In this document: in pieces, positions 1 to 64,000 of the stretch | Numbering within the stretch: the first letter of the stretch is position 1 | Layout: each line of letters starts with the position of its first letter | Source of the DNA: Escherichia coli | GTDB taxonomy: Bacteria > Pseudomonadota > Gammaproteobacteria > Enterobacterales > Enterobacteriaceae | Assembly (NCBI RefSeq): GCF_001677475.2 | Contig: NZ_CP015229.1 | Length of the DNA: 64,000 nt | Direction: 5' to 3' (one strand) | Position numbers and translations under genes: made by a program | Notes under the pieces: generated by a model | Told to the model about the DNA's origin: nothing | Database searches by the model: none | The model's input: only the letters and a program-made list of their open reading frames with translations

Positions 1-227
1 TTACACAGTAAAATAACGGTAATACTGACGGCAGAATAATGCAGAATCGCCAACAGGTTACTGGCGAGGTTATCGAGAAACGCCAGACTGATACCCATAA
101 AAAAGAGAATAAGGTAAACCATCCAGCTTAATAGCTGATTAATAACTCTTAATGCAGCTTTTTGGCGAAGAGGAATGAGGTAACCCACAATCAGGGGAAC
201 CAGAATGATTAACAGCCCAGAAAACAT
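1..227 (-). CDS. ybjE: Lysine exporter LysO/YbjE, N-terminal part only (gene runs off the window start)
   Basis: Reverse-strand translation from the ATG whose complement is at 225..227 reads MFSGLLIILVPLIVGYLIPLRQKAALRVINQLLSWMVYLILFFMGISLAF..., which I recognise as the YbjE N-terminus. Not in the ORF track because no stop lies inside the window. Confidence 0.7.
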   Translation of the reverse strand, partial: MFSGLLIILVPLIVGYLIPLRQKAALRVINQLLSWMVYLILFFMGISLAFLDNLASNLLAILHYSAVSITVILLC

Positions 228-590
228 GAAAACCCAGTCCTTGCAAAGATGAAGTCGAAATGCGCGATGACACACTACTGAAAGCGGAAGGACGAGTAAA
301 GTTGCAATTAAAAGGAAATGTTATGCATAAGGAGCAGTAGAGTATTCGTTTTCATTTAAAGATATTCTTGCGCTTTAATTACAAACCGCACCGGTGTTGG
401 TGGCGTCAAAATCGCCGACCCGGTAGCCGTAAGGGATAAGCCGAGGGCACCGCGCAGCGGCGATTTTGTTCGCCAGAGCCCGGGGGGGCAGGGGCGGCGG
501 CGATTGGCCGCCCCCTGCGCGCTCCCTGCGCCAGTGACTATATGTGGCTTAACACATCAAGGAGCGCAACAGGAAGATGAATCAATATAT

Positions 591-624
591 TTAAAAAAGG
601 CCTGACATTGCGCCAGGCCTTCTG
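591..624 (-). terminator. Putative intrinsic terminator downstream of aqpZ
   Basis: Inverted repeat aaggcctg/caggcctt at about 597..624 directly beyond the aqpZ stop, with an A-run on the plus strand (a U-run on the minus transcript). Confidence 0.5.
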
Positions 625-630
625 CGTTAA

Positions 631-1326
631 TTAATTACGCTTTTCCAGCAGGGTCCGGTAAATCAGACCACCGATAATGCCGCCGACAATTGGCACCACC
701 CAGAAGAACCACAGTTGTTCTAATGCCCAGCCGCCCTGGAAGATAGCAACCGCGGTGCTGCGCGCTGGGTTAACAGAAGTGTTAGTCACCGGAATACTGA
801 TTAAGTGAATCAGGGTTAAGGCCAGACCAATAGCGATCGGCGCAAAACCTGCTGGAGCGAATTTGTCGGTTGCGCCGTGGATCACCAACAGGAAACCTGC
901 ACTCAATACCAGTTCAACTACCAGCGCGGAAAGCATGGAATAACCGCCTGGTGAATGCTCGCCATAACCGTTAGAAGCAAAACCGCTGGCTGCCGCGTCA
1001 AAACCCGTTTTACCACTGGCAATTAAATACAGCAGCGCCGCTGCAACAATACCGCCGACAACCTGGGCAATTACGTAGCCAACGACTTCTTTTGCCGGGA
1101 AACGTCCGCCAGCCCATAAACCAATAGTGACCGCCGGGTTAAAATGACCACCAGAAATATGACCAACAGCGAAGGCCATCGTCAGAACGGTCAAACCAAA
1201 TGCCAGCGCCACGCCGGCAAAACCAATGCCTAATTCCGGGAAGCCTGCGGCCAGTACAGCACTACCACAGCCACCAAAAACAAGCCAGAAAGTACCAAAA
1301 CATTCAGCTGCTAATTTTCTGAACAT
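631..1326 (-). CDS. aqpZ: Aquaporin Z (MIP-family water channel)
   Basis: ORF 631..1332. Product has two NPA boxes (HFNPAVT, VNPARS) and a hydrophobic six-helix pattern. Start placed at the second Met (MFRKLAAE...) to give the 231-aa protein. Confidence 0.95.
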
Positions 1327-1751
1327 ATCCACCTCAATTAAAAATTGACCCTGTGAAAAATATGGTCGTTTTATAGGGTCGTCGTAAAAAAGTGACGACG
1401 GAAATAATGCGCGGCTATTTTAAAAACGAAGGCGAGTCATTCACCAGATAAATAAATCCAGTAAATTTGATTTAGGGCAACAGCGGGTTGTCCCATATAG
1501 TCATTTGTCTGATTGACAGTGTAGTGCAAGCGAAAGATTTAATCCTTTAGGCGTAATAAAAAATAATTTATCATGCTAATTATTTGATTTTGTTGTTTTT
1601 GCAGGCTTATCAGCAAGAGGGAGTATAACGCGATTATTCGCTCATTTTTCAGACATTTGCCATGCTTAAATGTGATGTCATCACGTATTAGCAAGGCCTT
1701 TCCCGTTATACTGCCAGCGTAAAGGATAAGTCACATATTTCTGGAGGGGAT

Positions 1752-3410
1752 ATGATTCTTGAGCGCGTTGAAATTGTGGGTTTTCGCGGTATCAACCGTT
1801 TGTCGTTGATGCTCGAACAAAACAACGTCCTGATTGGGGAGAACGCGTGGGGTAAATCCAGCTTGCTGGACGCCTTAACCCTGCTGCTATCGCCAGAATC
1901 AGATCTCTACCATTTTGAGCGCGACGATTTCTGGTTCCCGCCGGGAGATATCAACGGGCGAGAACATCATCTGCATATTATTTTGACCTTCCGCGAATCG
2001 CTGCCAGGCCGACATCGGGTTCGCCGCTATCGGCCGCTGGAAGCGTGCTGGACGCCATGCACCGATGGCTATCACCGTATTTTTTATCGTCTGGAAGGGG
2101 AGAGTGCGGAAGACGGCAGCGTGATGACACTGCGCAGTTTTCTCGATAAAGACGGACATCCGATTGATGTCGAGGATATTAACGATCAGGCACGCCATCT
2201 GGTGCGTTTAATGCCGGTGCTGCGCTTGCGTGATGCCCGTTTTATGCGTCGTATTCGTAACGGCACGGTGCCAAATGTCCCCAATGTGGAAGTCACCGCG
2301 CGCCAGCTCGATTTCCTCGCTCGTGAATTATCCTCACATCCGCAAAATCTCTCTGATGGACAGATTCGTCAGGGACTTTCCGCAATGGTACAGCTGCTTG
2401 AGCATTATTTCTCTGAGCAGGGGGCCGGACAGGCGCGATATCGTTTAATGCGGCGGCGGGCCAGCAATGAGCAACGAAGCTGGCGCTATCTGGATATCAT
2501 CAACCGGATGATTGACCGACCTGGAGGGCGCTCGTATCGGGTTATTTTGCTCGGCCTGTTTGCTACTTTATTGCAGGCAAAAGGCACATTGCGACTGGAT
2601 AAAGACGCCCGTCCATTGTTGCTGATTGAAGATCCAGAAACCCGTTTACACCCCATTATGCTTTCAGTTGCCTGGCATCTGTTGAATCTTCTGCCATTGC
2701 AGCGCATTGCCACCACCAACTCGGGTGAGTTGCTTTCGTTAACGCCGGTAGAGCATGTTTGCCGACTGGTACGTGAGTCCTCGCGCGTTGCCGCCTGGCG
2801 TCTGGGGCCGAGCGGCTTGAGTACCGAAGACAGCCGACGCATCTCTTTCCACATTCGTTTTAACCGTCCGTCATCGCTGTTTGCCCGTTGTTGGCTGCTG
2901 GTGGAAGGCGAAACGGAAACCTGGGTTATCAATGAACTGGCGCGTCAGTGCGGACATCATTTTGATGCCGAAGGGATCAAGGTCATTGAGTTTGCCCAGT
3001 CCGGGCTAAAGCCACTGGTTAAATTTGCCCGGCGAATGGGGATTGAATGGCATGTACTGGTCGATGGCGATGAAGCAGGGAAGAAATATGCTGCTACGGT
3101 ACGCAGCCTGTTGAATAACGATCGGGAAGCCGAACGAGAACATTTAACGGCGTTACCGGCGCTGGATATGGAACATTTTATGTATCGCCAGGGATTTTCC
3201 GATGTGTTCCACCGCGTGGCGCAAATCCCGGAAAATGTACCGATGAATCTGCGCAAAATTATCTCGAAAGCGATCCATCGCTCTTCCAAACCCGATCTTG
3301 CCATTGAAGTGGCAATGGAGGCCGGACGTCGTGGTGTGGACTCCGTACCGACGCTGCTGAAAAAAATGTTCTCACGCGTACTGTGGTTGGCGCGCGGTCG
3401 CGCGGATTAA
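1752..3410 (+). CDS. ybjD: OLD-family ATPase/Toprim-domain protein YbjD
   Basis: 552-aa ORF. N-terminal P-loop (GENAWGKSSLLDAL) and C-terminal Toprim-like segment (WLLVEGETETWVINELA). Length and context match ybjD. Confidence 0.9.
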   Translation: MILERVEIVGFRGINRLSLMLEQNNVLIGENAWGKSSLLDALTLLLSPESDLYHFERDDFWFPPGDINGREHHLHIILTFRESLPGRHRVRRYRPLEACWTPCTDGYHRIFYRLEGESAEDGSVMTLRSFLDKDGHPIDVEDINDQARHLVRLMPVLRLRDARFMRRIRNGTVPNVPNVEVTARQLDFLARELSSHPQNLSDGQIRQGLSAMVQLLEHYFSEQGAGQARYRLMRRRASNEQRSWRYLDIINRMIDRPGGRSYRVILLGLFATLLQAKGTLRLDKDARPLLLIEDPETRLHPIMLSVAWHLLNLLPLQRIATTNSGELLSLTPVEHVCRLVRESSRVAAWRLGPSGLSTEDSRRISFHIRFNRPSSLFARCWLLVEGETETWVINELARQCGHHFDAEGIKVIEFAQSGLKPLVKFARRMGIEWHVLVDGDEAGKKYAATVRSLLNNDREAEREHLTALPALDMEHFMYRQGFSDVFHRVAQIPENVPMNLRKIISKAIHRSSKPDLAIEVAMEAGRRGVDSVPTLLKKMFSRVLWLARGRAD

Positions 3411-4399
3411 CCGCGAAACATCGTGGCCATTTGTGGCTGAATAGCGTCGAGCATCTCATAGCGCCGACGGTATTCAGCCCGTTTTTTACTGGCGATTTCG
3501 GCAATCTCTTTTCGTGCTATCTGTGCTGGAAGGCGGTAATGGCGTTCAGCATCACATACGCCGCCAACCGATTCCCAGAAAGCGTTGTAATCAGCGTGGA
3601 TCTTGCCTTCTTTATCGCGATAACGCAGGCTGCGGTAAATATGCGTTTCATTGCTGACGGCAATAATCTGCTCTACCTGCAAACGTTGGGCAAACAGACA
3701 GGCCGCTTCCATCACGAGGCGTTTGGGAAATAGCCCGTGGCAGGCTTTCGTCGCATTCTGGATTTCCTGATGTGGAATTTCCCATTTTGCGCCTTGCAGT
3801 CCGCCAATAAACATCGTTCTTTTCCCCTGATATTCACACAGGGTAAACGTGAGCTCTGCCAGAGGAATACCTTCGCTGTTGCGGAACAGGATTGTGCTGT
3901 CACCTTCTTTATCCATTGAGATCATCATGGTCAGCTCAAGCGTGAACTGCTCGCCGTTTTTGCCTTCCAGTTTAGCCAGTTGCAGCCCGGGGGTATTCAA
4001 ATATAAGCTGAATTCTTCCGCCGACATACACCCGCGGAGTAACGCATAATGGTAACGTAACGCCTCCAGCAATTGCTTACGGCTAAGATTCGCCGCAAGG
4101 TAAGGGCGATGCAGACGCACAGGCAGTCGCGGCTGGCGCGTTAACAACACATTGAGATTGGGCCAGTGGGAAAGTTCGTTCATCCACTCAACGCTTAAAC
4201 GCGGCATAATCAACGAGCGCAGCAAAAATTTCTGGCGAAAACTACGGCGATGCCAGAATTTACCCGGCCGACACTGTCCACGTGCCAGACTAAGAAAAAG
4301 TGAGAGGCTGCTGAGAGATTCAGATGACGTAAAGGTCCGTTCGGTTAGCTGCGACATATTCATGAAATCAATGGTTGTATATGACGTCGATTTCACCAT
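3407..4399 (-). CDS. ybjX: DUF535/VirK-like protein YbjX
   Basis: 330-aa ORF convergent with ybjD (4-bp overlap of 3' ends). Position and length match ybjX. Confidence 0.85.
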   Translation of the reverse strand: MVKSTSYTTIDFMNMSQLTERTFTSSESLSSLSLFLSLARGQCRPGKFWHRRSFRQKFLLRSLIMPRLSVEWMNELSHWPNLNVLLTRQPRLPVRLHRPYLAANLSRKQLLEALRYHYALLRGCMSAEEFSLYLNTPGLQLAKLEGKNGEQFTLELTMMISMDKEGDSTILFRNSEGIPLAELTFTLCEYQGKRTMFIGGLQGAKWEIPHQEIQNATKACHGLFPKRLVMEAACLFAQRLQVEQIIAVSNETHIYRSLRYRDKEGKIHADYNAFWESVGGVCDAERHYRLPAQIARKEIAEIASKKRAEYRRRYEMLDAIQPQMATMFRG

Positions 4400-4513
4400 T
4401 GCGTATCTTAACCAAACATCAATAGTGTGATTACTAACGTAAATTTTAGGGTTTTGTTGATATTTCGTTGAAGTTAATGACCCGGATTGGCATATGGAGT
4501 ATTCAGAATATTT

Positions 4514-5629
4514 ATGAAAAAGCGGAAAACCGTGAAGAAGCGTTACGTTATTGCGCTGGTGATAGTCATCGCCGGGCTGATTACGTTATGGAGAATTCTT
4601 AACGCACCCGTGCCGACTTATCAGACGCTGATTGTGCGCCCCGGTGATTTACAGCAAAGCGTGCTGGCGACCGGAAAGCTGGACGCGCTGCGTAAGGTTG
4701 ATGTGGGCGCGCAGGTCAGCGGTCAGTTGAAAACGCTGTCGGTGGCGATTGGCGATAAAGTAAAAAAAGACCAGCTTTTAGGGGTTATTGATCCTGAACA
4801 GGCTGAAAACCAGATCAAGGAGGTCGAAGCAACGCTGATGGAGCTACGCGCGCAGCGGCAGCAGGCGGAAGCGGAGCTGAAACTGGCGCGGGTGACGTAT
4901 TCCCGTCAGCAACGTCTGGCACAAACGCAGGCGGTTTCACAGCAGGATCTCGACACCGCCGCGACGGAGATGGCTGTGAAACAGGCGCAAATTGGCACCA
5001 TTGACGCGCAAATCAAGCGCAATCAGGCTTCTCTCGATACGGCTAAAACCAATCTCGATTACACTCGCATCGTTGCCCCGATGGCCGGGGAAGTCACGCA
5101 AATCACCACTCTGCAAGGCCAGACGGTGATTGCCGCACAACAAGCACCGAACATTCTGACGCTGGCAGATATGAGCACCATGCTGGTAAAAGCGCAGGTT
5201 TCTGAAGCGGATGTAATCCACCTGAAGCCGGGGCAAAAAGCCTGGTTTACGGTACTAGGCGATCCGCTGACGCGCTACGAGGGGCAAATCAAGGATGTGC
5301 TACCGACGCCGGAAAAGGTTAACGACGCTATTTTCTATTACGCCCGTTTTGAAGTACCCAACCCCAATGGTTTGCTGCGGCTGGATATGACTGCGCAAGT
5401 GCATATTCAGCTCACCGATGTGAAAAATGTGCTGACGATCCCTCTGTCGGCGTTAGGCGATCCGGTTGGCGATAATCGTTATAAAGTCAAATTGTTGCGT
5501 AATGGTGAAACACGCGAGCGTGAAGTGACGATTGGCGCACGTAACGATACCGATGTTGAGATTGTCAAAGGGCTGGAAGCGGGCGATGAAGTGGTGATTG
5601 GTGAGGCCAAACCAGGAGCTGCACAATGA
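4514..5629 (+). CDS. macA: Macrolide efflux periplasmic adaptor MacA
   Basis: ORF 4487..5629. Start taken at the internal Met ([21 protein letters not shown]...), giving 371 aa. Membrane anchor plus coiled-coil adaptor; stop overlaps the macB start (ATGA). Confidence 0.9.
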
Positions 5630-7572
5630 CGCCTTTGCTCGAATTAAAGGATATTCGTCGCAGCTATCCTGCCGGTGATGAGCAGGTTGAGGTGCTGAAG
5701 GGCATCACCCTCGATATTTATGCGGGTGAGATGGTAGCGATTGTTGGCGCTTCGGGTTCCGGTAAATCGACCCTGATGAATATTCTCGGCTGTCTGGATA
5801 AGGCCACCAGCGGCACCTATCGCGTCGCCGGTCAGGATGTTGCCACGCTGGACGCCGATGCGCTGGCGCAACTGCGCCGCGAGCATTTCGGCTTTATTTT
5901 CCAGCGTTACCATTTGCTTTCGCATTTAACCGCCGAGCAGAACGTTGAAGTACCCGCCGTCTATGCCGGTCTTGAGCGGAAACAGCGGCTGCTTCGCGCC
6001 CAGGAGTTACTGCAACGACTGGGGCTGGAAGACCGTACAGAGTATTATCCGGCACAGCTTTCGGGCGGTCAGCAACAGCGCGTCAGCATCGCGCGGGCAT
6101 TGATGAACGGCGGTCAGGTAATTCTTGCCGATGAACCGACCGGCGCACTGGACAGCCATTCTGGCGAAGAGGTGATGGCGATCCTGCATCAGCTGCGCGA
6201 TCGCGGGCATACGGTGATTATCGTCACCCACGATCCGCAGGTCGCTGCTCAGGCTGAGCGGGTGATCGAAATTCGCGACGGCGAAATTGTGCGCAATCCT
6301 TCCGCCATTGAAAAAGTGAATGTTGCTGGCGGGACGGAACCTGTTGTCAACACGGCGTCTGGCTGGCGGCAGTTTGTCAGCGGTTTTAACGAGGCGCTGA
6401 CGATGGCATGGCGGGCGCTGGCAGCGAATAAAATGCGTACTTTACTGACCATGCTGGGTATTATTATCGGTATTGCGTCGGTGGTTTCCATTGTCGTGGT
6501 GGGTGACGCCGCCAAACAAATGGTGCTGGCGGATATTCGTTCTATTGGTACGAATACTATTGATGTCTATCCCGGGAAAGATTTTGGCGATGACGATCCG
6601 CAATATCAGCAGGCGCTGAAGTACGATGACTTAATCGCCATCCAAAAACAACCGTGGGTCGCCTCAGCCACACCTGCCGTCTCGCAAAACCTGCGCCTTC
6701 GTTATAACAATGTTGATGTTGCTGCCAGTGCCAATGGCGTGAGCGGCGATTATTTTAATGTCTATGGCATGACCTTCAGTGAAGGGAACACCTTTAATCA
6801 GGAGCAGCTGAACGGTCGTGCGCAGGTCATGGTTCTCGACAGTAATACTCGCCGCCAGCTTTTCCCCCATAAAGCAGATGTGGTTGGCGAGGTGATTCTG
6901 GTCGGCAATATGCCCGCCAGAGTCATTGGTGTGGCGGAAGAAAAACAGTCGATGTTTGGTAGCAGTAAAGTGCTGCGTGTCTGGCTACCTTACAGCACAA
7001 TGTCCGGGCGAGTTATGGGCCAGTCGTGGCTTAACTCCATTACTGTCAGGGTGAAAGAAGGATTTGACAGCGCCGAGGCGGAACAGCAACTCACGCGTTT
7101 ACTTTCACTGCGCCACGGAAAGAAGGATTTCTTTACCTGGAACATGGACGGCGTCTTGAAAACTGTTGAAAAGACCACACGTACTTTACAACTGTTTCTG
7201 ACGCTGGTGGCGGTGATTTCGCTGGTGGTGGGCGGTATTGGTGTAATGAATATTATGCTGGTGTCAGTGACCGAGCGGACGCGGGAAATTGGCATTCGCA
7301 TGGCTGTAGGTGCGCGAGCAAGCGATGTTTTGCAACAGTTCCTGATCGAAGCCGTACTGGTTTGCCTGGTCGGTGGCGCGTTGGGAATAACACTGTCACT
7401 GTTAATTGCTTTCACCTTGCAGCTTTTCTTACCCGGCTGGGAGATTGGTTTTTCACCGTTGGCGCTGCTGCTGGCGTTTCTCTGCTCGACGGTCACCGGG
7501 ATTTTATTTGGCTGGTTACCCGCACGAAATGCGGCACGACTGGATCCAGTAGATGCTCTGGCACGAGAGTAA
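5626..7572 (+). CDS. macB: Macrolide export ABC transporter MacB (fused ATPase/permease)
   Basis: 648-aa ORF. Walker [13 protein letters not shown] signature LSGGQQQR, Walker [12 protein letters not shown], followed by a FtsX-like permease domain. Confidence 0.95.
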
Positions 7573-7584
7573 TTTTTGAGATAA

Positions 7585-7612
7585 AAATGCCAGCCGATCG
7601 GGCTGGCATTTT
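7585..7612. terminator. Bidirectional intrinsic terminator between macB (+) and cspD (-)
   Basis: Hairpin aaatgccagcc-gatc-ggctggcattt flanked by A/T runs on both sides, lying between two convergent genes. Confidence 0.6.
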
Positions 7613-7644
7613 GCCTTTAGGATGTACACAATGAGACAGAAGAG

Positions 7645-7869
7645 CTATGCGACTGCCGCTTCTACTTCGACGGGCACAATAACACTGGCGTGATTGCCTT
7701 TTGGCCCCTGGTGGACATCAAACTGAACGGATTGTCCAGCTTTTAGCGTTCTGTAACCATCCATCTGAATGGTGGAATAATGAGCGAAAATATCTTCGCC
7801 GCCGCCTTCAGGGCAGATGAAACCAAACCCTTTGGCATTGTTGAACCACTTAACAGTACCCTTTTCCAT
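7645..7869 (-). CDS. cspD: Cold-shock-domain protein CspD (stationary-phase replication inhibitor)
   Basis: ORF 7645..7899. Start taken at MEKGTVKWFNNAKGFGFI... (74 aa), containing the RNP1-like cold-shock motif KGFGFI. Confidence 0.9.
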   Translation of the reverse strand: MEKGTVKWFNNAKGFGFICPEGGGEDIFAHYSTIQMDGYRTLKAGQSVQFDVHQGPKGNHASVIVPVEVEAAVA

Positions 7870-8192
7870 GCTTCGACATCCTTCGCAAATCTTATACAAA
7901 TAAGATGGAATAAACCGGGGTCAGAGAGGGGGGCTGTTCAAAACCTCGCCAACTCTAGAAATACAATTTAGAGAATTAGGGCGAGCCGTCAAGCATTTGA
8001 CAGGGGGCAAGGGGCAGGTATGAATCAAAAATTTGAAGCAGTTAACGCTATTGACAGGAATGTGACAGATGTCGCTGATGCCAACGATAGATGATAGTTA
8101 TCTATCATGTGGAGTAGATTGGTCAGGCAAATAAGCTCTTGTCAGCGGCAGGGCGTTCTGCCGATAACCGTAACCGAAGATGATAACTGACA

Positions 8193-8513
8193 ATGGGTAA
8201 AACGAACGACTGGCTGGACTTTGATCAACTGGCGGAAGAAAAAGTTCGCGACGCGCTAAAACCGCCATCTATGTATAAAGTGATATTAGTCAATGATGAT
8301 TACACTCCGATGGAGTTTGTTATTGACGTGTTACAAAAATTCTTTTCTTATGATGTAGAACGTGCAACGCAATTGATGCTCGCTGTTCACTACCAGGGGA
8401 AGGCCATTTGCGGAGTCTTTACCGCCGAGGTTGCAGAAACCAAAGTGGCGATGGTGAACAAGTACGCGAGGGAGAATGAGCATCCATTGCTGTGTACGCT
8501 AGAAAAAGCCTGA
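8193..8513 (+). CDS. clpS: ClpS adaptor of the ClpAP protease (N-degron recognition)
   Basis: 106-aa [50 protein letters not shown]..., immediately upstream of clpA. Confidence 0.95.
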
Positions 8514-8543
8514 ATGCAGGCATAAAAATTGGGGGAGGTGCCT

Positions 8544-10820
8544 ATGCTCAATCAAGAACTGGAACTCAGTTTAAATATGGCTTTCGCCAGAGCGCGCGAG
8601 CACCGTCATGAGTTTATGACCGTCGAGCACTTGTTACTGGCGCTGCTCAGTAACCCATCTGCCCGGGAGGCGCTGGAAGCGTGTTCTGTGGATTTGGTTG
8701 CGCTCCGTCAGGAACTGGAAGCCTTTATTGAACAAACCACACCCGTTCTGCCTGCCAGTGAAGAGGAGCGCGACACACAGCCGACGCTGAGTTTTCAGCG
8801 TGTACTGCAACGTGCGGTCTTCCATGTCCAGTCCTCCGGTCGCAATGAAGTTACCGGTGCAAACGTTCTGGTCGCTATCTTTAGCGAACAGGAGTCGCAG
8901 GCGGCGTATCTGTTGCGCAAACATGAAGTCAGCCGTCTCGATGTGGTGAACTTTATTTCTCATGGCACGCGTAAAGACGAGCCATCTCAGTCTTCTGAAC
9001 CAGGAAACCAGCCGAGCAGTGAAGAACAAGCTGGTGGGGAGGACCGTATGGAGAATTTCACGACTAACCTGAACCAGCTTGCACGCGTGGGAGGAATCGA
9101 CCCGCTGATTGGTCGTGAGAAGGAACTGGAGCGCGCCATTCAGGTTCTCTGTCGCCGCCGTAAAAACAACCCGCTGCTGGTCGGGGAGTCTGGCGTCGGT
9201 AAAACCGCCATTGCGGAAGGTCTTGCCTGGCGTATTGTTCAGGGCGATGTGCCGGAAGTGATGGCTGACTGTACGATTTATTCTCTCGATATCGGTTCTC
9301 TGTTAGCGGGCACAAAATATCGCGGCGACTTTGAAAAACGTTTTAAAGCGTTGCTCAAGCAGCTGGAGCAGGACACTAACAGCATCCTGTTTATTGATGA
9401 GATCCACACCATTATCGGTGCGGGTGCAGCGTCTGGTGGTCAGGTCGATGCGGCTAACTTAATCAAACCGTTGCTCTCCAGCGGTAAAATTCGCGTAATT
9501 GGTTCGACAACCTATCAGGAGTTCAGCAACATTTTCGAGAAAGACCGTGCTCTGGCGCGTCGCTTCCAGAAAATTGATATTACTGAACCGTCAATCGAAG
9601 AAACTGTTCAAATCATCAATGGCCTGAAACCGAAGTATGAAGCGCACCACGACGTGCGTTATACCGCAAAAGCGGTGCGTGCGGCGGTAGAGCTGGCGGT
9701 GAAATACATCAATGATCGTCATCTGCCGGATAAAGCGATTGATGTTATCGACGAAGCGGGCGCTCGCGCACGCCTGATGCCGGTAAGCAAACGCAAGAAA
9801 ACCGTTAATGTGGCGGATATTGAGTCCGTGGTGGCCCGTATTGCACGCATTCCAGAGAAGAGTGTTTCTCAGAGTGACCGCGATACTCTGAAAAACCTCG
9901 GCGATCGCCTGAAAATGCTGGTCTTCGGTCAGGATAAAGCCATTGAGGCGCTGACTGAAGCCATTAAGATGGCGCGTGCAGGTTTAGGTCACGAACATAA
10001 ACCGGTCGGTTCGTTCCTGTTTGCCGGCCCTACCGGGGTCGGGAAAACAGAGGTGACAGTACAGCTTTCCAAAGCCCTGGGCATTGAGCTTTTACGCTTT
10101 GATATGTCCGAGTATATGGAGCGTCATACCGTCAGCCGCCTGATTGGTGCACCTCCGGGATACGTTGGTTTTGATCAGGGTGGTCTGCTGACCGATGCGG
10201 TGATCAAACATCCGCACGCGGTGCTGCTGCTGGACGAAATCGAGAAAGCGCATCCGGACGTATTCAACATTCTGTTGCAGGTGATGGACAACGGCACGCT
10301 GACCGATAACAACGGACGCAAGGCAGATTTCCGTAACGTGGTGCTGGTGATGACCACCAACGCCGGGGTACGTGAAACCGAGCGCAAATCTATTGGCCTT
10401 ATCCACCAGGATAACAGCACCGATGCGATGGAAGAGATCAAGAAGATCTTTACGCCAGAGTTCCGTAACCGTCTCGACAACATTATCTGGTTCGATCATT
10501 TGTCAACCGACGTAATCCATCAGGTGGTGGATAAATTCATCGTCGAGTTGCAGGTTCAGTTGGATCAAAAAGGCGTTTCTCTGGAAGTGAGTCAGGAAGC
10601 ACGTAACTGGCTGGCCGAGAAAGGTTACGACCGGGCAATGGGTGCACGTCCGATGGCTCGCGTCATTCAGGACAACCTGAAAAAACCGCTCGCTAACGAA
10701 CTGCTGTTTGGCTCGCTGGTGGACGGCGGCCAGGTCACCGTTGCACTGGATAAAGAGAAAAATGAGCTGACCTACGGGTTCCAGAGTGCGCAAAAGCACA
10801 AGGCGGAAGCAGCGCATTAA
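8544..10820 (+). CDS. clpA: ATP-dependent Clp protease ATP-binding subunit ClpA
   Basis: ORF 8529..10820. Start taken at [19 protein letters not shown] (758 aa). Two AAA+ modules with Walker A motifs GESGVGKT and GPTGVGKT. Confidence 0.95.
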
Positions 10821-10844
10821 TCTGATTGTCAGGTAGGTTGGTCA

Positions 10845-10878
10845 AGTCCGTAATCTCGAAAGAGGTTGCGGACTTTTT
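10845..10878 (+). terminator. Putative intrinsic terminator downstream of clpA
   Basis: Inverted repeat agtccg...cggact followed by a T-run (ttttt) about 25 bp after the clpA stop. Confidence 0.5.
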
Positions 10879-11034
10879 ATTTATGGGGTGGAACGGTGAA
10901 AACCCTATTTTTGGAGGTGAAGGTAAGTTGTTGATAATTAGTGCTGCTGGAAAAGGTAAGGATAAAAAAGGGTGACAGCAGGAAAATGAGATGGTTTTGC
11001 TTTATTAACAACGGGCTAAACGTGTAGTATTTGA

Positions 11035-11122
11035 GTTCACTGCCGTACAGGCAGCTTAGAAATTCACAGGTAACATACTCCACCCGCCCACCATGTTCAC
11101 TGCCGTACAGACAGATAAAATG
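11035..11122 (+). CRISPR. Orphan type I-F CRISPR remnant: two 28-bp repeats and one 32-bp spacer, no cas genes in the window
   Basis: Repeat 1 gttcactgccgtacaggcagcttagaaa (11035..11062); spacer ttcacaggtaacatactccacccgcccaccat (11063..11094); repeat 2 gttcactgccgtacagacagataaaatg (11095..11122), degenerate at its 3' end. The repeat matches the I-F (Ypest-type) consensus I recall. The clpA-infA interval is a known site of such arrays in E. coli. Confidence 0.8.
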
Positions 11123-11165
11123 CGAAAAAAAAGCTCGCACTTTCGTACGAGCTCTTCTTTAAATA

Positions 11166-11253
11166 TGGCGGTGAGGGGGGGATTCGAACCCCCGATACGT
11201 TGCCGTATACACACTTTCCAGGCGTGCTCCTTCAGCCACTCGGACACCTCACC
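11166..11253 (-). tRNA. serW: tRNA-Ser (anticodon GGA)
   Basis: Reverse complement reads GGTGAGGTGTCCGAGTGGCTGAAGGAGCACGCCTGGAAAGTGTGTATACGGCAACGTATCGGGGGTTCGAATCCCCCCCTCACCGCCA: acceptor stem, long variable arm typical of tRNA-Ser, T-arm GGTTCGAATCC, encoded CCA end. Confidence 0.9.
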
Positions 11254-11505
11254 AAATTGTTTTGTCGCCTGACCTCATGGGGGCAACGGGGCGCTACTAT
11301 AGGGAGTTGGAGTAAAACGGTCAAGAAGAATTTTAATGATAATTATTGTTTGCTCATACTGTAAACAAGTTGTGCAGTATATCTACATCGAGACAAGTTA
11401 TGGATTTATACTTCCAAAGTACTTCATACATATCACAAAATAAAAAGGTCGGCTAAACCGACCTTTTACTCGTTCTTTCTCTTCGCCCATCAGGCGGTAA
11501 AACAA

Positions 11506-11727
<222 letters not shown>

Positions 11728-12008
11728 ATCCTCTGGGGTATCACTACCGTAATTTGAACCGGCAAGATAATGCCGAAGTTCTGTAAATAAGTAAAGATTT
11801 GCGCGCTAAATCGCAACAAACAGGTTCGGCACATTACTCCGAAAACACACGGCTAAGCCGCACCAAAAGCGCAACGTATAAGGGAGCGGTGAGATAAACG
11901 ATGGGCGTTACCTGACGCGAAAAATTCCTTATCGGCAGCGGGGTAATGAGCGTAACCAACTCTGCGACCGCAATTATAACACTCTGGGGAGAAATGTGCC
12001 GAAAACAT

Positions 12009-12713
12009 TCATTCTTGTGGTGAAAACAAGCACCGTGGTACCCAGAAATTATTCGGCAATCGTCCGAGGCGCATTTGATTGAGATAATTGAGATAATCCC
12101 GGCGAGGAATTTCGCAGGCACCAAGCGACGCTGTGTGATCGTTAAGTACCTGGCAGTCGATAAGTTTACCGCCATGACCAATAAATTCCTCACAGAATAC
12201 CAGAAGCGCCGTTTTAGACGCATTTTCCATCCGGCTGAACATGGACTCGCCACAAAATAGCGTTCCCTGGGCCACGCCGTACATACCGCCGACAAGCTCA
12301 TCTTCACGCCAGACTTCAATAGAGTGGGCATGACCGAGTTCGTGAAGGCGATGGTAGGCTTCGACCACGCCACGCGTGATCCAGGTTCCTTCTTCGCGAT
12401 CGCTGGCACAGCCTTCAATGACCTGACCAAAAGCGTAATTCATCGTGACTCGATAGGGCGAGCGTTTATGAAATCGCTTCATACTACGGCTGATATGCAG
12501 TGATTCTGGCCATAGCACCGCGCGAGGATCGGGCGACCACCAGAGGATGGGGTCGCCTGGAGAAAACCACGGAAAAATACCACGCTGGTAAGCCATTAAC
12601 AGGCGCGCAGGGCTAAGATCGCCCCCCAGTGCCAGCAGGCCGTTAGGCTCACGTAATGCGCCTTCCGGGGAAGGGAAGGCTATTGAATGGCGAGAAAGCT
12701 GAACCAGGCGCAT
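12009..12713 (-). CDS. aat: Leucyl/phenylalanyl-tRNA--protein transferase
   Basis: 234-aa ORF; position between infA and cydC and length match aat. Confidence 0.9.
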
Positions 12714-12754
12714 GACCGCAAAACTCCACGCTAGTCGGATCGTTCAATAATAGC

Positions 12755-14476
12755 TTACAAACCCTGCTTAAACTGGTAATAACGCCCCTGTCTGGCAAGC
12801 AGTTCTGCGTGAGTACCTTGCTCAATAATTTGCCCGTTGTCCATCACTATTATTTTCTGGAAACGAGAGAGTCCGCGAAGTCGATGGGTGACCATTAACA
12901 CCGTTTTCTCATGCATCATTTCTGCAAGCAATTCAAGGATCTGACTTTCGGTTGTGGCATCTAAGCCTTCTGTAGGTTCATCCAGCAATACCAGCGGCGC
13001 ATCATGTAACAGCGCACGGGCGATAGCCAGACGGCGCAGTTCACCACCGGAGAGCTGGCGTCCGCCTTCACCTAACCAACTGTTGAGACCTGCATCCTCG
13101 AGCAGCTTCTCCAGACCAACGCGACGTAAGATCTCCGCCAGAGCCTCATCACTACTGCCAGGTGAGGCGAGTAACAGATTATCACGCAGCGTGGCGCTAA
13201 ACAGATGCACTCGCTGTGGCACAACGCTGATGGTCTGTCGTAGAGTCGCTTCATTCAGACTGGCTATGGGGCTATCGTTAAGCAAAATCTCGCCCTGTTG
13301 CGGGTCCCATGCGCGGGTCAGCAGTTGTAACAGTGTTGATTTGCCGCATCCGGTTCGCCCGAGAATCGCTATATGTTCCCCGGCGTTTACCTGAAGAGAA
13401 ATCCCTTTAAGTGCCTGTTGGGATTGCTCCGGATAAGTGAACTGAACATCCCGTAATGTCAGCGAAACGCGATCGGCAACACGAGTTTGGGTATCAGGGA
13501 AGGTGACCTCCGGTTTTTGATCCGTTAAATCAGTGATCCGAACGGCAGAGGCAATGACTTGCCCCAGATGCTGAAATGCACCCGTTACTGGTGCCAGTGC
13601 TTCAAACGCGGCTAACGCGCAGAAGACAAACAGGGCAATTAACGCGCCGGGTTGAGCATTGCCGCCAACGCCGCCAGACGCCATCCACAGCATCAGGATC
13701 ACCGCTAACGCGCCAATGAGCAGCATTATCGCTTGCGACAATGCGGTTAGTTCAGATTGACGGCGTTGCGCTTCCAGCCATTGAATTTCTGTATTCTCTA
13801 GTTGCGTGCGATAACGATCGCTGGCACCAAAAATGGTCAGCTCAGCTTGCCCTTGCAGCCAGGCCGTCAGTTGTTGGCGATACTGCCCGCGAAGATGAGT
13901 CAGATTTTGCCCGGTGCTTTTTCCCGCACGATAAAACAGCGGTGGCATCAGGAAAAGCGTCAGTAACATAATGCCGCCCAGCGTAAAGGCGAGGGTGAAA
14001 TCAAGGAAACTTAACCCGACTGTCACCACCATAATCACCACAAAAGCGCCCACCAGCGGCGAAATAACGCGCAGGTAAAGATGATCGAGCGTATCAACAT
14101 CCGCCACCACGCGGTTGAGCAATTCGCCCTGACGATAGCGCGCCAGTCCGGCAGGGGAGAGGGGTAGCAATTTGCTGAAGGTGTAAATGCGCAGATGCTG
14201 CAACACGCGGAAAGTCGCGTCGTGACTTACCAGACGTTCAAAATAACGCCCGGCAGTACGGGTGATTGCTGCGCCACGCACGCCCGCAGCGGGTAGCATG
14301 TAGTTGAAGCTGTACAGTCCGGCAACCCCCGCAATCGCTGAGGCGGAGAGGAACCAGCCCGAAAGTGTCAACAGACCGATACTGGCGAGCAGCGTGACAA
14401 TTGCCAGCACGATACCAAGACTTAACATCCATTTATGACGTTTATACAGTGCCAGATAGGGTAGCAAAGCGCGCAT
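12755..14476 (-). CDS. cydC: Glutathione/cysteine ABC exporter CydC (cytochrome bd assembly)
   Basis: 573-aa ORF. N-terminal six-helix transmembrane domain plus ABC ATPase (Walker A GRTGCGKST, signature LSGGELRR, Walker B LLLDEPTEGLD). Confidence 0.95.
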   Translation of the reverse strand: MRALLPYLALYKRHKWMLSLGIVLAIVTLLASIGLLTLSGWFLSASAIAGVAGLYSFNYMLPAAGVRGAAITRTAGRYFERLVSHDATFRVLQHLRIYTFSKLLPLSPAGLARYRQGELLNRVVADVDTLDHLYLRVISPLVGAFVVIMVVTVGLSFLDFTLAFTLGGIMLLTLFLMPPLFYRAGKSTGQNLTHLRGQYRQQLTAWLQGQAELTIFGASDRYRTQLENTEIQWLEAQRRQSELTALSQAIMLLIGALAVILMLWMASGGVGGNAQPGALIALFVFCALAAFEALAPVTGAFQHLGQVIASAVRITDLTDQKPEVTFPDTQTRVADRVSLTLRDVQFTYPEQSQQALKGISLQVNAGEHIAILGRTGCGKSTLLQLLTRAWDPQQGEILLNDSPIASLNEATLRQTISVVPQRVHLFSATLRDNLLLASPGSSDEALAEILRRVGLEKLLEDAGLNSWLGEGGRQLSGGELRRLAIARALLHDAPLVLLDEPTEGLDATTESQILELLAEMMHEKTVLMVTHRLRGLSRFQKIIVMDNGQIIEQGTHAELLARQGRYYQFKQGL

Positions 14477-16243
14477 TTAAATCTCCTCCTGACGATGGGC
14501 CAGTAATGTGGCGAATGGGCCACCAGCCACACTTAATTCCGCGTAACGTCCTTGCTCAATAATCCGGCCATCCTGCATAACCCAAATGACATCCCAGTCA
14601 GCAAGATCTTCTAACTGGTGGGTGACCATTAACGTTGTCTGGCGCAGAGAGGCGGCATTCAGCGCCTCCATTACGCGCTGTTCACTGTGAGCATCAAGGC
14701 TGGCAGCGGGTTCATCCAACAGTAATAGCGAGCAGGGATTCAGTAACGCACGGGCCACCGCCACGCGCTGCGCCTGCCCCACGGAAAGGCGGGCAGCCTG
14801 GTCGCCAACAGGCGTATCAACGCCTTGTGGCAGGAGCGGTAGAAACTCACTGACCCAGGCGTTATCCAGCGCTGTTTGTAACTCGTGTTCGCTGGCATCA
14901 GGTCGTGCCAGTAGTACGTTATCCCGTAGTGTTGCTGCCGGTAATTGTGGGTTTTGCCCAACCCAGGAGAGATGTTTACGCCATGATTCCGGTGATAAAT
15001 CGCGTAATTCTATCCCGTTGATTCGTAGCGATCCCTGATATGAGAGAAAACCAGAAAGCGCGTTCAACAGTGAACTTTTACCTGAACCGCTGCGACCAAC
15101 CAACACCGCACGTTGGCCAGCTGGCAAAGTAAAGTTCAGCGGTCCGGCCAGCGTTTTACCTTCTGGTGATGTAATAAACAGCTCCTCGGCTTCAATGGTC
15201 ACCGGATCGGTCGATGCTAATTCCGCCTCACCACGCTGCGGATGGGCAAGCGGGGTTTCCATAAACGTTTTCAAACTGTCAGCTGCACCAACAGCCTGGG
15301 CTTTAGCATGATAAAACGTACCGAGATCGCGTAATGGCTGGAAAAACTCCGGCGCAAGGATCAGGGCCAGAAAACCCGCAGCCAGCGTCACGCCAGTATC
15401 GTAGTGACCAAAATCCAGCTCGCCGAGATAGGAAAAACCAAAGTAGACCGCCACCAGAGCAATTGACAGCGAGGTAAAAAATTCGAGAATGCCGGAGGAT
15501 AAAAACGCCAGCCGCAGCACTTCCATTGTCCGTTGGCGGAAATCTTCCGAAGCAGAACGAATACTTTCAATTTCAGCTTCACCACGACCAAAAATACGCA
15601 ATGTTTCCATGCCGCGCAGGCGATCGAGAAAATGCCCACTTAAGCGAGCAAGAGCGAGAAAGTTGCGTCGGTTAGCATCGGCAGCCCCCATTCCAACCAG
15701 CGCCATAAATAACGGAATTAGCGGTGCAGTGCCCAGTAGAATCAGCGCTGCAGCCCAGTTAGAGGGGAAGATAGCCACCACAATCAGCAACGGCACCGAC
15801 ACTGCCAGCGCCATTTGCGGCAGGTAGCGTGCATAGTAATCATGCATATCGTCAATTTGCTCGAGTACCAGCGTCGCCCAGCTCCCCGCCGGTTTACCCT
15901 GAATCCACGCTGGCCCTGCTTGTTGCAGACGGTCGAGAACCTGACGGCGGATGGCAAAGCGGATATGCTGCCCGGCGTGATAACCCACCCGTTCGCGTAA
16001 CCAGACCACCCATGCGCGCAGTACAAAGGTCAGAACCAGTAACGTAAAGGGAAGCAGCAGAGCTTCACGGGGAATATTCTCCATAATCATATGTTGCAGA
16101 ATTCGCGCCATGAACCAGGCCTGGGCAATGATCAATATGCCGCTCACAAAGCCCAGCAGACGAGAAATATTCAGCCAACGTTGGGAGATGACGCTTTGCT
16201 GTTTTAACCAGCGGGTTAACTCTTTTTGACGGGATTTATTCAT
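14477..16243 (-). CDS. cydD: Glutathione/cysteine ABC exporter CydD (cytochrome bd assembly)
   Basis: 588-aa ORF directly upstream of and abutting cydC. Walker [10 protein letters not shown], signature LSVGQAQR, Walker B LLLLDEPAASLD. Confidence 0.95.
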   Translation of the reverse strand: MNKSRQKELTRWLKQQSVISQRWLNISRLLGFVSGILIIAQAWFMARILQHMIMENIPREALLLPFTLLVLTFVLRAWVVWLRERVGYHAGQHIRFAIRRQVLDRLQQAGPAWIQGKPAGSWATLVLEQIDDMHDYYARYLPQMALAVSVPLLIVVAIFPSNWAAALILLGTAPLIPLFMALVGMGAADANRRNFLALARLSGHFLDRLRGMETLRIFGRGEAEIESIRSASEDFRQRTMEVLRLAFLSSGILEFFTSLSIALVAVYFGFSYLGELDFGHYDTGVTLAAGFLALILAPEFFQPLRDLGTFYHAKAQAVGAADSLKTFMETPLAHPQRGEAELASTDPVTIEAEELFITSPEGKTLAGPLNFTLPAGQRAVLVGRSGSGKSSLLNALSGFLSYQGSLRINGIELRDLSPESWRKHLSWVGQNPQLPAATLRDNVLLARPDASEHELQTALDNAWVSEFLPLLPQGVDTPVGDQAARLSVGQAQRVAVARALLNPCSLLLLDEPAASLDAHSEQRVMEALNAASLRQTTLMVTHQLEDLADWDVIWVMQDGRIIEQGRYAELSVAGGPFATLLAHRQEEI

Positions 16244-16300
16244 TGCACGCTTAGCAGGTGAGTTATCAGAATTATTTGCAGAGCAATGTTACAACGAGGA

Positions 16301-16337
16301 AAAAATAAAGGCGACCCATAGTCGCATGGTGTCGCCT
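16301..16337 (-). terminator. Putative intrinsic terminator downstream of trxB
   Basis: Strong hairpin ggcgacccat-agtcgc-atggtgtcgcc preceded on the plus strand by an A-run (a U-run on the minus transcript), beyond the trxB stop. Confidence 0.55.
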
Positions 16338-16365
16338 TCTTTACTTTTGTTACTGATTTGTAAAA

Positions 16366-17448
<1,083 letters not shown>

Positions 17449-17874
17449 TCAAATTCTCCCGTCATTATCACCTCTGCTACTTAAATTTCCCGCTTTATAA
17501 GCCGATTAAATGATGAATAAACGCCCCTGGTAATGAATATCTGGCATGTTGTACTAAAAATCGATGTTTTGCTTTGACAATCCCCTGGTGTTTTGCGAAA
17601 ACATTCGAGGAAGAAAAAAACAGTATTCTTATATGCGCATAACCATGCATGTAAATACCATGTTTACCGTGCTAGTGAAATCTACGTATGGCGTGGACAG
17701 ACGCCATTCGTGATGTCGATAGCTGCCACAAGGCAACGGTCTTCTCACCGTAGACCCAGGCATTGCGCGCCGTGAATCTTCATGATTTCGGTCTATCGTG
17801 ACGGGTAGCGACTCTGAACAGTGATGTTTCAGGGTCAGACAGGAGTAGGGAAGGAATACAGAGAGACAATAATA

Positions 17875-18369
17875 ATGGTAGATAGCAAGAAGCGCCCTGG
17901 CAAAGATCTCGACCGTATCGATCGTAACATTCTTAATGAGTTGCAAAAGGATGGGCGTATTTCTAACGTCGAGCTTTCTAAACGTGTGGGACTTTCCCCA
18001 ACGCCGTGCCTTGAGCGTGTGCGTCGGCTGGAAAGACAAGGGTTTATTCAGGGCTATACGGCGCTGCTGAACCCCCATTATCTGGATGCATCACTTCTGG
18101 TATTCGTTGAGATTACTCTGAATCGTGGCGCACCGGATGTGTTTGAACAATTCAATACCGCTGTACAAAAACTTGAAGAAATTCAGGAGTGTCATTTAGT
18201 ATCCGGTGATTTCGACTACCTGTTGAAAACACGCGTGCCGGATATGTCAGCTTACCGTAAGTTGCTGGGGGAAACCCTGCTGCGTCTGCCTGGCGTCAAT
18301 GACACACGGACATACGTTGTTATGGAAGAAGTCAAGCAGAGTAATCGTCTGGTTATTAAGACGCGCTAA
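17875..18369 (+). CDS. lrp: Leucine-responsive regulatory protein Lrp (AsnC family)
   Basis: ORF 17821..18369. Start taken at MVDSKKRPGKDLDRIDRNILNELQKDGRISNVELSKRVGLSP (164 aa); HTH followed by a RAM domain. Confidence 0.95.
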   Translation: MVDSKKRPGKDLDRIDRNILNELQKDGRISNVELSKRVGLSPTPCLERVRRLERQGFIQGYTALLNPHYLDASLLVFVEITLNRGAPDVFEQFNTAVQKLEEIQECHLVSGDFDYLLKTRVPDMSAYRKLLGETLLRLPGVNDTRTYVVMEEVKQSNRLVIKTR

Positions 18370-18503
18370 CACGGAACAGGTGCAAAATCGGCGTATTTTG
18401 ATTACACTCCTGTTAATCCATACAGCAACAGTACTGGGGTAACCTGGTACTGTTGTCCGTTTTAGCATCGGGCAGGAAAAGCCTGTAACCTGGAGAGCCT
18501 TTC

Positions 18504-21500
18504 TTGAGCCAGGAATACACTGAAGACAAAGAAGTCACATTGACAAAGTTAAGTAGCGGCCGCCGCCTTCTGGAGGCGTTGCTGATCCTTATTGTCCTGT
18601 TTGCCGTCTGGTTGATGGCTGCCTTACTAAGCTTTAACCCTTCGGACCCCAGCTGGTCGCAAACGGCCTGGCATGAACCTATCCATAATTTAGGTGGGAT
18701 GCCCGGTGCGTGGTTGGCAGATACGCTGTTCTTTATTTTTGGCGTGATGGCTTACACCATTCCCGTCATTATTGTCGGCGGTTGTTGGTTTGCCTGGCGT
18801 CATCAGTCCAGCGACGAATACATTGATTATTTTGCCGTTTCGCTACGCATCATTGGCGTTTTGGCGCTCATCCTTACCTCCTGTGGTCTGGCGGCAATCA
18901 ACGCTGATGATATCTGGTATTTTGCCTCCGGTGGCGTCATTGGCAGCTTACTAAGTACTACGCTACAACCACTGCTACACAGTAGCGGGGGAACTATTGC
19001 GCTGCTCTGCGTTTGGGCTGCGGGCCTGACGCTGTTCACCGGTTGGTCATGGGTGACCATTGCTGAAAAACTCGGCGGCTGGATTTTAAACATTCTCACC
19101 TTCGCCAGTAATCGTACCCGTCGCGATGATACCTGGGTCGATGAAGATGAATATGAAGATGACGAAGAGTATGAAGATGAAAACCACGGCAAACAGCATG
19201 AAACACGCCGTGCCCGTATTCTTCGCGGCGCGCTAGCGCGTCGTAAACGGTTGGCGGAAAAATTCATTAATCCGATGGGGCGGCAAACAGACGCTGCGTT
19301 GTTCTCCGGTAAGCGGATGGATGATGAAGAAGAGATTACCTACACTGCACGCGGTGTGGCTGCCGACCCGGACGACGTCCTATTTTCGGGCAATCGTGCA
19401 ACGCAGCCAGAATATGACGAATACGATCCATTATTAAACGGTGCGCCAATTACCGAACCTGTCGCTGTAGCAGCTGCTGCTACCACGGCGACACAAAGCT
19501 GGGCTGCGCCGGTTGAACCTGTGACTCAGACGCCGCCTGTTGCCTCTGTTGATGTTCCACCTTCGCAACCTACAGTAGCCTGGCAGCCTGTACCGGGTCC
19601 ACAAACGGGAGAGCCGGTTATTGCTCCTGCACCGGAAGGTTACCCACAGCAGTCACAATATGCGCAGCCTGCAGTGCAATATAATGAGCCGCTGCAACAA
19701 CCAGTACAGCCGCAGCAGCCGTATTATGCACCTGCAGCTGAACAACCTGCGCAACAGCCGTATTATGCCCCTGCGCCAGAACAACCGGTGGCAGGTAACG
19801 CCTGGCAAGCCGAAGAGCAGCAATCCACTTTTGCTCCACAGTCTACATACCAGACTGAGCAAACTTATCAGCAGCCAGCCGCTCAGGAGCCGTTGTACCA
19901 ACAGCAGCAACCCGTTGAACAGCACTCTGTTGTGGAGCCTGAGCCCGTTGTAGAAGAGACAAAACCCGCGCGTCCGCCGCTTTACTATTTTGAAGAAGTG
20001 GAAGAGAAGCGTGCCCGTGAACGTGAACAACTTGCGGCCTGGTATCAACCGATTCCTGAACCGGTTAAAGAACCAGAACCGATCAAATCTTCGCTGAAAG
20101 CACCTTCTGTTGAAGCAGTATCTCCAGTGGAAGCCGCTGCCGCTGTTTCCCCTTTGGCATCTGGCGTGAAAAAAGCGACACTGGCGACGGGGGCTGCTGC
20201 AACCGTTGCCGCGCCAGTCTTCAGTCTGGCAAATAGCGCTGGACCGCGTCCGCAGGTCAAAGAGGGGATTGGCCCGCAGTTGCCACGACCGAAACGTATC
20301 CGCGTGCCAACTCGTCGTGAATTGGCGTCTTACGGTATTAAGCTGCCCTCACAGCGTGCGGCGGAAGAAAAAGCCCGTGAAGCCCAGCGCAATCAGTATG
20401 ATTCTGGCGATCAGTATAACGATGATGAAATCGATGCGATGCAGCAGGATGAACTGGCACGTCAGTTCGCCCAGACACAGCAGCAACGCTATGGCGAACA
20501 GTATCAACATGATGTGCCCGTAAACGCAGAAGATGCAGATGCTGCGGCAGAGGCTGAACTGGCTCGTCAGTTTGCGCAAACTCAACAACAACGTTATTCC
20601 GGCGAACAACCGGCTGGGGCGAATCCGTTCTCGCTGGATGATTTTGAATTTTCGCCAATGAAAGCGTTGTTGGATGATGGTCCACACGAACCGCTGTTTA
20701 CGCCAATTGTTGAACCTGTACAGCAGCCGCAACAACCGGTAGCGCCACAGCCGCAGTATCAGCAGCCACAACAGCCAGTTGCGCCACAGCCGCAGGATAC
20801 CCTGCTTCATCCGCTGTTGATGCGTAATGGCGACAGCCGTCCGTTGCATAAACCGACGACGCCGCTGCCTTCTCTGGATTTGCTGACACCGCCGCCGAGC
20901 GAAGTGGAGCCGGTAGATACCTTTGCGCTTGAACAAATGGCGCGCCTGGTGGAAGCGCGTCTGGCTGATTTCCGTATTAAAGCCGATGTCGTCAATTACT
21001 CTCCGGGGCCGGTTATCACTCGCTTTGAATTGAACCTGGCACCGGGCGTAAAAGCGGCGCGCATTTCTAATTTGTCACGGGACCTGGCCCGTTCACTTTC
21101 TACGGTGGCGGTGCGTGTCGTTGAAGTTATTCCTGGCAAACCCTATGTAGGTCTGGAGTTACCGAATAAAAAACGACAAACCGTTTATCTGCGCGAAGTT
21201 TTGGATAACGCCAAATTCCGCGATAATCCGTCGCCATTAACCGTGGTGCTGGGTAAAGATATCGCCGGTGAGCCGGTGGTTGCCGATCTGGCGAAAATGC
21301 CGCACTTGTTGGTTGCGGGGACTACCGGTTCCGGTAAGTCTGTCGGTGTGAACGCGATGATCCTGAGCATGCTTTATAAAGCACAGCCAGAAGATGTGCG
21401 TTTCATCATGATCGACCCGAAAATGCTGGAGCTTTCGGTTTATGAAGGCATTCCGCACCTGTTAACGGAAGTCGTTACTGATATGAAAGATGCCGCCAAC

Positions 21501-22337
21501 GCGCTGCGCTGGTGTGTTAACGAGATGGAACGTCGGTATAAACTGATGTCTGCGCTGGGTGTGCGTAATCTGGCGGGTTATAACGAAAAAATTGCTGAAG
21601 CCGATCGCATGATGCGTCCGATTCCAGACCCGTACTGGAAGCCGGGTGACAGTATGGATGCCCAGCATCCGGTGCTGAAAAAGGAACCGTACATTGTGGT
21701 GTTGGTGGACGAATTTGCCGACCTGATGATGACGGTAGGTAAAAAAGTGGAAGAGCTGATAGCACGTCTGGCACAAAAAGCCCGTGCCGCGGGTATCCAT
21801 CTCGTACTGGCAACTCAGCGTCCATCGGTTGATGTTATTACTGGTCTGATTAAAGCGAATATTCCGACCCGTATCGCCTTTACCGTATCCAGTAAGATTG
21901 ACTCACGTACCATTCTTGATCAGGCTGGCGCGGAATCACTGCTGGGTATGGGGGATATGCTTTACTCTGGGCCGAACTCCACGTTGCCGGTACGTGTTCA
22001 TGGTGCTTTTGTTCGCGATCAGGAAGTTCATGCCGTGGTGCAGGACTGGAAAGCGCGTGGTCGCCCACAGTATGTTGATGGCATCACCTCCGACACTGAA
22101 AGCGAAGGTGGCGCGGGCGGTTTCGATGGTGCTGAAGAACTGGATCCGTTGTTCGATCAGGCGGTGCAGTTTGTTACTGAAAAACGCAAAGCGTCAATTT
22201 CTGGCGTACAGCGTCAGTTCCGCATTGGTTATAACCGTGCAGCGCGTATTATCGAACAGATGGAAGCGCAGGGGATTGTCAGCGAACAGGGGCACAACGG
22301 TAATCGTGAAGTGCTGGCCCCACCGCCGTTTGACTAA
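18504..22337 (+). CDS. ftsK: DNA translocase FtsK, 1277 aa as encoded here
   Basis: TTG start with ggag 9 bp upstream. N-terminal membrane domain, long Pro/Gln-rich linker, C-terminal motor (Walker A GTTGSGKS) and gamma winged-helix domain. See finding on linker length. Confidence 0.95.
19712..19792 (+). repeat. Imperfect tandem coding repeat in the ftsK linker (QQPYYAPA-type units)
   Basis: Two adjacent near-identical units cagccgtattatgcNcctgc...gaacaacc, encoding ...[27 protein letters not shown].... Confidence 0.6.
20728..20796 (+). repeat. Imperfect tandem coding repeat in the ftsK linker (QQPVAPQPQ-type units)
   Basis: Units caacaaccggtagcgccacagccgcag and caacagccagttgcgccacagccgcag, encoding [25 protein letters not shown]. 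Confidence 0.6.
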
Positions 22338-22346
22338 TTAATGCAT

Positions 22347-22378
22347 TGCCGGATAAGGCGGTAGCGTCGCATCCGGCA
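22347..22378. repeat. REP (repetitive extragenic palindrome) element downstream of ftsK
   Basis: tgccggataaggcg...cgcatccggca palindrome, typical of enterobacterial REP units, in the ftsK-lolA intergenic region. Confidence 0.6.
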
Positions 22379-22489
22379 CTCTATCAACTGAAAATTCAGT
22401 ATTTTCTTCTTTCCTCAAGCTGATTATTAGCCTGGAATAGAGAGTAGAGGGAACTCCCGATCGGGAGTGACGTAATTTGAGGAATAATG

Positions 22490-23101
22490 ATGAAAAAAAT
22501 TGCCATCACCTGTGCATTACTCTCAAGCTTAGTAGCAAGCAGCGTATGGGCTGATGCCGCAAGCGATCTGAAAAGCCGCCTGGATAAAGTCAGCAGCTTC
22601 CACGCCAGCTTCACACAAAAAGTGACTGACGGTAGCGGCGCGGCGGTGCAGGAAGGTCAGGGCGATCTGTGGGTGAAACGTCCAAACTTATTCAACTGGC
22701 ATATGACTCAACCTGATGAAAGCATTCTGGTTTCTGACGGTAAAACACTGTGGTTCTATAACCCGTTCGTTGAGCAAGCTACGGCAACCAGGCTGAAAGA
22801 TGCCACCGGTAATACGCCGTTTATGCTGATTGCCCGCAACCAGTCCAGCGACTGGCAGCAGTACAATATCAAACAGAATGGCGATGACTTTGTCCTGACG
22901 CCGAAAGCCAGCAATGGCAATCTGAAGCAGTTCACCATTAACGTGGGACGTGATGGCACAATCCATCAGTTTAGCGCGGTGGAGCAGGATGATCAGCGCA
23001 GCAGTTATCAGCTGAAATCCCAGCAAAATGGGGCTGTGGATGCAGCGAAATTTACCTTCACCCCGCCGCAAGGCGTCACGGTAGATGATCAACGTAAGTA
23101 G
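22490..23101 (+). CDS. lolA: Periplasmic lipoprotein carrier LolA
   Basis: ORF 22487..23101 (MMKKIA...). Signal peptide [21 protein letters not shown] followed by the mature chaperone; 203 aa from the second Met. Confidence 0.9.
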
Positions 23102-23111
23102 AGGCACCTGA

Positions 23112-24455
23112 GTGAGCAATCTGTCGCTCGATTTTTCGGATAATACTTTTCAACCTCTGGCCGCGCGTATGCGGCCAGAAAATTTAGCACAGTATATCGG
23201 CCAGCAACATTTGTTGGCTGCGGGGAAGCCGTTGCCGCGCGCTATCGAAGCCGGGCATCTGCATTCTATGATCCTCTGGGGGCCGCCGGGTACTGGCAAG
23301 ACAACCCTCGCTGAAGTGATTGCCCGCTATGCGAACGCTGATGTGGAACGTATTTCTGCCGTCACCTCTGGCGTGAAAGAGATTCGCGAGGCGATCGAGC
23401 GCGCTCGGCAAAACCGCAATGCAGGTCGCCGCACTATTCTTTTTGTTGACGAAGTTCACCGTTTCAACAAAAGCCAGCAGGATGCATTCCTGCCACATAT
23501 TGAAGACGGCACCATTACTTTTATTGGCGCAACCACTGAAAACCCGTCGTTTGAGCTTAATTCGGCACTGCTTTCCCGTGCCCGTGTCTATCTGTTGAAA
23601 TCCCTGACTACCGAGGATATTGAGCAAGTACTAACTCAGGCGATGGAAGACAAGACCCGTGGTTATGGTGGTCAGGATATTGTTCTGCCAGATGAAACAC
23701 GACGCGCCATTGCTGAACTGGTGAATGGCGACGCGCGCCGGGCGTTAAATACGCTGGAAATGATGGCGGATATGGCCGAAGTCGAAGATAGCGGTAAGCG
23801 GGTCCTGAAGCCTGAATTACTGACCGAAATCGCAGGTGAACGTAGCGCCCGCTTTGATAATAAAGGTGATCGCTTTTACGATCTGATTTCCGCACTGCAT
23901 AAGTCGGTACGTGGTAGCGCACCCGATGCGGCGCTCTACTGGTATGCGCGAATAATTACCGCCGGTGGCGATCCGTTATATGTCGCGCGTCGTTGCCTGG
24001 CAATTGCTTCCGAAGATGTCGGCAATGCCGACCCACGGGCGATGCAGGTGGCAATTGCGGCCTGGGATTGCTTTACTCGCGTTGGCCCGGCGGAAGGTGA
24101 ACGCGCCATTGCTCAGGCGATTGTTTACCTGGCCTGCGCGCCAAAAAGTAACGCTGTCTACACTGCGTTTAAAGCCGCGCTGGCCGATGCTCGCGAACGT
24201 CCAGATTATGACGTGCCGGTTCATTTGCGTAATGCGCCGACAAAATTAATGAAGGAAATGGGCTACGGGCAGGAATATCGTTACGCTCATGATGAGGCAA
24301 ACGCTTATGCTGCCGGTGAGGTTTACTTCCCGCCGGAAATAGCACAAACACGCTATTATTTCCCGACAAACAGGGGCCTTGAAGGCAAGATTGGCGAAAA
24401 GCTCGCCTGGCTGGCTGAACAGGATCAAAATAGCCCCATAAAACGCTACCGTTAA
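23112..24455 (+). CDS. rarA: Replication-associated recombination protein A (AAA+ ATPase RarA/MgsA)
   Basis: 447-aa ORF with GTG start. Walker [10 protein letters not shown], Walker [11 protein letters not shown]. Confidence 0.92.
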
Positions 24456-24524
24456 TGTTATCGTTGCGGTAATGTTGTTACTGTATCCCTGTGGTCGCAG
24501 GCTGTGGCCACATCTCCCATTTAA

Positions 24525-25838
<1,314 letters not shown>

Positions 25839-25863
25839 TACCCAATTTTTCTGAATCTAAAAA

Positions 25864-25885
25864 GCGCCTGCGGGCGCTTTTTTTG
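25864..25885 (+). terminator. Intrinsic terminator downstream of serS
   Basis: gcgcc-tgcg-ggcgc hairpin immediately followed by ttttttt. Confidence 0.75.
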
Positions 25886-26076
25886 TCTCCCTTTGATACC
25901 GAACAATAATTACTCCTCACTTACACGTAATACTACTTTCGAGTGAAAATCTACCTATCTCTTTGATTTTCAAATTATTCGATGTATACAAACCTATATA
26001 GCGAGCTGCTATAGAAATAATTACACAATACGGTTTGTTACTGGAATCAATCGTGAGCAAGCTTGAGTGAGCCATT

Positions 26077-28520
26077 ATGAAAACGAAAATCCCTGATGCG
26101 GTATTGGCTGCTGAGGTGAGTCGCCGTGGTTTGGTAAAAACGACAGCGATCGGCGGCCTGGCAATGGCCAGCAGCGCATTAACATTACCTTTTAGTCGGA
26201 TTGCGCACGCTGTCGATAGCGCCATTCCAACAAAATCAGACGAAAAGGTTATCTGGAGCGCCTGTACAGTTAACTGTGGTAGTCGCTGCCCGCTACGTAT
26301 GCACGTCGTGGACGGTGAAATCAAATATGTCGAAACGGACAATACCGGCGATGACAATTACGACGGCCTGCACCAGGTTCGCGCCTGTCTGCGTGGGCGT
26401 TCCATGCGTCGCCGTGTCTACAATCCGGACCGGCTGAAATATCCGATGAAACGAGTCGGGGCGCGCGGTGAAGGCAAATTCGAGCGCATTAGCTGGGAAG
26501 AAGCCTACGACATCATCGCGACCAATATGCAGCGCCTGATCAAAGAGTACGGCAACGAGTCTATCTATCTGAACTATGGCACCGGTACGCTGGGCGGCAC
26601 CATGACCCGCTCCTGGCCGCCGGGAAATACCCTGGTCGCGCGCCTGATGAACTGCTGCGGCGGCTATCTGAACCATTACGGCGACTACTCCTCCGCGCAA
26701 ATTGCGGAAGGTCTGAACTATACCTACGGCGGCTGGGCAGATGGTAACAGCCCGTCGGATATCGAAAACAGTAAGCTGGTAGTGCTGTTTGGTAATAACC
26801 CAGGCGAAACGCGAATGAGTGGCGGCGGGGTGACTTATTACCTTGAACAGGCTCGCCAGAAATCTAATGCTCGCATGATCATCATCGATCCGCGCTATAC
26901 CGACACCGGTGCCGGGCGCGAAGATGAGTGGATCCCTATTCGTCCGGGAACAGATGCCGCACTGGTTAACGGTCTGGCGTACGTCATGATCACCGAAAAC
27001 CTGGTGGATCAGGCATTCCTCGATAAATATTGCGTTGGCTACGACGAGAAAACACTGCCAGCCAGTGCGCCGAAAAATGGTCACTATAAAGCTTATATTC
27101 TGGGTGAAGGGCCAGATGGCGTAGCTAAAACGCCGGAATGGGCCTCGCAAATCACCGGTGTTCCGGCAGACAAAATCATCAAACTGGCTCGTGAAATCGG
27201 CAGTACCAAACCGGCGTTTATCAGCCAGGGATGGGGCCCGCAGCGTCACGCTAACGGTGAAATCGCAACCCGTGCTATCTCGATGCTGGCGATTCTGACC
27301 GGTAACGTTGGTATTAATGGAGGGAACAGCGGCGCGCGTGAAGGTTCATACAGCTTACCGTTTGTCCGTATGCCGACCCTCGAAAACCCGATCCAGACCA
27401 GCATTTCTATGTTTATGTGGACCGATGCCATTGAACGTGGCCCGGAAATGACGGCGCTGCGTGATGGTGTGCGCGGGAAAGATAAGCTGGATGTGCCGAT
27501 CAAAATGATCTGGAACTATGCCGGTAACTGCCTGATTAACCAGCATTCTGAAATCAACCGTACCCATGAAATCCTTCAGGATGATAAGAAGTGCGAGCTG
27601 ATTGTGGTTATCGACTGCCACATGACCTCATCGGCGAAATATGCTGACATCCTGCTGCCTGACTGCACCGCTTCCGAACAGATGGACTTTGCACTGGATG
27701 CATCCTGCGGGAATATGTCTTACGTGATTTTCAACGATCAGGTGATTAAACCGCGCTTTGAATGTAAGACCATCTATGAAATGACCAGCGAACTGGCAAA
27801 ACGTCTTGGCGTTGAGCAACAGTTTACTGAAGGCCGTACACAGGAAGAGTGGATGCGGCATCTGTATGCCCAGTCGCGGGAAGCGATTCCTGAACTGCCA
27901 ACGTTTGAAGAGTTCCGCAAGCAGGGGATCTTTAAAAAGCGCGCCCACAAGGGCATCACGTTGCTTATAAAGCCTTCCGTGAAGATCCGCAGGCAAATCC
28001 ACTGACCACGCCATCGGGTAAAATTGAGATTTATTCGCAGGCGCTGGCTGACATTGCCGCTACCTGGGAATTGCCAGAAGGCGACGTGATCGATCCACTG
28101 CCGATCTACACGCCGGGCTTTGAAAGTTATCAGGATCCGCTGAACAAACAGTATCCGCTGCAGCTTACGGGTTTCCACTATAAATCTCGCGTTCACTCAA
28201 CTTACGGCAACGTTGATGTGCTGAAAGCGGCTTGCCGTCAGGAGATGTGGATCAACCCGCTTGATGCGCAAAAACGCGGTATCAACAACGGCGATAAAGT
28301 CAGGATCTTTAACGATCGTGGTGAGGTTCATATTGAGGCGAAAGTGACGCCACGAATGATGCCGGGCGTGGTCGCACTGGGTGAAGGTGCCTGGTATGAC
28401 CCAGATGCAAAACGTGTCGATAAGGGCGGTTGTATCAACGTACTGACCACTCAACGTCCGTCTCCTCTCGCTAAGGGGAATCCGTCACATACAAACCTTG
28501 TTCAGGTTGAAAAGGTGTAA
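26077..28520 (+). pseudogene. dmsA: dmsA, anaerobic DMSO reductase catalytic subunit, with an interrupted reading frame (true pseudogene or sequencing indel)
   Basis: ORF 26077..28005 (642 aa) has the Tat signal (SRRGLVKTTAIGG) and the molybdopterin-oxidoreductase N-terminus, then ends ...FKKRAHKGITLLIKPSVKIRRQIH*. The +1 frame is open from about 27936 to 28520 and encodes the expected C-terminal part (...PQGHHVAYKAFREDPQANPLTTPSGKIEIYSQ...NLVQVEKV), ending 10 bp before dmsB. This implies a 1-nt indel near 27940..27950. Confidence 0.6.
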
Positions 28521-28530
28521 GGAGTAACCG

Positions 28531-29148
28531 ATGACAACCCAGTATGGATTTTTTATTGATTCCAGCCGTTGCACCGGTTGCAAAACCTGCGAGCTGGCTT
28601 GTAAAGACTACAAAGATTTGACGCCAGAAGTCAGTTTCCGCCGCATTTATGAATATGCTGGCGGCGACTGGCAGGAAGATAACGGTGTCTGGCACCAGAA
28701 CGTGTTTGCCTACTATCTGTCGATTTCATGTAACCACTGCGAAGATCCGGCTTGTACTAAAGTCTGCCCGAGCGGTGCGATGCATAAACGTGAAGATGGT
28801 TTTGTTGTGGTCGATGAAGATGTGTGCATTGGCTGCCGTTACTGCCATATGGCTTGCCCGTACGGCGCACCGCAATATAACGAAACGAAAGGCCATATGA
28901 CCAAATGCGATGGTTGTTATGACCGTGTTGCGGAGGGGAAAAAACCGATCTGCGTAGAATCCTGCCCGCTGCGGGCGCTGGATTTCGGCCCTATCGACGA
29001 GCTGCGTAAAAAACATGGCGATTTGGCGGCTGTTGCGCCGTTGCCGCGAGCTCACTTTACCAAACCGAATATTGTGATCAAACCCAATGCCAACAGCCGC
29101 CCGACCGGGGATACCACTGGCTACCTGGCAAACCCGAAGGAGGTGTGA
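28531..29148 (+). CDS. dmsB: DMSO reductase iron-sulfur subunit DmsB
   Basis: 205-aa ORF with four Cys clusters of 4Fe-4S ferredoxin type (CTGCKTCELAC, CNHCEDPACTKVC, CIGCRYCHMAC, CDGC...C). Confidence 0.95.
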   Translation: MTTQYGFFIDSSRCTGCKTCELACKDYKDLTPEVSFRRIYEYAGGDWQEDNGVWHQNVFAYYLSISCNHCEDPACTKVCPSGAMHKREDGFVVVDEDVCIGCRYCHMACPYGAPQYNETKGHMTKCDGCYDRVAEGKKPICVESCPLRALDFGPIDELRKKHGDLAAVAPLPRAHFTKPNIVIKPNANSRPTGDTTGYLANPKEV

Positions 29149-29149
29149 G

Positions 29150-30013
29150 ATGGGAAGTGGATGGCATGAATGGCCGCTGATGATCTTCACGGTCTTCGGG
29201 CAATGTGTAGCGGGTGGTTTTATCGTTCTGGCTTTGGCGCTGCTCAAAGGCGACCTGCGAGCAGAAGCCCAGCAGCGTGTTATTGCCTGCATGTTTGGTT
29301 TATGGGTGCTGATGGGCATTGGCTTTATCGCCTCTATGCTCCATCTTGGTTCACCGATGCGCGCCTTTAACTCGCTCAACCGGGTAGGGGCTTCAGCACT
29401 CAGTAACGAAATCGCCAGCGGTTCGATCTTTTTTGCTGTTGGTGGCATCGGCTGGTTGCTGGCAATGCTGAAAAAGCTGTCACCGGCATTGCGTACGCTG
29501 TGGCTGGTGGTGACGATGGTTCTTGGCGTCGTCTTTGTCTGGATGATGGTGCGTGTCTATAACAGCATCGATACCGTACCCACCTGGTACAGCATCTGGA
29601 CACCGATGGGCTTCTTCCTGACGATGTTCATGGGCGGCCCGTTACTGGGTTACCTGTTGCTGAGTCTGGCTGGCGTCGATGGCTGGGCGATGCGTCTGCT
29701 GCCAGCCATTTCTGTACTGGCACTGTTAGTGAGTGGCGTGATGTCAGTGATGCAGGGCGCAGAGCTGGCGACTATTCATAGTTCTGTGCAGCAGGCCGCA
29801 GCGCTGGTGCCGGACTATGGTGCGCTGATGTCCTGGCGGATCGTGCTTTTGGCTGTTGCCCTGTGTTTGTGGATTGCACCACAGCTAAAAGGTTATCAGC
29901 CTGCGGTTCCGCTACTATCCGTCTCATTCATTCTGCTTCTGGCAGGAGAATTAATCGGTCGCGGCGTATTCTATGGTTTGCATATGACCGTGGGGATGGC
30001 CGTCGCAAGCTAA
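29150..30013 (+). CDS. dmsC: DMSO reductase membrane anchor subunit DmsC
   Basis: ORF 29087..30013. Start taken at MGSGWHEWPLMIFTVFGQ (287 aa), 1 bp after the dmsB stop, with SD aaggagg upstream. Polytopic membrane protein. Confidence 0.9.
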   Translation: MGSGWHEWPLMIFTVFGQCVAGGFIVLALALLKGDLRAEAQQRVIACMFGLWVLMGIGFIASMLHLGSPMRAFNSLNRVGASALSNEIASGSIFFAVGGIGWLLAMLKKLSPALRTLWLVVTMVLGVVFVWMMVRVYNSIDTVPTWYSIWTPMGFFLTMFMGGPLLGYLLLSLAGVDGWAMRLLPAISVLALLVSGVMSVMQGAELATIHSSVQQAAALVPDYGALMSWRIVLLAVALCLWIAPQLKGYQPAVPLLSVSFILLLAGELIGRGVFYGLHMTVGMAVAS

Positions 30014-30021
30014 TCAGTAAC

Positions 30022-30043
30022 AACCGGGGTTTCGACCCCGGTT
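30022..30043. terminator. Bidirectional hairpin between dmsC (+) and ycaC (-)
   Basis: aaccgggg-tttcga-ccccggtt inverted repeat between convergent genes. Confidence 0.5.
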
Positions 30044-30048
30044 CTCTA

Positions 30049-30675
30049 TTATTTCTGCTTCGTTAATGTGTCATAACTGGTCATCAAATTACGATAATCA
30101 GGAATGTGGTTAGAGAACAACGTCGCCAGTCCTTCAATATCATTACGCCAGTCACGGTGCAGCTCGCAAGCCACGCCGAACCATGTCATCAATTGCGCAC
30201 CAGCTTGCGACATGCGATCCCACGCCGAATGCCGGGTAATTTCATTAAAGGTCCCTGATGCATCAGTCACGACAAATACATCAAACCCCTCTTCAATGGC
30301 TGAAAGCGCCGGGAATGCCACGCAAACTTCGGTTACCACACCGGCAATAATTAACTGTTTTTTACCTGTCGCTTTGACAGCTTTTACAAAATCTTCGTTA
30401 TCCCAGGCGTTAATATTTCCCGGGCGAGCAATGTAAGGTGCATCGGGAAACTGTGCTTTCAGTTCTGGAACTAATGGGCCGTTAGGACCGGTTTCAAAAC
30501 TGGTGGTAAGAATAGTAGGTAAGTTGAAATACTTAGCCAGGTCGCCCAGCGCCAGCACGTTATTTTTAAACTTATCGGGTTCGATATCCCGTACAAGGGA
30601 AAGTAAACCAGCCTGGTGATCAACAAGCAAAACGGCAGCATCATTTTTATCAAGACGAACATACGGTTTGGTCAT
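30049..30675 (-). CDS. ycaC: Isochorismatase-family hydrolase YcaC
   Basis: 208-aa ORF MTKPYVRLDKNDAAVLLVDHQAGL...; cysteine hydrolase fold signature (VAGVVTEVCV). Confidence 0.9.
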   Translation of the reverse strand: MTKPYVRLDKNDAAVLLVDHQAGLLSLVRDIEPDKFKNNVLALGDLAKYFNLPTILTTSFETGPNGPLVPELKAQFPDAPYIARPGNINAWDNEDFVKAVKATGKKQLIIAGVVTEVCVAFPALSAIEEGFDVFVVTDASGTFNEITRHSAWDRMSQAGAQLMTWFGVACELHRDWRNDIEGLATLFSNHIPDYRNLMTSYDTLTKQK

Positions 30676-30989
30676 CCTCTTCTCCTTTCGAGAGTCAGTG
30701 GTACGTCTGAAATCGGTCAGACGCGATGCATTGCTCTGAAAGCATAGACGGGAAATATGAGTTTGCTTTGACCATGAAATTTTTCGACTGAACGAAGCGT
30801 ATGAAATTTGTGTTAGATCAATAAAAACAACCAGATGAGATTAATCGTCTCTCCAGCATTAGCGTTATGAATGAGTAATATAAATCGATAATACCTCCGC
30901 TGCGATATGCGCGTATTTTCACCCATTGACAATGTTTTTGGCGGTGGCATGATGCGCATGAAATTTGAACTTCCTCACGGTTTTAATTC

Positions 30990-32138
30990 ATGTCCACGTA
31001 TACCCGGCCTGTCATGCTTTTGCTGTCTGGCCTGCTTTTGTTGACTCTGGCGATCGCAGTGTTAAATACACTCGTGCCGCTTTGGCTCGCCCAGGAACAC
31101 ATGTCCACATGGCAGGTAGGCGTTGTCAGCTCATCCTATTTTACCGGCAACCTGGTCGGTACATTGCTGACAGGGTATGTCATTAAGCGCATTGGCTTTA
31201 ACCGCAGCTATTATCTGGCCTCCTTCATTTTTGCCGCTGGCTGTGCCGGCCTTGGCCTGATGATTGGATTCTGGAGCTGGTTGGCTTGGCGTTTTGTCGC
31301 CGGCGTCGGCTGTGCCATGATTTGGGTGGTTGTTGAGAGCGCGCTGATGTGCAGTGGGACGTCACGTAACCGTGGGCGTTTGCTTGCTGCGTATATGATG
31401 GTTTATTACGTGGGAACGTTTTTAGGCCAGTTACTGGTCAGCAAAGTTTCAACCGAGCTGATGTCCGTATTGCCGTGGGTTACAGGTTTGACGTTGGCAG
31501 GGATCTTACCGCTGTTGTTTACGCGTGTGCTGAATCAGCAGGCTGAAAACCATGATTCGACGTCAATTACGTCAATGCTAAAACTCCGTCAGGCGCGGCT
31601 TGGCGTGAATGGCTGCATTATCTCAGGAATCGTTCTGGGATCTCTATATGGCCTGATGCCGCTGTACCTCAATCACAAAGGGGTGAGCAATGCCAGCATT
31701 GGTTTCTGGATGGCGGTACTGGTCAGTGCGGGTATCCTTGGACAATGGCCGATTGGACGTCTGGCGGATAAGTTTGGTCGACTGCTGGTGTTGCGTGTTC
31801 AGGTCTTTGTCGTCATTCTCGGCAGTATCGCGATGCTTAGCCAGGCGGCGATGGCCCCAGCGTTATTCATCCTCGGTGCCGCTGGCTTTACGCTATATCC
31901 GGTGGCGATGGCATGGGCTTGCGAGAAAGTTGAACATCATCAACTGGTGGCGATGAACCAGGCCTTACTGTTGAGCTATACCGTGGGAAGTCTGCTTGGC
32001 CCGTCATTTACTGCCATGCTAATGCAGAATTTCTCCGATAATTTATTGTTTATCATGATCGCCAGCGTATCGTTTATCTATTTGCTGATGCTGCTTCGCA
32101 ACGCCGGTCATACGCCGAAACCCGTTGCTCACGTGTAA
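30990..32138 (+). CDS. ycaD: MFS transporter YcaD
   Basis: 382-aa ORF, 12-helix hydrophobic pattern; position and length match ycaD. Confidence 0.9.
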
Positions 32139-32347
32139 ATGAATTAACGCAGAGTGTGAACTTACTGTTTCACACTCTGCTTTTCTGTTTCTTCTCTCTG
32201 ACTTGCTTTTTTCAAAATTTTATTCGTTTCAAAATAAAATGTGCAGCAGGTTATAATTTTGCATTTCGCTATTTCCGCACTTCTTATTTGCCGCGCATAA
32301 TCCTTCGTTTTACAGATGCCCCTTTAATTTTGGCGAAGGATTTGTCT

Positions 32348-33778
32348 ATGGCTGGGAATGTTCAGGAAAAACAGCTGCGATGGTACAACATTGCGCTGAT
32401 GTCTTTTATCACTGTCTGGGGTTTTGGCAACGTTGTTAATAACTACGCCAACCAGGGGCTGGTGGTTGTTTTTTCATGGGTGTTTATCTTTGCGCTCTAT
32501 TTCACACCTTATGCGCTAATTGTTGGCCAGTTAGGCTCGACCTTCAAAGATGGGAAGGGCGGGGTCAGTACCTGGATTAAACACACGATGGGACCCGGAC
32601 TGGCTTACCTCGCCGCGTGGACCTACTGGGTAGTGCATATTCCCTATCTGGCACAAAAACCCCAGGCAATACTGATTGCGCTCGGTTGGGCGATGAAAGG
32701 CGACGGTTCGCTAATCAAAGAATATTCAGTCGTAGCGTTACAGGGGTTAACGCTGGTGCTGTTTATCTTCTTTATGTGGGTTGCTTCACGCGGTATGAAA
32801 TCGCTGAAAATCGTCGGTTCTGTGGCAGGGATTGCGATGTTTGTTATGTCGCTCCTGTATGTGGCGATGGCGGTAACCGCGCCTGCGATTACTGAAGTGC
32901 ATATTGCGACCACAAACATTACCTGGGAAACGTTCATTCCTCATATCGACTTTACCTACATTACCACTATTTCAATGCTGGTTTTCGCGGTTGGCGGAGC
33001 AGAGAAGATTTCTCCTTACGTTAATCAAACGCGCAACCCAGGAAAAGAATTTCCAAAAGGGATGTTATGCCTGGCGGTGATGGTTGCGGTTTGTGCCATT
33101 CTGGGCTCACTGGCGATGGGGATGATGTTTGACTCGCGTAATATCCCGGATGACTTAATGACTAACGGTCAGTATTACGCCTTTCAGAAGCTGGGCGAGT
33201 ATTACAACATGGGTAATACTTTAATGGTGATTTATGCCATTGCGAATACCCTGGGACAAGTAGCTGCGCTGGTATTCTCGATTGATGCACCGCTTAAAGT
33301 GTTATTAGGCGATGCCGACAGCAAATATATTCCAGCAAGTTTATGTCGTACCAACGCTTCTGGTACGCCCGTTAATGGCTATTTTCTGACCCTGGTGCTG
33401 GTGGCGATCCTGATAATGCTACCGACTCTCGGCATTGGTGATATGAACAATCTCTATAAATGGCTGTTGAATCTTAACTCGGTAGTGATGCCGCTGCGTT
33501 ATTTGTGGGTATTTGTTGCGTTTATTGCTGTCGTTCGCCTGGCGCAGAAATATAAACCAGAGTATGTCTTTATTCGTAATAAGCCGATGGCAATGACCGT
33601 CGGGATATGGTGTTTTGCCTTTACCGCTTTTGCATGCCTGACAGGAATTTTCCCTAAAATGGAAGCCTTCATTGCAGAGTGGACATTCCAATTGGCACTG
33701 AACATTACTACGCCATTTGTCCTCGTTGGACTGGGGCTGATATTCCCGCTGCTTGCACGTAAAACGAATACAAAATAG
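32348..33778 (+). CDS. ycaM: APC-family amino-acid/polyamine transporter YcaM
   Basis: ORF 32156..33778. Start taken at MAGNVQEKQLRWYNIALMSF (476 aa), preceded by aagga. Polytopic membrane protein. Confidence 0.88.
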   Translation: MAGNVQEKQLRWYNIALMSFITVWGFGNVVNNYANQGLVVVFSWVFIFALYFTPYALIVGQLGSTFKDGKGGVSTWIKHTMGPGLAYLAAWTYWVVHIPYLAQKPQAILIALGWAMKGDGSLIKEYSVVALQGLTLVLFIFFMWVASRGMKSLKIVGSVAGIAMFVMSLLYVAMAVTAPAITEVHIATTNITWETFIPHIDFTYITTISMLVFAVGGAEKISPYVNQTRNPGKEFPKGMLCLAVMVAVCAILGSLAMGMMFDSRNIPDDLMTNGQYYAFQKLGEYYNMGNTLMVIYAIANTLGQVAALVFSIDAPLKVLLGDADSKYIPASLCRTNASGTPVNGYFLTLVLVAILIMLPTLGIGDMNNLYKWLLNLNSVVMPLRYLWVFVAFIAVVRLAQKYKPEYVFIRNKPMAMTVGIWCFAFTAFACLTGIFPKMEAFIAEWTFQLALNITTPFVLVGLGLIFPLLARKTNTK

Positions 33779-33785
33779 TCATCAT

Positions 33786-33803
33786 GCCCCGGTTCGCCGG
33801 GGC
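33786..33803 (+). terminator. Hairpin just downstream of ycaM (weak terminator candidate)
   Basis: gccccgg-ttcg-ccggggc perfect inverted repeat 8 bp after the ycaM stop; no clear U-tract. Confidence 0.35.
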
Positions 33804-34875
33804 TGTGATATCAAATAGACTAAAATTAGATCAGGCCTGATAAGGCAAAAGTTAAGTTTTTCTTAAGAGATGAAAGAAAATCAACGCTACCGTGATAATA
33901 CGAATTTTAGTTATCGGAGACCATTATTTTTAGATATGGTGATAGTTTTAATTATTGGTTATTTTGCAAGTTATTATTTTGGGCTCTGGAGTAAACTCTT
34001 GCGCATAGTAATAACATGATTTTTACGGCTAAATTTTCAACAAAGATTGGTAATGTAAACTCGTATTTTTTGATTTGCATCAATGAATTCGCACGTTGCT
34101 AATTATGGTTAAATTTGCTGAGAATGATTGCGGTTATTGTTTGGATATGCAGATGGTATATTGATTCACTGGCGTAATATTCTGTAAAAATTATATTTTA
34201 TAGTGTTTTAATCTGGCAAAAATCATCTCCCGACAGAATCTTCTCATGCCTGGTGTAGTTCACAGTCTTTTGTTTTAAAAATAAAATAGTGCTCTAATGT
34301 TGCATCTATTGTTTTATCGAGCGTGTGTTCCTGAAAATATTTATCTGTTAGGTTGATGGACAAATTACAGCCTGGGCAGTGAAATTTTCACGATCACTTT
34401 CTGACTAAATCTTACTTTAAGGTTACTGATTAATATATTTGGGCTAAGAGAGTCGTATTACACATGTCTCAAAAAAGATAAATAAACAGAAAGGATTACT
34501 CACAATAGATACTAATAACACTTTTGGATAGTTATAGAGTAGAAGCCACGACTCAGCAGGATGTAGTAGCTGTGTTGTTATAAGTTAATTTTTTCATGGC
34601 TAAATTATTTCGTTGAAAAATTAACGAAAGGCGGTAGCGTGGGTGAAAGATACAAAATGAGTGTTACATATAACAATATTACCTTGGTTAAAATAGAATG
34701 AATGATAATCACCTGTGGAAATTAAGAAAAAAGTAATCTTCTCATCATGATATATTTTTTATATGGAATAGTGAAATTAATAAAATCATAAAGAGGAGAG
34801 CAACATCGTCTAATATACAGAACGTTATACGATATGATATGAAGCTATTAATAACATTTTAGTCAGAATACCAGT

Positions 34876-37224
34876 ATGTATAGCATTACCGAAAAATTAA
34901 ACTCAAGATTTAACACTGCGGTTATATTAGCTGTTACTGTCTATATTGTCTTGTCATTTATTACCGCAATTGATTTCCATAAAAAAATAGCAGAAAACTC
35001 TGCACAGATTAACCTTATACTCATCAATAACAATTTGAATAATTTTTTTTCTAAAGTTGAAAAAGAGGCTGATGCATTAAAAGATGCAATCTATCTGTTA
35101 CATGATGAAGATGAAATAAAGCGAGCAGTCCTTCATCGCATGAAAAAAATAGACGCGGTTAATTTAGTAGGGATAATGCTCAATAATGGAAAATATCTTA
35201 GCTTTATTCGAACTGAGAATGGGGAGGTAAAATTTCTGGGGCAATCAGAACCCGGTAAACCTTTTATTGGTGACGATGGTGATATCAGCGATAACTACTT
35301 TAATCCGGAATCACGCCCATGGAATAAATTACCGAGGGGGACTTATTCAAAATGGTCACCATGGTATAATTGTTATGGTATTGCCGGAAAAAAATGTTTT
35401 TCGTTTTCACTACGACCATCCGAAGAAGAAAAAAATTCATTTGCTTTGAAGTTAATACATCTGGATGTTGATGAAAAATATTTCAGTAATTTTTTAAATA
35501 AACTGGGTGGTGATTCTGATATTTTATTCATGGAACAAAACAAAAGGATTATGGTGGGTAATGAAAAATCAATGTTACATCTTATTGTCCGTGATTTATC
35601 GGGAAGTTATAACATAAGCAATAATAGTGGCAACTATACAGACAATGTTATCTCACTCCCCTGGCTTCCTGATGTCAGATTCCATTATTTCCACTATCAA
35701 AAATCAGAAGATACAAACATCAATAAATATTTTACACTGATGTTTTTATGTGGCTTGGTTTGTTTCTGTTTATTATGGTATATCGTTGAAAAAATAACAA
35801 GAAAAATCAAAGGTGAATCCAGCAAACTGATAGAACATCTGAAAAAATTAGCTAATTCAGTATATCGCAACGACACAATTGATATTGTGCAAAATGACAG
35901 TGGTGAGATTGTTGAACTCAAAAAGATCATTAATAATATCAGCGATAAATACAAGGAGCGTATGGACCGATTACTTAATCTTGTGTCCTATGAACAAGGA
36001 AGTTGCTTTTATATTAATAAGGCTATTATTGAAACTAATAATAAAACCTATTTGGCAATTGGTATGCTTTGCATCTATGGATTAGAGTTTGTTGAAGCGG
36101 TATATGGAAATCAGAAATTTCATGAGATTTTTAATGATATAAAATCTAAGATATCACAAAAATATTCAAAATATTGTGATATCGTAAAAATCTCAACTGA
36201 AACATACTTGTTGCTATGTCACACTGATTGCGAAGAGTTCATCGAAAAATTATCGGTTTTAAACTTTCCTGAACATATATTTTGCATAAGAAATATATAT
36301 ATCCACAAGATTGCCATTTGCGAAAATTTTTCAGGGGAAAATGTATCGATTTATGAAAGGAAACTGAAACTGGCATTAACAGCTATGCGGGAAAATAAAG
36401 AATCTGAATTTATTTTTTATGATGACATCAAAGTCCATGAACTTGATCAAAAGGTCTGGGTGGCAGGAAATATAAAAAAAGCGATTGCGAGTAATGAGCT
36501 TTATTTAGTATATCAACCGATTGTTGATATGGATAATAATAGGGTTGTAGGCGCAGAGGCGTTATGTCGCTGGTTGTCCTGCGAAAATGGGGTAATACCG
36601 CCATCAATTTTTGTACCTGTTGCTGAAGAAATAGGATTAATTAAAGAACTGGGTGATTTTGTTCTCGAAACAGCTATTAGCGAATTTGGGGTGTTTAGTT
36701 GTGAATATGAGGTTGCTAACGATTTTCTCCTGCATATCAATGTTTCTCCCTGGCAATTAAATGAATTTGACTTCCACACTCGTGTTCTTACTTTAATTAA
36801 TGCATTTGGTGTAAATGTTGAACAAATCTGCCTGGAGATCACCGAATCAGCAGTAAAAGATATAAATGATAGCTTTTACAATAATATAAATATTTTAAAA
36901 GAAAATGGTATCAAGATTTCCCTTGATGATTTCGGAAGTGGATTAGCTGACCTGAAAAAACTTTATAAAGTAAGACCTGATAGCATTAAAATTGATTCAG
37001 AGTTTACCTCTGGTATTTTCGATGAAACTAACAAGGTTGTATATTTTATATCCAATCTTGCTCGTGAAGAAAATATGCCGGTAATAGCTGAAGGTGTTGA
37101 AACTGAAAGTCAGGCTAGAGAGTTGCAAAAATTAGGATTTTCTCATGTTCAGGGATACTTATACCAGAAACCGTTACCGTTTTCAGAATGGCATATAGAC
37201 AACAAACCGAAAAAAAGAAAATAA
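34876..37224 (+). CDS. Membrane-bound c-di-GMP phosphodiesterase: TM, periplasmic sensor domain, TM, cytoplasmic linker region, EAL domain
   Basis: 782 aa. Hydrophobic helices near residues 15-35 and ~285-305. EAL-domain motifs all present: QPIVD, EALCRW, NVSP, LEITES, DDFGSG, KIDSEF, AEGVETE, QGYLY. No GG(D/E)EF signature upstream of the EAL domain. Confidence 0.85.
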   Translation: MYSITEKLNSRFNTAVILAVTVYIVLSFITAIDFHKKIAENSAQINLILINNNLNNFFSKVEKEADALKDAIYLLHDEDEIKRAVLHRMKKIDAVNLVGIMLNNGKYLSFIRTENGEVKFLGQSEPGKPFIGDDGDISDNYFNPESRPWNKLPRGTYSKWSPWYNCYGIAGKKCFSFSLRPSEEEKNSFALKLIHLDVDEKYFSNFLNKLGGDSDILFMEQNKRIMVGNEKSMLHLIVRDLSGSYNISNNSGNYTDNVISLPWLPDVRFHYFHYQKSEDTNINKYFTLMFLCGLVCFCLLWYIVEKITRKIKGESSKLIEHLKKLANSVYRNDTIDIVQNDSGEIVELKKIINNISDKYKERMDRLLNLVSYEQGSCFYINKAIIETNNKTYLAIGMLCIYGLEFVEAVYGNQKFHEIFNDIKSKISQKYSKYCDIVKISTETYLLLCHTDCEEFIEKLSVLNFPEHIFCIRNIYIHKIAICENFSGENVSIYERKLKLALTAMRENKESEFIFYDDIKVHELDQKVWVAGNIKKAIASNELYLVYQPIVDMDNNRVVGAEALCRWLSCENGVIPPSIFVPVAEEIGLIKELGDFVLETAISEFGVFSCEYEVANDFLLHINVSPWQLNEFDFHTRVLTLINAFGVNVEQICLEITESAVKDINDSFYNNINILKENGIKISLDDFGSGLADLKKLYKVRPDSIKIDSEFTSGIFDETNKVVYFISNLAREENMPVIAEGVETESQARELQKLGFSHVQGYLYQKPLPFSEWHIDNKPKKRK

Positions 37225-37228
37225 AGCA

Positions 37229-38569
37229 ATGTTCAAATATAAAAAAAAGGCGGCAGTGATCTGTTTTTTGTATTTTTTGTGCGTCGCTGTAGTAACTTGT
37301 TATTTGTACACCATTCATGTTAAAGGCCGTATAAATTCGGTGAAGGTATCTATTGTAGATAGTGGGCTTGCAATAGCTAATGTTTCTGAGTATCGCCGCT
37401 CAGTATCTAATAATATATTTTATGAACTTGAGGTTTCGCCAGAAGAGTTGTTAAAAAAAATACGCAATAGCTTTGCTGGCTATGAAAACCCTGGATATTT
37501 GTATGATCTCGGTCCTTATATGATTAGCGATGGTAAATGTATCAAAGTCACAACGAAAGGAGATAATTTTTGTGACGACATAGTTTCCTCTATTAGGGTA
37601 ATTAATGAATTTGAAAGAGGCATTATTAGCTTAAAAAATAAGTGCTATGTTTATTATGCTCATCCCATTGCAAAACGTACAAGTTTGATATCAGTGGTAG
37701 ATCCTGAACGTTATTTATCTTTGATAAGAAATCAATCAGGGGAACGAGAAGATATCTATGTATCATTTTATGATATTAATGATAATGAAAAGAAAATCGC
37801 AGGTGATGATTTTTTGATAAATGATGCAGTATTTGAGATGTCAGCTATCACTCTGTCGTATTCTTATCTTCCAGAAATGATGTTTATTGTTGCCTATAAA
37901 AAAAGTAAATATCTATATATATGTGCGTTTTTCGTTTTTGCATCGGCAATATCTGCAGTCATAATGTATGTTTATTATGTTAAATTATTGCGTGATATTA
38001 TAAATAAGGGTAGATTGGAAAAAGAATCTATATTGTCGAATCATCAATATGATTTACGTGGAGAAAATCTATTCTTTAATACGGAAGAGATTAATGCAAT
38101 TCGAGAGATATATGACTTTGGCACTTGTGATGCATTAACCAGGGCTTCTGGTCGCCGGAGTTTTGATAAAGAAATCAAGATACTGAGAAAAAATTTTGGC
38201 TACCTGTGTCTATTTGATGTGGATAAATTTAAAACCATTAATGATAAGTTTGGTCATTTATTTGGTGATGAAGTACTCATCAAACTTGTTAATATCATTA
38301 AAGAAGAGTTACCCCGTCGTGAAGGGGAAATATACCGGTTTGGCGGTGATGAGTTTGCTATTATTTATTATGAGAAAGATAAAAATAAGCTATCAAGAAT
38401 TTTGCACAGAGTTGTTCATTTCGCCATTGGTGGGTTAAATTGTAGTTGCAGTATAGGTGTTGCCAGCACAGATGAGTGCATGAATAACATTGAACGGTTG
38501 AAATTGCTGGCAGATGAACGGTTATATAAAAGTAAGCAAAATGGCCGAGCACAGATAACGTGGTGTTGA
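37229..38569 (+). CDS. Membrane-bound diguanylate cyclase: TM, periplasmic sensor domain, TM, GGDEF domain
   Basis: 446 aa, starting 5 bp after the upstream stop. Two hydrophobic helices flank a ~200-aa periplasmic segment. GGDEF-domain motifs: DALT..RR, LFDVDKFKTINDKFGH, GDEVL, RFGGDEFAIIY, ADERLYKSKQNGR. No RxxD inhibitory site immediately upstream of GGDEF. Confidence 0.85.
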   Translation: MFKYKKKAAVICFLYFLCVAVVTCYLYTIHVKGRINSVKVSIVDSGLAIANVSEYRRSVSNNIFYELEVSPEELLKKIRNSFAGYENPGYLYDLGPYMISDGKCIKVTTKGDNFCDDIVSSIRVINEFERGIISLKNKCYVYYAHPIAKRTSLISVVDPERYLSLIRNQSGEREDIYVSFYDINDNEKKIAGDDFLINDAVFEMSAITLSYSYLPEMMFIVAYKKSKYLYICAFFVFASAISAVIMYVYYVKLLRDIINKGRLEKESILSNHQYDLRGENLFFNTEEINAIREIYDFGTCDALTRASGRRSFDKEIKILRKNFGYLCLFDVDKFKTINDKFGHLFGDEVLIKLVNIIKEELPRREGEIYRFGGDEFAIIYYEKDKNKLSRILHRVVHFAIGGLNCSCSIGVASTDECMNNIERLKLLADERLYKSKQNGRAQITWC

Positions 38570-38653
38570 TATTTTAATTTGCATGGCATTGGTCATCGAT
38601 GTTTACAAAAATCACACAGTTCAAGTTATATTATTAATGAATCGTTAAGTGCA

Positions 38654-40768
38654 ATGCTCATAAAAAATAAAGTAATATTAAACAAAATCCTTTTGGTTGT
38701 TGCTATACTGCTATGTTTTGTTTTTTTATCAATTGTTGAACAGCCCCTTGGATTTTATCAACAAACATTATTTTCAATTATTATTTGTATCGCTGCTATC
38801 TTCCTTAATTTTCTCAAAGGAAGGATAATTACTCTGATTCTAATGGGTGTTGGAATACTCATATCATCCCGATATCTATGGTGGCGTTACTCTTCTTCAG
38901 TAATCCTGGATGAATTTCCAGACTGTTTATTTTCAGTCACGCTATTAGTTGCTGAGACGTATGCATGGTTTGTTTTATTACTTGGTTACTTTCAGGTTTG
39001 CTTCCCGCTGAACCGAGAAAGTATACCCTTACCAGAGAATAAAGAAGAATGGCCCGTTGTTGATATATTAATCCCCACATATAACGAACCCTTTACAGTC
39101 GTTAAGAATACAGTTTATGGTGCGTTGGCCTTAGACTGGCCAACGGATAAATTAAATATCTGGCTCCTTGATGATGGCGCCAGGGACGAGTTCAGGAAAT
39201 TCGCGAACGAGTTAGGTATTTACTATGTCGCAAGAGAAACACATGAACATGCTAAGGCCGGAAATATAAATAATGCGCTTAAAATAGCTAATGGCGAATT
39301 TGTTGCTATTTTCGATTGCGATCATATACCCTCGGTTTCTTTTTTAAAGAAAACGATGGGCTGGTTTATCGCCGATAAAAAATTATCGATGTTGCAAACA
39401 CCACATCATTTTTTTTCCCCCGACCCTTTTGAGCGAAATTTGGGGCAGTTTCGGCAAAAGCCAAATGAAGGACACCTTTTTTATGGGTTAATCCAGAATG
39501 GTACGGATACATGGAATGCTTCATTTTTTTGTGGTTCATGTGCAATCATCCGTAGATCTGCTCTGGATGAGGTTGGAGGCATTGCAGTCGAAACAGTAAC
39601 AGAAGATGCGCATACGTCGTTACGCTTGCATCGTGCAGGTTATAGCTCTGCGTATCTTCGCTATCCTCTGGCTGCCGGGCTAGCCACCGAAACATTGTCT
39701 GCTCATATTGGACAACGGATTCGGTGGGCTCGAGGCATGATTCAAATCTTGCGTATTGACAATCCATTATTGGGCAAGGGGCTGACATTATCACAGCGCC
39801 TTTGCTATCTCAGCAGCATGATGCATTTTTTATCAGGTGTGCCACGCCTGATTTTCTTGTTCGCACCGTTATGTCCTATTTTCTTTTCGGTCAATCTGAT
39901 CGATGCATCAGTTGCAGATATTATGTCTTATGTTTTACCTTATCTATTTGTTATTATTTTAACTAATTCAAGAGTACAAGGTAAATACAGACATTCATTC
40001 TGGAATGAGATTTATGAAATGGTTCTGGCCTGGTATATTACGCTACCAACGCTTGTAGCTTTACTTGCGCCAGCAAAAGGTCGTTTTAACGTTACGGCCA
40101 AAGGGGGACTGATAAAAAATAAGTTTGTTGACTGGCGAATTTCCTATCCCTATCTTATTTTTGCTATTTTAAATGTAATCGGGCTGATAATAGGTGTTAT
40201 TAATGTTTATAGTTTGCAAGGGCATATTGCCATCTTGAATTTGTTTTGTTTAATCTGGTTGTTTTATAACGCAATTATTATTGGCGCAACTTTGGCTGTT
40301 TCTATTGAACAAAAGCAGGTGCGTTTTTCTCCCCGTATTGATGTTTCTTTCAAGGGCGTTATACAACTGGATGATGGACGGCGCTATCCTTGTTCTGTTC
40401 TTGATTTTTCCGAAGGAGGATTAGGTGTAATCCTTGATAATATCTCCGACGTAAAAGATATGCTTAAAGCACAGCAATTGTCTCTTTATCTGGATGATAG
40501 CAACGGGAAATGTGATATTCCGGTAGAAATAGTTCATGCTTACAATAATAAAATTGGTCTGAAGATTATGCCAATGAGTTATGAACAAAGTGTTAATTAT
40601 GTAAGAGCAACGTTTTCTCGTGATTCATTATGGCAAGAGTGGAATAATAAAATTAGACGGGACAATATTCTAAAGAGTTTTTTTGAAATATGTTTCATCT
40701 CTCTGAAAGGTTATTGCAATATGGTTTTTTATATTCTGCGGACACTGAAAAGCAGTTCCAAAAGTTAG
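38654..40768 (+). CDS. BcsA-like family-2 processive beta-glycosyltransferase with C-terminal PilZ domain (c-di-GMP-gated synthase)
   Basis: ORF 38579..40768 begins with TTG; first in-frame ATG is at 38654 (704 aa). Catalytic motifs: DDGARDE, FDCDH, QTPHHFFSPDPFERN, FFCGSCA, TEDAHTSLRLH, QRIRWARG. PilZ motifs RFSPRID and DFSEGGLG. Confidence 0.85.
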   Translation: MLIKNKVILNKILLVVAILLCFVFLSIVEQPLGFYQQTLFSIIICIAAIFLNFLKGRIITLILMGVGILISSRYLWWRYSSSVILDEFPDCLFSVTLLVAETYAWFVLLLGYFQVCFPLNRESIPLPENKEEWPVVDILIPTYNEPFTVVKNTVYGALALDWPTDKLNIWLLDDGARDEFRKFANELGIYYVARETHEHAKAGNINNALKIANGEFVAIFDCDHIPSVSFLKKTMGWFIADKKLSMLQTPHHFFSPDPFERNLGQFRQKPNEGHLFYGLIQNGTDTWNASFFCGSCAIIRRSALDEVGGIAVETVTEDAHTSLRLHRAGYSSAYLRYPLAAGLATETLSAHIGQRIRWARGMIQILRIDNPLLGKGLTLSQRLCYLSSMMHFLSGVPRLIFLFAPLCPIFFSVNLIDASVADIMSYVLPYLFVIILTNSRVQGKYRHSFWNEIYEMVLAWYITLPTLVALLAPAKGRFNVTAKGGLIKNKFVDWRISYPYLIFAILNVIGLIIGVINVYSLQGHIAILNLFCLIWLFYNAIIIGATLAVSIEQKQVRFSPRIDVSFKGVIQLDDGRRYPCSVLDFSEGGLGVILDNISDVKDMLKAQQLSLYLDDSNGKCDIPVEIVHAYNNKIGLKIMPMSYEQSVNYVRATFSRDSLWQEWNNKIRRDNILKSFFEICFISLKGYCNMVFYILRTLKSSSKS

Positions 40769-40833
40769 TTCTAATTTCTGACTGCTAATTAAATATATTG
40801 TTTGTGTTTATTATGGTTGTTGAATTTTTTAAA

Positions 40834-43134
40834 ATGGAAAGAAAATTTTTGAGATTAAGTGCTGCGATAATTGGCTTGGGGTTATTATGTTTTTACCAGG
40901 CAAATACAGCATCGGCTACAGATACAGTAACCAGTAAGTCTTCCTCTGGAGAAGTATTACCATCTATCCAGAAGACAAATATCTCTGCTTATGAGAAAGA
41001 GTCGTCTCGCCATTTTAAACTCCCATTTACACAAATCGCACCAGCTCCAGGAAACATAGTCCTGAATGGCGTTAACCCACAGGGGCAAATTGAGTTTGGT
41101 ATGCGTAGCGATGAAATAGTATCAGAAGCAAAACTAAAACTTGAATACACTACATCACCGTCGCTGATCCCTGTCCAGTCACAGCTTAAGGTCTATCTTA
41201 ATGACGAGTTGATGGGGGTATTGCCGATTACCAAAGAACAACTGGGGAAGAAAACGCTGGCGGAAATAACTCTTAACCCATTGTATTTTTCTGATTTTAA
41301 TCGCTTGCGCCTCGAATTAATTAGTCACTACCAGAGCGCCTGTGAAAACCCGACCAGCAGCAATTTGTGGCTTGATATTGGACGTACCAGTGAACTTGAA
41401 CTGGTATTTCAGAGACTTAATCTGAAAAATGATCTTTCATATTTTCCTGTACCGTTTTTTGACCCGCGAGATAACCGCACTAATACATTGCCGATGGTTT
41501 TTGCAGGTACTCCTGAGACTGGTTTGCAGCAGGCATCAGCTATTGTCGCTTCGTGGTTTGGTGCGCAATCTGGCTGGCGTGGTCACCGATTTCCGGTTTT
41601 CTATAACCAGTTACCGGAAAGTAATGCAGTGGTCTTTGCCACTAACAATAGACGCCCGGACTTTCTGCGCGAGCATCCGTTGGTGAATGCGCCTGTTATT
41701 AAAATGATCAGTCATCCACAAAATCCTTTTATCAAATTGCTGGTACTTTTGGGCCGCGATGACAAAGATTTATTACAGGCGGCAAAAGGCCTTGCACAGG
41801 GAAATATACTTTTTCGCGGCGATAGTGTGATCGTAAATGAAGTGACGCCGTTACTGCCGCGTAAACCTTATGATGCGCCAAACTGGGTACGCACTGACCG
41901 TCCTGTAACTTTCGCAGAGCTTAAAAATTATGAAGGGCAGTTACAGGCAAGTGGCCTGGAGTCTGCGGCAATTAATGTTTCATTTAATTTGCCACCTGAT
42001 CTTTTTCTATTGCGTAATCGTGGGGTTGATATGAAGATTAACTATCGCTATACCACGCCAACGATAGGTGGTTCACGCATGGATGTCAGCCTTAATAACC
42101 AGTACCTTGAATCTTTCCGGCTAAGTCCGCAATCTGCTACCGATAGATTGTTGTTACGTTTACCGTTATTGCAAGAATTGTTGGATGGTAATAATGGAAT
42201 TACCATTCCTGCGCTGACGTTGGGGGCGCTTAATCAATTGCGATTTAATTTTGAGTACATTAATACAATGCCGCGTTCTGATGCTGATAGCTGTATTATT
42301 TCCAGGCCTCTAAAAAATCATGCGGTTATTGCAGATGATTCCACTATCGATTTTTCAAAGTACCATCACTTTATCGCAATGCCAGATTTACGCGCTTTTG
42401 CCAGCTCAGGCTTTCCATTTAGCCGCATGGCCGATCTATCAGAAACGGTTGTGGTTATGCCTGAAAATCCTGGTACAACGCAAGTTGAAACATTATTAAA
42501 TACCCTTGGACTGATTGGTGCTCAAACTGGATTTCCGGCAATTAATCTGACAATTACTGATGATATAGGTTCTGTCCAGGGTAAGGATTCAGATATTCTG
42601 CTTATAGGAACACTTCCGCAAGAATTTGCAGATAAACAGCAAATTAATCTGCTCATTGAGGCAACAACGAGTTGGGTAAAAAGCCCAATGCGGAACACTG
42701 ATTACGCAAAAATTATGGCAGATAAAAACGATCAAAAACCTGAAATACAAACAACTATAAATTCCCCATTGCCAATGGCGGCGATAGTTGGTTTTCAGTC
42801 CCCATATCATGCCCAACGTAGCGTAATTGCTTTAATGTCCGAGGGATCACGCGGCGATACGCTACTCAACAATGCGTTAATTAATAGTACAAAACGCGGC
42901 AATATTTTTGGTTCAGTCGCGGTTATTCGCGAATCTGGCGTCAATAGTTTACAGGTTGGAGATACTTATTACGTTGGGCATCTCCCCTGGATTGAACGAG
43001 TGCAATATGTGTTAGCCAGACACCCCATTCTACTGGCAGTCCTGGCAACTCTCAGTGTGGTGCTATTGGCGTGGGTAGTATGGCGTCTGTTACGTAACAT
43101 TAGTCGCCGTCGTCTGAACCCTCATCAACAGTAA
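40834..43134 (+). CDS. BcsB-like periplasmic synthase subunit with C-terminal membrane anchor
   Basis: ORF 40798..43134 begins with TTG; start taken at MERKFLRLSAAIIGLGLLCFYQANTASA (signal-peptide-like). C-terminal single TM helix ILLAVLATLSVVLLAWVVWRLL followed by basic residues, as in BcsB. Confidence 0.8.
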   Translation: MERKFLRLSAAIIGLGLLCFYQANTASATDTVTSKSSSGEVLPSIQKTNISAYEKESSRHFKLPFTQIAPAPGNIVLNGVNPQGQIEFGMRSDEIVSEAKLKLEYTTSPSLIPVQSQLKVYLNDELMGVLPITKEQLGKKTLAEITLNPLYFSDFNRLRLELISHYQSACENPTSSNLWLDIGRTSELELVFQRLNLKNDLSYFPVPFFDPRDNRTNTLPMVFAGTPETGLQQASAIVASWFGAQSGWRGHRFPVFYNQLPESNAVVFATNNRRPDFLREHPLVNAPVIKMISHPQNPFIKLLVLLGRDDKDLLQAAKGLAQGNILFRGDSVIVNEVTPLLPRKPYDAPNWVRTDRPVTFAELKNYEGQLQASGLESAAINVSFNLPPDLFLLRNRGVDMKINYRYTTPTIGGSRMDVSLNNQYLESFRLSPQSATDRLLLRLPLLQELLDGNNGITIPALTLGALNQLRFNFEYINTMPRSDADSCIISRPLKNHAVIADDSTIDFSKYHHFIAMPDLRAFASSGFPFSRMADLSETVVVMPENPGTTQVETLLNTLGLIGAQTGFPAINLTITDDIGSVQGKDSDILLIGTLPQEFADKQQINLLIEATTSWVKSPMRNTDYAKIMADKNDQKPEIQTTINSPLPMAAIVGFQSPYHAQRSVIALMSEGSRGDTLLNNALINSTKRGNIFGSVAVIRESGVNSLQVGDTYYVGHLPWIERVQYVLARHPILLAVLATLSVVLLAWVVWRLLRNISRRRLNPHQQ

Positions 43135-43246
43135 TTCATCATCATTTCTATTTTGCGGCTCCATTCTGTCCTGACTTTATACAGGCAGGGAGCTGCGCCC
43201 GTTCTGTTTTTAATAAAAAGTGAGTTAACACCTGATTGAGGCAGGC

Positions 43247-46200
43247 ATGTACAAATTCACCCTAAATTTACTCACAATATCCCTTGGTTTGGCGGTAATG
43301 TCGATGGCGAAAGCCACACCAACTGTACACAAGCTGTTAATGGCGCAGATTCGGTTAGGCGAAGACATTCATCGTGAAGATCTGGTCGAACAGTCGCTTT
43401 ATCGTCTTGAATTGGCGGAACCTGATAATCCAGATGTCGTTGCGGCGCGTTTTCGCTATCTGCTGCGTAAGGGGGATATTGAAGGTGCGCAAAAACAACT
43501 TGCCAGACTTTCCCTGTTCGCTCCTGATTCAAAAATATATAAAGCATCGCGCACGGCCATGCGACTTTCTTCGCCTGAGGGGCGTCAGGCACTGCAAATG
43601 GCACGCTTACAAGCTATCTCCGGGCGACATAAAGAGGCTATCGACAGTTACGACAAGCTATTTAACGGGGCACCGCCAGATATCGAAATGGCGCTGGAAT
43701 ACTGGGGGGCAATGACGCAAATTTCCTCCCGTCGCAACGAAGCGATTCGTCAGTTGAAAATACTTAATATTGATAATCCTGACTCTGGTGCCATATTTGG
43801 GGCGCTGGGGCAGGCGTATTCCCAGAATGGCGATCGCGCTAATGCGGTGGCGAATCTGGAAAAAGCCCTCGCACTGGATCCGCACAGCAGCAACAACGAC
43901 AAATGGAACAGTCTGCTGAAGGTGAATCGCTACTGGCTGGCGATCCAGCAGGGCGATGCTGCGCTGAAAGCCAATAATCCTGACCGCGCAGAGCGTCTGT
44001 TCCAGCAGGCGCGCAATGTCGATAACGCCGACAGCTATGCGGTGCTGGGGCTGGGCGATGTGGCGATGGCGCGCAAAGATTACCCCGCCGCCGAACGTTA
44101 TTATCAGCAGACGCTGCGTATGGACAGCGGCAACACCAACGCCGTGCGCGGGCTGGCGAATCTTTATCGCCAGCAGTCGCCGGAAAAAGCCGAAGCGTTT
44201 ATTGCCTCGCTCTCTGCCAGCCAGCGGCGCAGCGTTGATGACATCGAACGCAGCCTGCAAAACACGCGTTTATCACAGCAGGCAGAGGCACTGGAAAATC
44301 AGGGTAAATGGGCGCAGGCGGCAGCACTTCAGCGCCAGCGACTGGCGCTCGATCCCGGCAGTGTGTGGATTACTTACCGGCTTTCGCAGGATCTCTGGCA
44401 GGCCGGACAACGCAGCCAGGCCGATACGTTAATGCGCCATCTGGCGCAGCAGAAGCCGAACGACCCGGAGCAGGTTTACGCTTACGGGCTGTATCTCTCT
44501 GGTCATGACCAGGACAGAGCGGCGCTGGCGCATATCAACAGCCTGCCGCGCGCGCAATGGAACAGCAATATTCAGGAGCTGGTTAATCGACTGCAAAGCG
44601 ATCAGGTGCTGGAAACCGCTAATCGCCTGCGAGAAAGCGGCAAAGAAGCTGAAGCGGAAGCGATGCTGCGCCAACAACCACCTTCCACGCGTATTGATCT
44701 CACGCTGGCTGACTGGGCGCAACAACGACGTGATTATACCGCCGCCCGCGCTGCATATCAGAATGTCCTGATGCGGGAGCCAACTAACGCCGATGCCATT
44801 CTTGGTCTGACGGAAGTGGATATTGCTGCCGGTGACAAAGCGGCAGCACGTAGCCAGCTGGCGAAACTGCCTGCCACCGATAACGCGTCGCTGAACACTC
44901 AGCGGCGCGTGGCGCTGGCACAGGCGCAGCTTGGCGATACCGCAGCGGCGCAGCAGACGTTTAATAAGTTGATCCCGCAGGCAAAATCTCAGCCGCCGTC
45001 GATGGAAAGCGCGATGGTGCTGCGCGACGGTGCGAAGTTTGAAGCGCAGGCGGGCGATCCAAAGCAGGCGCTGGAAACCTACAAAGACGCCATGGTCGCA
45101 TCCGGTGTGACTACGACGCGTCCGCAGGATAACGACACCTTTACCCGACTGACCCGTAACGATGAGAAAGATGACTGGCTGAAGCGCGGTGTGCGCAGCG
45201 ACGCGGCAGATCTCTATCGTCAGCAGGATCTTAACGTCACCCTTGAGCACGACTACTGGGGATCGAGTGGCACCGGTGGTTACTCCGACCTGAAAGCGCA
45301 CACTACCATGTTGCAGGTGGATGCTCCGTATTCTGACGGGAGGATGTTCTTTCGCAGTGATTTCGTCAATATGAACGTCGGCAGTTTCTCCACTAATGCC
45401 GATGGCAAATGGGATGACAACTGGGGCACCTGTACATTACAGGACTGTAGTGGCAACCGCAGCCAGTCGGACTCCGGTGCCAGCGTGGCGGTCGGCTGGC
45501 GAAATGACGTCTGGAGCTGGGATATCGGTACCACGCCGATGGGCTTCAACGTGGTGGATGTGGTCGGCGGCATCAGTTACAGCGATGATATCGGGCCGCT
45601 GGGTTACACCGTTAACGCCCACCGTCGGCCCATCTCCAGTTCTTTGCTGGCCTTTGGTGGGCAAAAAGACTCTCCGGGCAATACCGGGAAAAAATGGGGT
45701 GGCGTGCGTGCCGACGGCGTGGGGCTAAGCCTGAGCTACGATAAAGGTGAAGCAAACGGCGTCTGGGCATCGCTTAGCGGTGACCAGTTAACCGGTAAAA
45801 ATGTCGAAGATAACTGGCGCGTGCGCTGGATGACGGGCTATTACTATAAGGTCATTAACCAGAACAATCGCCGCGTCACAATCGGCCTGAACAACATGAT
45901 CTGGCATTACGACAAAGATCTGAGTGGCTACTCACTCGGTCAGGGCGGTTACTACAGTCCGCAGGAATACCTGTCGTTTGCCATACCGGTGATGTGGCGG
46001 GAGCGCACGGAAAACTGGTCGTGGGAGCTGGGTGCATCTGGCTCGTGGTCGCATTCGCGCACCAAAACCATGCCGCGTTATCCGCTGATGAACCTGATCC
46101 CGACGGACTGGAAAGAGGATGCCGCCAGCCAGACCAACGACGGCGGCAGCAGTCAGGGCTTTGGCTACACGGCGCGGGCGTTACTTGAGCGTCGCGTCAC

Positions 46201-46354
46201 GTCCAACTGGTTTGTCGGCACGGCGATTGATATCCAGCAGGCGAAAGATTATGCGCCAAGCCATTTCCTGCTCTACGTGCGGTATTCCGCCGCCGGATGG
46301 CAGGGCGACATGGATTTACCGCCGCAGCCGCTGATACCTTACGCCGACTGGTAA
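43247..46354 (+). CDS. BcsC-like outer-membrane export component (signal peptide, TPR repeats, C-terminal beta-barrel)
   Basis: 1035 aa. Signal peptide MYKFTLNLLTISLGLAVMSMAKA; SD gaggcagg upstream. Many TPR-like repeats (e.g. GALGQAYSQNGDRANAVANLEKALALDP); C-terminal Gly/aromatic-rich region ending in W (...LIPYADW). GC content rises sharply after the first ~0.6 kb. Confidence 0.85.
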   Translation: MYKFTLNLLTISLGLAVMSMAKATPTVHKLLMAQIRLGEDIHREDLVEQSLYRLELAEPDNPDVVAARFRYLLRKGDIEGAQKQLARLSLFAPDSKIYKASRTAMRLSSPEGRQALQMARLQAISGRHKEAIDSYDKLFNGAPPDIEMALEYWGAMTQISSRRNEAIRQLKILNIDNPDSGAIFGALGQAYSQNGDRANAVANLEKALALDPHSSNNDKWNSLLKVNRYWLAIQQGDAALKANNPDRAERLFQQARNVDNADSYAVLGLGDVAMARKDYPAAERYYQQTLRMDSGNTNAVRGLANLYRQQSPEKAEAFIASLSASQRRSVDDIERSLQNTRLSQQAEALENQGKWAQAAALQRQRLALDPGSVWITYRLSQDLWQAGQRSQADTLMRHLAQQKPNDPEQVYAYGLYLSGHDQDRAALAHINSLPRAQWNSNIQELVNRLQSDQVLETANRLRESGKEAEAEAMLRQQPPSTRIDLTLADWAQQRRDYTAARAAYQNVLMREPTNADAILGLTEVDIAAGDKAAARSQLAKLPATDNASLNTQRRVALAQAQLGDTAAAQQTFNKLIPQAKSQPPSMESAMVLRDGAKFEAQAGDPKQALETYKDAMVASGVTTTRPQDNDTFTRLTRNDEKDDWLKRGVRSDAADLYRQQDLNVTLEHDYWGSSGTGGYSDLKAHTTMLQVDAPYSDGRMFFRSDFVNMNVGSFSTNADGKWDDNWGTCTLQDCSGNRSQSDSGASVAVGWRNDVWSWDIGTTPMGFNVVDVVGGISYSDDIGPLGYTVNAHRRPISSSLLAFGGQKDSPGNTGKKWGGVRADGVGLSLSYDKGEANGVWASLSGDQLTGKNVEDNWRVRWMTGYYYKVINQNNRRVTIGLNNMIWHYDKDLSGYSLGQGGYYSPQEYLSFAIPVMWRERTENWSWELGASGSWSHSRTKTMPRYPLMNLIPTDWKEDAASQTNDGGSSQGFGYTARALLERRVTSNWFVGTAIDIQQAKDYAPSHFLLYVRYSAAGWQGDMDLPPQPLIPYADW

Positions 46355-46395
46355 TGAGGTAGAATCAGAAGGTTAAAACTCGGAAATTAAATCCA

Positions 46396-46438
46396 GTAAA
46401 TCAGCGTCGAGCATGTTCTTAACGCTGATTTACTTTTT
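46396..46438 (+). terminator. Intrinsic terminator after the BcsC-like gene (may also serve convergent pflA)
   Basis: gtaaatcagcgt...acgctgatttac inverted repeat followed by ttttt, 42 bp after the stop at 46354. Confidence 0.65.
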
Positions 46439-46488
46439 ACTACTAAAGGAAGGGGTGGCAGGTCGGAATTCAGCCTGCACATGATGTT

Positions 46489-47229
46489 TTAGAACATCAC
46501 TTTATGACCATATTGCTCAAGAATCCCTTTCACTCGCTCCATGGTTTCTTTTTTCGGTGGTTTCACACCGTCGAGTTTGTACTCTTCGCCCATCGCCACC
46601 CACTTATGTTTGCCTAACTCATGGTAGGGGAGGAGCTCGATTTTTTCGACGTTACCCATATCGCGAGTAAATTCACCGAGGCGATGAGCTGAATCGTCAT
46701 CGTCAGACCAGCCAGGTACTACGACATAACGTATCCAGACTTTCACATTTTTGTTCGCCAGATATTTAGCAAACTCGAGTGTACGATGGTTGGAAACGCC
46801 TACCAGATTCTGGTGGATTTCGTCGTTCATCTGTTTGAGATCGAGCATTACCAGGTCGGTCACTTCCAGAAGTTCATCAATTACTGGATCGTAACGACGA
46901 ACAAAACCGTTAGTGTCCAGACAGGTATGAATGCCTTCTTTTTTGCAGGCGCGGAACCAGTCGCGAACGAACTCGGCTTGCAGGATTGCTTCACCACCGG
47001 ATGCGGTAACGCCGCCGCCGGAAGCGTTCATAAAGTGGCGATAGGTCACCACTTCCTTCATTAAATCTTCAACGGTAACTTCTTTACCGCCATGCGTATC
47101 CCAGGTGTCGCGGTTATGACAATACAGGCAGCGCATCAGGCAGCCCTGGAAAAAGGTGATAAAGCGAATACCCGGGCCGTCTACGGTTCCACAGGATTCA
47201 AAGGAGTGAATGCGACCAATAACTGACAT
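46489..47229 (-). CDS. pflA: Pyruvate formate-lyase activating enzyme (radical SAM)
   Basis: ORF 46489..47256. Start taken at [23 protein letters not shown] (246 aa). Radical-SAM CxxxCxxC motif ([12 protein letters not shown]). Confidence 0.95.
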
Positions 47230-47352
47230 TGCGGTGTTTCTCCAGATGTGGCCCATCTGAGGCCGTGTTGGTGCGCAGCTCGAAGGCTACGTCGAGTCTG
47301 TTTTGGCAGTCACCTTAAAGTATAGATAGCTGACAAAAAAGGCTCTCGTGCT

Positions 47353-47378
47353 AAAAAAGGCCCCACTTTCGTGGAGCC
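47353..47378 (-). terminator. Putative intrinsic terminator downstream of pflB
   Basis: Hairpin ggccccac-tttc-gtggagcc preceded on the plus strand by aaaaaa (a U-run on the minus transcript), about 45 bp past the pflB stop. Confidence 0.55.
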
Positions 47379-47420
47379 TTTATTGTACGCTTTTTACTGT
47401 ACGATTTCAGTCAAATCTAA

Positions 47421-49703
<2,283 letters not shown>

Positions 49704-49757
49704 GTAACACCTACCTTCTTAAGTGGATTTTTTATTTACTGCGTACTTCGACAACCA

Positions 49758-50615
49758 TTAATGGTGATCGTTTTCACGCAGGTAAATGACCCAGTATGTC
49801 AACCCAACCAACAAACCACCGCCGATAATATTACCGATCGTAACCGGAATCAGGTTATCAGTGATGAAGTTCATCACGGTCAGGTGAGAAAAATTTTCCG
49901 GTGCAGAACCGACAGCGGTCCAGAATTCCGGAGATGCGAAGTCGCGGATTACAATACCCATCGGGATCATAAACATGTTTGCGATACTGTGCTCAAAACC
50001 GCTGGCAACAAACATCGCGACCGGCAGCACCATGATAAACGCTTTGTCCATCAGGCTGCGGCCAGAATAGCTCATCCATACTGCCAGGCATACCATCAGG
50101 TTAGCCAGGATACCGAGGCAGACAGCCTCAATAAAAGTATGGTGTACTTTGTGGTCGGCGGTTTGTAGGACGTTTAGTCCCCATTGACCATTTGCGGTCA
50201 TATACTCGCCGGAAAGCCACATTAAAAGTACAAACAGCAGTGCGCCGACCAGGTTGCCAAAATAGACATTTAGCCAGTTTTTAGCCAACTGACCCCAGGT
50301 GATGCGCCCACTCGCCTTAGCAACAACAATCAACACTGTGGAAGTAAAGAGATCGGCTCCGCAGACAACACAAAGAATCAGCCCCAGAGAGAAGCAAATG
50401 CCGCCAACCAGTTTTGCCATGCCGAAGGGCATTGTGCCTGTGCCAGTGGTTGCTGTGATATAGAAGACGAATGCGATTGAGATGAAAACACCGGCGGTAA
50501 TCGCCAGATAGAAAGTCTTAAGCGGATGTTTCGTTGCTTTATAGACACCTGCCTCTTCGGCCACTTTGGCCATTGCTGCAGGAAGTAAAAGATCAAAAGG
50601 GTTGTCAGCTTTCAC
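49758..50615 (-). CDS. focA: Formate channel FocA (FNT family)
   Basis: ORF 49758..50789. Start placed at the GTG codon giving (M)KADNPFDLLLPAAMAKVAEEAGVYKATK... (285 aa); non-ATG start recalled for focA. Polytopic membrane protein. Confidence 0.85.
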   Translation of the reverse strand: MKADNPFDLLLPAAMAKVAEEAGVYKATKHPLKTFYLAITAGVFISIAFVFYITATTGTGTMPFGMAKLVGGICFSLGLILCVVCGADLFTSTVLIVVAKASGRITWGQLAKNWLNVYFGNLVGALLFVLLMWLSGEYMTANGQWGLNVLQTADHKVHHTFIEAVCLGILANLMVCLAVWMSYSGRSLMDKAFIMVLPVAMFVASGFEHSIANMFMIPMGIVIRDFASPEFWTAVGSAPENFSHLTVMNFITDNLIPVTIGNIIGGGLLVGLTYWVIYLRENDHH

Positions 50616-50674
50616 ACTAACTCTCTCTTTATTAAGTCGGCGACGAGATACTAACAAAGCATTATAGATGAGAA

Positions 50675-50688
50675 ATTGATATAGATCA
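50675..50688. promoter_or_regulatory. FNR-box-like palindrome upstream of focA-pflB
   Basis: ttgat-atag-atcat approximates the FNR consensus TTGAT-N4-ATCAA, in the AT-rich region upstream of the anaerobically induced focA-pflB operon. Exact promoter assignment not possible from sequence alone. Confidence 0.35.
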
Positions 50689-51020
50689 TATCTCGCCTGG
50701 CTTATAGGCCCGTAACTCGCATGGTTTTTATGCAAATACGGAGTAAATATTTGATTATCCAAATAAAAATAAATTTTAAAAATTAACAAATGAGTTGAAT
50801 TTTTTCCGCATCCTCCGCTAAAACAGTTAATTAAAAGGGAGCATCAGACAAATAAAGCAACAATATCGATCGTATTTATTAAATACAAATTACCGATATT
50901 TAACTTTATAATTACAATTATTTTATTAATGCAAATATATGTAAAGCGGGGCATTAAAAAAACGCCCCGTAATATAACTCAGACGAATCATTAAGCCTAC
51001 ATTGCGTAGGCTATTTGATT

Positions 51021-52781
51021 TTATTTTGCCCAGAATGCTGCTTTGGCGCGCTGCAGCTTTTCGTAGGCTTTTAACAGCGACTGATGCGCCGCAAACGCGT
51101 GCAGATCGCTATCTACCGGTTGCAGGCCATAAAACGCCGCTTCGCCACTCATTGCCGCACTGGCTGCTTCTACCGCGTCTGCGCCGTACATACGAACGAA
51201 GGCATTCAGATATTGCAGCGGCTGGCGATCTTCTTCCTGCGCCAGCAATAACAATGTTTGCAGGCAGCGATAATAGTTGGCGCGTTCCGGACTGAACACC
51301 GATGAGTTAAATTCCATCGTCCATTCAGTCCAGACCAGAGCTTGTTCCAGATCGCCGCCAGCCAGTGCCAGCATTGCTTTTAATTCACCGATACGCAGGG
51401 TATACCAACCGTTATCTGACCCGGTCGCCAGACCTAACAGCTCACGCACGCGGGTAAAGTCATCAAAACCTTCTTCATCCAGTTGCTCGATGAGGTTCAG
51501 GTAATCTTCTTTTTCCCACTCGCTGCCTGGTAGCGAAAGAATCGTTTCACGTAAATGGCTGCCCATACCGTTATTTGCCAGCCATAAATCTTCAGCCGGA
51601 TAAATATCGGACATGCCAGGCACGATAATGCGGCAAGCGTAGACACCCAGATGCTCGTAATCGGCAATATAAACTTCTTTATCTTCCTTTTTGAAGATAG
51701 CCATCAGCGTGGCGAACTCTTCTTCAGTGGTGCCAGAGAAATTCCAGTCCACAAACGGATAATCGGCATCTTGTTTGAAAAGATCCCAGGAGATCAAACC
51801 GCTGGAATCGATAAAGTGCGTTTCGAGGTTAGTATGTTCGGCGACTTCTTCATCATCGAAGGTCGGCGGAGTAAACACATCCAGATCTTTCAGGCCACGA
51901 CCCTGCAGCAGCTCGGTCACGGTACGTTCCAGTGCAACGCCAAAATCAGGATGCGCGCCGAAGGAGGCAAAACAAGTGCCATTGGTCGGGTTGAACAGTA
52001 CGACGCAGATCACTGGATACTGACCGCCAAGCGAGCCGTCATAAGCAAAGATTGGGAAACCTTCCGCTTCCAGTGTTTCGATCGCTTCAACTACAGCCGG
52101 ATAACGTGCAAGCACCTCTGCCGGGATCTCCGGCAAGCTGATGCTTTCAGCAATAATGCGGTTTTTCACGTAGCGTTCGAAAACTTCGGACAACCCCTGA
52201 ACGCGCGCCTCGTTGCGGGTATTGCCAGCGGACATACCATTGGAAACGTACAGGTTACCGATAATATTCATCGGAATATAGACGGTCTGATTGTCAGACT
52301 GGCGCGTAAACGGCAGGCCACATATACCGCGATCGTCATTACCGGATTGCAGATCAATCAGCATACTGCCGGTCAATTCATTTTCCGGGTCGTAAAATGC
52401 GCGCAGACGGTCATCAAGCAGGCCTTCCGGCACATCGTCGTTTTCGGTTAGTGGAAACCATTTTTCGTTGGGATAATGGACGAACGGACCGTTGGCGATA
52501 GTTTCGCCCAGCCAGAAATCAGCAAAAAAGTAGTTGGTTGAGAGACGCTCGAAATATTCACCCAGAGCAGAAGCCAGCGCCGCTTTTTTGGTTGCGCCTT
52601 TACCGTTGGTAAAACACAGCGCGCACTCTTTGTCGCGAATATGTACAGACCAGACGTTAGGCACCGGATTCAGCCAGGAAGCTTCTTCAATCTGAAAACC
52701 GAGGTCGGAGAGTTTTTGCTGGAAGCGAGCGATGGAATCTTCCAGGGCGGCATCTTTGCCGGGGATAAATGTTTGTGTCAT
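51021..52781 (-). CDS. ycaO: YcaO-domain protein (ATP-dependent amide activation; ribosomal S12 methylthiolation accessory factor)
   Basis: ORF 51021..52814. Start taken at MTQTFIPGKDAALEDSIARFQQKL (586 aa). Confidence 0.9.
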   Translation of the reverse strand: MTQTFIPGKDAALEDSIARFQQKLSDLGFQIEEASWLNPVPNVWSVHIRDKECALCFTNGKGATKKAALASALGEYFERLSTNYFFADFWLGETIANGPFVHYPNEKWFPLTENDDVPEGLLDDRLRAFYDPENELTGSMLIDLQSGNDDRGICGLPFTRQSDNQTVYIPMNIIGNLYVSNGMSAGNTRNEARVQGLSEVFERYVKNRIIAESISLPEIPAEVLARYPAVVEAIETLEAEGFPIFAYDGSLGGQYPVICVVLFNPTNGTCFASFGAHPDFGVALERTVTELLQGRGLKDLDVFTPPTFDDEEVAEHTNLETHFIDSSGLISWDLFKQDADYPFVDWNFSGTTEEEFATLMAIFKKEDKEVYIADYEHLGVYACRIIVPGMSDIYPAEDLWLANNGMGSHLRETILSLPGSEWEKEDYLNLIEQLDEEGFDDFTRVRELLGLATGSDNGWYTLRIGELKAMLALAGGDLEQALVWTEWTMEFNSSVFSPERANYYRCLQTLLLLAQEEDRQPLQYLNAFVRMYGADAVEAASAAMSGEAAFYGLQPVDSDLHAFAAHQSLLKAYEKLQRAKAAFWAK

Positions 52782-52910
52782 GAAAATCACTTTAGTCGTA
52801 CGGAAAGCGCGCAATAATACGGGTTTTATCTCAAAGGCGCTATCACCGCCGCCACGCCGGTGAACTGTTGACTATGCTTTTAGCGGATAAATTACGATAA
52901 GAGCATAAAA

Positions 52911-53603
52911 ATGAAGGCGTTCGATCTCCACCGTATGGCATTTGATAAAGTGCCTTTTGATTTCCTTGGCGAAGTGGCACTACGTAGTCTGTATACCTTT
53001 GTACTGGTTTTTTTGTTCCTCAAAATGACCGGAAGACGCGGTGTGCGGCAGATGTCGCTGTTTGAAGTGTTAATCATTCTGACGCTGGGGTCAGCGGCGG
53101 GAGATGTGGCGTTTTATGATGATGTGCCGATGGTCCCGGTACTTATCGTCTTTATCACTCTGGCGTTGTTATACCGCCTGGTAATGTGGTTGATGGCACA
53201 CAGTGAAAAACTGGAAGATCTTCTGGAAGGTAAGCCGGTTGTCATTATTGAAGATGGCGAGCTGGCCTGGTCGAAACTCAATAACTCCAACATGACGGAA
53301 TTTGAGTTCTTTATGGAGCTACGATTGCGCGGTGTAGAGCAGTTGGGGCAAGTACGTCTGGCGATTCTCGAAACCAACGGGCAAATCAGTGTCTATTTCT
53401 TTGAAGATGACAAGGTGAAACCGGGCTTACTTATTTTACCCAGTGACTGTACTCAGCGTTACAAAGTGGTACCCGAGTCGGCGGACTATGCCTGCATTCG
53501 TTGCAGTGAAATCATTCATATGAACGCGGGGGAAAAACAATTATGTCCGCGCTGTGCAAATCCAGAATGGACGAAGGCAAGTCGGGCAAAACGGGTGACG
53601 TGA
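52911..53603 (+). CDS. ycaP: DUF421-family inner membrane protein YcaP
   Basis: 230-aa ORF with N-terminal hydrophobic helices and a C-terminal Cys pair (CIRC...CPRC). Confidence 0.85.
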   Translation: MKAFDLHRMAFDKVPFDFLGEVALRSLYTFVLVFLFLKMTGRRGVRQMSLFEVLIILTLGSAAGDVAFYDDVPMVPVLIVFITLALLYRLVMWLMAHSEKLEDLLEGKPVVIIEDGELAWSKLNNSNMTEFEFFMELRLRGVEQLGQVRLAILETNGQISVYFFEDDKVKPGLLILPSDCTQRYKVVPESADYACIRCSEIIHMNAGEKQLCPRCANPEWTKASRAKRVT

Positions 53604-53801
53604 CAGTAAAAACATCGGCTTTTTGCTAATAATCCGAGAGATTCTTTTGTGTGATGCAAGCCACATTTTTGCCCTCAACGGTTTTACTCATTGCGATGTG
53701 TGTCACTGAATGATAAAACCGATAGCCACAGGAATAATGTATTACCTGTGGTCGCAATCGATTGACCGCGGGTTAATAGCAACGCAACGTGGTGAGGGGA
53801 A

Positions 53802-54890
53802 ATGGCTCAAATCTTCAATTTTAGTTCTGGTCCGGCAATGCTACCGGCAGAGGTGCTTAAACAGGCTCAACAGGAACTGCGCGACTGGAACGGTCTTGGT
53901 ACGTCGGTGATGGAAGTGAGTCACCGTGGCAAAGAGTTCATTCAGGTTGCAGAGGAAGCCGAGAAGGATTTTCGCGATCTTCTTAATGTCCCCTCCAACT
54001 ACAAGGTATTGTTCTGCCATGGCGGCGGTCGCGGTCAGTTTGCTGCTGTTCCGCTGAATATTCTCGGTGATAAAACCACTGCAGATTATGTTGATGCCGG
54101 TTACTGGGCGGCAAGTGCCATTAAAGAAGCGAAAAAATACTGCACGCCTAATGTCTTCGACGCCAAAGTGACTGTTGATGGTCTGCGCGCGGTTAAGCCA
54201 ATGCGTGAATGGCAACTCTCTGATAATGCTGCTTATATGCATTACTGCCCGAATGAAACCATCGACGGTATCGCTATCGACGAAACGCCAGACTTCGGCA
54301 AAGATGTGGTGGTCGCCGCCGACTTCTCTTCAACCATTCTTTCCCGTCCGATTGACGTCAGCCGTTATGGTGTAATTTACGCTGGCGCGCAGAAAAATAT
54401 CGGCCCGGCTGGCCTGACAATCGTCATCGTTCGTGAAGATTTGCTGGGCAAAGCGAATATCGCGTGTCCGTCGATTCTGGATTATTCCATTCTCAACGAT
54501 AACGACTCCATGTTTAACACGCCGCCGACATTTGCCTGGTATCTGTCTGGTCTGGTCTTTAAATGGCTGAAAGCGAACGGCGGTGTAGCTGCAATGGATA
54601 AAAGCAATCAGCAAAAAGCAGAACTGCTGTATGGGGTGATTGATAACAGCAATTTCTACCGCAATGACGTGGCGAAAGCTAACCGTTCGCGGATGAACGT
54701 GCCGTTCCAGTTGGCGGACAGTGCGCTTGACAAATTGTTCCTTGAAGAGTCTTTTGCTGCGGGGCTGCATGCCCTGAAAGGGCATCGTGTGGTCGGCGGT
54801 ATGCGTGCGTCAATTTATAACGCAATGCCTCTGGAAGGCGTTAAAGCGCTGACAGACTTCATGATTGAGTTCGAACGCCGTCACGGCTAA
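53802..54890 (+). CDS. serC: Phosphoserine aminotransferase
   Basis: 362-aa [49 protein letters not shown]... (PLP-dependent aminotransferase class V). Confidence 0.97.
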
Positions 54891-54960
54891 TGCCGAAATT
54901 TTGCTTAATCCCCACAGCCAGCCTGTGGGGTTTTTATTTCTGTAGTAGAGAGTTGAGTTC

Positions 54961-56244
54961 ATGGAATCCCTGACGTTACAACCCATCGCTCGTGTCGATG
55001 GCACCATTAATCTGCCCGGTTCCAAGAGCGTTTCTAACCGCGCTTTATTGCTGGCGGCATTAGCACACGGCAAAACAGTATTAACCAATCTGCTGGATAG
55101 CGATGACGTGCGCCATATGCTGAATGCATTAACAGCGTTAGGGGTAAGCTATACGCTTTCAGCCGATCGTACGCGTTGCGAAATCATCGGTAACGGCGCT
55201 CCATTACACGCAAAAAGTGCCCTGGAGTTGTTCCTCGGTAACGCCGGAACGGCAATGCGTCCGCTGGCGGCAGCTCTTTGTCTGGGTAGCAATGATATTG
55301 TGCTGACCGGTGAACCGCGTATGAAAGAACGCCCCATTGGTCATCTGGTGGATGCTCTGCGCCTGGGCGGGGCGAAGATCACTTACCTGGAACAAGAAAA
55401 TTATCCACCATTGCGTTTACAGGGCGGCTTTACTGGCGGCAACGTTGACGTTGATGGCTCCGTTTCCAGCCAGTTCCTCACCGCACTGTTAATGACTGCG
55501 CCTCTTGCACCGGAAGATACGGTGATTCGTATTAAAGGCGATCTGGTTTCTAAACCTTATATCGACATCACACTCAATCTGATGAAGACGTTTGGTGTTG
55601 AAATTGAAAATCAGCACTATCAACAATTTGTCGTAAAAGGCGGGCAGTCTTATCAGTCTCCGGGTACTTATTTGGTCGAAGGCGATGCATCTTCGGCTTC
55701 TTACTTCCTGGCAGCAGCAGCAATCAAAGGCGGCACTGTAAAAGTGACCGGCATTGGACGCAACAGTATGCAGGGTGATATTCGCTTTGCTGATGTGCTG
55801 GAAAAAATGGGCGCGACCATTTGCTGGGGCGATGATTATATTTCCTGCACGCGGGGTGAACTGAACGCTATTGATATGGATATGAACCATATTCCTGATG
55901 CGGCGATGACCATTGCCACGGCGGCGTTATTTGCAAAAGGCACCACCACGCTGCGCAATATCTATAACTGGCGTGTTAAAGAGACCGATCGCCTGTTTGC
56001 GATGGCAACAGAACTGCGTAAAGTTGGTGCGGAAGTAGAAGAGGGGCACGATTACATTCGTATCACTCCACCGGAAAAACTGAACTTTGCCGAGATCGCG
56101 ACATACAATGATCACCGGATGGCGATGTGTTTCTCGCTGGTGGCATTGTCAGATACACCAGTGACGATTCTTGATCCCAAATGTACGGCCAAAACATTTC
56201 CGGATTATTTCGAGCAGCTGGCGCGGATTAGCCAGGTAGCCTGA
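54961..56244 (+). CDS. aroA: 3-phosphoshikimate 1-carboxyvinyltransferase (EPSP synthase)
   Basis: 427-aa [38 protein letters not shown]... Confidence 0.97.
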
Positions 56245-56412
56245 ATGAACAACGGGCAATAAATAGCCAAATCTTTCTTTATCAAAACGTCGGCACATTG
56301 TCGGCGTTTTTTTTCGGACATTGTGAACCATTTTTATTGATGGTAGCGTTAGCTGTCAATGTAAGTTGTTGATATATAATATTTATATATGATTAATCAA
56401 CGGATGATTCAC

Positions 56413-57177
56413 ATGAAGAATACTAAATTACTGCTGGCGATTGCGACCTCTGCAGCATTGTTGACGGGGTGTCAGAATACGCATGGTATTAATACCGATC
56501 TGGCCATCAGCTCCGGTTTAAATGCCTATAAAGCTGTAACGTTAAGCGATGCCGATGCAAAAGCGATTGCCAATCAGGGCTGTGCCGAAATGGACAGCGG
56601 CAATCAAGTCGCAAGTAAATCCAGCAAGTACGGTAAACGTCTGGCAAAAATCGCCAAAGCATTGGGTAACAATATTAATGGCACGCCGGTCAACTATAAG
56701 GTTTATATGACCAGCGACGTCAACGCATGGGCGATGGCGAACGGCTGTGTTCGTGTCTACAGTGGCCTGATGGACATGATGAACGACAACGAAATTGAAG
56801 GCGTTCTGGGCCATGAACTGGGTCACGTCGCGTTGGGTCACTCGTTGGCTGAAATGAAAGCTTCTTATGCGATCGTTGCCGCACGTGATGCTATTTCCGC
56901 CACCAGCGGTGTTGCTTCCCAGCTTTCCCGTTCACAATTAGGTGATATCGCAGAAGGCGCTATCAATGCTAAATACTCCCGCGATAAAGAGTCTGAAGCA
57001 GATGATTTCTCCTTTGATCTGCTGAAGAAACGTGGCATCAGCACCCAGGGACTGGTCGGTAGCTTTGAAAAACTGGCTAGCCTGGATGGCGGTCGTACCC
57101 AGTCCATGTTTGACTCTCACCCACCATCAACAGAGCGTGCGCAACACATCCGTGATCGTATCGCCTCTGGTAAGTAA
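56413..57177 (+). CDS. loiP: M48-family metalloprotease lipoprotein LoiP (YcaL)
   Basis: ORF 56389..57177. Start taken at MKNTKLLLAIATSAALLTGC (lipobox LTGC). Zinc motif HELGH. Confidence 0.9.
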   Translation: MKNTKLLLAIATSAALLTGCQNTHGINTDLAISSGLNAYKAVTLSDADAKAIANQGCAEMDSGNQVASKSSKYGKRLAKIAKALGNNINGTPVNYKVYMTSDVNAWAMANGCVRVYSGLMDMMNDNEIEGVLGHELGHVALGHSLAEMKASYAIVAARDAISATSGVASQLSRSQLGDIAEGAINAKYSRDKESEADDFSFDLLKKRGISTQGLVGSFEKLASLDGGRTQSMFDSHPPSTERAQHIRDRIASGK

Positions 57178-57349
57178 ATCATTGTCATCTTTCGGGCTGG
57201 TCTTCTGCCAGCCCGCTATAATTGCGCAATAAATCCCCATCTGAATACAGACAAAACTGGTTTTTGCACACAACGTTAACGATTTGTGGCGTCGGCGCGT
57301 ATAATGCGCGCGGTTATGTTAACGGTACGCCTGTTTTAAGGAGATAAAG

Positions 57350-58033
57350 ATGACGGCAATTGCCCCGGTTATTACCATTGATGGCCCAAGCGGTGCAGGG
57401 AAAGGCACCTTGTGTAAGGCTATGGCGGAAGCATTGCAATGGCATCTGCTGGATTCGGGTGCAATTTATCGCGTACTGGCACTAGCGGCATTACATCACC
57501 ATGTTGATGTTGCATCGGAAGATGCGCTGGTGCCGCTGGCATCCCATCTGGATGTACGTTTTGTGTCAACCAATGGCAATCTGGAAGTGATCCTCGAAGG
57601 GGAAGATGTCAGCGGCGAAATTCGTACTCAGGAAGTGGCGAATGCAGCTTCACAAGTCGCGGCATTCCCACGCGTTCGTGAGGCATTATTGCGTCGCCAA
57701 CGCGCGTTTCGCGAATTACCAGGCCTGATTGCCGATGGCCGCGACATGGGTACGGTGGTATTCCCTGATGCGCCAGTGAAAATTTTCCTTGACGCCTCCT
57801 CGGAAGAACGTGCGCATCGCCGCATGCTACAGTTGCAGGAGAAGGGCTTTAGTGTTAACTTTGAGCGCCTTTTGGCCGAGATCAAAGAACGCGACGACCG
57901 CGATCGTAACCGAGCGGTAGCGCCACTGGTTCCGGCAGCCGATGCTTTAGTGTTGGATTCCACCACCTTAAGCATTGAGCAAGTGATTGAAAAAGCGCTA
58001 CAATACGCGCGCCAGAAATTGGCTCTCGCATAA
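57350..58033 (+). CDS. cmk: Cytidylate kinase
   Basis: 227-aa ORF with P-loop GPSGAGKGT. Confidence 0.95.
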
Positions 58034-58143
58034 GCGACCGAATTTGCAGTACCCCCGTTGCAATGGAATGACAGCGGGTATGTTAAACAACCCCATCCGG
58101 CATGGAGCCAGGTGGACGTTAAATATAAACCTGAAGATTAAAC

Positions 58144-59817
58144 ATGACTGAATCTTTTGCTCAACTCTTTGAAGAGTCCTTAAAAGAAATCGAAACCCGC
58201 CCGGGTTCTATCGTTCGTGGCGTTGTTGTTGCTATCGACAAAGACGTAGTACTGGTTGACGCTGGTCTGAAATCTGAGTCCGCCATCCCGGCTGAGCAGT
58301 TCAAAAACGCCCAGGGCGAGCTGGAAATCCAGGTAGGTGACGAAGTTGACGTTGCTCTGGACGCAGTAGAAGACGGCTTCGGTGAAACTCTGCTGTCCCG
58401 TGAGAAAGCTAAACGTCACGAAGCCTGGATCACGCTGGAAAAAGCTTACGAAGATGCTGAAACTGTTACCGGTGTTATCAACGGCAAAGTTAAGGGCGGC
58501 TTCACTGTTGAGCTGAACGGTATTCGTGCGTTCCTGCCAGGTTCTCTGGTAGACGTTCGTCCGGTGCGTGACACTCTGCACCTGGAAGGCAAAGAGCTTG
58601 AATTCAAAGTAATCAAGCTGGATCAGAAGCGCAACAACGTTGTTGTTTCTCGTCGTGCCGTTATCGAATCCGAAAACAGCGCAGAGCGCGATCAGCTGCT
58701 GGAAAACCTGCAGGAAGGCATGGAAGTTAAAGGTATCGTTAAGAACCTCACTGACTACGGTGCATTCGTTGATCTGGGCGGCGTTGACGGCCTGCTGCAC
58801 ATCACTGACATGGCCTGGAAACGCGTTAAGCATCCGAGCGAAATCGTCAATGTGGGCGACGAAATCACTGTTAAAGTGCTGAAGTTCGACCGCGAACGTA
58901 CCCGTGTATCTCTGGGCCTGAAACAGCTGGGCGAAGATCCGTGGGTAGCTATTGCTAAACGTTATCCGGAAGGTACCAAACTGACTGGTCGCGTGACCAA
59001 CCTGACTGACTACGGCTGCTTCGTTGAAATCGAAGAAGGCGTTGAAGGCCTGGTACACGTTTCCGAAATGGATTGGACCAACAAAAACATCCACCCGTCC
59101 AAAGTTGTTAACGTTGGCGATGTAGTGGAAGTTATGGTTCTGGATATCGACGAAGAACGTCGTCGTATCTCCCTGGGTCTGAAACAGTGCAAAGCTAACC
59201 CGTGGCAGCAGTTCGCGGAAACCCACAACAAGGGCGACCGTGTTGAAGGTAAAATCAAGTCTATCACTGACTTCGGTATCTTCATCGGCCTGGACGGCGG
59301 CATCGACGGCTTGGTTCACCTGTCTGACATCTCCTGGAACGTTGCAGGCGAAGAAGCAGTTCGTGAATACAAAAAAGGCGACGAAATCGCTGCAGTTGTT
59401 CTGCAGGTTGACGCAGAACGTGAACGTATCTCCCTGGGCGTTAAACAGCTCGCAGAAGATCCGTTCAACAACTGGGTTGCTCTGAACAAGAAAGGCGCTA
59501 TCGTAACCGGTAAAGTAACTGCAGTTGACGCTAAAGGCGCAACCGTAGAACTGGCTGACGGCGTTGAAGGTTACCTGCGTGCTTCTGAAGCATCCCGTGA
59601 CCGCGTTGAAGACGCTACCCTGGTTCTGAGCGTTGGCGACGAAGTTGAAGCTAAATTCACCGGCGTTGATCGTAAAAACCGCGCAATCAGCCTGTCTGTT
59701 CGTGCGAAAGACGAAGCTGACGAGAAAGATGCAATCGCAACTGTTAACAAACAGGAAGATGCAAACTTCTCCAACAACGCAATGGCTGAAGCTTTCAAAG
59801 CAGCTAAAGGCGAGTAA
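58144..59817 (+). CDS. rpsA: 30S ribosomal protein S1
   Basis: 557-aa ORF of six S1 repeats ([34 protein letters not shown]...). Confidence 0.98.
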
Positions 59818-59976
59818 TTCTCTGACTCTTCGGGATTTTTATTCCGAAGTTTGTTGAGTTTACTTGACAGATTGCAGGTTTCGTCCTGTAATCAAGCACT
59901 AAGGGCGGCTACGGCCGCCCTTAATCAATGCAGCAACAGCAGCCGCTTAATTTGCCTTTAAGGAACCGGAGGAATC

Positions 59977-60261
59977 ATGACCAAGTCAGAATTGATAGAA
60001 AGACTTGCCACCCAGCAATCGCACATTCCCGCCAAGACGGTTGAAGATGCAGTAAAAGAGATGCTGGAGCATATGGCCTCGACTCTTGCGCAGGGCGAGC
60101 GTATTGAAATCCGCGGTTTCGGCAGTTTCTCTTTGCACTACCGCGCACCACGTACCGGACGTAATCCGAAGACTGGCGATAAAGTAGAACTGGAAGGAAA
60201 ATACGTTCCTCACTTTAAACCTGGTAAAGAACTGCGCGATCGCGCCAATATTTACGGTTAA
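59977..60261 (+). CDS. ihfB: Integration host factor beta subunit
   Basis: 94-aa [97 protein letters not shown]. Confidence 0.98.
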
Positions 60262-60287
60262 GTTTTTACTCAAACTTGAACGAGAGA

Positions 60288-60311
60288 AAAGCACCTGTCG
60301 GGTGCTTTTTT
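60288..60311 (+). terminator. Intrinsic terminator downstream of ihfB
   Basis: aaaagcacc-tgtcg-ggtgc hairpin followed by tttttt. Confidence 0.7.
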
Positions 60312-60467
60312 CATTTCTCTAATCTGGAACTGGAAGCTGCTTCGCAGAGTTTTGAGCAGTTTTCACCCTTTCGTTAAATTCTTCTGAACGTGCCTCGGGG
60401 AACGCAAAATTCCCACCAGACAACCGCTCAACAAAGTTGCACACTTTCCATAAACAGGGAGGGGTGC

Positions 60468-62732
60468 ATGAAAATAACGACAGTCGGCATATGCATAATT
60501 TGCGGAATTTTTCCGTTGCTGATTTTGCCCCAATTGCCTGGGACATTAACCCTTGCGTTTCTGACTCTCTTCGCCTGCGTACTGGCATTTATCCCTGTTA
60601 AAACCGTCCGTTATATCGCGCTGACGTTGCTGTTTTTCGTTTGGGGCATATTATCAGCAAAGCAAATTTTGTGGGCAGGAGAAACCTTAACTGGCGCGAC
60701 GCAGGATGCAATTGTTGAGATCACTGCTACTGACGGCATGACCACTCATTACGGTCAAATTACTTATCTACAAGGTCGACGTATATTCCCTGCGCCAGGC
60801 CTTGTGCTGTATGGCGAATATCTTCCGCAAGCGGTTTGTGCCGGACAACTGTGGTCAATGAAACTCAAAGTTCGTGCCGTTCATGGTCAACTTAATGATG
60901 GCGGCTTTGATAGCCAGCGTTATGCCATTGCCCAGCATCAGCCGCTCACCGGCCGCTTTCTGCAGGCAAGTGTTATTGAACCGAATTGTAGCCTGCGTGC
61001 ACAGTATCTGGCGTCACTACAAACAACGCTGCAACCCTATCCGTGGAATGCGGTTATTCTTGGTTTAGGTATGGGGGAACGGTTATCCGTCCCCAAAGAA
61101 ATCAAAAATATCATGCGCGATACTGGAACGGCGCATTTAATGGCGATATCGGGATTGCACATCGCTTTTGCGGCGTTGCTGGCTGCCGGACTGATTCGCA
61201 GTGGACAAATTTTTCTGCCTGGGCGCTGGATCCACTGGCAAATGCCATTAATTGGCGGAATCTGCTGTGCTGCTTTTTATGCCTGGCTGACTGGGATGCA
61301 ACCTCCTGCATTGCGTACCGTGGTGGCGCTTGCTACGTGGGGAATGCTTAAGTTAAGTGGGCGACAGTGGAGTGGCTGGGATGTATGGATATGTTGTCTG
61401 GCGGCAATTTTGCTGATGGATCCTGTTGCCATTCTCTCGCAAAGTTTATGGCTCTCTGCCGCTGCGGTCGCGGCACTGATTTTTTGGTCTCAGTGGTTTC
61501 CCGGTCCTGAGTGGCAACTGCCGCCGGTATTGCGTGCAGTTGTTTCCCTCATCCATCTGCAACTGGGAATCACACTCCTGCTTATGCCCGTGCAAATCGT
61601 CATATTTCATGGCATTAGTCTGACCTCGTTTATTGCAAATCTATTTGCAATTCCCCTGGTGACATTTATCACGGTTCCGTTGATCCTCGCCGCTATGGTT
61701 GTGCATTTAAGCGGGCCGTTAATCCTGGAAGAGGGATTATGGTTTCTTGCCGACCGGTCTTTGGCTTTACTTTTCTGGGGGTTAAAGAGTTTGCCGGAAG
61801 GGTGGATCAACATTGCTGAACGTTGGCAATGGCTAACATTTTCCCCATGGTTCTTACTGGTGGTATGGCGATTAAACGCCTGGCGAACGTTGCCAGCAAT
61901 GTGTGTGGCTGTAGGCTTGCTGATGTGCTGGCCGCTGTGGCAAAAACCTCGACCTGACGAGTGGCAAGTGTACATGCTTGATGTCGGGCAAGGGCTGGCA
62001 ATGGTGATAGCCAGAAACGGCAAAGCGATTCTCTATGACACGGGACTGGCCTGGCCCGAAGGGGATAGTGGGCAACAACTGATTATCCCCTGGCTCCACT
62101 GGCATAATCTTGAACCGGAAGGCGTTATTCTGAGTCATGAACATCTGGATCACCGGGGAGGGCTGGACTCAATATTGCATACATGGCCGATGTTATGGAT
62201 CAGAAGTCCGTTAAACTGGGAACATCATCAGCCCTGTGTGCGTGGCGAAGCGTGGCAATGGCAAGGATTGCGTTTCAGCGCGCACTGGCCTTTACAAGGT
62301 AGCAACGATAAAGGAAATAACCATTCCTGTGTGGTTAAGATTGATGACGGGACGAATAGCATTCTTCTAACCGGTGATATTGAAGCCCCCGCTGAACAAA
62401 AGATGCTAAGCCGTTACTGGCAGCAAGTGCAAGCAACATTACTTCAGGTACCTCACCATGGCAGTAATACCTCATCATCGTTGCCATTAATTCAGCGAGT
62501 GAATGGAAAAGTGGCACTCGCATCGGCATCGCGCTATAACGCATGGCGATTGCCCTCTAACAAAGTTAAGCATCGCTATCAACAACAGGGTTATAAGTGG
62601 CTTGATACTCCTCATCAGGGGCAAATAACGGTCAATTTTTCAGCGCAAGGCTGGCGGATTAGCAGCCTCAGGGAGCAAATTTTACCTCGTTGGTATCATC
62701 AGTGGTTTGGCGTGCCAGTGGATAACGGGTAG
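60468..62732 (+). CDS. ycaI: ComEC/Rec2-family membrane protein with C-terminal metallo-beta-lactamase-like domain
   Basis: ORF 60390..62732. Start taken at MKITTVGICIICGIFPLLILPQ (754 aa). Polytopic N-terminal region; C-terminal HxHxDH-type motif (SHEHLDHRGG). Confidence 0.88.
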   Translation: MKITTVGICIICGIFPLLILPQLPGTLTLAFLTLFACVLAFIPVKTVRYIALTLLFFVWGILSAKQILWAGETLTGATQDAIVEITATDGMTTHYGQITYLQGRRIFPAPGLVLYGEYLPQAVCAGQLWSMKLKVRAVHGQLNDGGFDSQRYAIAQHQPLTGRFLQASVIEPNCSLRAQYLASLQTTLQPYPWNAVILGLGMGERLSVPKEIKNIMRDTGTAHLMAISGLHIAFAALLAAGLIRSGQIFLPGRWIHWQMPLIGGICCAAFYAWLTGMQPPALRTVVALATWGMLKLSGRQWSGWDVWICCLAAILLMDPVAILSQSLWLSAAAVAALIFWSQWFPGPEWQLPPVLRAVVSLIHLQLGITLLLMPVQIVIFHGISLTSFIANLFAIPLVTFITVPLILAAMVVHLSGPLILEEGLWFLADRSLALLFWGLKSLPEGWINIAERWQWLTFSPWFLLVVWRLNAWRTLPAMCVAVGLLMCWPLWQKPRPDEWQVYMLDVGQGLAMVIARNGKAILYDTGLAWPEGDSGQQLIIPWLHWHNLEPEGVILSHEHLDHRGGLDSILHTWPMLWIRSPLNWEHHQPCVRGEAWQWQGLRFSAHWPLQGSNDKGNNHSCVVKIDDGTNSILLTGDIEAPAEQKMLSRYWQQVQATLLQVPHHGSNTSSSLPLIQRVNGKVALASASRYNAWRLPSNKVKHRYQQQGYKWLDTPHQGQITVNFSAQGWRISSLREQILPRWYHQWFGVPVDNG

Positions 62733-62768
62733 AATATGCGGCTATTTCAACAAATGCTGGTTTTTTGA

Positions 62769-64000
62769 ATGCATAACGACAAAGATCTCTCTACGTGGCA
62801 GACATTCCGCCGACTGTGGCCAACCATTGCGCCTTTCAAAGCGGGTCTGATCGTGGCGGGCGTAGCGTTAATCCTCAACGCAGCCAGCGATACCTTCATG
62901 TTATCGCTCCTTAAGCCACTTCTTGATGATGGCTTTGGTAAAACAGATCGCTCCGTGCTGGTGTGGATGCCGCTGGTGGTGATCGGGCTAATGATTTTAC
63001 GTGGTATCACCAGCTATGTCTCCAGCTACTGTATCTCCTGGGTATCAGGAAAGGTGGTAATGACCATGCGTCGCCGCCTGTTTGGTCACATGATGGGAAT
63101 GCCAGTTTCATTCTTTGACAAACAGTCAACGGGTACGCTGTTGTCACGTATCACCTACGATTCCGAACAGGTTGCTTCTTCTTCTTCCGGCGCACTGATT
63201 ACTGTTGTGCGTGAAGGTGCGTCGATCATCGGCCTGTTCATCATGATGTTCTATTACAGTTGGCAACTGTCGATTATTTTGATTGTGCTGGCACCGATTG
63301 TTTCGATTGCGATTCGCGTTGTATCGAAGCGTTTTCGCAATATCAGTAAAAACATGCAGAACACCATGGGGCAGGTGACCACCAGCGCCGAACAAATGCT
63401 GAAAGGCCATAAAGAAGTATTGATTTTCGGTGGTCAGGAAGTGGAAACGAAACGCTTCGATAAAGTCAGCAACCGAATGCGTCTTCAGGGGATGAAAATG
63501 GTTTCAGCCTCTTCCATCTCTGATCCGATCATTCAGCTGATCGCCTCTTTGGCGCTGGCGTTTGTTCTGTATGCGGCGAGCTTCCCAAGTGTTATGGATA
63601 ACCTGACTGCCGGTACGATTACCGTTGTTTTCTCTTCAATGATTGCACTGATGCGTCCACTGAAATCGCTGACCAACGTTAACGCCCAGTTCCAGCGCGG
63701 TATGGCGGCTTGTCAGACGCTGTTTACCATTCTGGACAGTGAGCAGGAGAAAGACGAAGGTAAGCGCGTGATCGAGCGTGCGACTGGCGACGTGGAATTC
63801 CGCAATGTCACCTTTACTTATCCGGGACGTGACGTGCCCGCATTGCGTAACATCAACCTGAAAATTCCGGCAGGGAAGACGGTTGCTCTGGTTGGACGCT
63901 CTGGTTCAGGTAAATCAACCATCGCCAGCCTAATCACACGTTTTTACGATATTGATGAAGGCGAAATCCTGATGGATGGTCACGATCTGCGCGAGTATAC
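62769..64000 (+). CDS. msbA: Lipid A export ABC transporter MsbA, N-terminal ~410 aa (runs off the window end)
   Basis: ATG at 62769; translation [57 protein letters not shown]... reaches the Walker [10 protein letters not shown] before the window ends. Absent from the ORF track because no stop lies in the window. Confidence 0.9.

Follow-up and report, generated by a model that had tools for sequence, protein, structure and literature searches.

A single-spacer orphan type I-F CRISPR array matching cas1f in the clpA-serW interval of Escherichia coli

The window analyzed here, the whole 64-kb stretch of DNA, contains, beyond the end of clpA at position 10820, an orphan CRISPR array followed by the tRNA-Ser(GGA) gene serW and then infA. 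This part of the window is collinear with the annotated clpS-clpA-tRNA-Ser-infA-aat-cydC region of Escherichia coli K-12, to which it is 97.2% identical. The features of the interval, with their coordinates in the window, are as follows.

8544-10820, plus strand: clpA, an ORF ending at 10820; context gene and upstream boundary of the locus
10844-10875, plus strand: predicted intrinsic clpA terminator, which the terminator scan shows as a 14-pair stem with a T-run behind it; the same element as inverted repeat I5
10880-11034, plus strand: CRISPR leader, with a polymorphic distal half of the O157/B2 type (10880-10954) and a conserved proximal 80 nt (10955-11034)
11035-11062, plus strand: repeat 1, GTTCACTGCCGTACAGGCAGCTTAGAAA, a perfect canonical 28-nt type I-F repeat
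11063-11094, plus strand: spacer, TTCACAGGTAACATACTCCACCCGCCCACCAT, 32 nt, anti-cas1f
11095-11122, plus strand: second copy of the repeat, GTTCACTGCCGTACAGACAGATAAAATG
11095-11114, plus strand: truncated terminal repeat, the first 20 nt of the repeat with the substitution G17A, 19/20 identical to repeat 1
11115-11122, plus strand: flanking DNA rather than repeat, ATAAAATG, at the position of nt 21-28 of the second copy and running into the serW terminator
11055-11114, plus strand: predicted mature crRNA of 60 nt, if Cas6f is supplied (8-nt handle, 32-nt spacer and 20-nt hairpin handle), placed by the Cas6f site
11125-11160, minus strand: intrinsic terminator of serW, a 16-pair stem followed by eight T in the terminator scan, adjoining the array
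11166-11253, minus strand: serW, tRNA-Ser (GGA), identified by ARAGORN, 53.8 bits against the Rfam tRNA family, and placed as in the layout of the LF82 locus
11506-11724, minus strand: infA, a 72-aa ORF identified from the K-12 annotation; context gene

The clpA terminator forms the upstream limit of the CRISPR leader, and the serW terminator probably also bounds the CRISPR transcript. Two ORFs that extend over the array (10877-11140 on the minus strand, 87 aa; 11031-11162 on the plus strand, 43 aa) were rejected as mechanical and have no annotation in the RefSeq genomes listed. The length of the interval varies within the species. In the E. coli B lineage and in some other strains, ~175 bp annotated as 'RtT sRNA' are inserted between the orphan array and serW and extend it to ~520 bp, as compared with 345 bp; the example examined is an E. 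coli B derivative (NZ_CP117469.1; positions 543-678 of extracted locus L005).

Judged by its sequence, the element is an orphan type I-F array with one spacer. From 11035 to 11122 the DNA reads base for base as given in a preliminary description, with a repeat, a 32-nt spacer and a second copy, and the assignment made there, an orphan type I-F array with a single 32-nt spacer in the clpA-infA interval, is borne out by the comparison with curated repeat families that the same description had named as a possible refutation. Repeat 1 matches the Rfam family CRISPR-DR4 (RF01317) over model positions 1-28 with a score of 50.1 bits (gathering score 35, E = 1.2e-10), and the other features of this repeat family, a 32-nt spacer, a 60-bp start-to-start periodicity and a hairpin, are also present. 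The second copy reaches only 20 bits against the same model, as expected of a terminal repeat. It had been described as a 28-bp repeat degenerate at its 3' end, and over its first 20 nt it is indeed a repeat, with the substitution G17A to be added to the description, but its last 8 nt are flanking DNA, found unchanged behind the terminal repeat in each of the orphan arrays examined. The repeat finder recovers the 20-nt core twice, 95% identical and with a spacing of exactly 60 bp. There are no further copies of the repeat or of the spacer in the 64-kb window, nor any in shuffled sequences, and the window contains no other I-F or I-E repeats. With only two copies present, and with RefSeq lacking an annotation here in most genomes, the pair could in principle be a chance direct repeat, or a REP/BIME or tRNA-associated repeat, and no CRISPR at all. 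This has a negligible probability and is refuted by three observations: a repeat pair with 19/20 identity is expected by chance less than 0.01 times anywhere in the window, the CRISPR-DR4 match is full-length and above the gathering score, and the repeat is identical to those in the 10-, 23- and 37-repeat arrays of I-F-bearing strains.

The terminal repeats of functional I-F arrays (LF82, E69 and 503440) likewise diverge exactly after nt 20. Cas6f, also known as Csy4, cleaves after G20 of the repeat, so that the first 20 nt of a terminal repeat suffice for production of the last crRNA. Nucleotides 6-20 of repeat 1 are predicted to form the hairpin that is the Cas6f/Csy4 substrate, with a 5-bp stem and a 5-nt loop (-8.6 kcal/mol). 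The terminal repeat, the would-be crRNA 3' handle and Cas6f hairpin, has a predicted stability of only -1.4 kcal/mol, G17A turning the C9-G17 pair into a C-A mismatch, and in the O157-type allele of the terminal repeat G17 is retained and the hairpin is intact. Given this drop in predicted stability, crRNA maturation or loading may be impaired in the G17A allele, an effect judged from predicted thermodynamics only; Cas6f, which binds this hairpin very tightly, might tolerate the substitution.

The statement that no cas genes lie nearby holds, as regards I-F cas genes, for the entire 64-kb window. Searches by tblastn with the six Cas proteins of LF82 returned noise, with the sole exception of an 11-aa match to Cas1f, and this match is to the spacer itself. 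The array is separated from serW by 43 bp and in LF82 the same gap is filled by the cas genes, the order there being clpA, leader, 10-repeat array, cas1f, cas3f, csy1, csy2, csy3, cas6f, serW, leader, 23-repeat array and infA. A second array (CRISPR4.2) between serW and infA is absent, and the window has no other repeat-like sequence. A complete I-F system is recognized by adjacent cas1f, cas2/3f, csy1-3 and cas6f genes, and the window does not contain one.

The target of the spacer, which the preliminary description had regarded as open, is cas1f, as was published in 2010 (PMC2886076). The spacer corresponds to the antisense strand of this gene over codons ~34-44 and the match directly follows a 5'-CC PAM. 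The I-F PAM is CC on the spacer-sense strand, or GG by the convention of Almendros 2012 (PMC3506596), and its complement in cas1f is the GG of a glycine codon. Identity to the spacer is 31/32 in E69, 30/32 in LF82 and 29/32 in 503440 and ATCC 43896. The LF82 protospacer lies ~100 nt into cas1f, with mismatches at spacer positions 4 and 6. The E69 protospacer, CC followed by TTCACTGG..., is equal to the O157:H7 version of the spacer and differs from the spacer in the window only at position 6, and the allele shared by 503440 and ATCC 43896 has an additional difference at position 10. Following the CC, the three protospacer alleles read TTCACTGGTAAC in E69, TTCGCTGGTAAC in LF82 and TTCGCTGGTGAC in 503440 and ATCC 43896; in the extracted loci these sites are located at 12001-12032 of L001, at 924-955 of L012 and, in L013 and L014, on the minus strand at position 2356.

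As this cas1f-derived sequence is present at the site where cas1f would sit, it might be taken for a scar, a residue of the gene that deletion of the operon had spared between two repeats. Such an origin is scarcely credible and is effectively refuted by the orientation, the length and the PAM. The gene is co-oriented with clpA and the spacer, being its antisense strand, is inverted; the match is exactly 32 nt long with the CC PAM immediately before it; it derives from ~100 nt inside the ORF, at neither end; and the cas3f-derived spacers of sister arrays have the same properties. With its reversed orientation, exact 32-nt length and adjoining PAM, the spacer is best taken as a product of genuine adaptation.

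Comparison of the spacer with phage and plasmid databases, also proposed in the preliminary description, was carried out with INPHARED, PLSDB and IMG/VR and revealed no foreign target. Among the INPHARED phages there is just a 17-nt chance match, and among the PLSDB plasmids just a partial match, of 88%, to a Vitreoscilla cas1f. IMG/VR has one match, to a fragment of the E. coli chromosome that carries clpS-clpA and a two-spacer orphan array and is no virus. From these searches, the spacer would seem to have no mobile-element target. In 100,044 species-representative genomes, with spacer positions 4 and 6 left free, only the E69 cas1f and the orphan array of one 'Proteobacteria' MAG were found, with no sign of the element outside Escherichia at that stringency. 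The E. coli-type cas1f is similarly absent from PLSDB plasmids and from the phages searched, where the best identity is ~75%, so that no current mobile source of the threat is apparent.

Positions 4 and 10 of the protospacer are synonymous third-codon positions in cas1f, the difference at position 4 being AGT to AGC (Ser). The difference at spacer position 6 (T6A) would result in a Ser-to-Cys change and is seen in no cas1f allele examined, and so most likely arose in the array. In a type I crRNA-target duplex, every sixth base, including position 6, is flipped out and unpaired. An E69-type cas1f would, by this comparison, be a seed-perfect target for the spacer. The three resident cas1f genes examined, which represent two alleles of the complete-genome set (201 genomes at ≥99% identity to LF82 and 40 at ~96%), all have the mismatch at seed position 4, and priming rather than direct interference is consequently to be expected with the resident alleles. 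None of the anti-cas1 spacer variants observed has a matching seed in the common resident cas1f alleles.

Ten other copies of the locus were compared with that in the window. The spacer and the G17A terminal repeat of the window recur in K-12 and in one MAG, the O157:H7 array has the spacer TTCACTGG... together with an intact terminal hairpin, one strain has a 4-bp deletion within the spacer, and other cas-less strains have a different single spacer or two to three spacers. There are six distinct spacers in nine other orphan arrays, corresponding to 5 protospacers, and all match cas1f or cas3f of LF82 with 1-4 mismatches; a CC PAM is present at 4/5 of these protospacers. When an orphan array has several spacers, the anti-cas1 spacer is always leader-distal, and so is the oldest, and the cas3f-derived spacers are leader-proximal. 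This order would fit the pattern expected if the cas1 spacer had primed later acquisitions from the neighbouring gene.

Two of the related arrays are on contigs of unusual composition or classification. The MAG contig JADFJT010000085.1, assigned to a 'Proteobacteria bacterium', has over positions 1-1338 the K-12-type orphan array, whose flanks show 94% identity to the window, and then, right after serW, ~11 kb of unrelated ORFs (1339-12277), which could be an island at the tRNA-Ser gene or reflect a chimeric assembly. The contig IMGVR_UViG_2534682060_000012 is filed as viral, yet is E. coli chromosome (clpS-clpA, 98.9% identical to K-12). Its array (3874-4021) has an anti-cas3f spacer and then the anti-cas1f spacer, and its first repeat also has G17A, which suggests repeat-to-repeat conversion. 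The single-spacer forms in K-12 and E2855 could be derived from a two-spacer array of this type by a single repeat-repeat deletion.

Alignment shows that the proximal 80 nt of the leader are homologous to the leader of the functional CRISPR4.1 array of LF82. Over eight aligned loci, the mean pairwise difference is 0.148 for the distal leader and 0.038 for the proximal leader, and repeat 1 is invariant. The term 'remnant', as first applied to the array, undersells an element whose proximal leader and repeat 1 are conserved with a functional array. A simple scan did not find a sigma-70 consensus promoter on the plus strand of the leader, which is weak evidence either way. In the predicted crRNA, the last 8 nt of repeat 1, CUUAGAAA, would constitute the 5' handle. 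As the array is positioned between two terminators, a discrete small transcript is possible, and co-option of orphan arrays by other systems can occur (PMC11300857). The transcript might then have a role that does not depend on Cas proteins, as a small regulatory RNA, or might serve as a source of guides, for example for an I-F3 CRISPR-associated transposon. We consider this very improbable, as a search of the window and of E. coli genomes gave no match to the spacer besides cas1f and the array itself, the predicted 60-nt RNA is no more structured than chance would give (z = 0.39), and no sRNA family matches above its gathering score.

The entire 345-bp interval is 93.6% identical to that of K-12 and 98.0% identical to that of O157:H7, and the best match among complete genomes, at 98.9%, is FDAARGOS_497, in which the array has one extra spacer. 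As the distal leader is of the O157/B2 type and the spacer, terminal repeat and serW terminator have K-12-type polymorphisms, the interval in the window (10880-11165) is recombinant.

For the core genes of the window (7600-13600 and 31002-55000), identity to the best-matching genome among 5,426 complete E. coli genomes is only 97.2-97.7%, and strain N3 is collinear with the window over 24 kb with 96.3% identity. From these values, the source lineage appears to be without a representative among the complete E. coli assemblies and is possibly a cryptic clade. The window also has an accessory island, at ~34900-46400 between ycaM and pflA, that encodes an EAL phosphodiesterase, a GGDEF protein and a second bcsA-bcsB-bcsC cellulose synthase cluster. 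When 6 kb of this island (40000-46000) were used as the query, 9 of the 5,426 complete genomes matched with at least 80% coverage, the best, at 95.5%, being strain N3.

Sequences that match the spacer are present in 2,578 of the 5,426 complete E. coli genomes, exactly in 1,432, with one mismatch in 888 and with two or three in 258. Most are in unannotated DNA at the same locus, the two-mismatch class includes annotated cas1f genes (e.g. that of LF82), and no more than 4 of the 5,426 genomes have two spacer-matching places. The spacer adjoins the terminal repeat in 2,326 genomes (43%), as counted with an 86-nt block that runs from the repeat tail through the spacer and terminal repeat into the serW terminator and that had to be covered to at least 80%; this block is 100% identical in many E. 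coli genomes. The intergenic region is matched in 5,422 of the 5,426 genomes and cas1f is present in 241, all 244 matches being chromosomal, in agreement with the earlier statement that E. coli strains that lack the I-F cas genes keep such arrays (PMC3903273). In the I-F-bearing E. coli loci examined, cas1f is located at the clpA-serW locus.

The array is already known, its target having been published in 2010 and an anti-cas function reported in 2016. Touchon & Rocha 2010 designated it CRISPR3 and an 'anti-CRISPR', with spacers that match cas1, cas3 and csy2 of the Ypest subtype (I-F), and reported that every E. coli genome without those cas genes has one or more of these spacers (PMC2886076). 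They argued that its retention is not explained by simple inertia and proposed the 'anti-CRISPR' role (PMC2886076). In the nomenclature of the Mojica group (Diez-Villasenor/Almendros), the arrays are CRISPR4.1-2 at the CRISPR-III locus (PMC3903273). Residual function, which the preliminary description had also left open, was reported in 2016 by Almendros et al. (Nat Microbiol 1:16081), whose results are taken here from two reviews from the same laboratory (PMC8616872; PMC5972030). According to these reviews, the native orphan arrays are constitutively expressed and elicit interference and primed adaptation against plasmids that carry I-F cas genes, with the Cas proteins provided by the incoming operon. 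The array in the window is at the clpA-infA (CRISPR-III) locus, has a CRISPR4.1-like leader and has a PAM-adjacent spacer that matches a cas gene, three of the features by which anti-cas orphan CRISPR4 arrays are recognized. We assign a probability of about 0.78 to the reading that it is the known anti-cas orphan I-F array, which would block re-entry of an I-F system.

As no Cas6f or Csy proteins are encoded here, the array would be powerless alone and inactive until these were supplied from outside. On arrival of a cognate I-F operon, its Cas6f would process the leader-driven transcript, with a cut behind nt 20 in every repeat, generating the 60-nt crRNA, and the incoming Csy complex with Cas2/3 would then be guided to the incoming cas1f. 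With a matching seed, as in the E69-type gene, direct interference would destroy the DNA; with a mismatch at seed position 4, as in the LF82-type gene, primed adaptation would extend the array with new spacers taken from cas genes. As a result, an active I-F system would be unable to establish itself. The array probably originated by a self-targeting acquisition in an I-F-positive ancestor.

The same history could have left nothing but an inert fossil, the scar of an old autoimmunity after which the cas operon was lost, with no function today at least in the G17A allele. The earliest proposal in the literature was that cas genes were lost once spacers directed at them had been gained (Diez-Villasenor 2010, cited by PMC2886076 and PMC8616872). 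The lack of cas genes in the window, the near abolition of the predicted terminal hairpin by G17A, the drift of the spacer at position 6 and its 4-bp deletion in one strain, the failure to find a consensus promoter, and the lack of an extant mobile E. coli-type I-F system on the plasmids and phages searched are all in keeping with such a fossil. Against this, divergent lineages show little or no variation in repeat 1 and in the proximal leader, the distal leader being four-fold more variable, and the spacers of orphan arrays are almost exclusively anti-cas. The two or three anti-cas spacers in some cas-less strains imply acquisition episodes while Cas1 and Cas2/3 were present. Activity of the native orphan arrays has been published, as recounted in the two reviews (PMC8616872; PMC5972030), and simple inertia has been argued to be insufficient (PMC2886076). 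We consider the fossil unlikely, and prefer the anti-cas array that would block re-entry of the I-F system. It is conceivable, and we suggest it only tentatively, that within this anti-cas family the K-12-type allele, with spacer T6A and G17A, is a decayed anti-cas module and that these changes, together with the change at protospacer position 4 of cas1f, are traces of an arms race between anti-cas spacers and cas alleles; of the cas1f alleles, the E69 type alone is a perfect match to the ancestral spacer. If so, approximately a quarter of the complete E. coli genomes (the 1,432 with the exact spacer) would carry a disarmed guard.

When a chromosome keeps a one-spacer array whose sole known target is its own CRISPR-Cas system, this is read as evidence that a host may be better off without active I-F immunity, which for example limits plasmid uptake. 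The G17A hairpin defect, the seed polymorphism of cas1f and the recombinant leader are the residual points that the locus offers to those who work on anti-cas arrays.

Among the closest known systems is the orphan CRISPR4 array of E. coli, as in K-12, which occupies the same clpA-serW locus and is identical to the array in the window from repeat 1 through the spacer and the G17A terminal repeat to the side of the serW terminator. The K-12 array has a K-12-type distal leader whereas that in the window is of the O157/B2 type. Like the functional CRISPR4.1 arrays of LF82, E69 and UTI89, the array is adjacent to clpA, has a homologous proximal leader and an identical repeat, and has a terminal repeat that is kept through nt 20. 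The functional arrays have, however, 9-36 spacers, with the anti-cas1 spacer in none of the loci examined, and are followed by cas1f through cas6f and, beyond serW, by a second array, both of which are lacking in the window. An association of a self-DNA spacer with loss of the cas operon has also been described elsewhere (Stern et al. 2010; Lactobacillus acidophilus NCFM; Pectobacterium), and in Pectobacterium type I-F self-targeting selects for deletions (Vercoe 2013, PMC3630108). The array in the window differs in that its target is the cas operon itself, and the orphan array has been kept species-wide and, far from a mere accident, is reported to be active against incoming cas genes. The mini-arrays and solitary repeat units described by Faure 2019, and reviewed in PMC8616872, also have one spacer, a full and a truncated repeat and no cas genes, and depend on Cas proteins in trans. 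They are, however, carried by viruses and plasmids and directed against competitors or host systems, whereas the array in the window is chromosomal, resides at a fixed core locus and targets its cognate cas genes.

Follow-up and report, generated by a model that had tools for sequence, protein, structure and literature searches.

The FtsK linker of Escherichia coli: a rare short form of a known in-frame minisatellite, probably produced by contraction

A repeat array in the ftsK gene has been a routine typing marker for Escherichia coli and Shigella since 2007-2008; its Salmonella orthologue is used too, and the biological weight of the locus is small. The marker CVN001 was first described in the generic E. 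coli MLVA of Lindstedt et al. 2007 (J Microbiol Methods 69:197), and ms06 and ms07 were first described in the Shigella/E. coli MLVA of Gorgé et al. 2008 (J Clin Microbiol 46:1026). The Lindstedt primers for CVN001 and the accompanying sizing formula, (product-250)/39, are found in PMC8143711; Table 1 of PMC4644529 has the Gorgé primers for ms06 and for ms07 (CVN001), each of which has a 39-bp unit, and a 2025 paper (PMC11773471) gives the primers ACAACCGGCTGGGGCGAATCC and GTCAGCAAATCCAGAGAAGGCA for the ftsK locus, written there as CNV001. Published CVN001 frequencies for Swedish ESBL isolates place alleles 5 and 6 at 40% each within a range of 4-8 (PMC5217547); in an excerpt of a European set the lowest value is 2, with one ST131 isolate on record as carrying it (PMC3407997).

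Salmonella enterica, a different genus, carries an orthologous 39-bp ftsK array that is an MLVA locus under the names STTR7 and SENTR2. Its unit and its position, directly before a conserved 14-residue motif, match those of the E. coli array, and the reference strain S. Enteritidis NCTC 13349 has 9.3 copies (PMC2430564). The VNTRs of tolA (CVN004 in E. coli, SENTR1 in Salmonella) likewise show in-frame variation in a long flexible segment and serve as typing markers, but they belong to another gene and have units of 15 bp and 45 bp, so that they are a conceptual analogue only.

The window analysed here, a stretch of 64,000 nucleotides of E. coli DNA, contains ftsK in the conserved gene context lrp-ftsK-lolA-rarA. 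The encoded protein, which is deposited at NCBI as ANO88089.1 and under other accessions, scores over the cut-off for all four Pfam families in the order of FtsK/SpoIIIE proteins (4TM, alpha, ATPase, gamma). Measured from the Pfam 4TM domain to the alpha domain, its linker is about 596 aa long and consists of 13% alanine, 13% proline and 12% glutamine; a literature search on proline and glutamine in the FtsK linker returned nothing. The gene, the domains of its product and the repeats within the linker are as follows.

18504..22337, plus strand: ftsK coding sequence with a TTG start, 1277 aa, taken from the ORF list and colinear with K-12 ftsK
aa 20-191 of the window FtsK: FtsK_4TM (Pfam)
aa 788-888 of the window FtsK: FtsK_alpha (Pfam)
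aa 896-1109 of the window FtsK: FtsK_SpoIIIE (Pfam)
aa 1212-1272 of the window FtsK: FtsK_gamma (Pfam)
19713..19790, plus strand: upstream in-frame 39-bp VNTR (ms06), two units QQPYYAPA[A/P]EQP[A/V], aa 404-429, from Tandem Repeats Finder and unit dissection
20451..20492, plus strand: first copy of a 14-aa ELARQ pair, aa 650-663, the same in six further E. coli alleles
20556..20597, plus strand: second copy of the ELARQ pair, aa 685-698, 105 nt from the first
20718..20795, plus strand: downstream in-frame 39-bp VNTR (CVN001 / ms07), two units, aa 739-764, from Tandem Repeats Finder and unit dissection

Tandem Repeats Finder reported two arrays with a 39-bp period and 1.9 copies each, one at 19711..19786 (score 117) and the other at 20721..20795 (score 122). 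Between its two units the upstream array has 7 differences in 39 nt, and so does the downstream array, whose 39-bp unit encodes 13 aa of the form [V/Y], ten residues, [P/Q]Q. Between the downstream array and the FtsK alpha domain lie 23 aa, which places the array at the C-terminal end of the linker. Since 39 is divisible by three, gain or loss of whole units keeps the reading frame and alters only the length of a flexible tether. The ELARQ copies, with 105 nt between them and 8 differences in 42 nt, do not form a tandem repeat; the pair is also present in fragments of Salmonella and Citrobacter FtsK, and it is an old, fixed, dispersed duplication and not a VNTR.

The downstream array is the known typing marker CVN001, identical with ms07, and the QQPYYAPA repeat is ms06, the second published ftsK VNTR marker; what differs in the window is only the allele. 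Primers, the 39-bp in-frame unit and strain-variable copy number are all shared between the published CVN001/ms07 and the window array. In silico PCR placed the primers and products at the following positions.

19603..19903, plus strand: ms06 amplicon with the Gorgé primers, 301 bp, equal to 2.00 copies
20461..20891, plus strand: ms07 (CVN001) amplicon with the Gorgé primers, 431 bp here and 587 bp in K-12
20606..20626, plus strand: CVN001 forward primer ECMLV4-F of PMC11773471, exact single match
20866..20887, minus strand: CVN001 reverse primer ECMLV4-R of PMC11773471, exact match

The ECMLV4 product is 282 bp in the window and 438 bp in K-12, and the Lindstedt primer pair, which also matches the window exactly, yields 289 bp. 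The Gorgé primers for ms06 and ms07 are exact matches as well, and all these pairs flank their arrays. The resulting values are ms06 = 2.00, ms07 = 2.00 and CVN001 = 1.00 for the window, and ms06 = 2.00, ms07 = 6.00 and CVN001 = 5.00 for K-12, from which it follows that the CVN001 formula counts one unit below the real number. The window's CVN001 allele of 1 lies below the Swedish range and below the lowest value in the excerpt of the European data. At ms06, where the 39-bp unit lies between the Gorgé primers, the window has two copies as K-12 does, whereas other E. coli have 3 or 4. Polymorphism of ms06 as a second variable site had gone unrecognized when the DNA was read from its sequence only.

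K-12 MG1655 ftsK (L001 2225..6214) also begins with TTG and encodes 1329 aa. Aligned end to end, the two FtsK proteins are separated by 12 substitutions and a single 52-aa gap, which is their only difference in length. This gap equals 4 x 13 aa and falls wholly within the downstream array, where the window has two units and K-12 has six (aa 739-816), while the upstream array and the ELARQ pair show no difference between the two strains. With the gap an exact multiple of the unit, and with whole-unit variation seen in thousands of genomes, the pattern is not due to chance. At the nucleotide level, unit 2 of the window differs by 1 nt from the terminal K-12 unit (unit 6). Unit 1 is nearest to K-12 unit 1, from which it differs by 5 nt; its 5' part is that of K-12 unit 1 (GTA CAG CAG CCG CAA CAA CCG GT...), and its 3' part is of the ...GCGCCACAGCCGCAG type found in internal or terminal units.

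These data bear out much of an earlier, sequence-only reading of the window. The length of 1277 aa that it gave for FtsK agrees with the ORF at 18504..22337, and its statement that K-12 FtsK has 1329 aa and more repeat copies was right, at six units against two. Its proposal of a repeat-copy-number polymorphism accounts for the whole difference in length; the comparison that it suggested with K-12 returned different copy numbers, and the tandem-repeat finder that it suggested returned two 39-bp arrays of about 1.9 copies each. The downstream units, which it placed at 20728..20796, begin some 10 nt earlier, the array being 20718..20795, and are otherwise as described. As for the three tandem repeats that it listed, the duplicated QQPYYAPA and the downstream array are indeed VNTRs, but the 14-aa ELARQ pair is a fixed, non-tandem element.

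For each genome, the length of the downstream array was taken as the span of a flanks-only query (597 nt, with the array removed) and calibrated on sequenced alleles; this query found a match in every one of 5,426 complete E. coli genomes except one. From the identity-ranked list of matches, 60 genomes were sampled in even steps. Arrays of six or seven units dominate this sample with 49 of the 60 genomes: 30 have seven units and 19 have six, four have eight, and nine, five and three units occur in one genome each, the rest being one partial match and three arrays that contain additional 5-aa YQQPQ subunits. After correction for the formula offset of one, the sample agrees with the published CVN001 frequencies. 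BLAST splits multi-copy arrays, which made full-gene megablast and a 241-bp query across the array unusable for allele counts. Two-unit and one-unit arrays were accordingly counted with E-value limits that only a single ungapped full-length match could pass. Exactly 10 of the 5,426 genomes (about 0.2%) have a two-unit array and 15 have a one-unit array, which gives 25 (about 0.5%) with two units or fewer. The window allele is therefore rare, yet it is neither unique nor the shortest. In 16 intact sequenced alleles ms06 varies from 2 to 4 units, ms07 from 1 to 9 units and FtsK from 1264 to 1382 aa; a seventeenth sequenced allele, that of CRE10, is frameshifted and was left out. The two ms06 units of the window represent the lowest copy number observed. 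The B2-type alleles examined carry 5-aa subunits too.

Short alleles occur on more than one ftsK background. In a neighbour-joining tree built on 3,632 non-repeat ftsK columns for the window and 14 other alleles, two-unit alleles occupy at least four separate branches, namely the window, O145:H28 RM12761, THO-008 together with GF60, and 873.10, and two-unit alleles in the tree neighbour relatives with one or seven units. The short state therefore recurs, and FtsK length, like a single VNTR, is homoplasic as a marker. Strain 298 combines ms06 = 2 with ms07 = 1 in an FtsK of 1264 aa, shorter than that of the window, while strain 2013C-4830 reaches the same 1277 aa as the window with a different structure (ms06 = 3, ms07 = 1). 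The ftsK gene of the window stands on a long branch of its own; compared with any of the 14 other alleles, it has no fewer than 51 differences among the 3,632 non-repeat sites.

Taken together, we consider the following account very probable: the two-unit array is an uncommon, short variant of an in-frame minisatellite already known from the disordered, Pro/Gln-rich FtsK linker, and it arose, as the likeliest route, by contraction. The allele and its units, its rarity, its recurrence on different backgrounds and its identity with the published markers are direct observations; contraction, its mechanism and near-neutrality are inferred. Internal units of a multi-copy ancestor would have been lost while both ends of the array were kept, through slippage during replication or unequal exchange between units on sister strands. 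A chimeric unit 1 followed by a unit 2 that is close to the terminal K-12 unit fits such an internal deletion. The FtsK of Citrobacter koseri has about five copies of the 39-bp unit at the same position, before the conserved 14-residue motif, and Salmonella FtsK has a multi-copy array of this unit there as well; the array thus predates the genus, and parsimony favours an ancestor with many copies. No multi-copy parent allele was found among the 5,426 complete E. coli genomes, in which identity to the window over ftsK never exceeds 99%. A protein-database search with the linker segment that bears the rare substitutions of this lineage (e.g. E537, S540, A579) returned mostly contig-end fragments and no parent, but it supplied the Salmonella and Citrobacter arrays for the outgroup comparison. 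Contraction as the likeliest direction of change is accordingly argued from parsimony and from the outgroups. For RecA-dependent exchange a unit of 39 bp is short, but in an array of 6 or 7 units the homology in shifted register amounts to 230-270 bp, and both slippage and exchange are possible. The sequence-only reading had named slipped-strand or recombinational contraction: the contraction is indeed the parsimonious choice, and the two routes look alike in sequence, which would fit either. With two units that have diverged at 7 of 39 nt, the window allele would be expected to mutate less readily than long arrays do.

The absence of a close multi-copy relative and the long branch of the window ftsK could also mean that two copies are the ancestral state of a divergent lineage, with the longer arrays elsewhere resulting from expansion and no contraction having occurred here. 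We regard this as quite unlikely, because multi-copy arrays are found in Citrobacter koseri and Salmonella and six or seven units in 49 of 60 E. coli genomes, because other two-copy alleles sit beside relatives with one or seven copies, and because unit 1 of the window looks chimeric, with the 5' part of a first unit and the 3' part of a later one. That the two-copy array is a longer tandem array collapsed by the assembler is hardly credible. Assemblies are known to go wrong at tandem repeats, and errors do occur at ftsK, as in the complete genome of CRE10, where the gene is annotated as frameshifted and its translation has 22 stops; but 11 contigs, each of a separate assembly, encode the identical 1277-aa protein, among them a 5.5-Mb contig and the Logan assembly of SRR3929499, so that the allele is reproducible. 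Moreover, an array of 78 bp whose units are distinguishable by 7 differences can be spanned by ordinary reads. Many 'partial' FtsK proteins in public databases have a terminus within the linker or close to it, suggesting that assemblers break at this gene and do not collapse it cleanly, and arrays of two copies and of one copy are present in other complete genomes (10 and 15, respectively).

Selection for a shorter tether next to the motor, acting for instance on motor reach or divisome contacts, would make the short array adaptive. Such a reading could draw on the reports that the linker is necessary for normal activity and contacts the divisome, on the position of the array, which abuts the alpha domain, and on the tight centring of copy number on six or seven, with two or fewer in 25 of 5,426 genomes, which could reflect stabilising selection. 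We give it very little credence: the short alleles turn up on unrelated backgrounds and in hosts whose ecology has nothing obvious in common, a linker indel in Salmonella was exchanged without a phenotype in the assay used, the linker is not needed for translocation in vitro, and the tight distribution can equally be explained by shared ancestry and low mutation rates. It is likewise very doubtful, and nothing in the present data points to it, that linker length next to the motor is held by stabilising selection, very short alleles measurably changing motor reach or divisome coupling in ways perhaps offset by ms06 or by other changes in the lineage; if this were true, such selection would explain both the dominance of six and seven units and the frequency of about 0.5% for two units or fewer.

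In the literature the FtsK linker (~650 aa) is described as unstructured and variable in length between species, as needed for normal FtsK activity and as contacting divisome proteins, although translocation in vitro does not require it. In Salmonella Enteritidis, swapping of a natural 28-aa linker repeat indel between strains produced no change in egg-white survival, the sole assay used (PMC6137255). The loss of 52 of about 600-650 disordered linker residues would slightly alter the reach of the tether that runs from the septal membrane anchor to the hexameric DNA pump. Natural variation in repeat number is plausibly near-neutral, and the effect of the window allele is presumably small; the earlier remark that the linker has only a weak influence on FtsK function goes too far if meant of the entire linker but is reasonable for this variation. 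The intact frame and the presence of the allele in 11 assemblies argue for an FtsK that would work in the cell with its shortened linker, in division as in dimer resolution.

The use of the locus as a strain marker, suggested from the sequence, is correct in principle, although the markers had already been published as CVN001/ms07 and ms06 and are homoplasic. The source strain would type unusually low, with CVN001 = 1 by the formula, ms07 = 2 and ms06 = 2. FtsK length alone is a poor marker, as two independent arrays add to it and short states recur. Differences in annotated FtsK length between strains should not be taken as truncations or errors.

FtsK alleles cannot be identified by protein length alone. 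The 1277-aa FtsK of E. coli 2013C-4830 has exactly the length of the protein encoded in the window despite a different allele structure, with three units of ms06 and one of ms07 (two published in-frame repeats of the ftsK linker with 39-bp, 13-aa units, each present in two units in the window). At 1264 aa, the FtsK of strain 298 is the shortest among the alleles seen. The ftsK genes of four comparison loci from other E. coli strains are arranged as follows.

826..4659 of L009: ftsK of E. coli 2013C-4830, ms06 three units, ms07 one unit, 1277 aa
865..4659 of L008: ftsK of strain 298, ms06 two units, ms07 one unit, 1264 aa
826..5075 of L010: ftsK of E. coli CRE10 (NZ_CP034404.1), annotated as a frameshifted pseudogene
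1045..4956 of L013: ftsK of E. coli JA0266, ms07 three units only, source label 'Spontaneous mutant'

Some ms07 arrays are irregular. In SF-173 (L011) and isolate 127 (L012), additional 5-aa YQQPQ subunits lie within the array, which measures 83 and 75 aa, respectively, neither length being divisible by 13; arrays bearing YQQPQ are accordingly expected to give non-integer calls in repeat-number typing (MLVA). JA0266 clusters with these two strains in the ftsK tree. The ms07 region of CRE10, 618 bp long, contains a non-whole number of units, and translation of its ftsK gives 22 stops. As ftsK is essential, the CRE10 frameshift probably reflects an error of sequencing or assembly within the repeat region.

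Among the matches to the FtsK linker segment of the window in the protein database search (P0002-P0121), 'partial' FtsK proteins are very numerous for Salmonella and E. coli; those of Salmonella among the matches listed are mostly ~725-790 aa long and retain the C-terminal gamma domain. The abundance of such 'partial' records suggests that the linker of ftsK is a frequent break point in short-read assemblies, perhaps because of its repeat arrays. In the E. coli genome collection, plasmid-labelled records contain 16 places that match the ftsK query and 8 that match the 597-nt query composed of the ms07 flanks without the array.

Judged from 18504..47000 of the window, the lineage from which it derives is scarcely sampled. 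Across 5,426 complete E. coli genomes, no ftsK has >99% identity to that of the window; 11 public contigs encode the exact FtsK protein. Of the matches to segment 22400-47000 that contain its core genes alone, the top ones reach ~98.0% identity. An island flanked by ycaM and pflA occupies 33779..46488; at least 80% of segment 22400-47000 is covered in only 9 of the 5,426 genomes, with a top identity of 96.5%. The island contains the following open reading frames.

34876..37224, plus strand, island ORF
37229..38569, plus strand, island ORF
38579..40768, plus strand, island ORF
40798..43134, plus strand, island ORF
43247..46354, plus strand, island ORF

By the gene names in the annotation of E. 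coli N3, the island carries bcsA-, bcsB- and bcsC-like genes alongside those for a GGDEF protein and a sensor c-di-GMP phosphodiesterase, and by this gene content it looks like a second cellulose-synthase-type cluster. The island appears to be a horizontally acquired mosaic, since its GC content climbs from 31-35% at 34-39 kb to 56-60% at 44-46 kb.

Follow-up and report, generated by a model that had tools for sequence, protein, structure and literature searches.

A very recent frameshift that probably inactivates dmsA, the gene for the catalytic subunit of anaerobic DMSO reductase, in one clone of Escherichia coli

The 64-kb stretch of E. coli DNA analysed here (hereafter, the window) contains a dmsA gene that has, in all probability, suffered a genuine and very recent loss-of-function frameshift. 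DmsABC is a membrane-bound anaerobic reductase of DMSO and other S- and N-oxides, and DmsA is its molybdo-bis(MGD) catalytic subunit. The gene order serS-dmsA-dmsB-dmsC-ycaC is present in the window and dmsA begins at 26077, the same start as that annotated in the reference genomes. Its open reading frame (ORF), which translates as DmsA, ends early, at a TGA codon in positions 28003..28005, as the preliminary description had stated. A second frame is open from position 27936, just 3' of a TAA codon (27933..27935), and encodes the native C-terminal sequence of DmsA up to the native stop codon at 28518..28520, which ends 10 nt 5' of dmsB (start at 28531). The earlier claim that another frame carries the DmsA C-terminus from about 27936 to a point right before dmsB therefore stands, but its '+1' label does not: codons start at 1 mod 3 in the dmsA frame and at 0 mod 3 in its continuation, so that the shift is to the -1 (equivalently, +2) frame. 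The features of the disrupted gene are as follows.

26077..28005, plus strand: truncated dmsA ORF of 642 codons (622 native and 20 out-of-frame ones) and TGA
27943..27944, plus strand: deletion junction, one A of codon 623 lost
27943..28002, plus strand: 20 aberrant codons read after the deletion, AHKGITLLIKPSVKIRRQIH
28003..28005, plus strand: premature TGA in the dmsA frame
27945..28520, plus strand: 3' remnant of dmsA in the -1 frame, with native residues 624-814, all of PF01568 and the native stop
28086..28520, plus strand: 144-aa ORF with a GTG start, the gene-caller product of the orphaned C-terminus, containing Molydop_binding only

Alignment with intact dmsA genes from three E. coli strains revealed exactly one gap, an A that is absent between positions 27943 and 27944. 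The lesion is thus a 1-nt deletion that falls inside the interval (27940..27950) where a single-base indel had been predicted. The lost A is position 1868 of the gene, the second base of codon 623 (GAC, Asp). Its context, GCGCG-A-CCCAC in the references and GCGCG|CCCAC in the window, is neither a homopolymer nor a simple repeat; the junction reads GCGCGCCCAC in the deleted allele and GCGCGACCCAC with the A present.

Once the A is restored, the gene encodes exactly the protein WP_000850305.1, found in strains 7/2 and N3. The repaired gene differs from those of the same two strains at 38-43 nucleotides; as the repaired protein is identical nonetheless, all these differences are synonymous. Judging from these comparisons, the gene was under purifying selection until the deletion and has undergone no secondary decay since. 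This lack of decay, together with the existence of a near-identical sister with an intact gene (see below), points to a very recent event within one clone. As for its origin, the deletion perfected a short inverted repeat:

27943..27954, plus strand: inverted repeat GCCC-ACAA-GGGC, also seen as the same hairpin on the minus strand

The ancestral form, GACCC-ACAA-GGGC, has an imperfect left arm. This might hint at a quasipalindrome-templated deletion, although the stem is only 4 bp long.

A single-base indel is the commonest kind of assembly error, and the alternative offered by the preliminary description was a sequencing or assembly error, in which case the real genome would have the A and an intact dmsA. 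Indeed, some of the other dmsA frameshifts in public data look like errors: the assemblies behind two of the loci that we retrieved (L016 and L021) are rich in indels, and a third locus (L020) contains a run of N. The distribution of the deleted allele argues against such an explanation. The exact 642-aa product was found on 13 contigs, the named sources being GCA_018682865.1, GCA_002516285.1, ERR10434813, SRR3929499 and SRR11608754, all of which have the same deleted DNA allele; this allele is also present in GCA_012665465.1. Thus, the identical deletion is found in at least six public accessions (NCBI and Logan assemblies), which are 99.99-100% identical to the window and yet not all alike: position 33672 is either C or T, one of them (L006) has a separate SNP, and two (L005 and L008) have a P2-like prophage. 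The latter is represented by its end (integrase, Cox and HTH repressor), located between serS and dmsA in GCA_002516285.1 and SRR11608754 (positions 1..4784 of L005 and 1..3016 of L008); the junction corresponds to window position 25861, which lies in the serS terminator and precedes the dmsA ATG by 216 nt. Since the prophage is found in some carriers and is absent from the window, the carriers are distinct isolates, and the accessions, at least six in number, appear to be independent, as deduced from their sequence differences rather than from metadata.

Relatives of the window were retrieved through its exact DmsC allele. Near-identical ones (L009, L010, L013 and L014) encode an intact 814-aa DmsA, and the window's dmsC allele is thus also found next to intact dmsA genes. 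One of them, L009 (GCA_019141245.1, with 15 further similar places), is separated from the window by just two differences in 8,864 bp, the A and the SNP at 33672. Of the carriers, L011 combines the deletion with C at 33672, whereas the window and L012 combine it with T; these allele combinations give the order of events as intact gene, deletion and later SNP. The deletion arose in one E. coli clone whose descendants have since diverged by a SNP and prophage gain. In addition, dmsA is the only disrupted gene among the 41 reference genes that could be mapped in the window.

The wider survey gave the same picture. When 701 bases around the lesion were compared with 5,426 complete RefSeq E. coli genomes, matches were obtained in 5,423 of them (in 5,422 over at least 80% of the query), and all the matches listed span 702 bases to the window's 701 and are annotated as intact dmsA. 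As the window is here compared directly with thousands of orthologues, chance plays no part in the difference. A 70-nt probe across the junction, with which an exact carrier would show at least 99% identity, found no genome reaching that value among the 5,004 complete RefSeq genomes that matched it. Ten other loci with broken dmsA all have different lesions, and loss of the A at position 1868 was seen in no other lineage examined, only in this clone. Among these loci, L015, L022 and L023 have premature stops without any indel, L018, L019 and L024 have insertions or rearrangements, and the 642-aa fragments of L016 and L021 stem from deletions of a G at position 1848 and an A at position 1764, respectively; we therefore rejected the idea of a recurrent hotspot or a systematic error. 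We also rejected an assembly error as the source of the deletion: given the independent carriers, the intact near-identical sister, the site outside any homopolymer and the absence of other broken genes, it appears extremely improbable. Of the two possibilities raised at the outset, genuine inactivation is the one favoured by these data.

The same observations bear on the idea of a reversible, phase-variable dmsA switch operating through indels at a contingency repeat. The coexistence of 'on' and 'off' alleles among near-identical isolates is what such a switch would produce. However, the lost base is a lone A between G and C, outside any homopolymer or simple-sequence repeat, all carriers are in one state, and other lineages are invariant at the site. 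The chance that the deletion is such a switch is vanishingly small.

With the A gone from codon 623, the ribosome reads 20 wrong codons up to the premature stop, and the outcome is a protein of 642 aa, made up of 622 native residues and the aberrant tail. This product retains the twin-arginine (Tat) leader (SRRGLV, within residues 1-45 of the translation), the Fe4S4 domain (PF04879, aa 56-116, E = 1.4e-16) and the Molybdopterin domain (PF00384, aa 119-576, E = 4.7e-84). Only the -1 frame, 3' of the premature stop, encodes Molydop_binding (PF01568, E = 1.5e-29), and the C-terminal 191 residues are missing, including the entire molybdopterin-dinucleotide-binding domain. The locus is a dmsA gene by descent and does not encode an intact DmsA. 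The C-terminal domain of DmsA covers and binds the bis-MGD cofactor. We found no E. coli DmsA among the solved structures; the solved DMSO/TMAO reductase homologues align with it up to residue 813, and the lost region is strongly conserved. The loss of PF01568 and the conservation of the missing region suggest that DmsA function has been lost. As the cofactor-binding C-terminal domain is missing, the truncated protein is predicted to be inactive and not exported.

In E. coli, cofactor loading and proofreading by DmsD precede Tat export, and DmsB is exported together with DmsA (PMC12096835). Truncated DmsA would be unable to bind the cofactor or to fold and would presumably fail this DmsD/Tat quality control. 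The remaining two genes of the operon are intact:

28531..29148, plus strand: dmsB, 205 aa, identical to WP_000213098.1
29150..30013, plus strand: dmsC, 287 aa

DmsB would nevertheless be stranded, as its export depends on the Tat leader of DmsA. Furthermore, the premature stop lies 525 nt upstream of dmsB, and this stretch of untranslated mRNA would probably lower dmsBC expression through lost translational coupling and Rho polarity. An internal promoter for dmsBC was considered and rejected: a scan of positions 27900-28600 detected no promoter-like site between the stop codon and dmsB. The sole terminator-like match, on the minus strand at 27955..27942, is the small hairpin mentioned above and does not exceed what shuffled sequences yield.

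Gene callers report both the 642-aa fragment and the 144-aa C-terminal ORF that starts at the GTG in position 28086, and a weak Shine-Dalgarno (SD)-like GAAGG lies a few nucleotides 5' of this GTG, so one could envisage an active two-piece DmsA assembled from the two products. Such a split enzyme would lack native residues 623-670, which are found in neither piece, and would carry 20 foreign residues, while its C-terminal piece would have no Tat leader. Moreover, the 144-aa ORF turns up among the calls for many unrelated broken alleles and looks like a by-product of gene calling, and the gene is one base away from its intact ancestor, with no sign of adaptation. The likelihood of a split enzyme is negligible, and the 144-aa ORF (28086..28520) is probably not a functional product.

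A more elaborate alternative is that ribosomes bypass the lesion by -1 slippage. The motif in question is:

27933..27939, plus strand: U_AAA_AAG, in which the dmsA-frame codons AAA (27934-36) and AAG (27937-39) form an A_AAG tetramer

The tetramer (27936-27939) lies 4 nt upstream of the deletion and falls within 27936..28002, the only zone in which a single -1 slip restores the frame. A tRNA-Lys slip at this site would yield a protein of native length (814 aa), DmsA(R622A, D623R), with just these two substitutions and GIFKKARPQGHHVAYK as the expected junction peptide; residues 622-623 belong to a stretch that is variable across the wider DMSO/TMAO reductase family. If such a product had physiologically useful activity, dmsA would be a leaky pseudo-pseudogene and the clone would carry a down-tuned rather than dead allele that supports some S-/N-oxide reduction. 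No tetramer in E. coli is more prone to shifting than A_AA.G (PMC4066793), and proteomics of Salmonella has detected low-level translation past many 1-nt deletions, so that pseudogenes of this kind often give downstream peptides (PMC9122581). However, tetramers without a stimulator shift at near-background levels (0.147% vs 0.112%), and it takes a strong pseudoknot to bring A_AA.G to 5.6% (PMC4066793). Here, the downstream fold is unremarkable (27940-28010, z = -0.79, with 39 of 200 shuffles folding equally well or better) and consists of nothing but the 4-bp hairpin 3 nt past the motif; this inverted repeat (27943..27954) is too weak to act as a frameshift stimulator. In dnaX and prfB, an SD spacing of about 10-14 nt favours -1 shifts and a short spacing favours +1 shifts; the SD-like AGGGGA is just 4 nt upstream of the motif, which is unfavourable for the former. 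The heptamer itself is imperfect, as its first base is U instead of A, and only its A_AAG tetramer fits the slippery X_XXY_YYZ pattern. The motif is also ancestral, being identical in the intact references, and has not been selected after the lesion. The R-D pair is kept in close orthologues of DmsA, as in the KQRDPEGHH of P0029. Programmed frameshifting was rejected on account of the imperfect motif, the lack of a stimulator and the fact that the two-frame arrangement is not conserved, the relatives encoding dmsA as a single ORF. Transcriptional slippage, which needs runs of about 7-9 or more, was also rejected, as the A5 run at 27934-27938 was judged too short. Traces of full-length DmsA are possible, but a physiologically useful leak is quite unlikely, and so is the rescue of DmsA function by it.

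Several other features of the window and its relatives deserve mention. In strain RMDEC465, the closest match to the dmsA segment among complete genomes, ycaC (L001, 5450..6076) is annotated as a pseudogene with an internal stop; it is intact in the window (30049..30675). The tRNA-Ser(GGA) gene (11166..11253, minus strand) contains a run of seven G (plus strand) at the site of an indel (11175), compared to six in strain N3 (L003). As seven is presumably the normal state, that of K-12 serW, it is probably N3 and not the window that is the odd one. The ftsK gene (18504..22337, plus strand) is intact; its product has 1277 aa in the window and in L007, 1329 aa in L004 and 1368 aa in N3, a variation confined to the repeat-rich linker that reflects either true polymorphism or short-read collapse of repeats. 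Between ycaM (32348..33778) and pflA (46489..47229, minus strand) there is a five-gene accessory locus (34876..46354, plus strand):

34876-37224, plus strand: CHASE9-EAL phosphodiesterase
37229-38569, plus strand: GAPES2-GGDEF cyclase
38654-40768, plus strand: BcsA-like GT2 and PilZ synthase
40834-43134, plus strand: BcsB-like protein
43247-46354, plus strand: BcsC-like TPR/outer-membrane protein

This locus appears to encode a second, c-di-GMP-controlled cellulose-synthase-like system. At least 80% of the segment 20000-44000 of the window is matched in only 5 of the 5,426 complete E. coli genomes. For the two nearest of these, identity is about 96.5% over the whole query and about 94-96% within the five genes; for the remaining three it is about 91.7%. 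The best complete RefSeq E. coli genomes show about 98.2% identity over the left 20 kb (1..20000) and 97.6% over the right 20 kb (44000..64000), where part of the divergent bcsC-like gene lies. Some individual genes diverge notably from the reference used, such as ycaO (92.7% identity), clpA (95.9%) and ycaL (95.8%). The lineage is poorly represented among complete genomes, and some of its genes look recombinant. The 64-kb window contains none of the MLST genes.

What the deletion would mean for the cell follows from what is known of DmsABC and its redundancy. E. coli lacking dmsA does not respire DMSO anaerobically, but its stress and adherence phenotypes are mild and partly masked because there are six other S-/N-oxide reductases (PMC12096835). 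The strain studied here is accordingly predicted to be unable to respire DMSO anaerobically, while TMAO respiration and part of S-/N-oxide repair would persist via TorA, TorZ, YnfEFGH, BisC and MsrP. Since other reductases cover TMAO, the discriminating growth substrate would be DMSO and not TMAO. An altered response to hypochlorite or altered adherence to host cells is possible, given the work on dmsA deletions in uropathogenic E. coli (UPEC; PMC12096835). In genome annotation, the proper entry for the locus is a frameshifted dmsA pseudogene, neither 'corrected' nor split into two genes. The deletion also provides a clean sub-clone marker, as sister isolates differ by essentially that base alone. 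Fragments of dmsA are also found in Shigella sonnei entries (proteins P0005 and P0016 among the broken-dmsA records), which suggests, along with the lesions described above, that loss of DmsABC is recurrent in some E. coli and Shigella lineages. These independent public lesions agree with the idea that some of these lineages can do without DmsABC, with redundant S-/N-oxide reductases as the reason, and the significance of one more loss of dmsA is modest. A dmsA missense SNP reported in Salmonella (PMC6137255) is not relevant to this deletion.

Comparison with known systems helps place this allele. As in the laboratory dmsA deletions of K-12 and of the UPEC strains EC958 and CFT073 (Zhong et al., 2025; PMC12096835), it is the catalytic subunit that is lost; the difference is that here the frameshift is a natural point mutation, which spares three quarters of the protein and keeps dmsBC intact, and the phenotype is a prediction. 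With the -1 frameshift sites of dnaX and insertion sequences (A_AAA_AAG plus an SD and a stem-loop or pseudoknot), the window shares AAA-AAG lysine codons before the shift point and an open overlap, whereas the first base of its heptamer is U, there is no stimulatory structure, and the expected efficiency is near background. The pseudo-pseudogenes of Salmonella Typhi and Paratyphi A (Feng et al., 2022; PMC9122581) likewise include 1-nt deletions in genes whose mRNA, as here, is probably still made; in Salmonella, translation past the lesions has been detected, whereas in dmsA it is a possibility deduced from the DNA. The closest parallel is with the lineage-specific frameshift pseudogenes of enterobacteria, in which, as here, a small lesion disrupts a conserved gene with a single ORF and the neighbouring genes remain intact. 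Thus, this is the well-known dmsA gene with an ordinary lineage-specific frameshift. Compared to the other public dmsA lesions (stops, other 1-nt deletions and rearrangements), it is distinguished by the loss of the A at position 1868 in a single clone and, compared to ordinary pseudogenes, by its extreme youth, with no second lesion, no amino-acid change and an intact sister just one SNP away.

Follow-up and report, generated by a model that had tools for sequence, protein, structure and literature searches.

Chromosomal accessory cellulose clusters termed bcs3 were described by Hosseinpourlamardi, Römling, and colleagues in 2025 (bioRxiv 10.1101/2025.05.09.653004). That preprint published the hypothesis of a private c-di-GMP circuit, reported that the association of EAL and GGDEF genes with accessory bcs genes is recurrent, and stated that the clustering of BcsC is concordant with that of BcsA, with tests confined to a bcs4 plasmid strain. 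Its main text does not mention pflA, ycaM, recombination, chimeras, or GC content, and "mosaic" appears there solely as a question. In the core system, the first TPR of BcsC (TPR#1) binds BcsB, the N-terminal domain of BcsA recruits BcsG, and secretion by the E. coli system needs a cellulase activity that is replaceable (PMC11379886).

We analyzed a 64,000-nucleotide stretch of Escherichia coli DNA (the window) in which a putative five-gene operon is a case of this already described bcs3 cluster, which is rare in E. coli. An earlier note on this DNA had implied that the locus was novel, whereas its class is already described and RefSeq already annotates the three structural genes as bcsA, bcsB, and bcsC. 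Only two features would be new: the chimera of bcsC with core bcsC and the spread of the module by homologous recombination. A bcsZ remnant, described below, is likewise mentioned neither in the earlier note nor in the preprint.

Results

The whole window is colinear with 914.6 to 967.9 kb of the K-12 chromosome, and 12.7 kb between ycaM and pflA stand where K-12 carries ycaN-ycaK. K-12 homology ends at position 33777 (ycaM stop codon) and restarts at 46489 (pflA stop codon). The earlier note was right that ycaN and ycaK are gone (tblastn with YcaN and YcaK gave no match with an E value of <1 in the whole window) and that marks of a mobile element are missing: the insert search found no tRNA, the insert has no IS or integrase ORFs, and there are no flanking repeats except short chance matches.

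Five ORFs lie on the + strand (34876-37224, 37229-38569, 38579-40768, 40798-43134, and 43247-46354). Pfam and NCBIfam agree with their earlier assignment as EAL, GGDEF, BcsA-PilZ, BcsB, and BcsC proteins; the GT2, PilZ, BcsB, and BcsC models are all supported, and BcsA, BcsB, and BcsC each score above the cutoff of their NCBIfam equivalog models. Comparison with RefSeq models of homologs moves the likely start of bcsA from the TTG at 38579 to ATG 38654 and that of bcsB from the TTG at 40798 to ATG 40834. The gaps, given earlier as 5 to 112 bp, become 4, 84, 65, and 112 nt, a spacing that still appears operon-like. Purifying selection acts on all five genes (dN/dS of 0.04 to 0.31, dS up to 0.75), and every allele retains all catalytic and c-di-GMP-binding (PilZ) motifs. 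The module contains no bcsQ, bcsR, bcsE, bcsF, or bcsG and no functional bcsZ.

The genes are preceded by a 1.1-kb AT-rich leader (33779-34875, + strand; 31.7% GC), as previously noted, which opens with the ycaM terminator hairpin (33786-33803). In an alignment of six diverged alleles, blocks at about 33850-33990 and 34588-34657 are invariant, the latter containing the palindrome TTCGTT-N8-AACGAA (34609-34628), and other stretches are conserved at about 34700-34760 and over the final 45 nt preceding the ATG. The leader has no match in Rfam or in plasmids, and the reading frame of a 49-aa ORF within it (33870-34019) is not conserved across alleles. An intrinsic terminator follows bcsC (46395-46438, + strand), with a 13-bp stem, a T-run, a fold of -38 kcal/mol, and a z score of -3.2. 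A second hairpin lies closer to pflA.

The first gene (34876-37224, + strand) encodes a predicted PdeI/YliE-like c-di-GMP phosphodiesterase of 782 aa, identified by Pfam, NCBIfam, motifs, and its 40% full-length identity to K-12 PdeI. A CHASE9 periplasmic sensor (E value of 7e-42) is followed by a degenerate GGDEF domain (STETY) and an EAL domain (8.5e-65) with the motifs EALCR561, N622, E654/E657, DDFG684, K705, EGVE739, and Q759; dN/dS is 0.09 to 0.15. The second gene (37229-38569, + strand; dN/dS of about 0.13) encodes a predicted DgcI/YliF-like diguanylate cyclase of 446 aa, assigned from Pfam, motifs, and 42% identity to K-12 DgcI, with a GAPES2 periplasmic sensor (5.5e-41) and a GGDEF domain (1.8e-24; motif GGDEF372). 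It has RREG in place of the RxxD I-site, which K-12 DgcI likewise lacks. With intact motifs, colinear genes, and dN/dS of about 0.1, the private c-di-GMP circuit proposed in the earlier note is plausible.

The third gene, bcsA (38654-40768, + strand; 704 aa), belongs to the preprint's chromosomal BcsA3 class, which includes E. marmotae. Its product contains GT2, Cellulose_synt, and PilZ domains (Pfam) and scores only just above the equivalog cutoff (1015 versus 992 bits). The GT2 motifs (DDG, DCD, FFCGS, TED, and QRIRW) and PilZ motifs (RFSPR and DFSEGG) are all present, and the cellulose-synthase set is identical to that of core BcsA. Identity to K-12 core BcsA is 52% over 690 aa; the ~150-aa N-terminal domain of core BcsA is missing, as both terminal extensions are absent. 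The preprint's BcsA2 reference (WP_074014783.1) is 73% identical, and no close relatives of this lineage were found outside Escherichia. The bcsB product (40834-43134, + strand; 766 aa) matches PF03170 (8e-214), is 65% identical to core BcsB, and has the C-terminal membrane anchor.

The product of the fifth gene carries BCSC_C (1.4e-119) and TPRs, in line with its earlier description as BcsC-like, but the gene is, by sequence comparison, a chimera of accessory-type and ordinary core bcsC, with 82% of its sequence core type. Codons 1 to 171 (43247-43798, + strand), encoding the signal peptide and TPR#1, the BcsB-docking repeat, are of accessory type, with about 65% aa and 71% nt identity to core bcsC (dS of 1.35). 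At the junction, 122 core codons (residues 177 to 298) are missing, and the following 852 codons (43799-46354, + strand; TPRs and BCSC_C beta-barrel) are of core type. This last 2.55 kb matches E. coli core bcsC at 95 to 96% (nt) and 96 to 98% (aa) identity; dS is 0.21 here, whereas dS against the core is at least 1.35 or saturated elsewhere. The concordance of BcsC with BcsA stated in the preprint fails for 82% of the present bcsC. The junction is identical in all four chromosomal alleles, and the 3' part is itself a patchwork: 43812-44553 resembles the E69 accessory gene, 44580-46035 E. coli core genes, and 46039-46354 accessory genes again. Identical tracts of 254 to 338 nt are shared with E. 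coli core alleles (permutation P ≤ 0.001), and over one run of 386 nt the accessory bcsC of strain N3 is also identical to the core gene of a different strain; core-accessory exchange specifically inside one genome is suggestive only. Accessory BcsC and BcsB carry paired interface substitutions. Among core BcsC proteins, a variant that has lost 130 residues of its TPRs is widespread, which suggests that TPR deletions of such size are tolerated.

The 112-nt bcsB-bcsC spacer is occupied by an 80-nt relic of the bcsZ 3' end (43168-43246, + strand), about the last 30 codons with a stop and an indel. BcsZ residues 335 to 363 match it at 45% identity (tblastn, E value of 0.02 in a small search space), and nucleotide alignment with the core bcsZ 3' end supports the match. 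The relic indicates that the ancestor was a bcsABZC-type operon. With this remnant in place of a cellulase gene and core-type sequence in the C-terminal 850 residues of BcsC, the module is not fully self-contained, contrary to the earlier claim.

Among 5,426 complete E. coli genomes, 9 have the module, in each case between ycaM and pflA, and E. marmotae-type contigs carry it at the same locus. The core bcs locus of the window's own strain lies outside the window; co-occurrence was seen in the relatives N3 and E7-1N7, each with the module and a complete bcsEFG/bcsRQABZC locus. The module is thus evidently a bcs system in addition to, and separate from, the canonical locus, as the earlier note had held. 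The module in the window is 98.5 to 100% identical to that of E69, a non-coli Escherichia, with upstream flanks only 83 to 93% identical; in E7-1N7, the divergent tract extends into ycaM and pflA. A near-identical module amid diverged flanks indicates spread by homologous recombination, with no mobile element, and exchange among Escherichia lineages probably proceeded via the conserved flanks. The acquisition route, previously called unclear, is thereby visible in the shared syntenic site and the recombination tracts.

Discussion

The sequences themselves show the genes and their motifs, the purifying selection on them, the mosaic structure, tracts of recombination, and the presence of both the module and the core locus in relatives. 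We consider it likely that the module is an intact bcs3 operon at a fixed site, a recombination-driven mosaic of bcsABZC descent that directs c-di-GMP-controlled cellulose secretion. From these features we infer expression, enzyme activities, polymer, local signaling, and BcsZ dependence as follows. Two inner-membrane sensors, the GAPES2-GGDEF and CHASE9-EAL paralogs of DgcI and PdeI, would set c-di-GMP upon periplasmic signals, and its binding to the PilZ domain of BcsA3 would lift auto-inhibition. BcsA3 and BcsB3 would then convert UDP-glucose to beta-1,4-glucan and move it across the inner membrane; BcsB3 would dock the chimeric BcsC at its TPR#1, and the chain would leave via the core-type TPR solenoid and beta-barrel. 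Without the N-terminal domain through which core BcsA recruits the pEtN transferase BcsG, BcsA3 is predicted to make unmodified cellulose, and with bcsZ lost, cellulase activity for secretion would come in trans, most simply from core bcsZ. The 2.55-kb 3' part of bcsC was presumably replaced, and then repeatedly patched, by core bcsC sequence. Counted against this mechanism were the absence of BcsQ and BcsR, which the core system needs, and the 122-residue TPR deletion in BcsC, as well as the narrow margin of BcsA over its NCBIfam cutoff, the AT-rich 5' end, the rarity of the module, and the frameshifted regulators of some lineages.

The locus could instead be a relic that is silent or in decay, a passenger that is exchanged horizontally, silenced by H-NS, and no longer able to make polymer, with bcsZ lost and BcsC shortened and chimeric. 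The low GC content of the first 6 kb (32 to 38%) agrees with this; the very AT-rich 5' end (33% GC) and the rarity of the module fit a xenogeneically silenced, dispensable locus. Decay is also seen in the bcsZ relic, in frameshifts, which affect the pdeI-like gene in four contigs of E. marmotae type and the dgcI-like gene in L013, and in the plasmid relative. We regard this as unlikely, however, because none of the five ORFs is disrupted in the window, N3, E7-1N7, or E69, dN/dS stays at 0.04 to 0.31 across dS of 0.5 to 0.75, motifs and leader blocks are conserved, and core BcsC tolerates a comparable deletion. Somewhat more credible, though still doubtful, is that the cyclase and phosphodiesterase are no private switch but serve the global c-di-GMP pool or other targets, their adjacency to bcsA being a legacy of shared descent from a yliE-yliF cassette. 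In K-12, pdeI and dgcI have the same arrangement but adjoin no bcs gene; some lineages have lost the regulators with bcsA and bcsB intact, and the plasmid bcs2 cluster retains regulator fragments only. Yet all chromosomal alleles keep this gene order, with 4 nt between the two regulators and 84 nt before bcsA, the regulators have diverged as deeply as bcsA and bcsB, and such associations are recurrent (bioRxiv 10.1101/2025.05.09.653004).

That the polymer is something other than plain cellulose, such as a mixed-linkage or otherwise modified beta-glucan, is improbable. BcsA is only 52% identical to the core enzyme, barely exceeds the equivalog cutoff without either terminal extension, and belongs to a lineage without close relatives outside Escherichia, but its full motif set, FFCGS and QRIRW included, matches core BcsA, it is encoded, as expected of a cellulose operon, with dedicated BcsB and BcsC partners and a bcsZ relic, and the module holds no modifying enzyme. 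Nor can the RefSeq names bcsA, bcsB, and bcsC make this the organism's ordinary bcs locus, a reading that we give practically no weight and rejected: the window corresponds to K-12 914.6 to 967.9 kb and core bcs lies at 3.69 Mb, bcsQ, R, Z, E, F, and G are missing, BcsA identity is 52%, and N3 and E7-1N7 carry both loci.

Among known systems, the K-12 PdeI (YliE)-DgcI (YliF) pair resembles the regulators in domain architecture, gene order, short gap, and length (782 and 442 aa versus 782 and 446 aa in the module) but is only 40 to 42% identical, with synonymous sites saturated, and is not joined to a synthase operon as in the module. The local control that DgcC and PdeK exert on core BcsA would offer a conceptual parallel, in that a cyclase and a phosphodiesterase are dedicated to one cellulose synthase. 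The core class II system (bcsRQABZC/bcsEFG, making pEtN-cellulose) shares the order A-B-[Z relic]-C, the catalytic and PilZ motifs, largely conserved BcsB-BcsC TPR#1 docking residues, and nearly the same sequence in the last 852 bcsC codons. It differs in its locus and regulators, in having bcsQ, R, E, F, G, and a functional bcsZ and a BcsG-recruiting BcsA domain, in BcsA (52%) and BcsB (65%) identity, and in a BcsC that is 122 residues longer. Plasmid-borne bcs2 (BcsA2) clusters, such as that on plasmid A of E. coli S56, are a sister lineage (BcsA 73% and BcsB 60% identical) with upstream EAL and GGDEF genes from the same families, but they are IS-flanked, with fragmented regulators and a leader not shared with the module. 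The bcsC of S56 plasmid A is also core derived; there, the whole gene and a bcsZ fragment were captured (3.6 kb, 96.6% identical to the core), which makes its junction independent of that in the module. The closest match is bcs3 itself, a chromosomal, bcsABC-only, Escherichia-restricted class that includes E. marmotae, with a BcsA3 that has neither terminal extension and shares about 41% full-length identity with BcsA1, and with YliE- and YliF-like EAL and GGDEF genes directly upstream; no difference from it is essential, and the module is one of its members.

Gene content and boundaries of the ycaM-pflA insert

The window is colinear with K-12 positions 914,631-967,852 at 97-98% identity, and the interval between ycaM and pflA is the sole large difference. 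Homology to K-12 ends at 33777, in the ycaM stop codon, and restarts at 46489, in the pflA stop codon. The counterpart interval in K-12 is 1.68 kb long and holds ycaN and ycaK, both of which are absent from the window (tblastn with YcaN and YcaK, no match with an E value of <1). Five ORFs, all on the plus strand, were found in the interval. ORF 1 (34876-37224) encodes 782 aa with CHASE9 and EAL domains, and ORF 2 (37229-38569) encodes 446 aa with GAPES2 and GGDEF domains. ORF 3, bcsA (38579-40768), probably starts at ATG 38654 to give 704 aa, and ORF 4, bcsB (40798-43134), probably starts at ATG 40834 to give 766 aa; both starts were chosen against the RefSeq models of homologues. ORF 5, bcsC (43247-46354), encodes TPRs and a BCSC_C domain and is followed by a strong terminator hairpin with a T-run (46395-46438). 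With the revised starts, the intergenic gaps are 4, 84, 65, and 112 nt. The earlier note's five co-oriented genes, their order, and the loss of ycaN and ycaK were all recovered; of its account of operon-like spacing, only the gap values change.

As the earlier note had described for the edges, no transposase or integrase ORF and no tRNA was found; flanking repeats are limited to short chance matches. Lacking an integrase or transposase, a tRNA target, and flanking repeats, the locus is not an integrase- or IS-mediated genomic island. Two small indels also separate the window from K-12: ~75 bp of K-12 (915,049-915,123) are missing at ~415-418, and the copy number of an ftsK linker repeat varies at 20721-20795.

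An accessory synthase distinct from the core bcs locus

Pfam identifies GT2, Cellulose_synt, and PilZ domains in ORF 3 (PilZ E value of 1.2e-10), and the protein scores 1015 bits with the BcsA equivalog model NF008558, a narrow margin over the cut-off of 992, and 844 with TIGR03030 (cut-off of 699). The GT2 signature (LDDG, DCD, FFCGS, TED, QRIRW) is the same as that of K-12 BcsA and is found in all alleles, and the c-di-GMP motifs of PilZ domains, RxxxR and D/NxSxxG, are present, likewise in all alleles, as RFSPR and DFSEGG. ORF 4 matches BcsB (PF03170, E value of 8e-214; NF008325, 1189 bits versus a cut-off of 922) and has a hydrophobic helix, ILLAVLATLSVVLLAWVVW, as its C-terminal membrane anchor. 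ORF 5 matches BCSC_C (E value of 1.4e-119) and NF008520 (1892 bits) and contains multiple TPRs. Domains, family cut-offs, and motifs thus uphold the earlier naming of a BcsA-like synthase with PilZ, a BcsB-like subunit, and a BcsC-like protein.

Compared with the core proteins of K-12, BcsA is 52.5% identical over 690 residues and BcsB is 65% identical; that BcsB is more core-like than BcsA is unusual. E. coli strains N3 and E7-1N7 hold the module at ycaM-pflA together with a complete bcsEFG/bcsRQABZC locus at its usual place, so the separation from the canonical bcs locus claimed in the earlier note is real. In the window's strain, the core locus falls beyond the ends of the window. The module interval contains no bcsQ, bcsR, bcsE, bcsF, or bcsG.

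The window, N3, E7-1N7, and a further carrier, E69, each have the full set of five ORFs unbroken. Between the window and E7-1N7 alleles, dS is 0.5 to 0.75 and dN/dS is 0.06 to 0.14, while dS in the flanking ycaD is 0.014. Low dN/dS at high dS indicates that the genes have long been under purifying selection.

The c-di-GMP enzymes

ORF 1 shares 40% identity with K-12 PdeI (YliE) from end to end, and ORF 2 shares 42% with K-12 DgcI (YliF). The metal- and substrate-binding residues of active EAL domains (EALxR, N, ExxE, DD, K, EGVE, Q) are kept by ORF 1 in all alleles, in the motifs EALCR, HINVS, LEITES, DDFG, IKID, EGVE, and VQGY. Its loop 6 reads GSGLADL, similar to GTGLSNL in K-12 PdeI, and it also carries a degenerate GGDEF domain (STETY). 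In ORF 2, GGDEF372 and FDVDKFKTINDKFGH are present in all alleles, in keeping with the intact A-site and metal-binding D/N expected of an active cyclase. The EAL and GGDEF assignments made earlier therefore hold at the level of both domains and motifs. The RxxD I-site is absent from the cyclase (RREG), as it is from K-12 DgcI; an I-site is not a defining feature of GGDEF cyclases. A literature search for previous designations of the regulator pair returned nothing relevant.

The regulator genes are broken in some lineages. All four E. marmotae-type draft contigs with the module (L009 to L012) carry a frameshift in the pdeI-like gene near codon 55 (positions 6382-6391, or 5760-5769 in L012), and L012 has a second break at codon 548 (7244-7246). 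The E. coli draft L013 has a frameshift in the dgcI-like gene instead, at ~9268-9350. Both bcsA and bcsB are intact in L009 to L013 despite these frameshifts.

A conserved leader

ORF 1 is preceded by a 1.1-kb leader of 31.7% GC. Three blocks of it (33850-33990, 34588-34657, and ~34700-34760) are invariant in six alleles whose coding regions differ at a dS of ~0.7; the ~70-nt block contains the palindrome TTCGTT-N8-AACGAA (34609-34628) followed by AGGCGGTAGCGTGGG. The blocks have no Rfam match and no conserved ORF, and they are probably a promoter, an operator, or a 5'-UTR element. An Rfam scan of 33000-47500 at an E value of ≤1 returned only a chance match to CRISPR-DR62 (E value of 0.95), with no c-di-GMP riboswitch and no other known RNA in the leader, and consensus scans for promoters and terminators gave counts at chance level. 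The leader has no match in plasmids. A small leader ORF at 33870-34019 was rejected as a gene, its frame not being conserved and matching no family.

bcsC is chimeric and bcsZ has been lost

Accessory BcsC, a chimera, has 122 residues fewer than the core protein. Codons 1 to 171 are 71% identical to the core gene in nucleotides and ~65% in amino acids, the same level as BcsB; core residues 177 to 298 (122 codons, ~3.6 TPRs) are missing; and the remainder, 43799-46354, is 95 to 96% identical in nucleotides and 96 to 98% in amino acids to the core bcsC of essentially every E. coli. Relative to the core, dS is saturated in bcsA and bcsB, 1.35 in bcsC codons 1 to 171, and 0.21 in the 3' part of bcsC, a step that indicates recombination rather than constraint. 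The junction is common to all four chromosomal alleles, which points to one founding event. GC content rises 5' to 3' over 34876-46354 (33, 33, 38, 43, 48, and 59%) in parallel with identity to the core paralogue (40, 42, 52, 65, 65, and 96%), the last GC step being due to the core-type part of bcsC.

The 3' part of bcsC in the window is itself patchy: 43812-44553 is of the E69 accessory type, 44580-46035 is of the E. coli core type, and the end is again accessory-type. Accessory copies in E. coli hosts share identical runs of 254 to 338 nt with E. coli core alleles, above the permutation expectation (P ≤ 0.001). The E7-1N7 allele shows an even ~88% identity to all E. coli core genes, its own core included, and its protein falls within neither E. 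coli nor E. marmotae core BcsC, far nearer to them than to Citrobacter. A protein search for the donor of this core-like part gave identities of 94.1% (E. coli core) and 93.1% (E. marmotae core) and so named neither. In our reading, Escherichia core bcsC sequence was captured long ago, with more short exchanges added later in E. coli hosts.

In N3, the accessory and core copies share long identical runs (P = 0.001), and similar runs are seen against another strain's core gene. Exchange strictly within one genome is thus no more than suggested for N3; the argument from sites private to the N3 core became weaker once a fourth core allele was included. We limit the claim from these comparisons to exchange with core bcsC genes of the E. 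coli type, whichever genome they reside in. Over the 3' 2.5 kb, the core bcsC of N3 (24530-27085 of its core locus, L014) is 97.0% identical to K-12 and 96.1% to CT29, while K-12 and CT29 are 98.6% identical; divergence among E. coli core alleles reaches 3 to 4% here, and part of the private variation of N3 occurs in accessory copies. This hints at accessory-to-core transfer.

The four E. marmotae-type contigs, from independent draft assemblies, all end 580 to 770 nt into bcsC, just past the mosaic junction, consistent with a 3' part that is a near-exact repeat of core bcsC in the same genome. Such assembly breaks will hide the locus in short-read surveys. A 1027-aa core BcsC variant (P0170), identical to K-12 BcsC apart from ~130 TPR residues lost in frame, occurs on >1000 contigs, so BcsC evidently often undergoes large deletions of its TPRs. 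Antisense ORFs within bcsC matched no family.

Between bcsB and bcsC, the 112-nt spacer matches the final ~30 codons of core bcsZ (45% amino acid identity, E value of 0.02 for a search space of 400 nt), and the two are plainly similar in nucleotides. This remnant implies an ancestor with the order bcsABZC, as in enterobacterial core operons, from which bcsZ was deleted. Cellulase activity is needed for cellulose secretion in E. coli, and unrelated cellulases can supply it (Verma et al. 2024, PMC11379886). With no cellulase gene of its own, the module probably is not self-sufficient and, most simply, relies on core BcsZ, so the "self-contained" of the earlier note is probably overstated.

Spread by homologous recombination

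Flanks of the window are 97 to 100% identical to those of N3 and E7-1N7, while the module differs by ~5% from that of N3 and by ~15% from that of E7-1N7. The divergent tract of E7-1N7 continues past the module into ycaM (85%) and pflA (90%), covering the 3' end of each. The converse is seen in E69, deposited as E. coli and a GTDB species representative in the genome scan: its upstream flanks are 83 to 93% identical to the window, and its module is 98.5 to 100% identical from ~33.58 to 44.55 kb. E. marmotae-type genomes carry a fourth allele (82 to 85%) at the same site with ycaM deleted; in L009, all but the first ~80 nt of ycaM is gone, and the module leader follows directly (~5152-5166). The E7-1N7-type allele does not come from E. 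marmotae, the E. marmotae-type module being only 82.7% identical.

On these alignments, we regard the cluster as an old resident of a syntenic site in the genus that moves among lineages by homologous recombination through its conserved neighbors, which explains the missing integrase, IS, tRNA, and repeats. The acquisition route, which the earlier note had called unclear, is visible in these tracts, same-site alleles, and contrasts between flank and module. In ycaO (50965-52464), the window is 90 to 94% identical to N3 and E7-1N7, which are 94 to 98% identical to each other; this tract, ~4.5 kb beyond the module, may be a second import.

Known status and distribution

The module belongs to an already described kind of locus. 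The Römling laboratory described three accessory bcs clusters of E. coli in a 2025 preprint (bioRxiv 10.1101/2025.05.09.653004). The chromosomal class among them, bcs3, is listed for E. marmotae too and has bcsABC only, a BcsA without the ~150-aa N terminus and ~30-aa C terminus, and adjacent YliE/YliF homologues, which are hypothesized there to regulate the synthase. The window module has the same bcsABC content, terminal gaps in BcsA, YliE/YliF-type neighbors, and an identity to core BcsA (BcsA1) of ~41% when counted over 872 residues (52.5% of the 690 aligned). Its BcsA is 73% identical to WP_074014783.1, the reference of the plasmid class BcsA2, from E. coli S56 plasmid A. The window BcsA appears to be of the BcsA3 class (reference HDP8224287.1), an indirect assignment made through the BcsA2 reference, the status of BcsA3 as the only other Escherichia-restricted cluster, and the E. 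marmotae membership.

Among 5.8 billion proteins, this BcsA lineage forms three 90% clusters at ≥73% identity, and all others, at ≤56%, are core enterobacterial BcsA; this agrees with the Escherichia restriction given in the preprint. Among 5,426 complete E. coli genomes, 9 are carriers, each with the module at ycaM-pflA, and there are decayed plasmid copies in addition. RefSeq already names the genes bcsA, bcsB, and bcsC. A scan of species-representative genomes with BcsA found one locus, that of E69, single-protein queries of this kind reaching close relatives only. A literature search on E. marmotae cellulose returned nothing relevant. In S56 plasmid A (L003, 12768-18627), bcsB is followed by a group II intron and IS200 and then by a bcsZ fragment and a complete core-type bcsC (3.6 kb, 96.6% identical to the chromosomal core), an independent capture; upstream lie fragments of GspK, GspL, and EAL and GGDEF genes. 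New here are the mosaic bcsC, the bcsZ relic, the fixed address, and the recombinational spread, an incremental but useful addition.

Discussion

In the mechanism that we propose, a periplasmic-sensor cyclase and a phosphodiesterase would set c-di-GMP, which would bind the PilZ domain of BcsA3; BcsA3 and BcsB3 would make and translocate a beta-1,4-glucan, and terminal BcsB would dock BcsC TPR#1 so that the core-type solenoid and barrel could export the chain. The expected product is unmodified cellulose, because the BcsG-recruiting N-terminal domain is missing from BcsA3, and the preprint likewise suggests unmodified cellulose. Taken as a whole, we consider this explanation likely. The observation in the earlier note stands, and its interpretation is upheld in part.

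Other readings fare less well. That the module is simply the ordinary bcs locus is refuted by strains carrying both. A silenced relic, no longer functional, would fit the AT-richness, the rarity, the loss of bcsZ, and the regulators frameshifted in some lineages; intact ORFs and strong purifying selection argue against a dead relic, though selection is no proof of expression, and we consider this reading improbable. It is rather unlikely that the regulators are not dedicated to the synthase, a reading that would leave the other parts of the explanation standing, and very improbable that the synthase makes a different polymer.

All BcsB contacts of BcsC are made by TPR#1 (Q30, Q34, L37, Q49, R53, L56, I57) (Verma et al., PMC11379886), and accessory BcsC keeps five of these seven residues. 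I57 is changed to A/V opposite BcsB V209 to L, and Q30 to L opposite BcsB F163 to Y and I164 to F. We can only hypothesize that BcsC stays fitted to its own BcsB through the retained accessory N terminus, the remainder of the protein being exchangeable. Tentatively, the chimeric gene might be no accident but be maintained by recurrent ectopic recombination with core bcsC that preserves a common solenoid and porin module in both systems, with selection for the private TPR#1 (Q30L and I57A/V, matched by BcsB F163Y, I164F, and V209L). If so, one cell would run two differently regulated synthases, making pEtN-modified and unmodified polymer, through near-identical outer membrane channels, and accessory bcsC would be a reservoir that returns variation to the core gene.

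In E. coli and Salmonella, cellulose is both an anti-virulence factor and one of the major components of the biofilm matrix. An additional, separately regulated synthase with a probably unmodified polymer could alter biofilm behavior in the rare carriers, which the fixed address makes findable by synteny. The bcsC repeat breaks short-read assemblies at the junction and confounds both presence calls and phylogenetic analyses of bcsC, and functional tests in bcs-deleted hosts must supply the missing cellulase. The locus is also a clear example of an accessory operon that moves among Escherichia species purely by homologous recombination.

The regulatory pair resembles K-12 pdeI-dgcI, which are adjacent too and have the same order and lengths. 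The synthase would work like the BcsABC core of the class II E. coli system, yet this is no class II operon: bcsE and bcsG are absent, along with bcsF, bcsQ, and bcsR, the locus consists of only five ORFs and the bcsZ relic, and its BcsA is without the BcsG-recruiting N-terminal domain.

Follow-up and report, generated by a model that had tools for sequence, protein, structure and literature searches.

The 1,097 nt that follow ycaM form a long 5' leader to a cellulose-synthase/c-di-GMP operon acquired by horizontal transfer, and we consider it very probable that this leader places an accessory cellulose operon under RfaH/ops-dependent control. This is a known type of control in a new place. 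All of the sequence-level defining features of an ops/RfaH leader that we tested were found here, the promoter upstream of ops as a predicted site, while RfaH loading, anti-termination and the involvement of H-NS are what we infer from the way in which all leader ops elements characterised so far behave.

In the window, the 64-kb stretch of Escherichia coli DNA analysed here, the genes ftsK-lolA-rarA-serS-dmsABC-ycaC-ycaD-ycaM lie upstream of an island and pflA-pflB downstream, the island sitting between ycaM and pflA. It encodes five genes, all on the plus strand, in an operon spanning about 11.5 kb. Gene 1 encodes a CHASE9-EAL phosphodiesterase (34876-37224), a PdeI/YliE paralogue 40% identical to K-12 PdeI, and gene 2 a GAPES2-GGDEF protein (37229-38569) that is DgcI/YliF-like. 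These are followed by a BcsA-like cellulose synthase with a PilZ domain (38654-40768), a BcsB-like protein (40834-43134) and a BcsC-like outer-membrane subunit encoded by a GC-rich gene (43247-46354). Genes 1-4 have a GC content of 33-43%. Where E. coli lacks the island, homology breaks off precisely at the stop codon of ycaM, which assigns the gap in its entirety to the inserted island. Accessory clusters of the bcsA2/bcsA3 type, next to homologues of YliE and YliF, have been described on Escherichia chromosomes and plasmids (bioRxiv 10.1101/2025.05.09.653004).

The leader is rare. It was found in 9 of 5426 complete E. coli genomes, in two of them at 94% identity and in seven at about 75%, and the leader of seven of these nine island-bearing genomes is of the class represented by strain MS 21-1. 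The closest relative found is strain E69 (98%), and a scan of a genome collection with the sensor domain returned E. coli E69 alone, as a near-identical copy.

The leader extends on the plus strand from 33779 to 34875, between the ycaM stop codon (33776-33778) and the ATG of the CHASE9-EAL gene at 34876. A first-pass annotation had described this region as an AT-rich gap of about 1.1 kb, unusually long and free of ORFs of at least 60 aa, and the scan of the 64-kb window bears this out on both strands. The gap is 31.7% GC, compared with 48.7% for the whole window, and just 1.7% of stretches of the same length match its AT-richness. At 1,097 nt it is the largest ORF-free gap of the window, the second internal gap measuring 419 nt. 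Several ORFs of 20-43 codons occur on both of its strands. Directly past the ycaM stop codon, the sequence contains a GC-rich inverted repeat, GCCCCGG-TTCG-CCGGGGC (33786-33803, without an assigned strand), which is kept in strains N3 and MS 21-1. It has no downstream T-run and was not called by a terminator scan, which returned no terminator-like site anywhere in the leader. A repeat search of the leader returned trivial repeats only.

Within the leader, an ops element, GGCGGTAGCGTG, occupies 34630-34641 on the plus strand. It agrees with the 12-nt ops sequence (consensus GGCGGTAGnnTG) at all 12 positions and is the sole exact ops match in the 64-kb window. The element lies on the non-template strand for operon transcription, in the orientation of all five operon genes, and sits in the 1,097-nt untranslated stretch, which has no conserved ORF, rather than inside a coding region. 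It is invariant in the leaders of E69, N3, the MS 21-1 class and E. fergusonii.

The same 12 nucleotides constitute ops12, the operon polarity suppressor studied by Zuber et al. (PMC5995543), according to whom every RfaH-controlled operon has a 12-nt ops in its leader region. RfaH is recruited there via the non-template strand of the paused elongation complex, and ops is also a consensus pause signal (PMC5995543). Contact with RfaH needs ops positions 3-8, and all validated E. coli targets have G at position 12; changing this G to C abolishes the pause at U11 and leaves recruitment intact in vitro (PMC5995543). In strain CFT073, eight of 42 ops-like sites lie in non-template leaders, and these are exactly the eight with an RfaH ChIP signal (PMC9765446). 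The distance from ops to the first ATG is 234 nt in the window, between the 40-67 nt reported for wzx, kps and rfa and the roughly 600 nt for hly (PMC9765446).

The ops element is not mentioned in the first-pass annotation. An upstream ORF beginning at the GTG of ops (34639-34701 in the window) was considered and rejected: it is 11-29 codons long in the chromosomal variants, conserved in neither sequence nor length, and the plasmid variant of the element has GTT.

The composition of the leader bears on an unlikely alternative, namely that it is an AT-rich, H-NS-silenced spacer with a promoter, in which the ops is a pause site or a chance match and RfaH is not involved. The 31.7% GC content fits such a spacer, as do seven loose matches (at most two mismatches) to the H-NS motif TCGATAAATT in the 1.1-kb leader, compared with about 1.4 per kb across the window, a frequency that rises with AT content; a pause function alone would agree with the second role of ops as a consensus pause signal (PMC5995543). 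Chance, however, is a poor explanation for an exact G/C-rich 12-mer at this composition; from base frequencies we estimate its probability in 1.1 kb at 32% GC at about 5e-6. The element is also conserved better than any other string across lineages whose leaders otherwise show close to random similarity, and even the plasmid variant described below retains its RfaH-contact bases (positions 3-8). Moreover, H-NS silencing and RfaH control are compatible, since all RfaH-bound loci in CFT073 are also bound by H-NS/StpA (PMC9765446). Together with the AT-rich composition, this makes H-NS silencing of the leader plausible alongside RfaH control. Some properties run counter to the RfaH model: the leader has a GC skew of +0.14 (G > C), unlike the C-rich, G-poor classical rut site, its ops lies farther from the start codon than at wzx, kps and rfa, and the element lacks a match to the Rfam JUMPstart model, compensatory changes in its adjoining stem and, in the plasmid variant, the G at position 12.

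Comparison with E. fergusonii shows which parts of the leader are conserved. There, an EAL-GGDEF-BcsA-BcsB module from which the BcsC-like gene is missing lies at a different locus, following a TetR-family gene, and is preceded by a gap of about 1085 nt without a called gene. Its EAL protein is 63% identical to that of the window and the EAL genes are 69% identical, whereas the leaders are 52% identical overall, which is near random for AT-rich DNA. Against this background, the collinear conserved islands are a weak one at 33863-33980, the promoter-like TTCACA-N17-TAAAAT at 34259-34287, a 37-nt block at 34607-34643 and the start-codon region. The longest exact string common to the two leaders is the 20-mer ACGAAAGGCGGTAGCGTGGG.

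The earlier proposal of a long regulatory leader is thereby supported, as an ORF-free leader of about 1.1 kb accompanies the module at another chromosomal site in E. fergusonii. The core paralogues pdeI-dgcI of K-12, in contrast, have an upstream gap of 177 nt without ops, compared with about 1.1 kb with ops in the window, indicating that the leader is specific to the island. The ops block has no copy in E. coli genomes other than the nine that bear the island. A metagenome scan with CGAAAGGCGGTAGCGTGGG recovered the same three leader variants, plus matches on contigs of 51-67% GC with unrelated flanks, which we read as probable chance occurrences.

The expectation of a promoter in the leader also gained support. 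The sigma-70 promoter-like site TTCACA-N17-TAAAAT (34259-34287, plus strand) matches at 10 of 12 positions and is conserved in all lineages, with the same hexamers and spacing at collinear positions in MS 21-1 (L002 12556-12584) and E. fergusonii (L004 5434-5462) and a diverged spacer. In the three lineages it ranks as a top-scoring plus-strand match (10/12) at the collinear position, with one other plus-strand site in MS 21-1 also reaching 10/12. The promoter consensus scan as a whole gave 8 sites where shuffles predict 6.8, that is, no enrichment. From this site, the predicted transcription start is at about 34294 and the predicted 5' UTR is about 580 nt long, with ops about 335 nt into it. 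The strongest promoter-like match, on the minus strand (34219-34190, 11/12), was taken as chance, its hexamers being lost in E69, N3 and MS 21-1.

Immediately upstream of ops, the leader is predicted to fold into a hairpin, TTTCGTTGA-AAAA-TTAACGAAA (34608-34629, plus strand), whose 3' end directly abuts the element. Its 9-bp stem, UUUCGUUGA/UUAACGAAA, has a folding energy of about -7 kcal/mol, with its 3' base at a distance of 11 nt from U11 (34640), the pause nucleotide of ops. A stem of such length abutting ops, with a gap of 0 nt, arises in 0.8% of shuffles (P = 0.008). A 6-bp core is invariant in four variants with the loops AAAA, ATGA, TAAA and TAAAAAC. Among the close variants, all substitutions inside the hairpin fall in the 4-nt loop (AAAA, AUGA, UAAA), and in E. 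fergusonii the 6-bp core is kept with a 7-nt loop. An alifold analysis of the hairpin-ops block showed a stem that is invariant within the lineage, with no compensatory changes or covariation. The structural claim therefore depends on conserved arms with variable loops and on the recurrence of an ops-adjacent hairpin in three sequence classes that are unrelated to one another: the window (9 bp, 0-nt gap), the plasmid-borne clusters (10 bp, 1 nt) and the K-12 waaQ JUMPstart (5 bp, 1 nt). Pause hairpins exert their effect from a position 11-12 nt upstream of the RNA 3' end. The hairpin of the window probably tunes the ops pause, as the canonical JUMPstart stem-loop may.

The plasmid class derives from related clusters located on IncHI1B, IncF and IncN plasmids, in which the EAL protein is 38% and BcsA 73% identical to that of the window. 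Their leaders carry GGCGGTAGCGTT, an 11/12 match to ops, about 270 nt before the EAL gene. Its first 11 nt, GGCGGTAGCGT, are the longest string common to the plasmid and window leaders, and GGCGGTAG occurs on the operon strand once per plasmid locus, within the ops-like site. The variant has T at position 12 and keeps all of positions 3-8. The 10-bp hairpin that ends 1 nt before it (P = 0.003, shuffles) is unrelated to that of the window.

These plasmid-borne relatives raise the question of which protein would read the site. A very improbable answer is that ops is functional and is read mainly by an RfaH paralogue from a mobile element, at least in the plasmid-borne clusters. The replicons themselves and the deviation at position 12 speak for this idea, as does the description of RfaH-like activators that are encoded on plasmids and act at ops-like sites, PrfaH of IncX among them (PMC11880322). 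The chromosomal copies, however, have the exact ops of E. coli RfaH. In addition, no NusG-like gene is annotated in or beside the island, and 5425 of 5426 complete E. coli genomes contain rfaH, whose locus lies outside the window.

Translation signals of the operon agree with RfaH control. The first three genes have no Shine-Dalgarno sequence, with duplex energies at or above 0 (EAL +0.2, GGDEF +0.2 and bcsA +0.4 kcal/mol). The value is -2.7 kcal/mol (weak) for bcsB and -5.6 kcal/mol for bcsC, and core genes of the window range from -2.8 to -13.8 kcal/mol. Lack of a Shine-Dalgarno sequence is a stated property of RfaH targets (PMC5995543, PMC7819879).

A second conserved region of the leader lies far upstream of ops. 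Leaders with an overall identity of 73% share three blocks within 33849-33980 (plus strand) without any difference, among them a 42-nt stretch at 33939-33980. In comparison with E. fergusonii, the region is 63.6% identical over 118 nt (E = 7e-5), a weak but significant match, and it has no copy in E. coli genomes other than the nine with the island. The conserved promoter-like site follows the blocks at a distance of about 280-410 nt, and they are possibly a regulator-binding region or a second promoter. Candidate assignments of the conserved blocks to a sigma-54 promoter, a CsgD box or a Fur box were rejected, the by-eye matches being weak or not conserved, and the same applies to a pairing of ACGCTACCG (at about 33885) with ops.

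This region overlaps the 27-codon ORF at 33936-34019 (plus strand), for which a small membrane peptide had been suggested. The ORF is present in the sequence, as the 3' part of a 49-codon ORF (33870-34019) whose C-terminal half is hydrophobic, and is not supported as a gene. We regard it as extremely improbable that such a peptide, from 33936-34019 or 33870-34019, is the functional element of the leader. The 49-codon frame is intact in the window, E69 and N3, and the DNA beneath it is unusually conserved, yet these three are the only intact copies. In the MS 21-1 class the ATG of the small ORF is replaced by GCA, the upstream frame contains stops and a stop follows after 16 codons; the E. fergusonii leader has no corresponding open frame. 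Among 5.8 billion proteins, homologues were found in the peptide's own cluster only. The conservation is thus at the DNA level and not at the protein level.

The companion suggestion of a regulatory RNA fared no better. Rfam scans of the leader at E <= 10 and of the whole window at the gathering score gave no match in the leader, c-di-GMP riboswitches included; the best match in Rfam 15 was to a CRISPR repeat model, with E = 0.17 and well below the gathering score. The fold of the predicted 597-nt 5' UTR is no more stable than that of shuffled sequences (z = -1.1). We hold it highly improbable that the leader contains a new structured cis-regulatory RNA, such as a c-di-GMP sensor, with the conserved hairpin and the G-rich block as parts of it. 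An operon encoding c-di-GMP turnover enzymes and a PilZ-containing synthase would be a fitting place for it, and the hairpin is conserved with a variable loop. The absence of Rfam matches and of covariation and the z-score nevertheless argue against it, and the conserved block, only about 37 nt long, is fully accounted for by hairpin plus ops.

Under RfaH control, the leader would operate as follows. Transcription would begin upstream of ops, with the conserved TTCACA-N17-TAAAAT near 34290 as the most likely promoter. RNA polymerase would then arrive at 34630-34641 and pause at U11 (34640), possibly helped by the adjoining hairpin, and the exposed non-template ops hairpin would recruit RfaH. 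RfaH is expected to remain on the polymerase, where it would exclude or replace NusG, and to suppress Rho-dependent and H-NS-stimulated termination over the AT-rich operon of about 11.5 kb. It may also aid ribosome loading on the first genes, which lack Shine-Dalgarno sequences.

A more elaborate version of this mechanism is conceivable, and we hold it to be rather doubtful. Hairpin plus ops could be a type of RfaH loading site in its own right, distinct from JUMPstart, in which a nascent-RNA hairpin 11-12 nt behind U11 is required and converts a backtracking pause into a hairpin-stabilised one, while 33849-33980 binds a regulator that couples initiation to an environmental cue. If so, biofilm-matrix synthesis would be a regulated arm of the RfaH regulon.

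If RfaH control is confirmed, the regulon would extend past LPS core, O-antigen, capsule, haemolysin, conjugation pili and T6SS regulators. The additions would be accessory cellulose clusters that travel between Escherichia chromosomes and large plasmids and bring along a c-di-GMP phosphodiesterase/cyclase pair of their own. Confirmation would also explain how an 11.5-kb operon of 32-43% GC, poor in Shine-Dalgarno sequences, is expressed in a host policed by H-NS and Rho, and it predicts that rfaH mutants lose the matrix polymer. With canonical JUMPstart, the chromosomal type and the plasmid type, nature offers three versions of a hairpin that abuts ops, on which the role of the stem-loop in pausing could be tested. 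In annotations, the leader is best labelled as ops-bearing and not as a small protein gene.

With respect to known systems, our literature search turned up no paper that connects bcs clusters with RfaH or ops. The island fits the description of chromosomal, Escherichia-restricted bcsABC clusters with YliE/YliF among the bcsA2/bcsA3 clusters (bioRxiv 10.1101/2025.05.09.653004), and its synthase is putatively of class BcsA3. The word RfaH has no occurrence in that preprint, and upstream leaders are not treated there. A c-di-GMP-linked relative by description, not by sequence, is the brp exopolysaccharide operon of Vibrio vulnificus, which involves another organism, other genes and another polysaccharide; as summarised in PMC7819879, ops and rut sites in its leader suggest RfaH-dependent anti-termination.

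The closest architectural counterpart is JUMPstart (Hobbs & Reeves 1994; Rfam RF01707), in which Weinberg et al. noted a conserved stem-loop (PMC2864571). JUMPstart and the window element share a stem-loop placed 0-1 nt 5' of ops. The K-12 waaQ JUMPstart, our positive control, has a stem of 5 bp, separated from ops by 1 nt, and scores 55.2 bits with RF01707, while this 39-nt model gave no match at E <= 10 in 2.6-kb and 161-nt scans of the window. The stems are unrelated in sequence, with an AU-rich UUUCGU/ACGAAA in the window and cUGGu/gCCAg with a AGCUGUAA loop in JUMPstart. The window element is JUMPstart-like in architecture and is not a member of the Rfam JUMPstart family. The waaQ leader further gives rise to RirA, a 5'-UTR-derived sRNA annotated in K-12 that contains the JUMPstart and is likewise a leader fragment including ops. 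In waaQ, ops is followed by GCTTTTTT, which folds as a terminator-like hairpin, whereas no T-run or terminator lies past ops in the window, so that a RirA-like sRNA is not expected here.

The known ops leaders of E. coli and Salmonella (waaQ/rfa, rfb/wzx, kps, hly, tra and wza) carry the same GGCGGTAGCGTG on the non-template strand of an untranslated leader. Known RfaH operons are likewise long, AT-rich, horizontally acquired cell-envelope operons whose first genes lack a Shine-Dalgarno sequence. As an AT-rich, horizontally acquired envelope-polysaccharide operon, the island belongs to the typical class of RfaH targets, which fits the RfaH reading. What sets it apart from the known RfaH operons is its content: the cluster is one for an accessory cellulose synthase and begins with genes for c-di-GMP turnover, and it is not part of the described regulon.

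Copies of ops, the 12-nt element that recruits RfaH, are also associated with plasmid-borne yliE/yliF-bcsAB clusters, where an 11/12 variant, GGCGGTAGCGTT, is found at four loci (L022 1819-1830; L023 and L025 8560-8571; L024 6113-6124). The clusters carrying it belong to replicon types IncHI1B, IncF and IncN, and the variant is positioned ~270 nt 5' of the cluster's own EAL gene. A plasmid-type hairpin of 10 bp, unrelated in sequence, ends 1 nt before GGCGGTAGCGTT. IS1 is present in two of these loci (L022 5816-6513; L025 10517-11214). In some plasmids, IS1 has bcsA on one side and the c-di-GMP genes on the other, or the EAL gene is cut short by it; at those positions, IS1 would cut bcsAB off from the leader ops. 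A separate 55-kb record filed as a plasmid, L021 (NZ_CP148400.1), holds the core chromosomal genes moeAB-gsiABCD-pdeI-dgcI-rimO and may be a piece of chromosome that was mislabelled.

On the chromosome, ops positions 10-12 form the GTG start of a small ORF (34639-34701, plus strand), preceded by an SD-like sequence, AAAGGCGG (-6.9 kcal/mol). The ORF has 20 codons in the window and 11, 29 and 24 in other chromosomal variants, among which its sequences are unrelated, and the plasmid ops variant has GTT in place of the GTG. Further upstream, the leader contains three blocks (33849-33980), including a 42-mer beneath a non-conserved small ORF, that do not differ at all between leaders whose overall identity is 73%.

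A second ops-like sequence, GGCGATAGTGTG, is located within the BcsB-like gene (41818-41829, plus strand). It carries A at position 5, a substitution reported to abolish RfaH recruitment. Because of this base and its coding location, the site is probably a chance match.

Several other features of the window were also observed. The enterobacterial sRNA STnc130 gave a strong Rfam match (140 bits; 25852-25986, minus strand) directly upstream of dmsA. The CRISPR-DR4 repeat model matched once, over 28 nt (50 bits; 11035-11062, plus strand), ~100 nt from a tRNA gene (11169-11253, minus strand). For ycaM (32156-33778), the mechanical ORF start is the GTG at 32156, while the annotated start of its relatives maps to 32348; the additional 64 codons before 32348 are probably untranslated.

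With respect to the island genes, the BcsC-like gene (43247-46354) has a GC content of 50-60%, compared with 33-43% in the four preceding genes, and the E. fergusonii module lacks it. Identity between the window and E. coli strain N3, which has a related island, is mosaic when the opening 150 nt of the individual genes are compared (bcsC 99%, bcsB 90%, bcsA 94%, EAL 97%). Between the chromosomal cluster (compared over 34876-40768) and the plasmid cluster L023, BcsA is 73% identical, whereas the EAL protein is only ~38% identical; the synthase genes thus do not share their history with the c-di-GMP genes.

Follow-up and report, generated by a model that had tools for sequence, protein, structure and literature searches.

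What does a gene pair encoding a phosphodiesterase and a cyclase do at the head of a set of cellulose synthase genes? The window, a 64,000-nucleotide stretch of the Escherichia coli contig NZ_CP015229.1, carries such a pair in an accessory island with the following features.

33779..46488, + strand: accessory island, 12.7 kb, low GC, made up of a regulatory region and five genes
33779..34875, + strand: leader/promoter region, 1.1 kb, AT-rich (GC 0.317), non-coding
34876..37224, + strand: gene 1, PdeI (YliE)-like membrane sensor phosphodiesterase, 782 aa (ORF, Pfam CHASE9 and EAL)
37229..38569, + strand: gene 2, DgcI (YliF)-like membrane sensor diguanylate cyclase, 446 aa (ORF, Pfam GAPES2 and GGDEF)
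38654..40768, + strand: bcsA, accessory 'BcsA3'-type cellulose synthase, 704 aa, C-terminal PilZ
40834..43134, + strand: bcsB, periplasmic partner of BcsA, 766 aa (NCBIfam NF008325, 1188.6 bits, cutoff 922)
43247..46354, + strand: bcsC, outer-membrane TPR/porin, 1035 aa (NCBIfam NF008520)
46396..46433, + strand: terminator-like hairpin followed by a T-run, 42 nt past the bcsC stop

The island is horizontally acquired, low in GC and inserted in the E. coli chromosome. It fills precisely the interval from the ycaM stop to the pflA stop that holds ycaN-ycaK in K-12. In blastn comparisons, flanks 97% identical to the K-12 ycaM-pflA region stop at 33777 and restart at 46489, and the genes annotated on either side in strains N3 and E7-1N7 fit this placement. 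Island GC is 0.32-0.43 (33% in the gene 1/gene 2 pair) against approximately 0.50 in the flanks, and values as low as 32% suggest H-NS-type silencing under laboratory conditions.

All five ORFs are intact in the window, in the order pde-dgc-bcsA-bcsB-bcsC, with intergenic gaps of 4, 84, 65 and 112 nt; the first of these, between genes 1 and 2, had been given as 5 bp in an earlier note on this DNA, whose coordinates for the pair are otherwise confirmed. Promoter and terminator scans gave no more matches than chance would, promoter-like sites in the leader included, so it is gene geometry alone that points to an operon. The hairpin past bcsC (RNAfold, dG -18.8 kcal/mol) has an outer stem of 12 bp with a short one inside it, and is followed by ACTTTTTAC. 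However, a strong hairpin with a T-run also sits in the bcsB-bcsC gap, and this counts against co-transcription of all five genes. Conservation is lower in the leader than in the coding sequence (54-86% against strain E7-1N7); the leader has no Rfam match, and its 49-aa ORF at 33870-34019 shows no conservation in E7-1N7.

The earlier note had placed a PilZ synthase next to the pair, and the pair is indeed tightly linked to, and co-directional with, a BcsA bearing RxxxR and DxSxxG motifs (RFSPR at 557-561, DFSEGG at 584-589). Island BcsA scores 1015 bits against the equivalog model NCBIfam NF008558 (cutoff 992) and is 52% identical to K-12 BcsA over 690 aa, but lacks the N-terminal extension of about 150 aa found in core BcsA. 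Its ATG start was chosen by comparison with annotated orthologs, which also confirmed the start of bcsB. Residues 178-1035 of bcsC match model positions 300-1157 of NF008520, and sliding-window identity against K-12 bcsC reveals a mosaic gene, whose 5′ end has diverged, whose TPR part has lost 122 aa, and whose 3′ 2.5 kb are approximately 95% identical to the core E. coli gene.

Judged by sequence, the Escherichia PdeI (YliE)/DgcI (YliF) pair has a diverged paralogous copy in genes 1 and 2. The gene 1 protein, identical to NCBI E. coli ANO88098.1, is 40% identical over its full length to K-12 PdeI (also 782 aa), and the gene 2 protein, identical to ANO88099.1, is 42% identical over its full length to K-12 DgcI. 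The domains are laid out as follows.

34972..35730, + strand: gene 1 periplasmic sensor, aa 33-285 (CHASE9, double-Cache predicted fold)
35788..36459, + strand: gene 1 cytoplasmic linker and divergent GGDEF-like region, aa 305-528
36469..37173, + strand: gene 1 EAL domain, aa 532-766 (Pfam EAL, E 8.5e-65, complete catalytic motifs)
37307..37915, + strand: gene 2 periplasmic sensor, aa 27-229 (GAPES2, dCache-like predicted fold)
38126..38551, + strand: gene 2 GGDEF domain, aa 300-441 (Pfam GGDEF, E 1.8e-24)

The predicted build of gene 1 is a transmembrane helix, a CHASE9/dCache-like sensor, a second helix, a linker/divergent GGDEF and an EAL domain; that of gene 2 is a helix, a GAPES2/dCache-like sensor, a second helix and a GGDEF domain without an I-site. 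This bears out the architecture proposed earlier, in which a phosphodiesterase and a cyclase each carry a sensor, and the catalytic details claimed for it hold as well. All seven EAL motifs are present in gene 1 (EALCR561, NVS622, EITE654, DDFGSG684, KID705, EGVE739 and QG759). Gene 2 has an intact active site (RFGGDEF, GGDEF at residue 372), reads RREG in place of RxxD at the I-site, and aligns with solved active cyclases (e.g., 3IGN, E 7e-17). Across eight paralogs or orthologs that are only 37-42% identical, the catalytic motifs of the two enzymes do not vary, a degree of conservation far beyond chance.

Each protein carries, as had been observed, a long segment bracketed by two hydrophobic helices: 253 aa between helices at aa 14-32 and 286-304 in gene 1, and 203 aa between helices at aa 8-26 and 230-248 in gene 2. 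If the catalytic domains are cytoplasmic, these inter-helix loops must be periplasmic in both enzymes. The earlier note could match the loops to no named family, but a family search assigned them to CHASE9 (PF17153, E 7e-42 to 8.6e-43) in gene 1 and GAPES2 (PF17156, E 5.5e-41 to 1.2e-40) in gene 2, both with dCache-like predicted folds. The gene 1 sensor model (AF2 pLDDT 85, pTM 0.83) has top Foldseek matches that are all dCache ligand-binding domains at probability 1.0, while the gene 2 model (pLDDT 77, pTM 0.72) is closest to the dCache sensors of KinD and CqsR. Conserved positions include F142/R147/W149/Y164/D197 and Cys166/Cys174, invariant in gene 1 (alignment A3), and the invariant Cys104/Cys115 of gene 2. 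The two sensors share no sequence homology detectable with hhalign (probability 0.3%), which would be compatible with separate cues for the two enzymes.

Approximately 220 aa between the second helix and the EAL domain of gene 1 (aa 305-528) had been overlooked. This stretch corresponds to the HAMP and divergent-GGDEF region of PdeI, with which it aligns gap-free, G411 being the equivalent of PdeI G412. The NCBIfam GGDEF-EAL models run through it (GepA 286-773, PRK10060 386-773).

Every island gene has a dN/dS of 0.08-0.15 at a dS of approximately 0.7, as do the sensor, linker and catalytic sub-domains taken separately, with 0.077 for the middle region of gene 1. These values indicate purifying selection on all island genes and sub-domains.

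We propose that this is a five-gene bcs3-type cluster in which the PdeI/DgcI-like pair gates the co-encoded BcsA through c-di-GMP, a reading that we consider probable. The five genes would be co-transcribed from the AT-rich leader. The cyclase would make c-di-GMP and the phosphodiesterase would remove it, each perhaps gated by a different small periplasmic ligand in a dCache-type pocket. The resulting level would set PilZ occupancy of BcsA, and thereby turn the production of an unmodified beta-glucan (cellulose) on or off. Lacking an I-site, the gene 2 cyclase would escape product inhibition, and the paired phosphodiesterase could serve as its off-switch. The interpretation in the earlier note, of opposing enzymes that feed the adjacent synthase, is partly supported.

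The distribution of the locus bears on how closely the pair is tied to the synthase. Among 5,426 complete E. coli genomes, 9 carry the island, in the same gene order and at two levels of divergence (95% and 84.5%), and the locus is maintained in E. ruysiae and further Escherichia as well as in E. coli. Four lineages, 37-42% identical to one another, have the phosphodiesterase gene directly before the cyclase gene, the two overlapping or separated by a very short gap. Two of these have no synthase nearby, K-12 (gsiD-pdeI-dgcI-rimO, 7-nt gap) and a Salmonella plasmid, so the pair is not intrinsically synthase-bound. The two genes could instead be inherited together as a bipartite sensor unit that adjusts the general c-di-GMP pool or acts on some other target, perhaps as a PdeI-like/DgcI-like hetero-complex; the place of the pair beside bcsAB(C) would then reflect co-mobilisation on plasmids and islands. 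Plasmids with a DgcI-like gene (110) outnumber those with a PdeI-like sensor (72), alongside 121 with a BcsA at 60-80% identity. The island match is split in two in four of the nine genomes, and in the two split cases examined, SCU-172 and GF43, an IS element lies inside bcsB while the pair is intact. However, among complete E. coli genomes the window's clade of the pair occurs only with the island bcs genes (9/9), and dN/dS is comparably low in all five genes. On plasmid p13C1065T-3, a pair only 37% identical is likewise followed by bcsA-bcsB-bcsC. Hitch-hiking alone hardly explains an order kept in two bcs-linked lineages at this distance, and such a pair at the head of bcsAB(C) on E. coli plasmids supports functional coupling. 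We therefore regard a free-standing unit as unlikely.

The direction in which gene 1 acts is a separate matter. K-12 PdeI behaved like other phosphodiesterases on overexpression in a phage N4 screen (PMC8669469), yet elsewhere its overexpression raised c-di-GMP 11-fold, an effect abolished by G412S (PMC11651652); the latter makes the net sign of gene 1 uncertain. Gene 1 might then raise c-di-GMP in vivo, either by way of the divergent GGDEF region or by stimulating its partner cyclase, and both genes would push the synthase on. In favour of this, the equivalent glycine and the whole middle region are conserved. Against this, the region reads STETY where a GGDEF motif would stand, has no Pfam GGDEF match and gives no significant hhalign score against GGDEF, and is hardly catalytic, whereas the EAL site is complete and invariant. 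We consider this improbable. A silenced or decaying relic, in which the pair would have no current role, is more improbable still: the low GC (32-38%) and AT-rich leader are typical of xenogeneically silenced DNA, the island is rare and IS insertions interrupt bcsB in some strains, but strong purifying selection, intact ORFs and maintenance across Escherichia all speak against it.

Gating of the co-encoded BcsA can be set beside several known systems. K-12 PdeI (b0833)/DgcI (b0834) is the same as the window pair in length and architecture, and shares its CHASE9/GAPES2 sensors, gene order and gap of a few nucleotides. The two pairs have diverged strongly in sequence, however, the sensors being only approximately 28-37% identical, and the window pair has 33% GC against the core-genome level of the K-12 pair. 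The window pair also lies ahead of bcsABC in an island, whereas the K-12 pair lies between gsiD and rimO. The phosphodiesterase-then-cyclase order also recalls the cdg operons that Tal et al. are said to have described in 1998 in Komagataeibacter (Acetobacter) xylinus, where pdeA followed by dgc reportedly sets c-di-GMP for cellulose synthase. Both proteins there are reportedly cytoplasmic PAS-GGDEF-EAL hybrids that sense O2/redox, with no periplasmic sensors, and the operons are said not to lie beside bcs. Like the window cyclase, K-12 DgcI lacks an I-site (PMC3484386).

The sensors themselves match dCache_1 domains (PctA, Mlp37, Tlp3, CtaA, KinD, CqsR) in predicted fold (Foldseek probability 1.0, TM 0.5-0.63), but at sequence identities of only approximately 10-15%. 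At the sequence level the link is weak (dCache_1 i-E 1.9e-3 for one paralog; 6MNI, E 0.004), and the window protein itself has no Pfam dCache match. The gene 1 sensor keeps [F/Y]-x4-R-x-W...Y...D with a spacing like that of the amino-acid-binding AA_motif (PMC8915833), differing from it in Phe for Tyr121 and in an extra conserved Cys pair.

The closest counterpart is a preprint from the Römling laboratory (Hosseinpourlamardi et al., bioRxiv 10.1101/2025.05.09.653004), the accessible part of which describes YliE/YliF homologs adjoining chromosomal bcs2/bcs3 clusters and proposes a connected function; it also covers a plasmid-borne 'bcs2', and its tests are confined to the bcs4 type. As far as that part goes, bcs3 and the window share a bcsABC-only chromosomal cluster away from the core bcs locus, immediately adjacent YliE- and YliF-like genes and an Escherichia-restricted distribution. 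Window BcsA lacks the N-terminal 150 aa and retains 362 of 872 K-12 residues (41%, the value quoted there for BcsA3). The window thus appears to be an instance of the 'bcs3' cluster, nothing essential differing, and the arrangement appears to be known from this 2025 preprint; the observation on the pair is real, ordinary in kind and already known. Not found in the accessible text were the precise point of insertion between ycaM and pflA, the mosaic nature of bcsC, the GAPES2 dCache-type fold and one possible lead, the AA-motif-like spacing of the CHASE9 residues.

Local c-di-GMP control of core E. coli BcsAB is exerted by DgcC (YaiC/AdrA) and PdeK (YhjK) (PMC8669469), which, as proposed for the window pair, provide a membrane cyclase source and a membrane phosphodiesterase sink for the BcsA PilZ domain. 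Their sensor families differ from those of the window pair, and although pdeK is encoded beside core bcsC, dgcC lies away from bcs and is controlled by CsgD, whereas the window cyclase gene is bcs-linked. Physical association with BcsB has been shown for DgcC/PdeK; their control of core BcsA is the precedent for the local signalling proposed for the window pair.

A predicted sensor phosphodiesterase and a predicted sensor diguanylate cyclase head an accessory cellulose synthase operon in the window. Gene 1, resembling PdeI (YliE), and gene 2, resembling DgcI (YliF), are followed on the plus strand by bcsA, bcsB and bcsC, making a row of five co-directional open reading frames (ORFs). Judged from annotated orthologs, bcsA and bcsB truly begin at the ATGs at 38654 and 40834. 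With these corrections, the spacers along the row measure 4, 84, 65 and 112 nt; an earlier note on this DNA had placed the first two genes 5 bp apart, where the ORF coordinates give 4 nt.

Features of the island operon, with GC content by segment
34876-37224, plus strand, gene 1, ORF of 782 aa, GC 0.327
37229-38569, plus strand, gene 2, ORF of 446 aa, GC 0.334
from 38654, plus strand, bcsA, GC 0.381
from 40834, plus strand, bcsB, GC 0.433
43247-46354, plus strand, bcsC, GC 0.497 in the 5′ part and 0.584 in the 3′ part
46396-46433, 3′ of bcsC, hairpin with a run of T, dG -18.8 kcal/mol

All three Bcs proteins exceed their curated NCBIfam cutoffs (bits/cutoff: BcsA 1015/992, BcsB 1188.6/922, BcsC 1892/858). 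Retained in BcsA are RFSPR and DFSEGG, PilZ motifs that follow the RxxxR and D/NxSxxG patterns that define membership, so the PilZ domain earlier ascribed to the adjoining synthase is present. On these profile and motif matches, the island bcsABC is the core of a bacterial cellulose synthase operon with a PilZ-bearing BcsA. A survey of ORFs and annotation found no bcsZ, bcsQ or bcsEFG within the island. Consensus scans for promoters and terminators returned counts no higher than chance and were uninformative, and no Rfam family matched the 1.1-kb leader at E <= 0.1, leaving no regulatory RNA found there.

Several smaller features accompany this layout. The bcsB-bcsC spacer (43135-43246) holds a strong GC-rich hairpin at about 43154-43198, followed by GTTCTGTTTTTAAT, and is a possible internal terminator or attenuator; in the plasmid p13C1065T-3, the same spacer holds the group II intron gene ltrA. 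Within the AT-rich leader, a 49-aa ORF (33870-34019) with a hydrophobic stretch is conserved in N3 and E69. It was rejected as a small upstream gene and is probably no gene, because it is disrupted and not conserved in strain E7-1N7. Beyond the island, a 750-aa ORF (47430-49682, plus strand) lies antisense to nearly all of pflB (47421-49703, minus strand) and is probably a shadow ORF.

Gene 1 aligns with the PdeI of E. coli K-12 along 775 of 782 aa, at 40% identity and with 5 gaps (BLASTP). This full-length collinearity, in the order TM-CHASE9-TM-linker-EAL, places it by homology in the PdeI (YliE) family; NCBIfam has no PdeI equivalog model, and its other phosphodiesterase models score gene 1 far under their cutoffs. 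The EAL domain is recognised by Pfam at E 8.5e-65. Catalytic competence of such domains is judged by EALxR, the Mg-binding N (NVS), ExxE, DD, K (KxD) and E (EGVE), and the Q of QG. Every signature previously read from the sequence was located (EALCR561, NVS622, EITE654, DDFGSG684, KID705, EGVE739 and QG759), and gene 1 is accordingly assigned by its motifs as a putative EAL-type phosphodiesterase. Across eight homologs that share only 37-42% identity, the EAL motifs, like the GGDEF motifs of gene 2, are unchanged.

Between the second transmembrane helix and the EAL domain, gene 1 has a cytoplasmic region of 220 aa that the earlier note overlooked. Residues 305-528 are collinear with a region of PdeI termed a divergent GGDEF domain in the literature, and G411 corresponds to G412 of PdeI. 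This middle region falls inside alignments to the NCBIfam GGDEF-EAL model. Pfam GGDEF gave no matches to it and a PDB sequence search was empty; against the gene 2 GGDEF profile, hhalign returned a non-significant probability of 0.2%, with a single helix aligned in the correct register.

Gene 2 shares 42% identity with K-12 DgcI over its whole length (445 aa), and this full-length homology, with a TM-GAPES2-TM-GGDEF architecture, points to membership of the DgcI (YliF) family. Pfam detects the GGDEF domain at E 1.8e-24, with GGDEF at residue 372 inside RFGGDEF (370-376), and the domain can be aligned to solved active cyclases. An active cyclase is expected to combine GG(D/E)EF with the upstream substrate and metal residues D-x-D/K-F-K-x-IND-x2-GH-x2-GD; the corresponding stretch of gene 2, FDVDKFKTINDKFGHLFGD, is conserved, and the active site is that of a putative GGDEF diguanylate cyclase. 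The product-inhibition I-site, RxxD five residues upstream of GGDEF, reads RREG in gene 2 and is RxxD in none of the eight homologs, in keeping with the earlier description of an intact GGDEF site that lacks it. This I-site is an optional criterion, and its lack is compatible with membership of the cyclases. For the YliF of strain CFT073, the I-site has been given as 'GE' (PMC3484386).

In each protein, two hydrophobic helices with Kyte-Doolittle peaks of 2.2-2.5 bracket a long loop, which confirms the architecture first proposed for the pair: 253 residues between helices at aa 14-32 and 286-304 in gene 1, and 203 between aa 8-26 and 230-248 in gene 2. Periplasmic loops and cytoplasmic catalytic domains are predicted; the loops would have to face outside because the enzymes use cytoplasmic nucleotides. 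The suggestion that these sensors match no nameable family did not hold, and unknown families are rejected, since Pfam assigns CHASE9 to gene 1 (E 7e-42) and GAPES2 to gene 2 (E 5.5e-41), the latter spanning the entire loop. Homology between the two sensors is also rejected (hhalign probability 0.3%). That no sequence homology was detected between them is compatible with different ligands.

AlphaFold2 models of the sensors, built from shallow alignments of eight paralog sequences, reached pLDDT 85 and pTM 0.83 for gene 1 (aa 33-285) and pLDDT 77 and pTM 0.72 for gene 2 (aa 27-229). Among the top 50 Foldseek matches of each model in the PDB, almost all were dCache or tandem-PAS domains (probability 1.0, TM 0.5-0.63), including TlpC, CqsR, CtaA, Mlp24/37, PctC and an Aeromonas dCache cyclase for gene 1, and KinD and CqsR for gene 2. 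A dCache fold is defined by a long N-terminal helix and, after it, a pair of PAS-like alpha/beta modules; from these matches, the fold is predicted for both sensors. Searched against PDB sequences, the sensor profiles matched nothing, and the sole weak dCache match was that of a paralog on a Salmonella plasmid. Each sensor also has a periplasmic cysteine pair invariant in eight of eight paralogs: C166/C174 in gene 1 (35371-35397) and C104/C115 in gene 2 (37538-37573). We speculate that these pairs form disulfides, which would be reminiscent of the redox-controlled CSS-domain phosphodiesterases.

CHASE9 offers a further lead. The AA_motif of dCache_1AA domains, Y121, R126, W128, Y144 and D173 in PctA numbering, lines the distal pocket, and its two parts are separated by 13-17 residues (PMC8915833). 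At similar spacing, gene 1 has F142, R147, W149, Y164 and D197, with 15 from W to Y. Position 142 is F or Y in the alignment, and the other four belong to the 18 invariant periplasmic positions of gene 1 across eight homologs. This register is a lead, not a result, and has the support of two weak links at the sequence level: the Salmonella-plasmid paralog aligns with the dCache chemoreceptor 6MNI at E 0.004, with 'NYIPEIRQWY...IDV' on 'NYDPRVRPWY...IDV', and one paralog sensor has a weak Pfam dCache_1 match (i-E 1.9e-3). No relevant literature was found for PDB entry 6MNI. We give rather long odds to the bolder reading that CHASE9 is a cryptic, diverged amino-acid sensor of the dCache_1AA type and that PdeI and DgcI were ancestrally regulators of accessory cellulose synthases. 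Under it, F/Y142, R147, W149, Y164 and D197 would be the candidate pocket residues. PdeI/DgcI would then be an ancient two-input module whose original task was the gating of accessory cellulose synthases, and the target-less pdeI-dgcI of K-12 would be an orphaned copy. For two c-di-GMP enzymes that are among the most poorly understood in E. coli, this would supply both a first ligand class and a first output.

The island pair is, by sequence comparison, a diverged paralog of the Escherichia PdeI/DgcI pair, because both proteins have full-length identity to it (40% and 42%) and the genes are adjacent in the same order as in K-12, where they are separated by 7 nt and flanked by gsiD and rimO. 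Identical proteins are deposited at NCBI from E. coli (ANO88098.1 for gene 1, ANO88099.1 for gene 2), and E. ruysiae, like other Escherichia, has annotated close relatives. On p13C1065T-3, a pair 37% identical to that of the window is followed, in the same order, by bcsA (73% identical), bcsB and bcsC. PLSDB plasmids carry a DgcI-like gene in 110 cases, a PdeI-like sensor in 72 and a BcsA at 60-80% identity in 121, nearly all from Escherichia. No synthase accompanies the pair at the core locus of K-12 or on a plasmid of Salmonella Saintpaul. On this plasmid (NZ_CP022492.1, positions 9649-13323 of the locus examined), the PdeI-like/DgcI-like pair is 37-39% identical to the window pair and adjoins genes for plasmid replication, away from any bcs genes.

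The sensor families are very narrow: when 1.84 billion representatives were searched exhaustively with HMMER, the gene 1 sensor found 12 clusters. Word-indexed protein searches seeded with the sensor sequences returned only a handful of near-identical Escherichia fragments. A GTDB-wide scan, which used a single peptide pattern and thus had limited power against relatives in other genera, found Escherichia loci only, together with two contigs labelled Sporosarcina and Nocardioides that are likely contaminants.

The island (33779-46488) exactly replaces ycaN-ycaK of K-12, its ends falling at the ycaM and pflA stop codons (blastn), between flanks that are 97-98% identical to E. coli. GC is about 0.50 before 33779, falls to 0.32 there and rises stepwise along the operon; the AT-rich leader and genes may be candidates for silencing by H-NS. 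The whole island is present in nine of 5,426 complete E. coli genomes, at the ycaM-pflA site every time, with 95% identity in two (N3, GF43) and 84.5% in seven (E7-1N7 and others). Among the same 5,426 genomes, none has a pair of the island clade without bcs genes. The match is split in two in four of the nine; in the two examined, SCU-172 (7527-10625 of the locus) and GF43 (7717-11185 of the locus), bcsB is broken by an IS1A or IS3-family element and the pair is intact.

At the left border of the island, directly after the ycaM stop, lies a GC-rich hairpin (33783-33806, CATGCCCCGGTTCGCCGGGGCTG, dG -16.7), which may serve as the terminator of ycaM or belong to the recombination joint. The island bcsC is mosaic: its first ~530 nt are 65-73% identical to K-12 bcsC, it lacks a 366-nt stretch (122 aa of TPR) present there, and from about 43880 onward it matches core E. 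coli bcsC at about 95% identity, with a GC of 0.58. The bcsC of p13C1065T-3 matches that of K-12 at about 98% identity over its entire length. Together, the mosaic gene and the K-12-like plasmid gene suggest that accessory and core bcsC have undergone recombination or gene conversion with each other.

Relative to the 84.5% variant, all five genes of the window have a dS of about 0.7 and a dN/dS of 0.08-0.15, and the same dN/dS range applies separately to the gene 1 sensor, linker and EAL domain and to the gene 2 sensor and GGDEF domain. The proposed mechanism is that two ligand-gated, dCache-type sensor enzymes would synthesise (gene 2) and hydrolyse (gene 1) c-di-GMP, which would in turn control the PilZ domain of the co-encoded BcsA. 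We favour this ligand-gated turnover as the most likely mechanism, with confidence somewhat above even. A local-signalling design of pair and synthase is plausible, backed by conserved synteny and purifying selection. Reports on K-12 PdeI conflict: in one study its overexpression raised c-di-GMP 11-fold, dependent on G412 (PMC11651652), whereas in a phage N4 screen it behaved like other phosphodiesterases (PMC8669469). For a source and sink dedicated to BcsA, the mechanistic precedent is the action of DgcC and PdeK on the core synthase (PMC8669469). The pair illustrates how a mobile cellulose synthase cassette can bring its own signal input, a predicted sensor cyclase and a predicted sensor phosphodiesterase. 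It lends itself naturally to testing local c-di-GMP signalling and gives a handle on E. coli PdeI and DgcI.

Accessory clusters of this kind have been described before. A 2025 preprint by the Römling group (bioRxiv 10.1101/2025.05.09.653004) reports accessory BcsA2, BcsA3 and BcsA4 clusters in Escherichia, locates bcsA3 in a chromosomal bcsABC cluster, notes that the accessory synthases lack the N-terminal 150 aa, and proposes, as a hypothesis, a connected function with the adjacent YliE/YliF homologs; its functional experiments cover bcs4 only. The BcsA of the window has 362 identities to the 872-aa K-12 BcsA, or 41%, equal to the figure quoted there for BcsA3. On this correspondence, the window cluster is an instance of an arrangement already published as a preprint and is not novel. 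With the arrangement in the preprint and both proteins assignable to named families, existing knowledge is confirmed rather than extended. To this published arrangement, the present analysis adds the predicted dCache-type fold of the two sensors, residues in CHASE9 that resemble the amino-acid motif, evidence of purifying selection, the exact insertion site and the mosaic bcsC.
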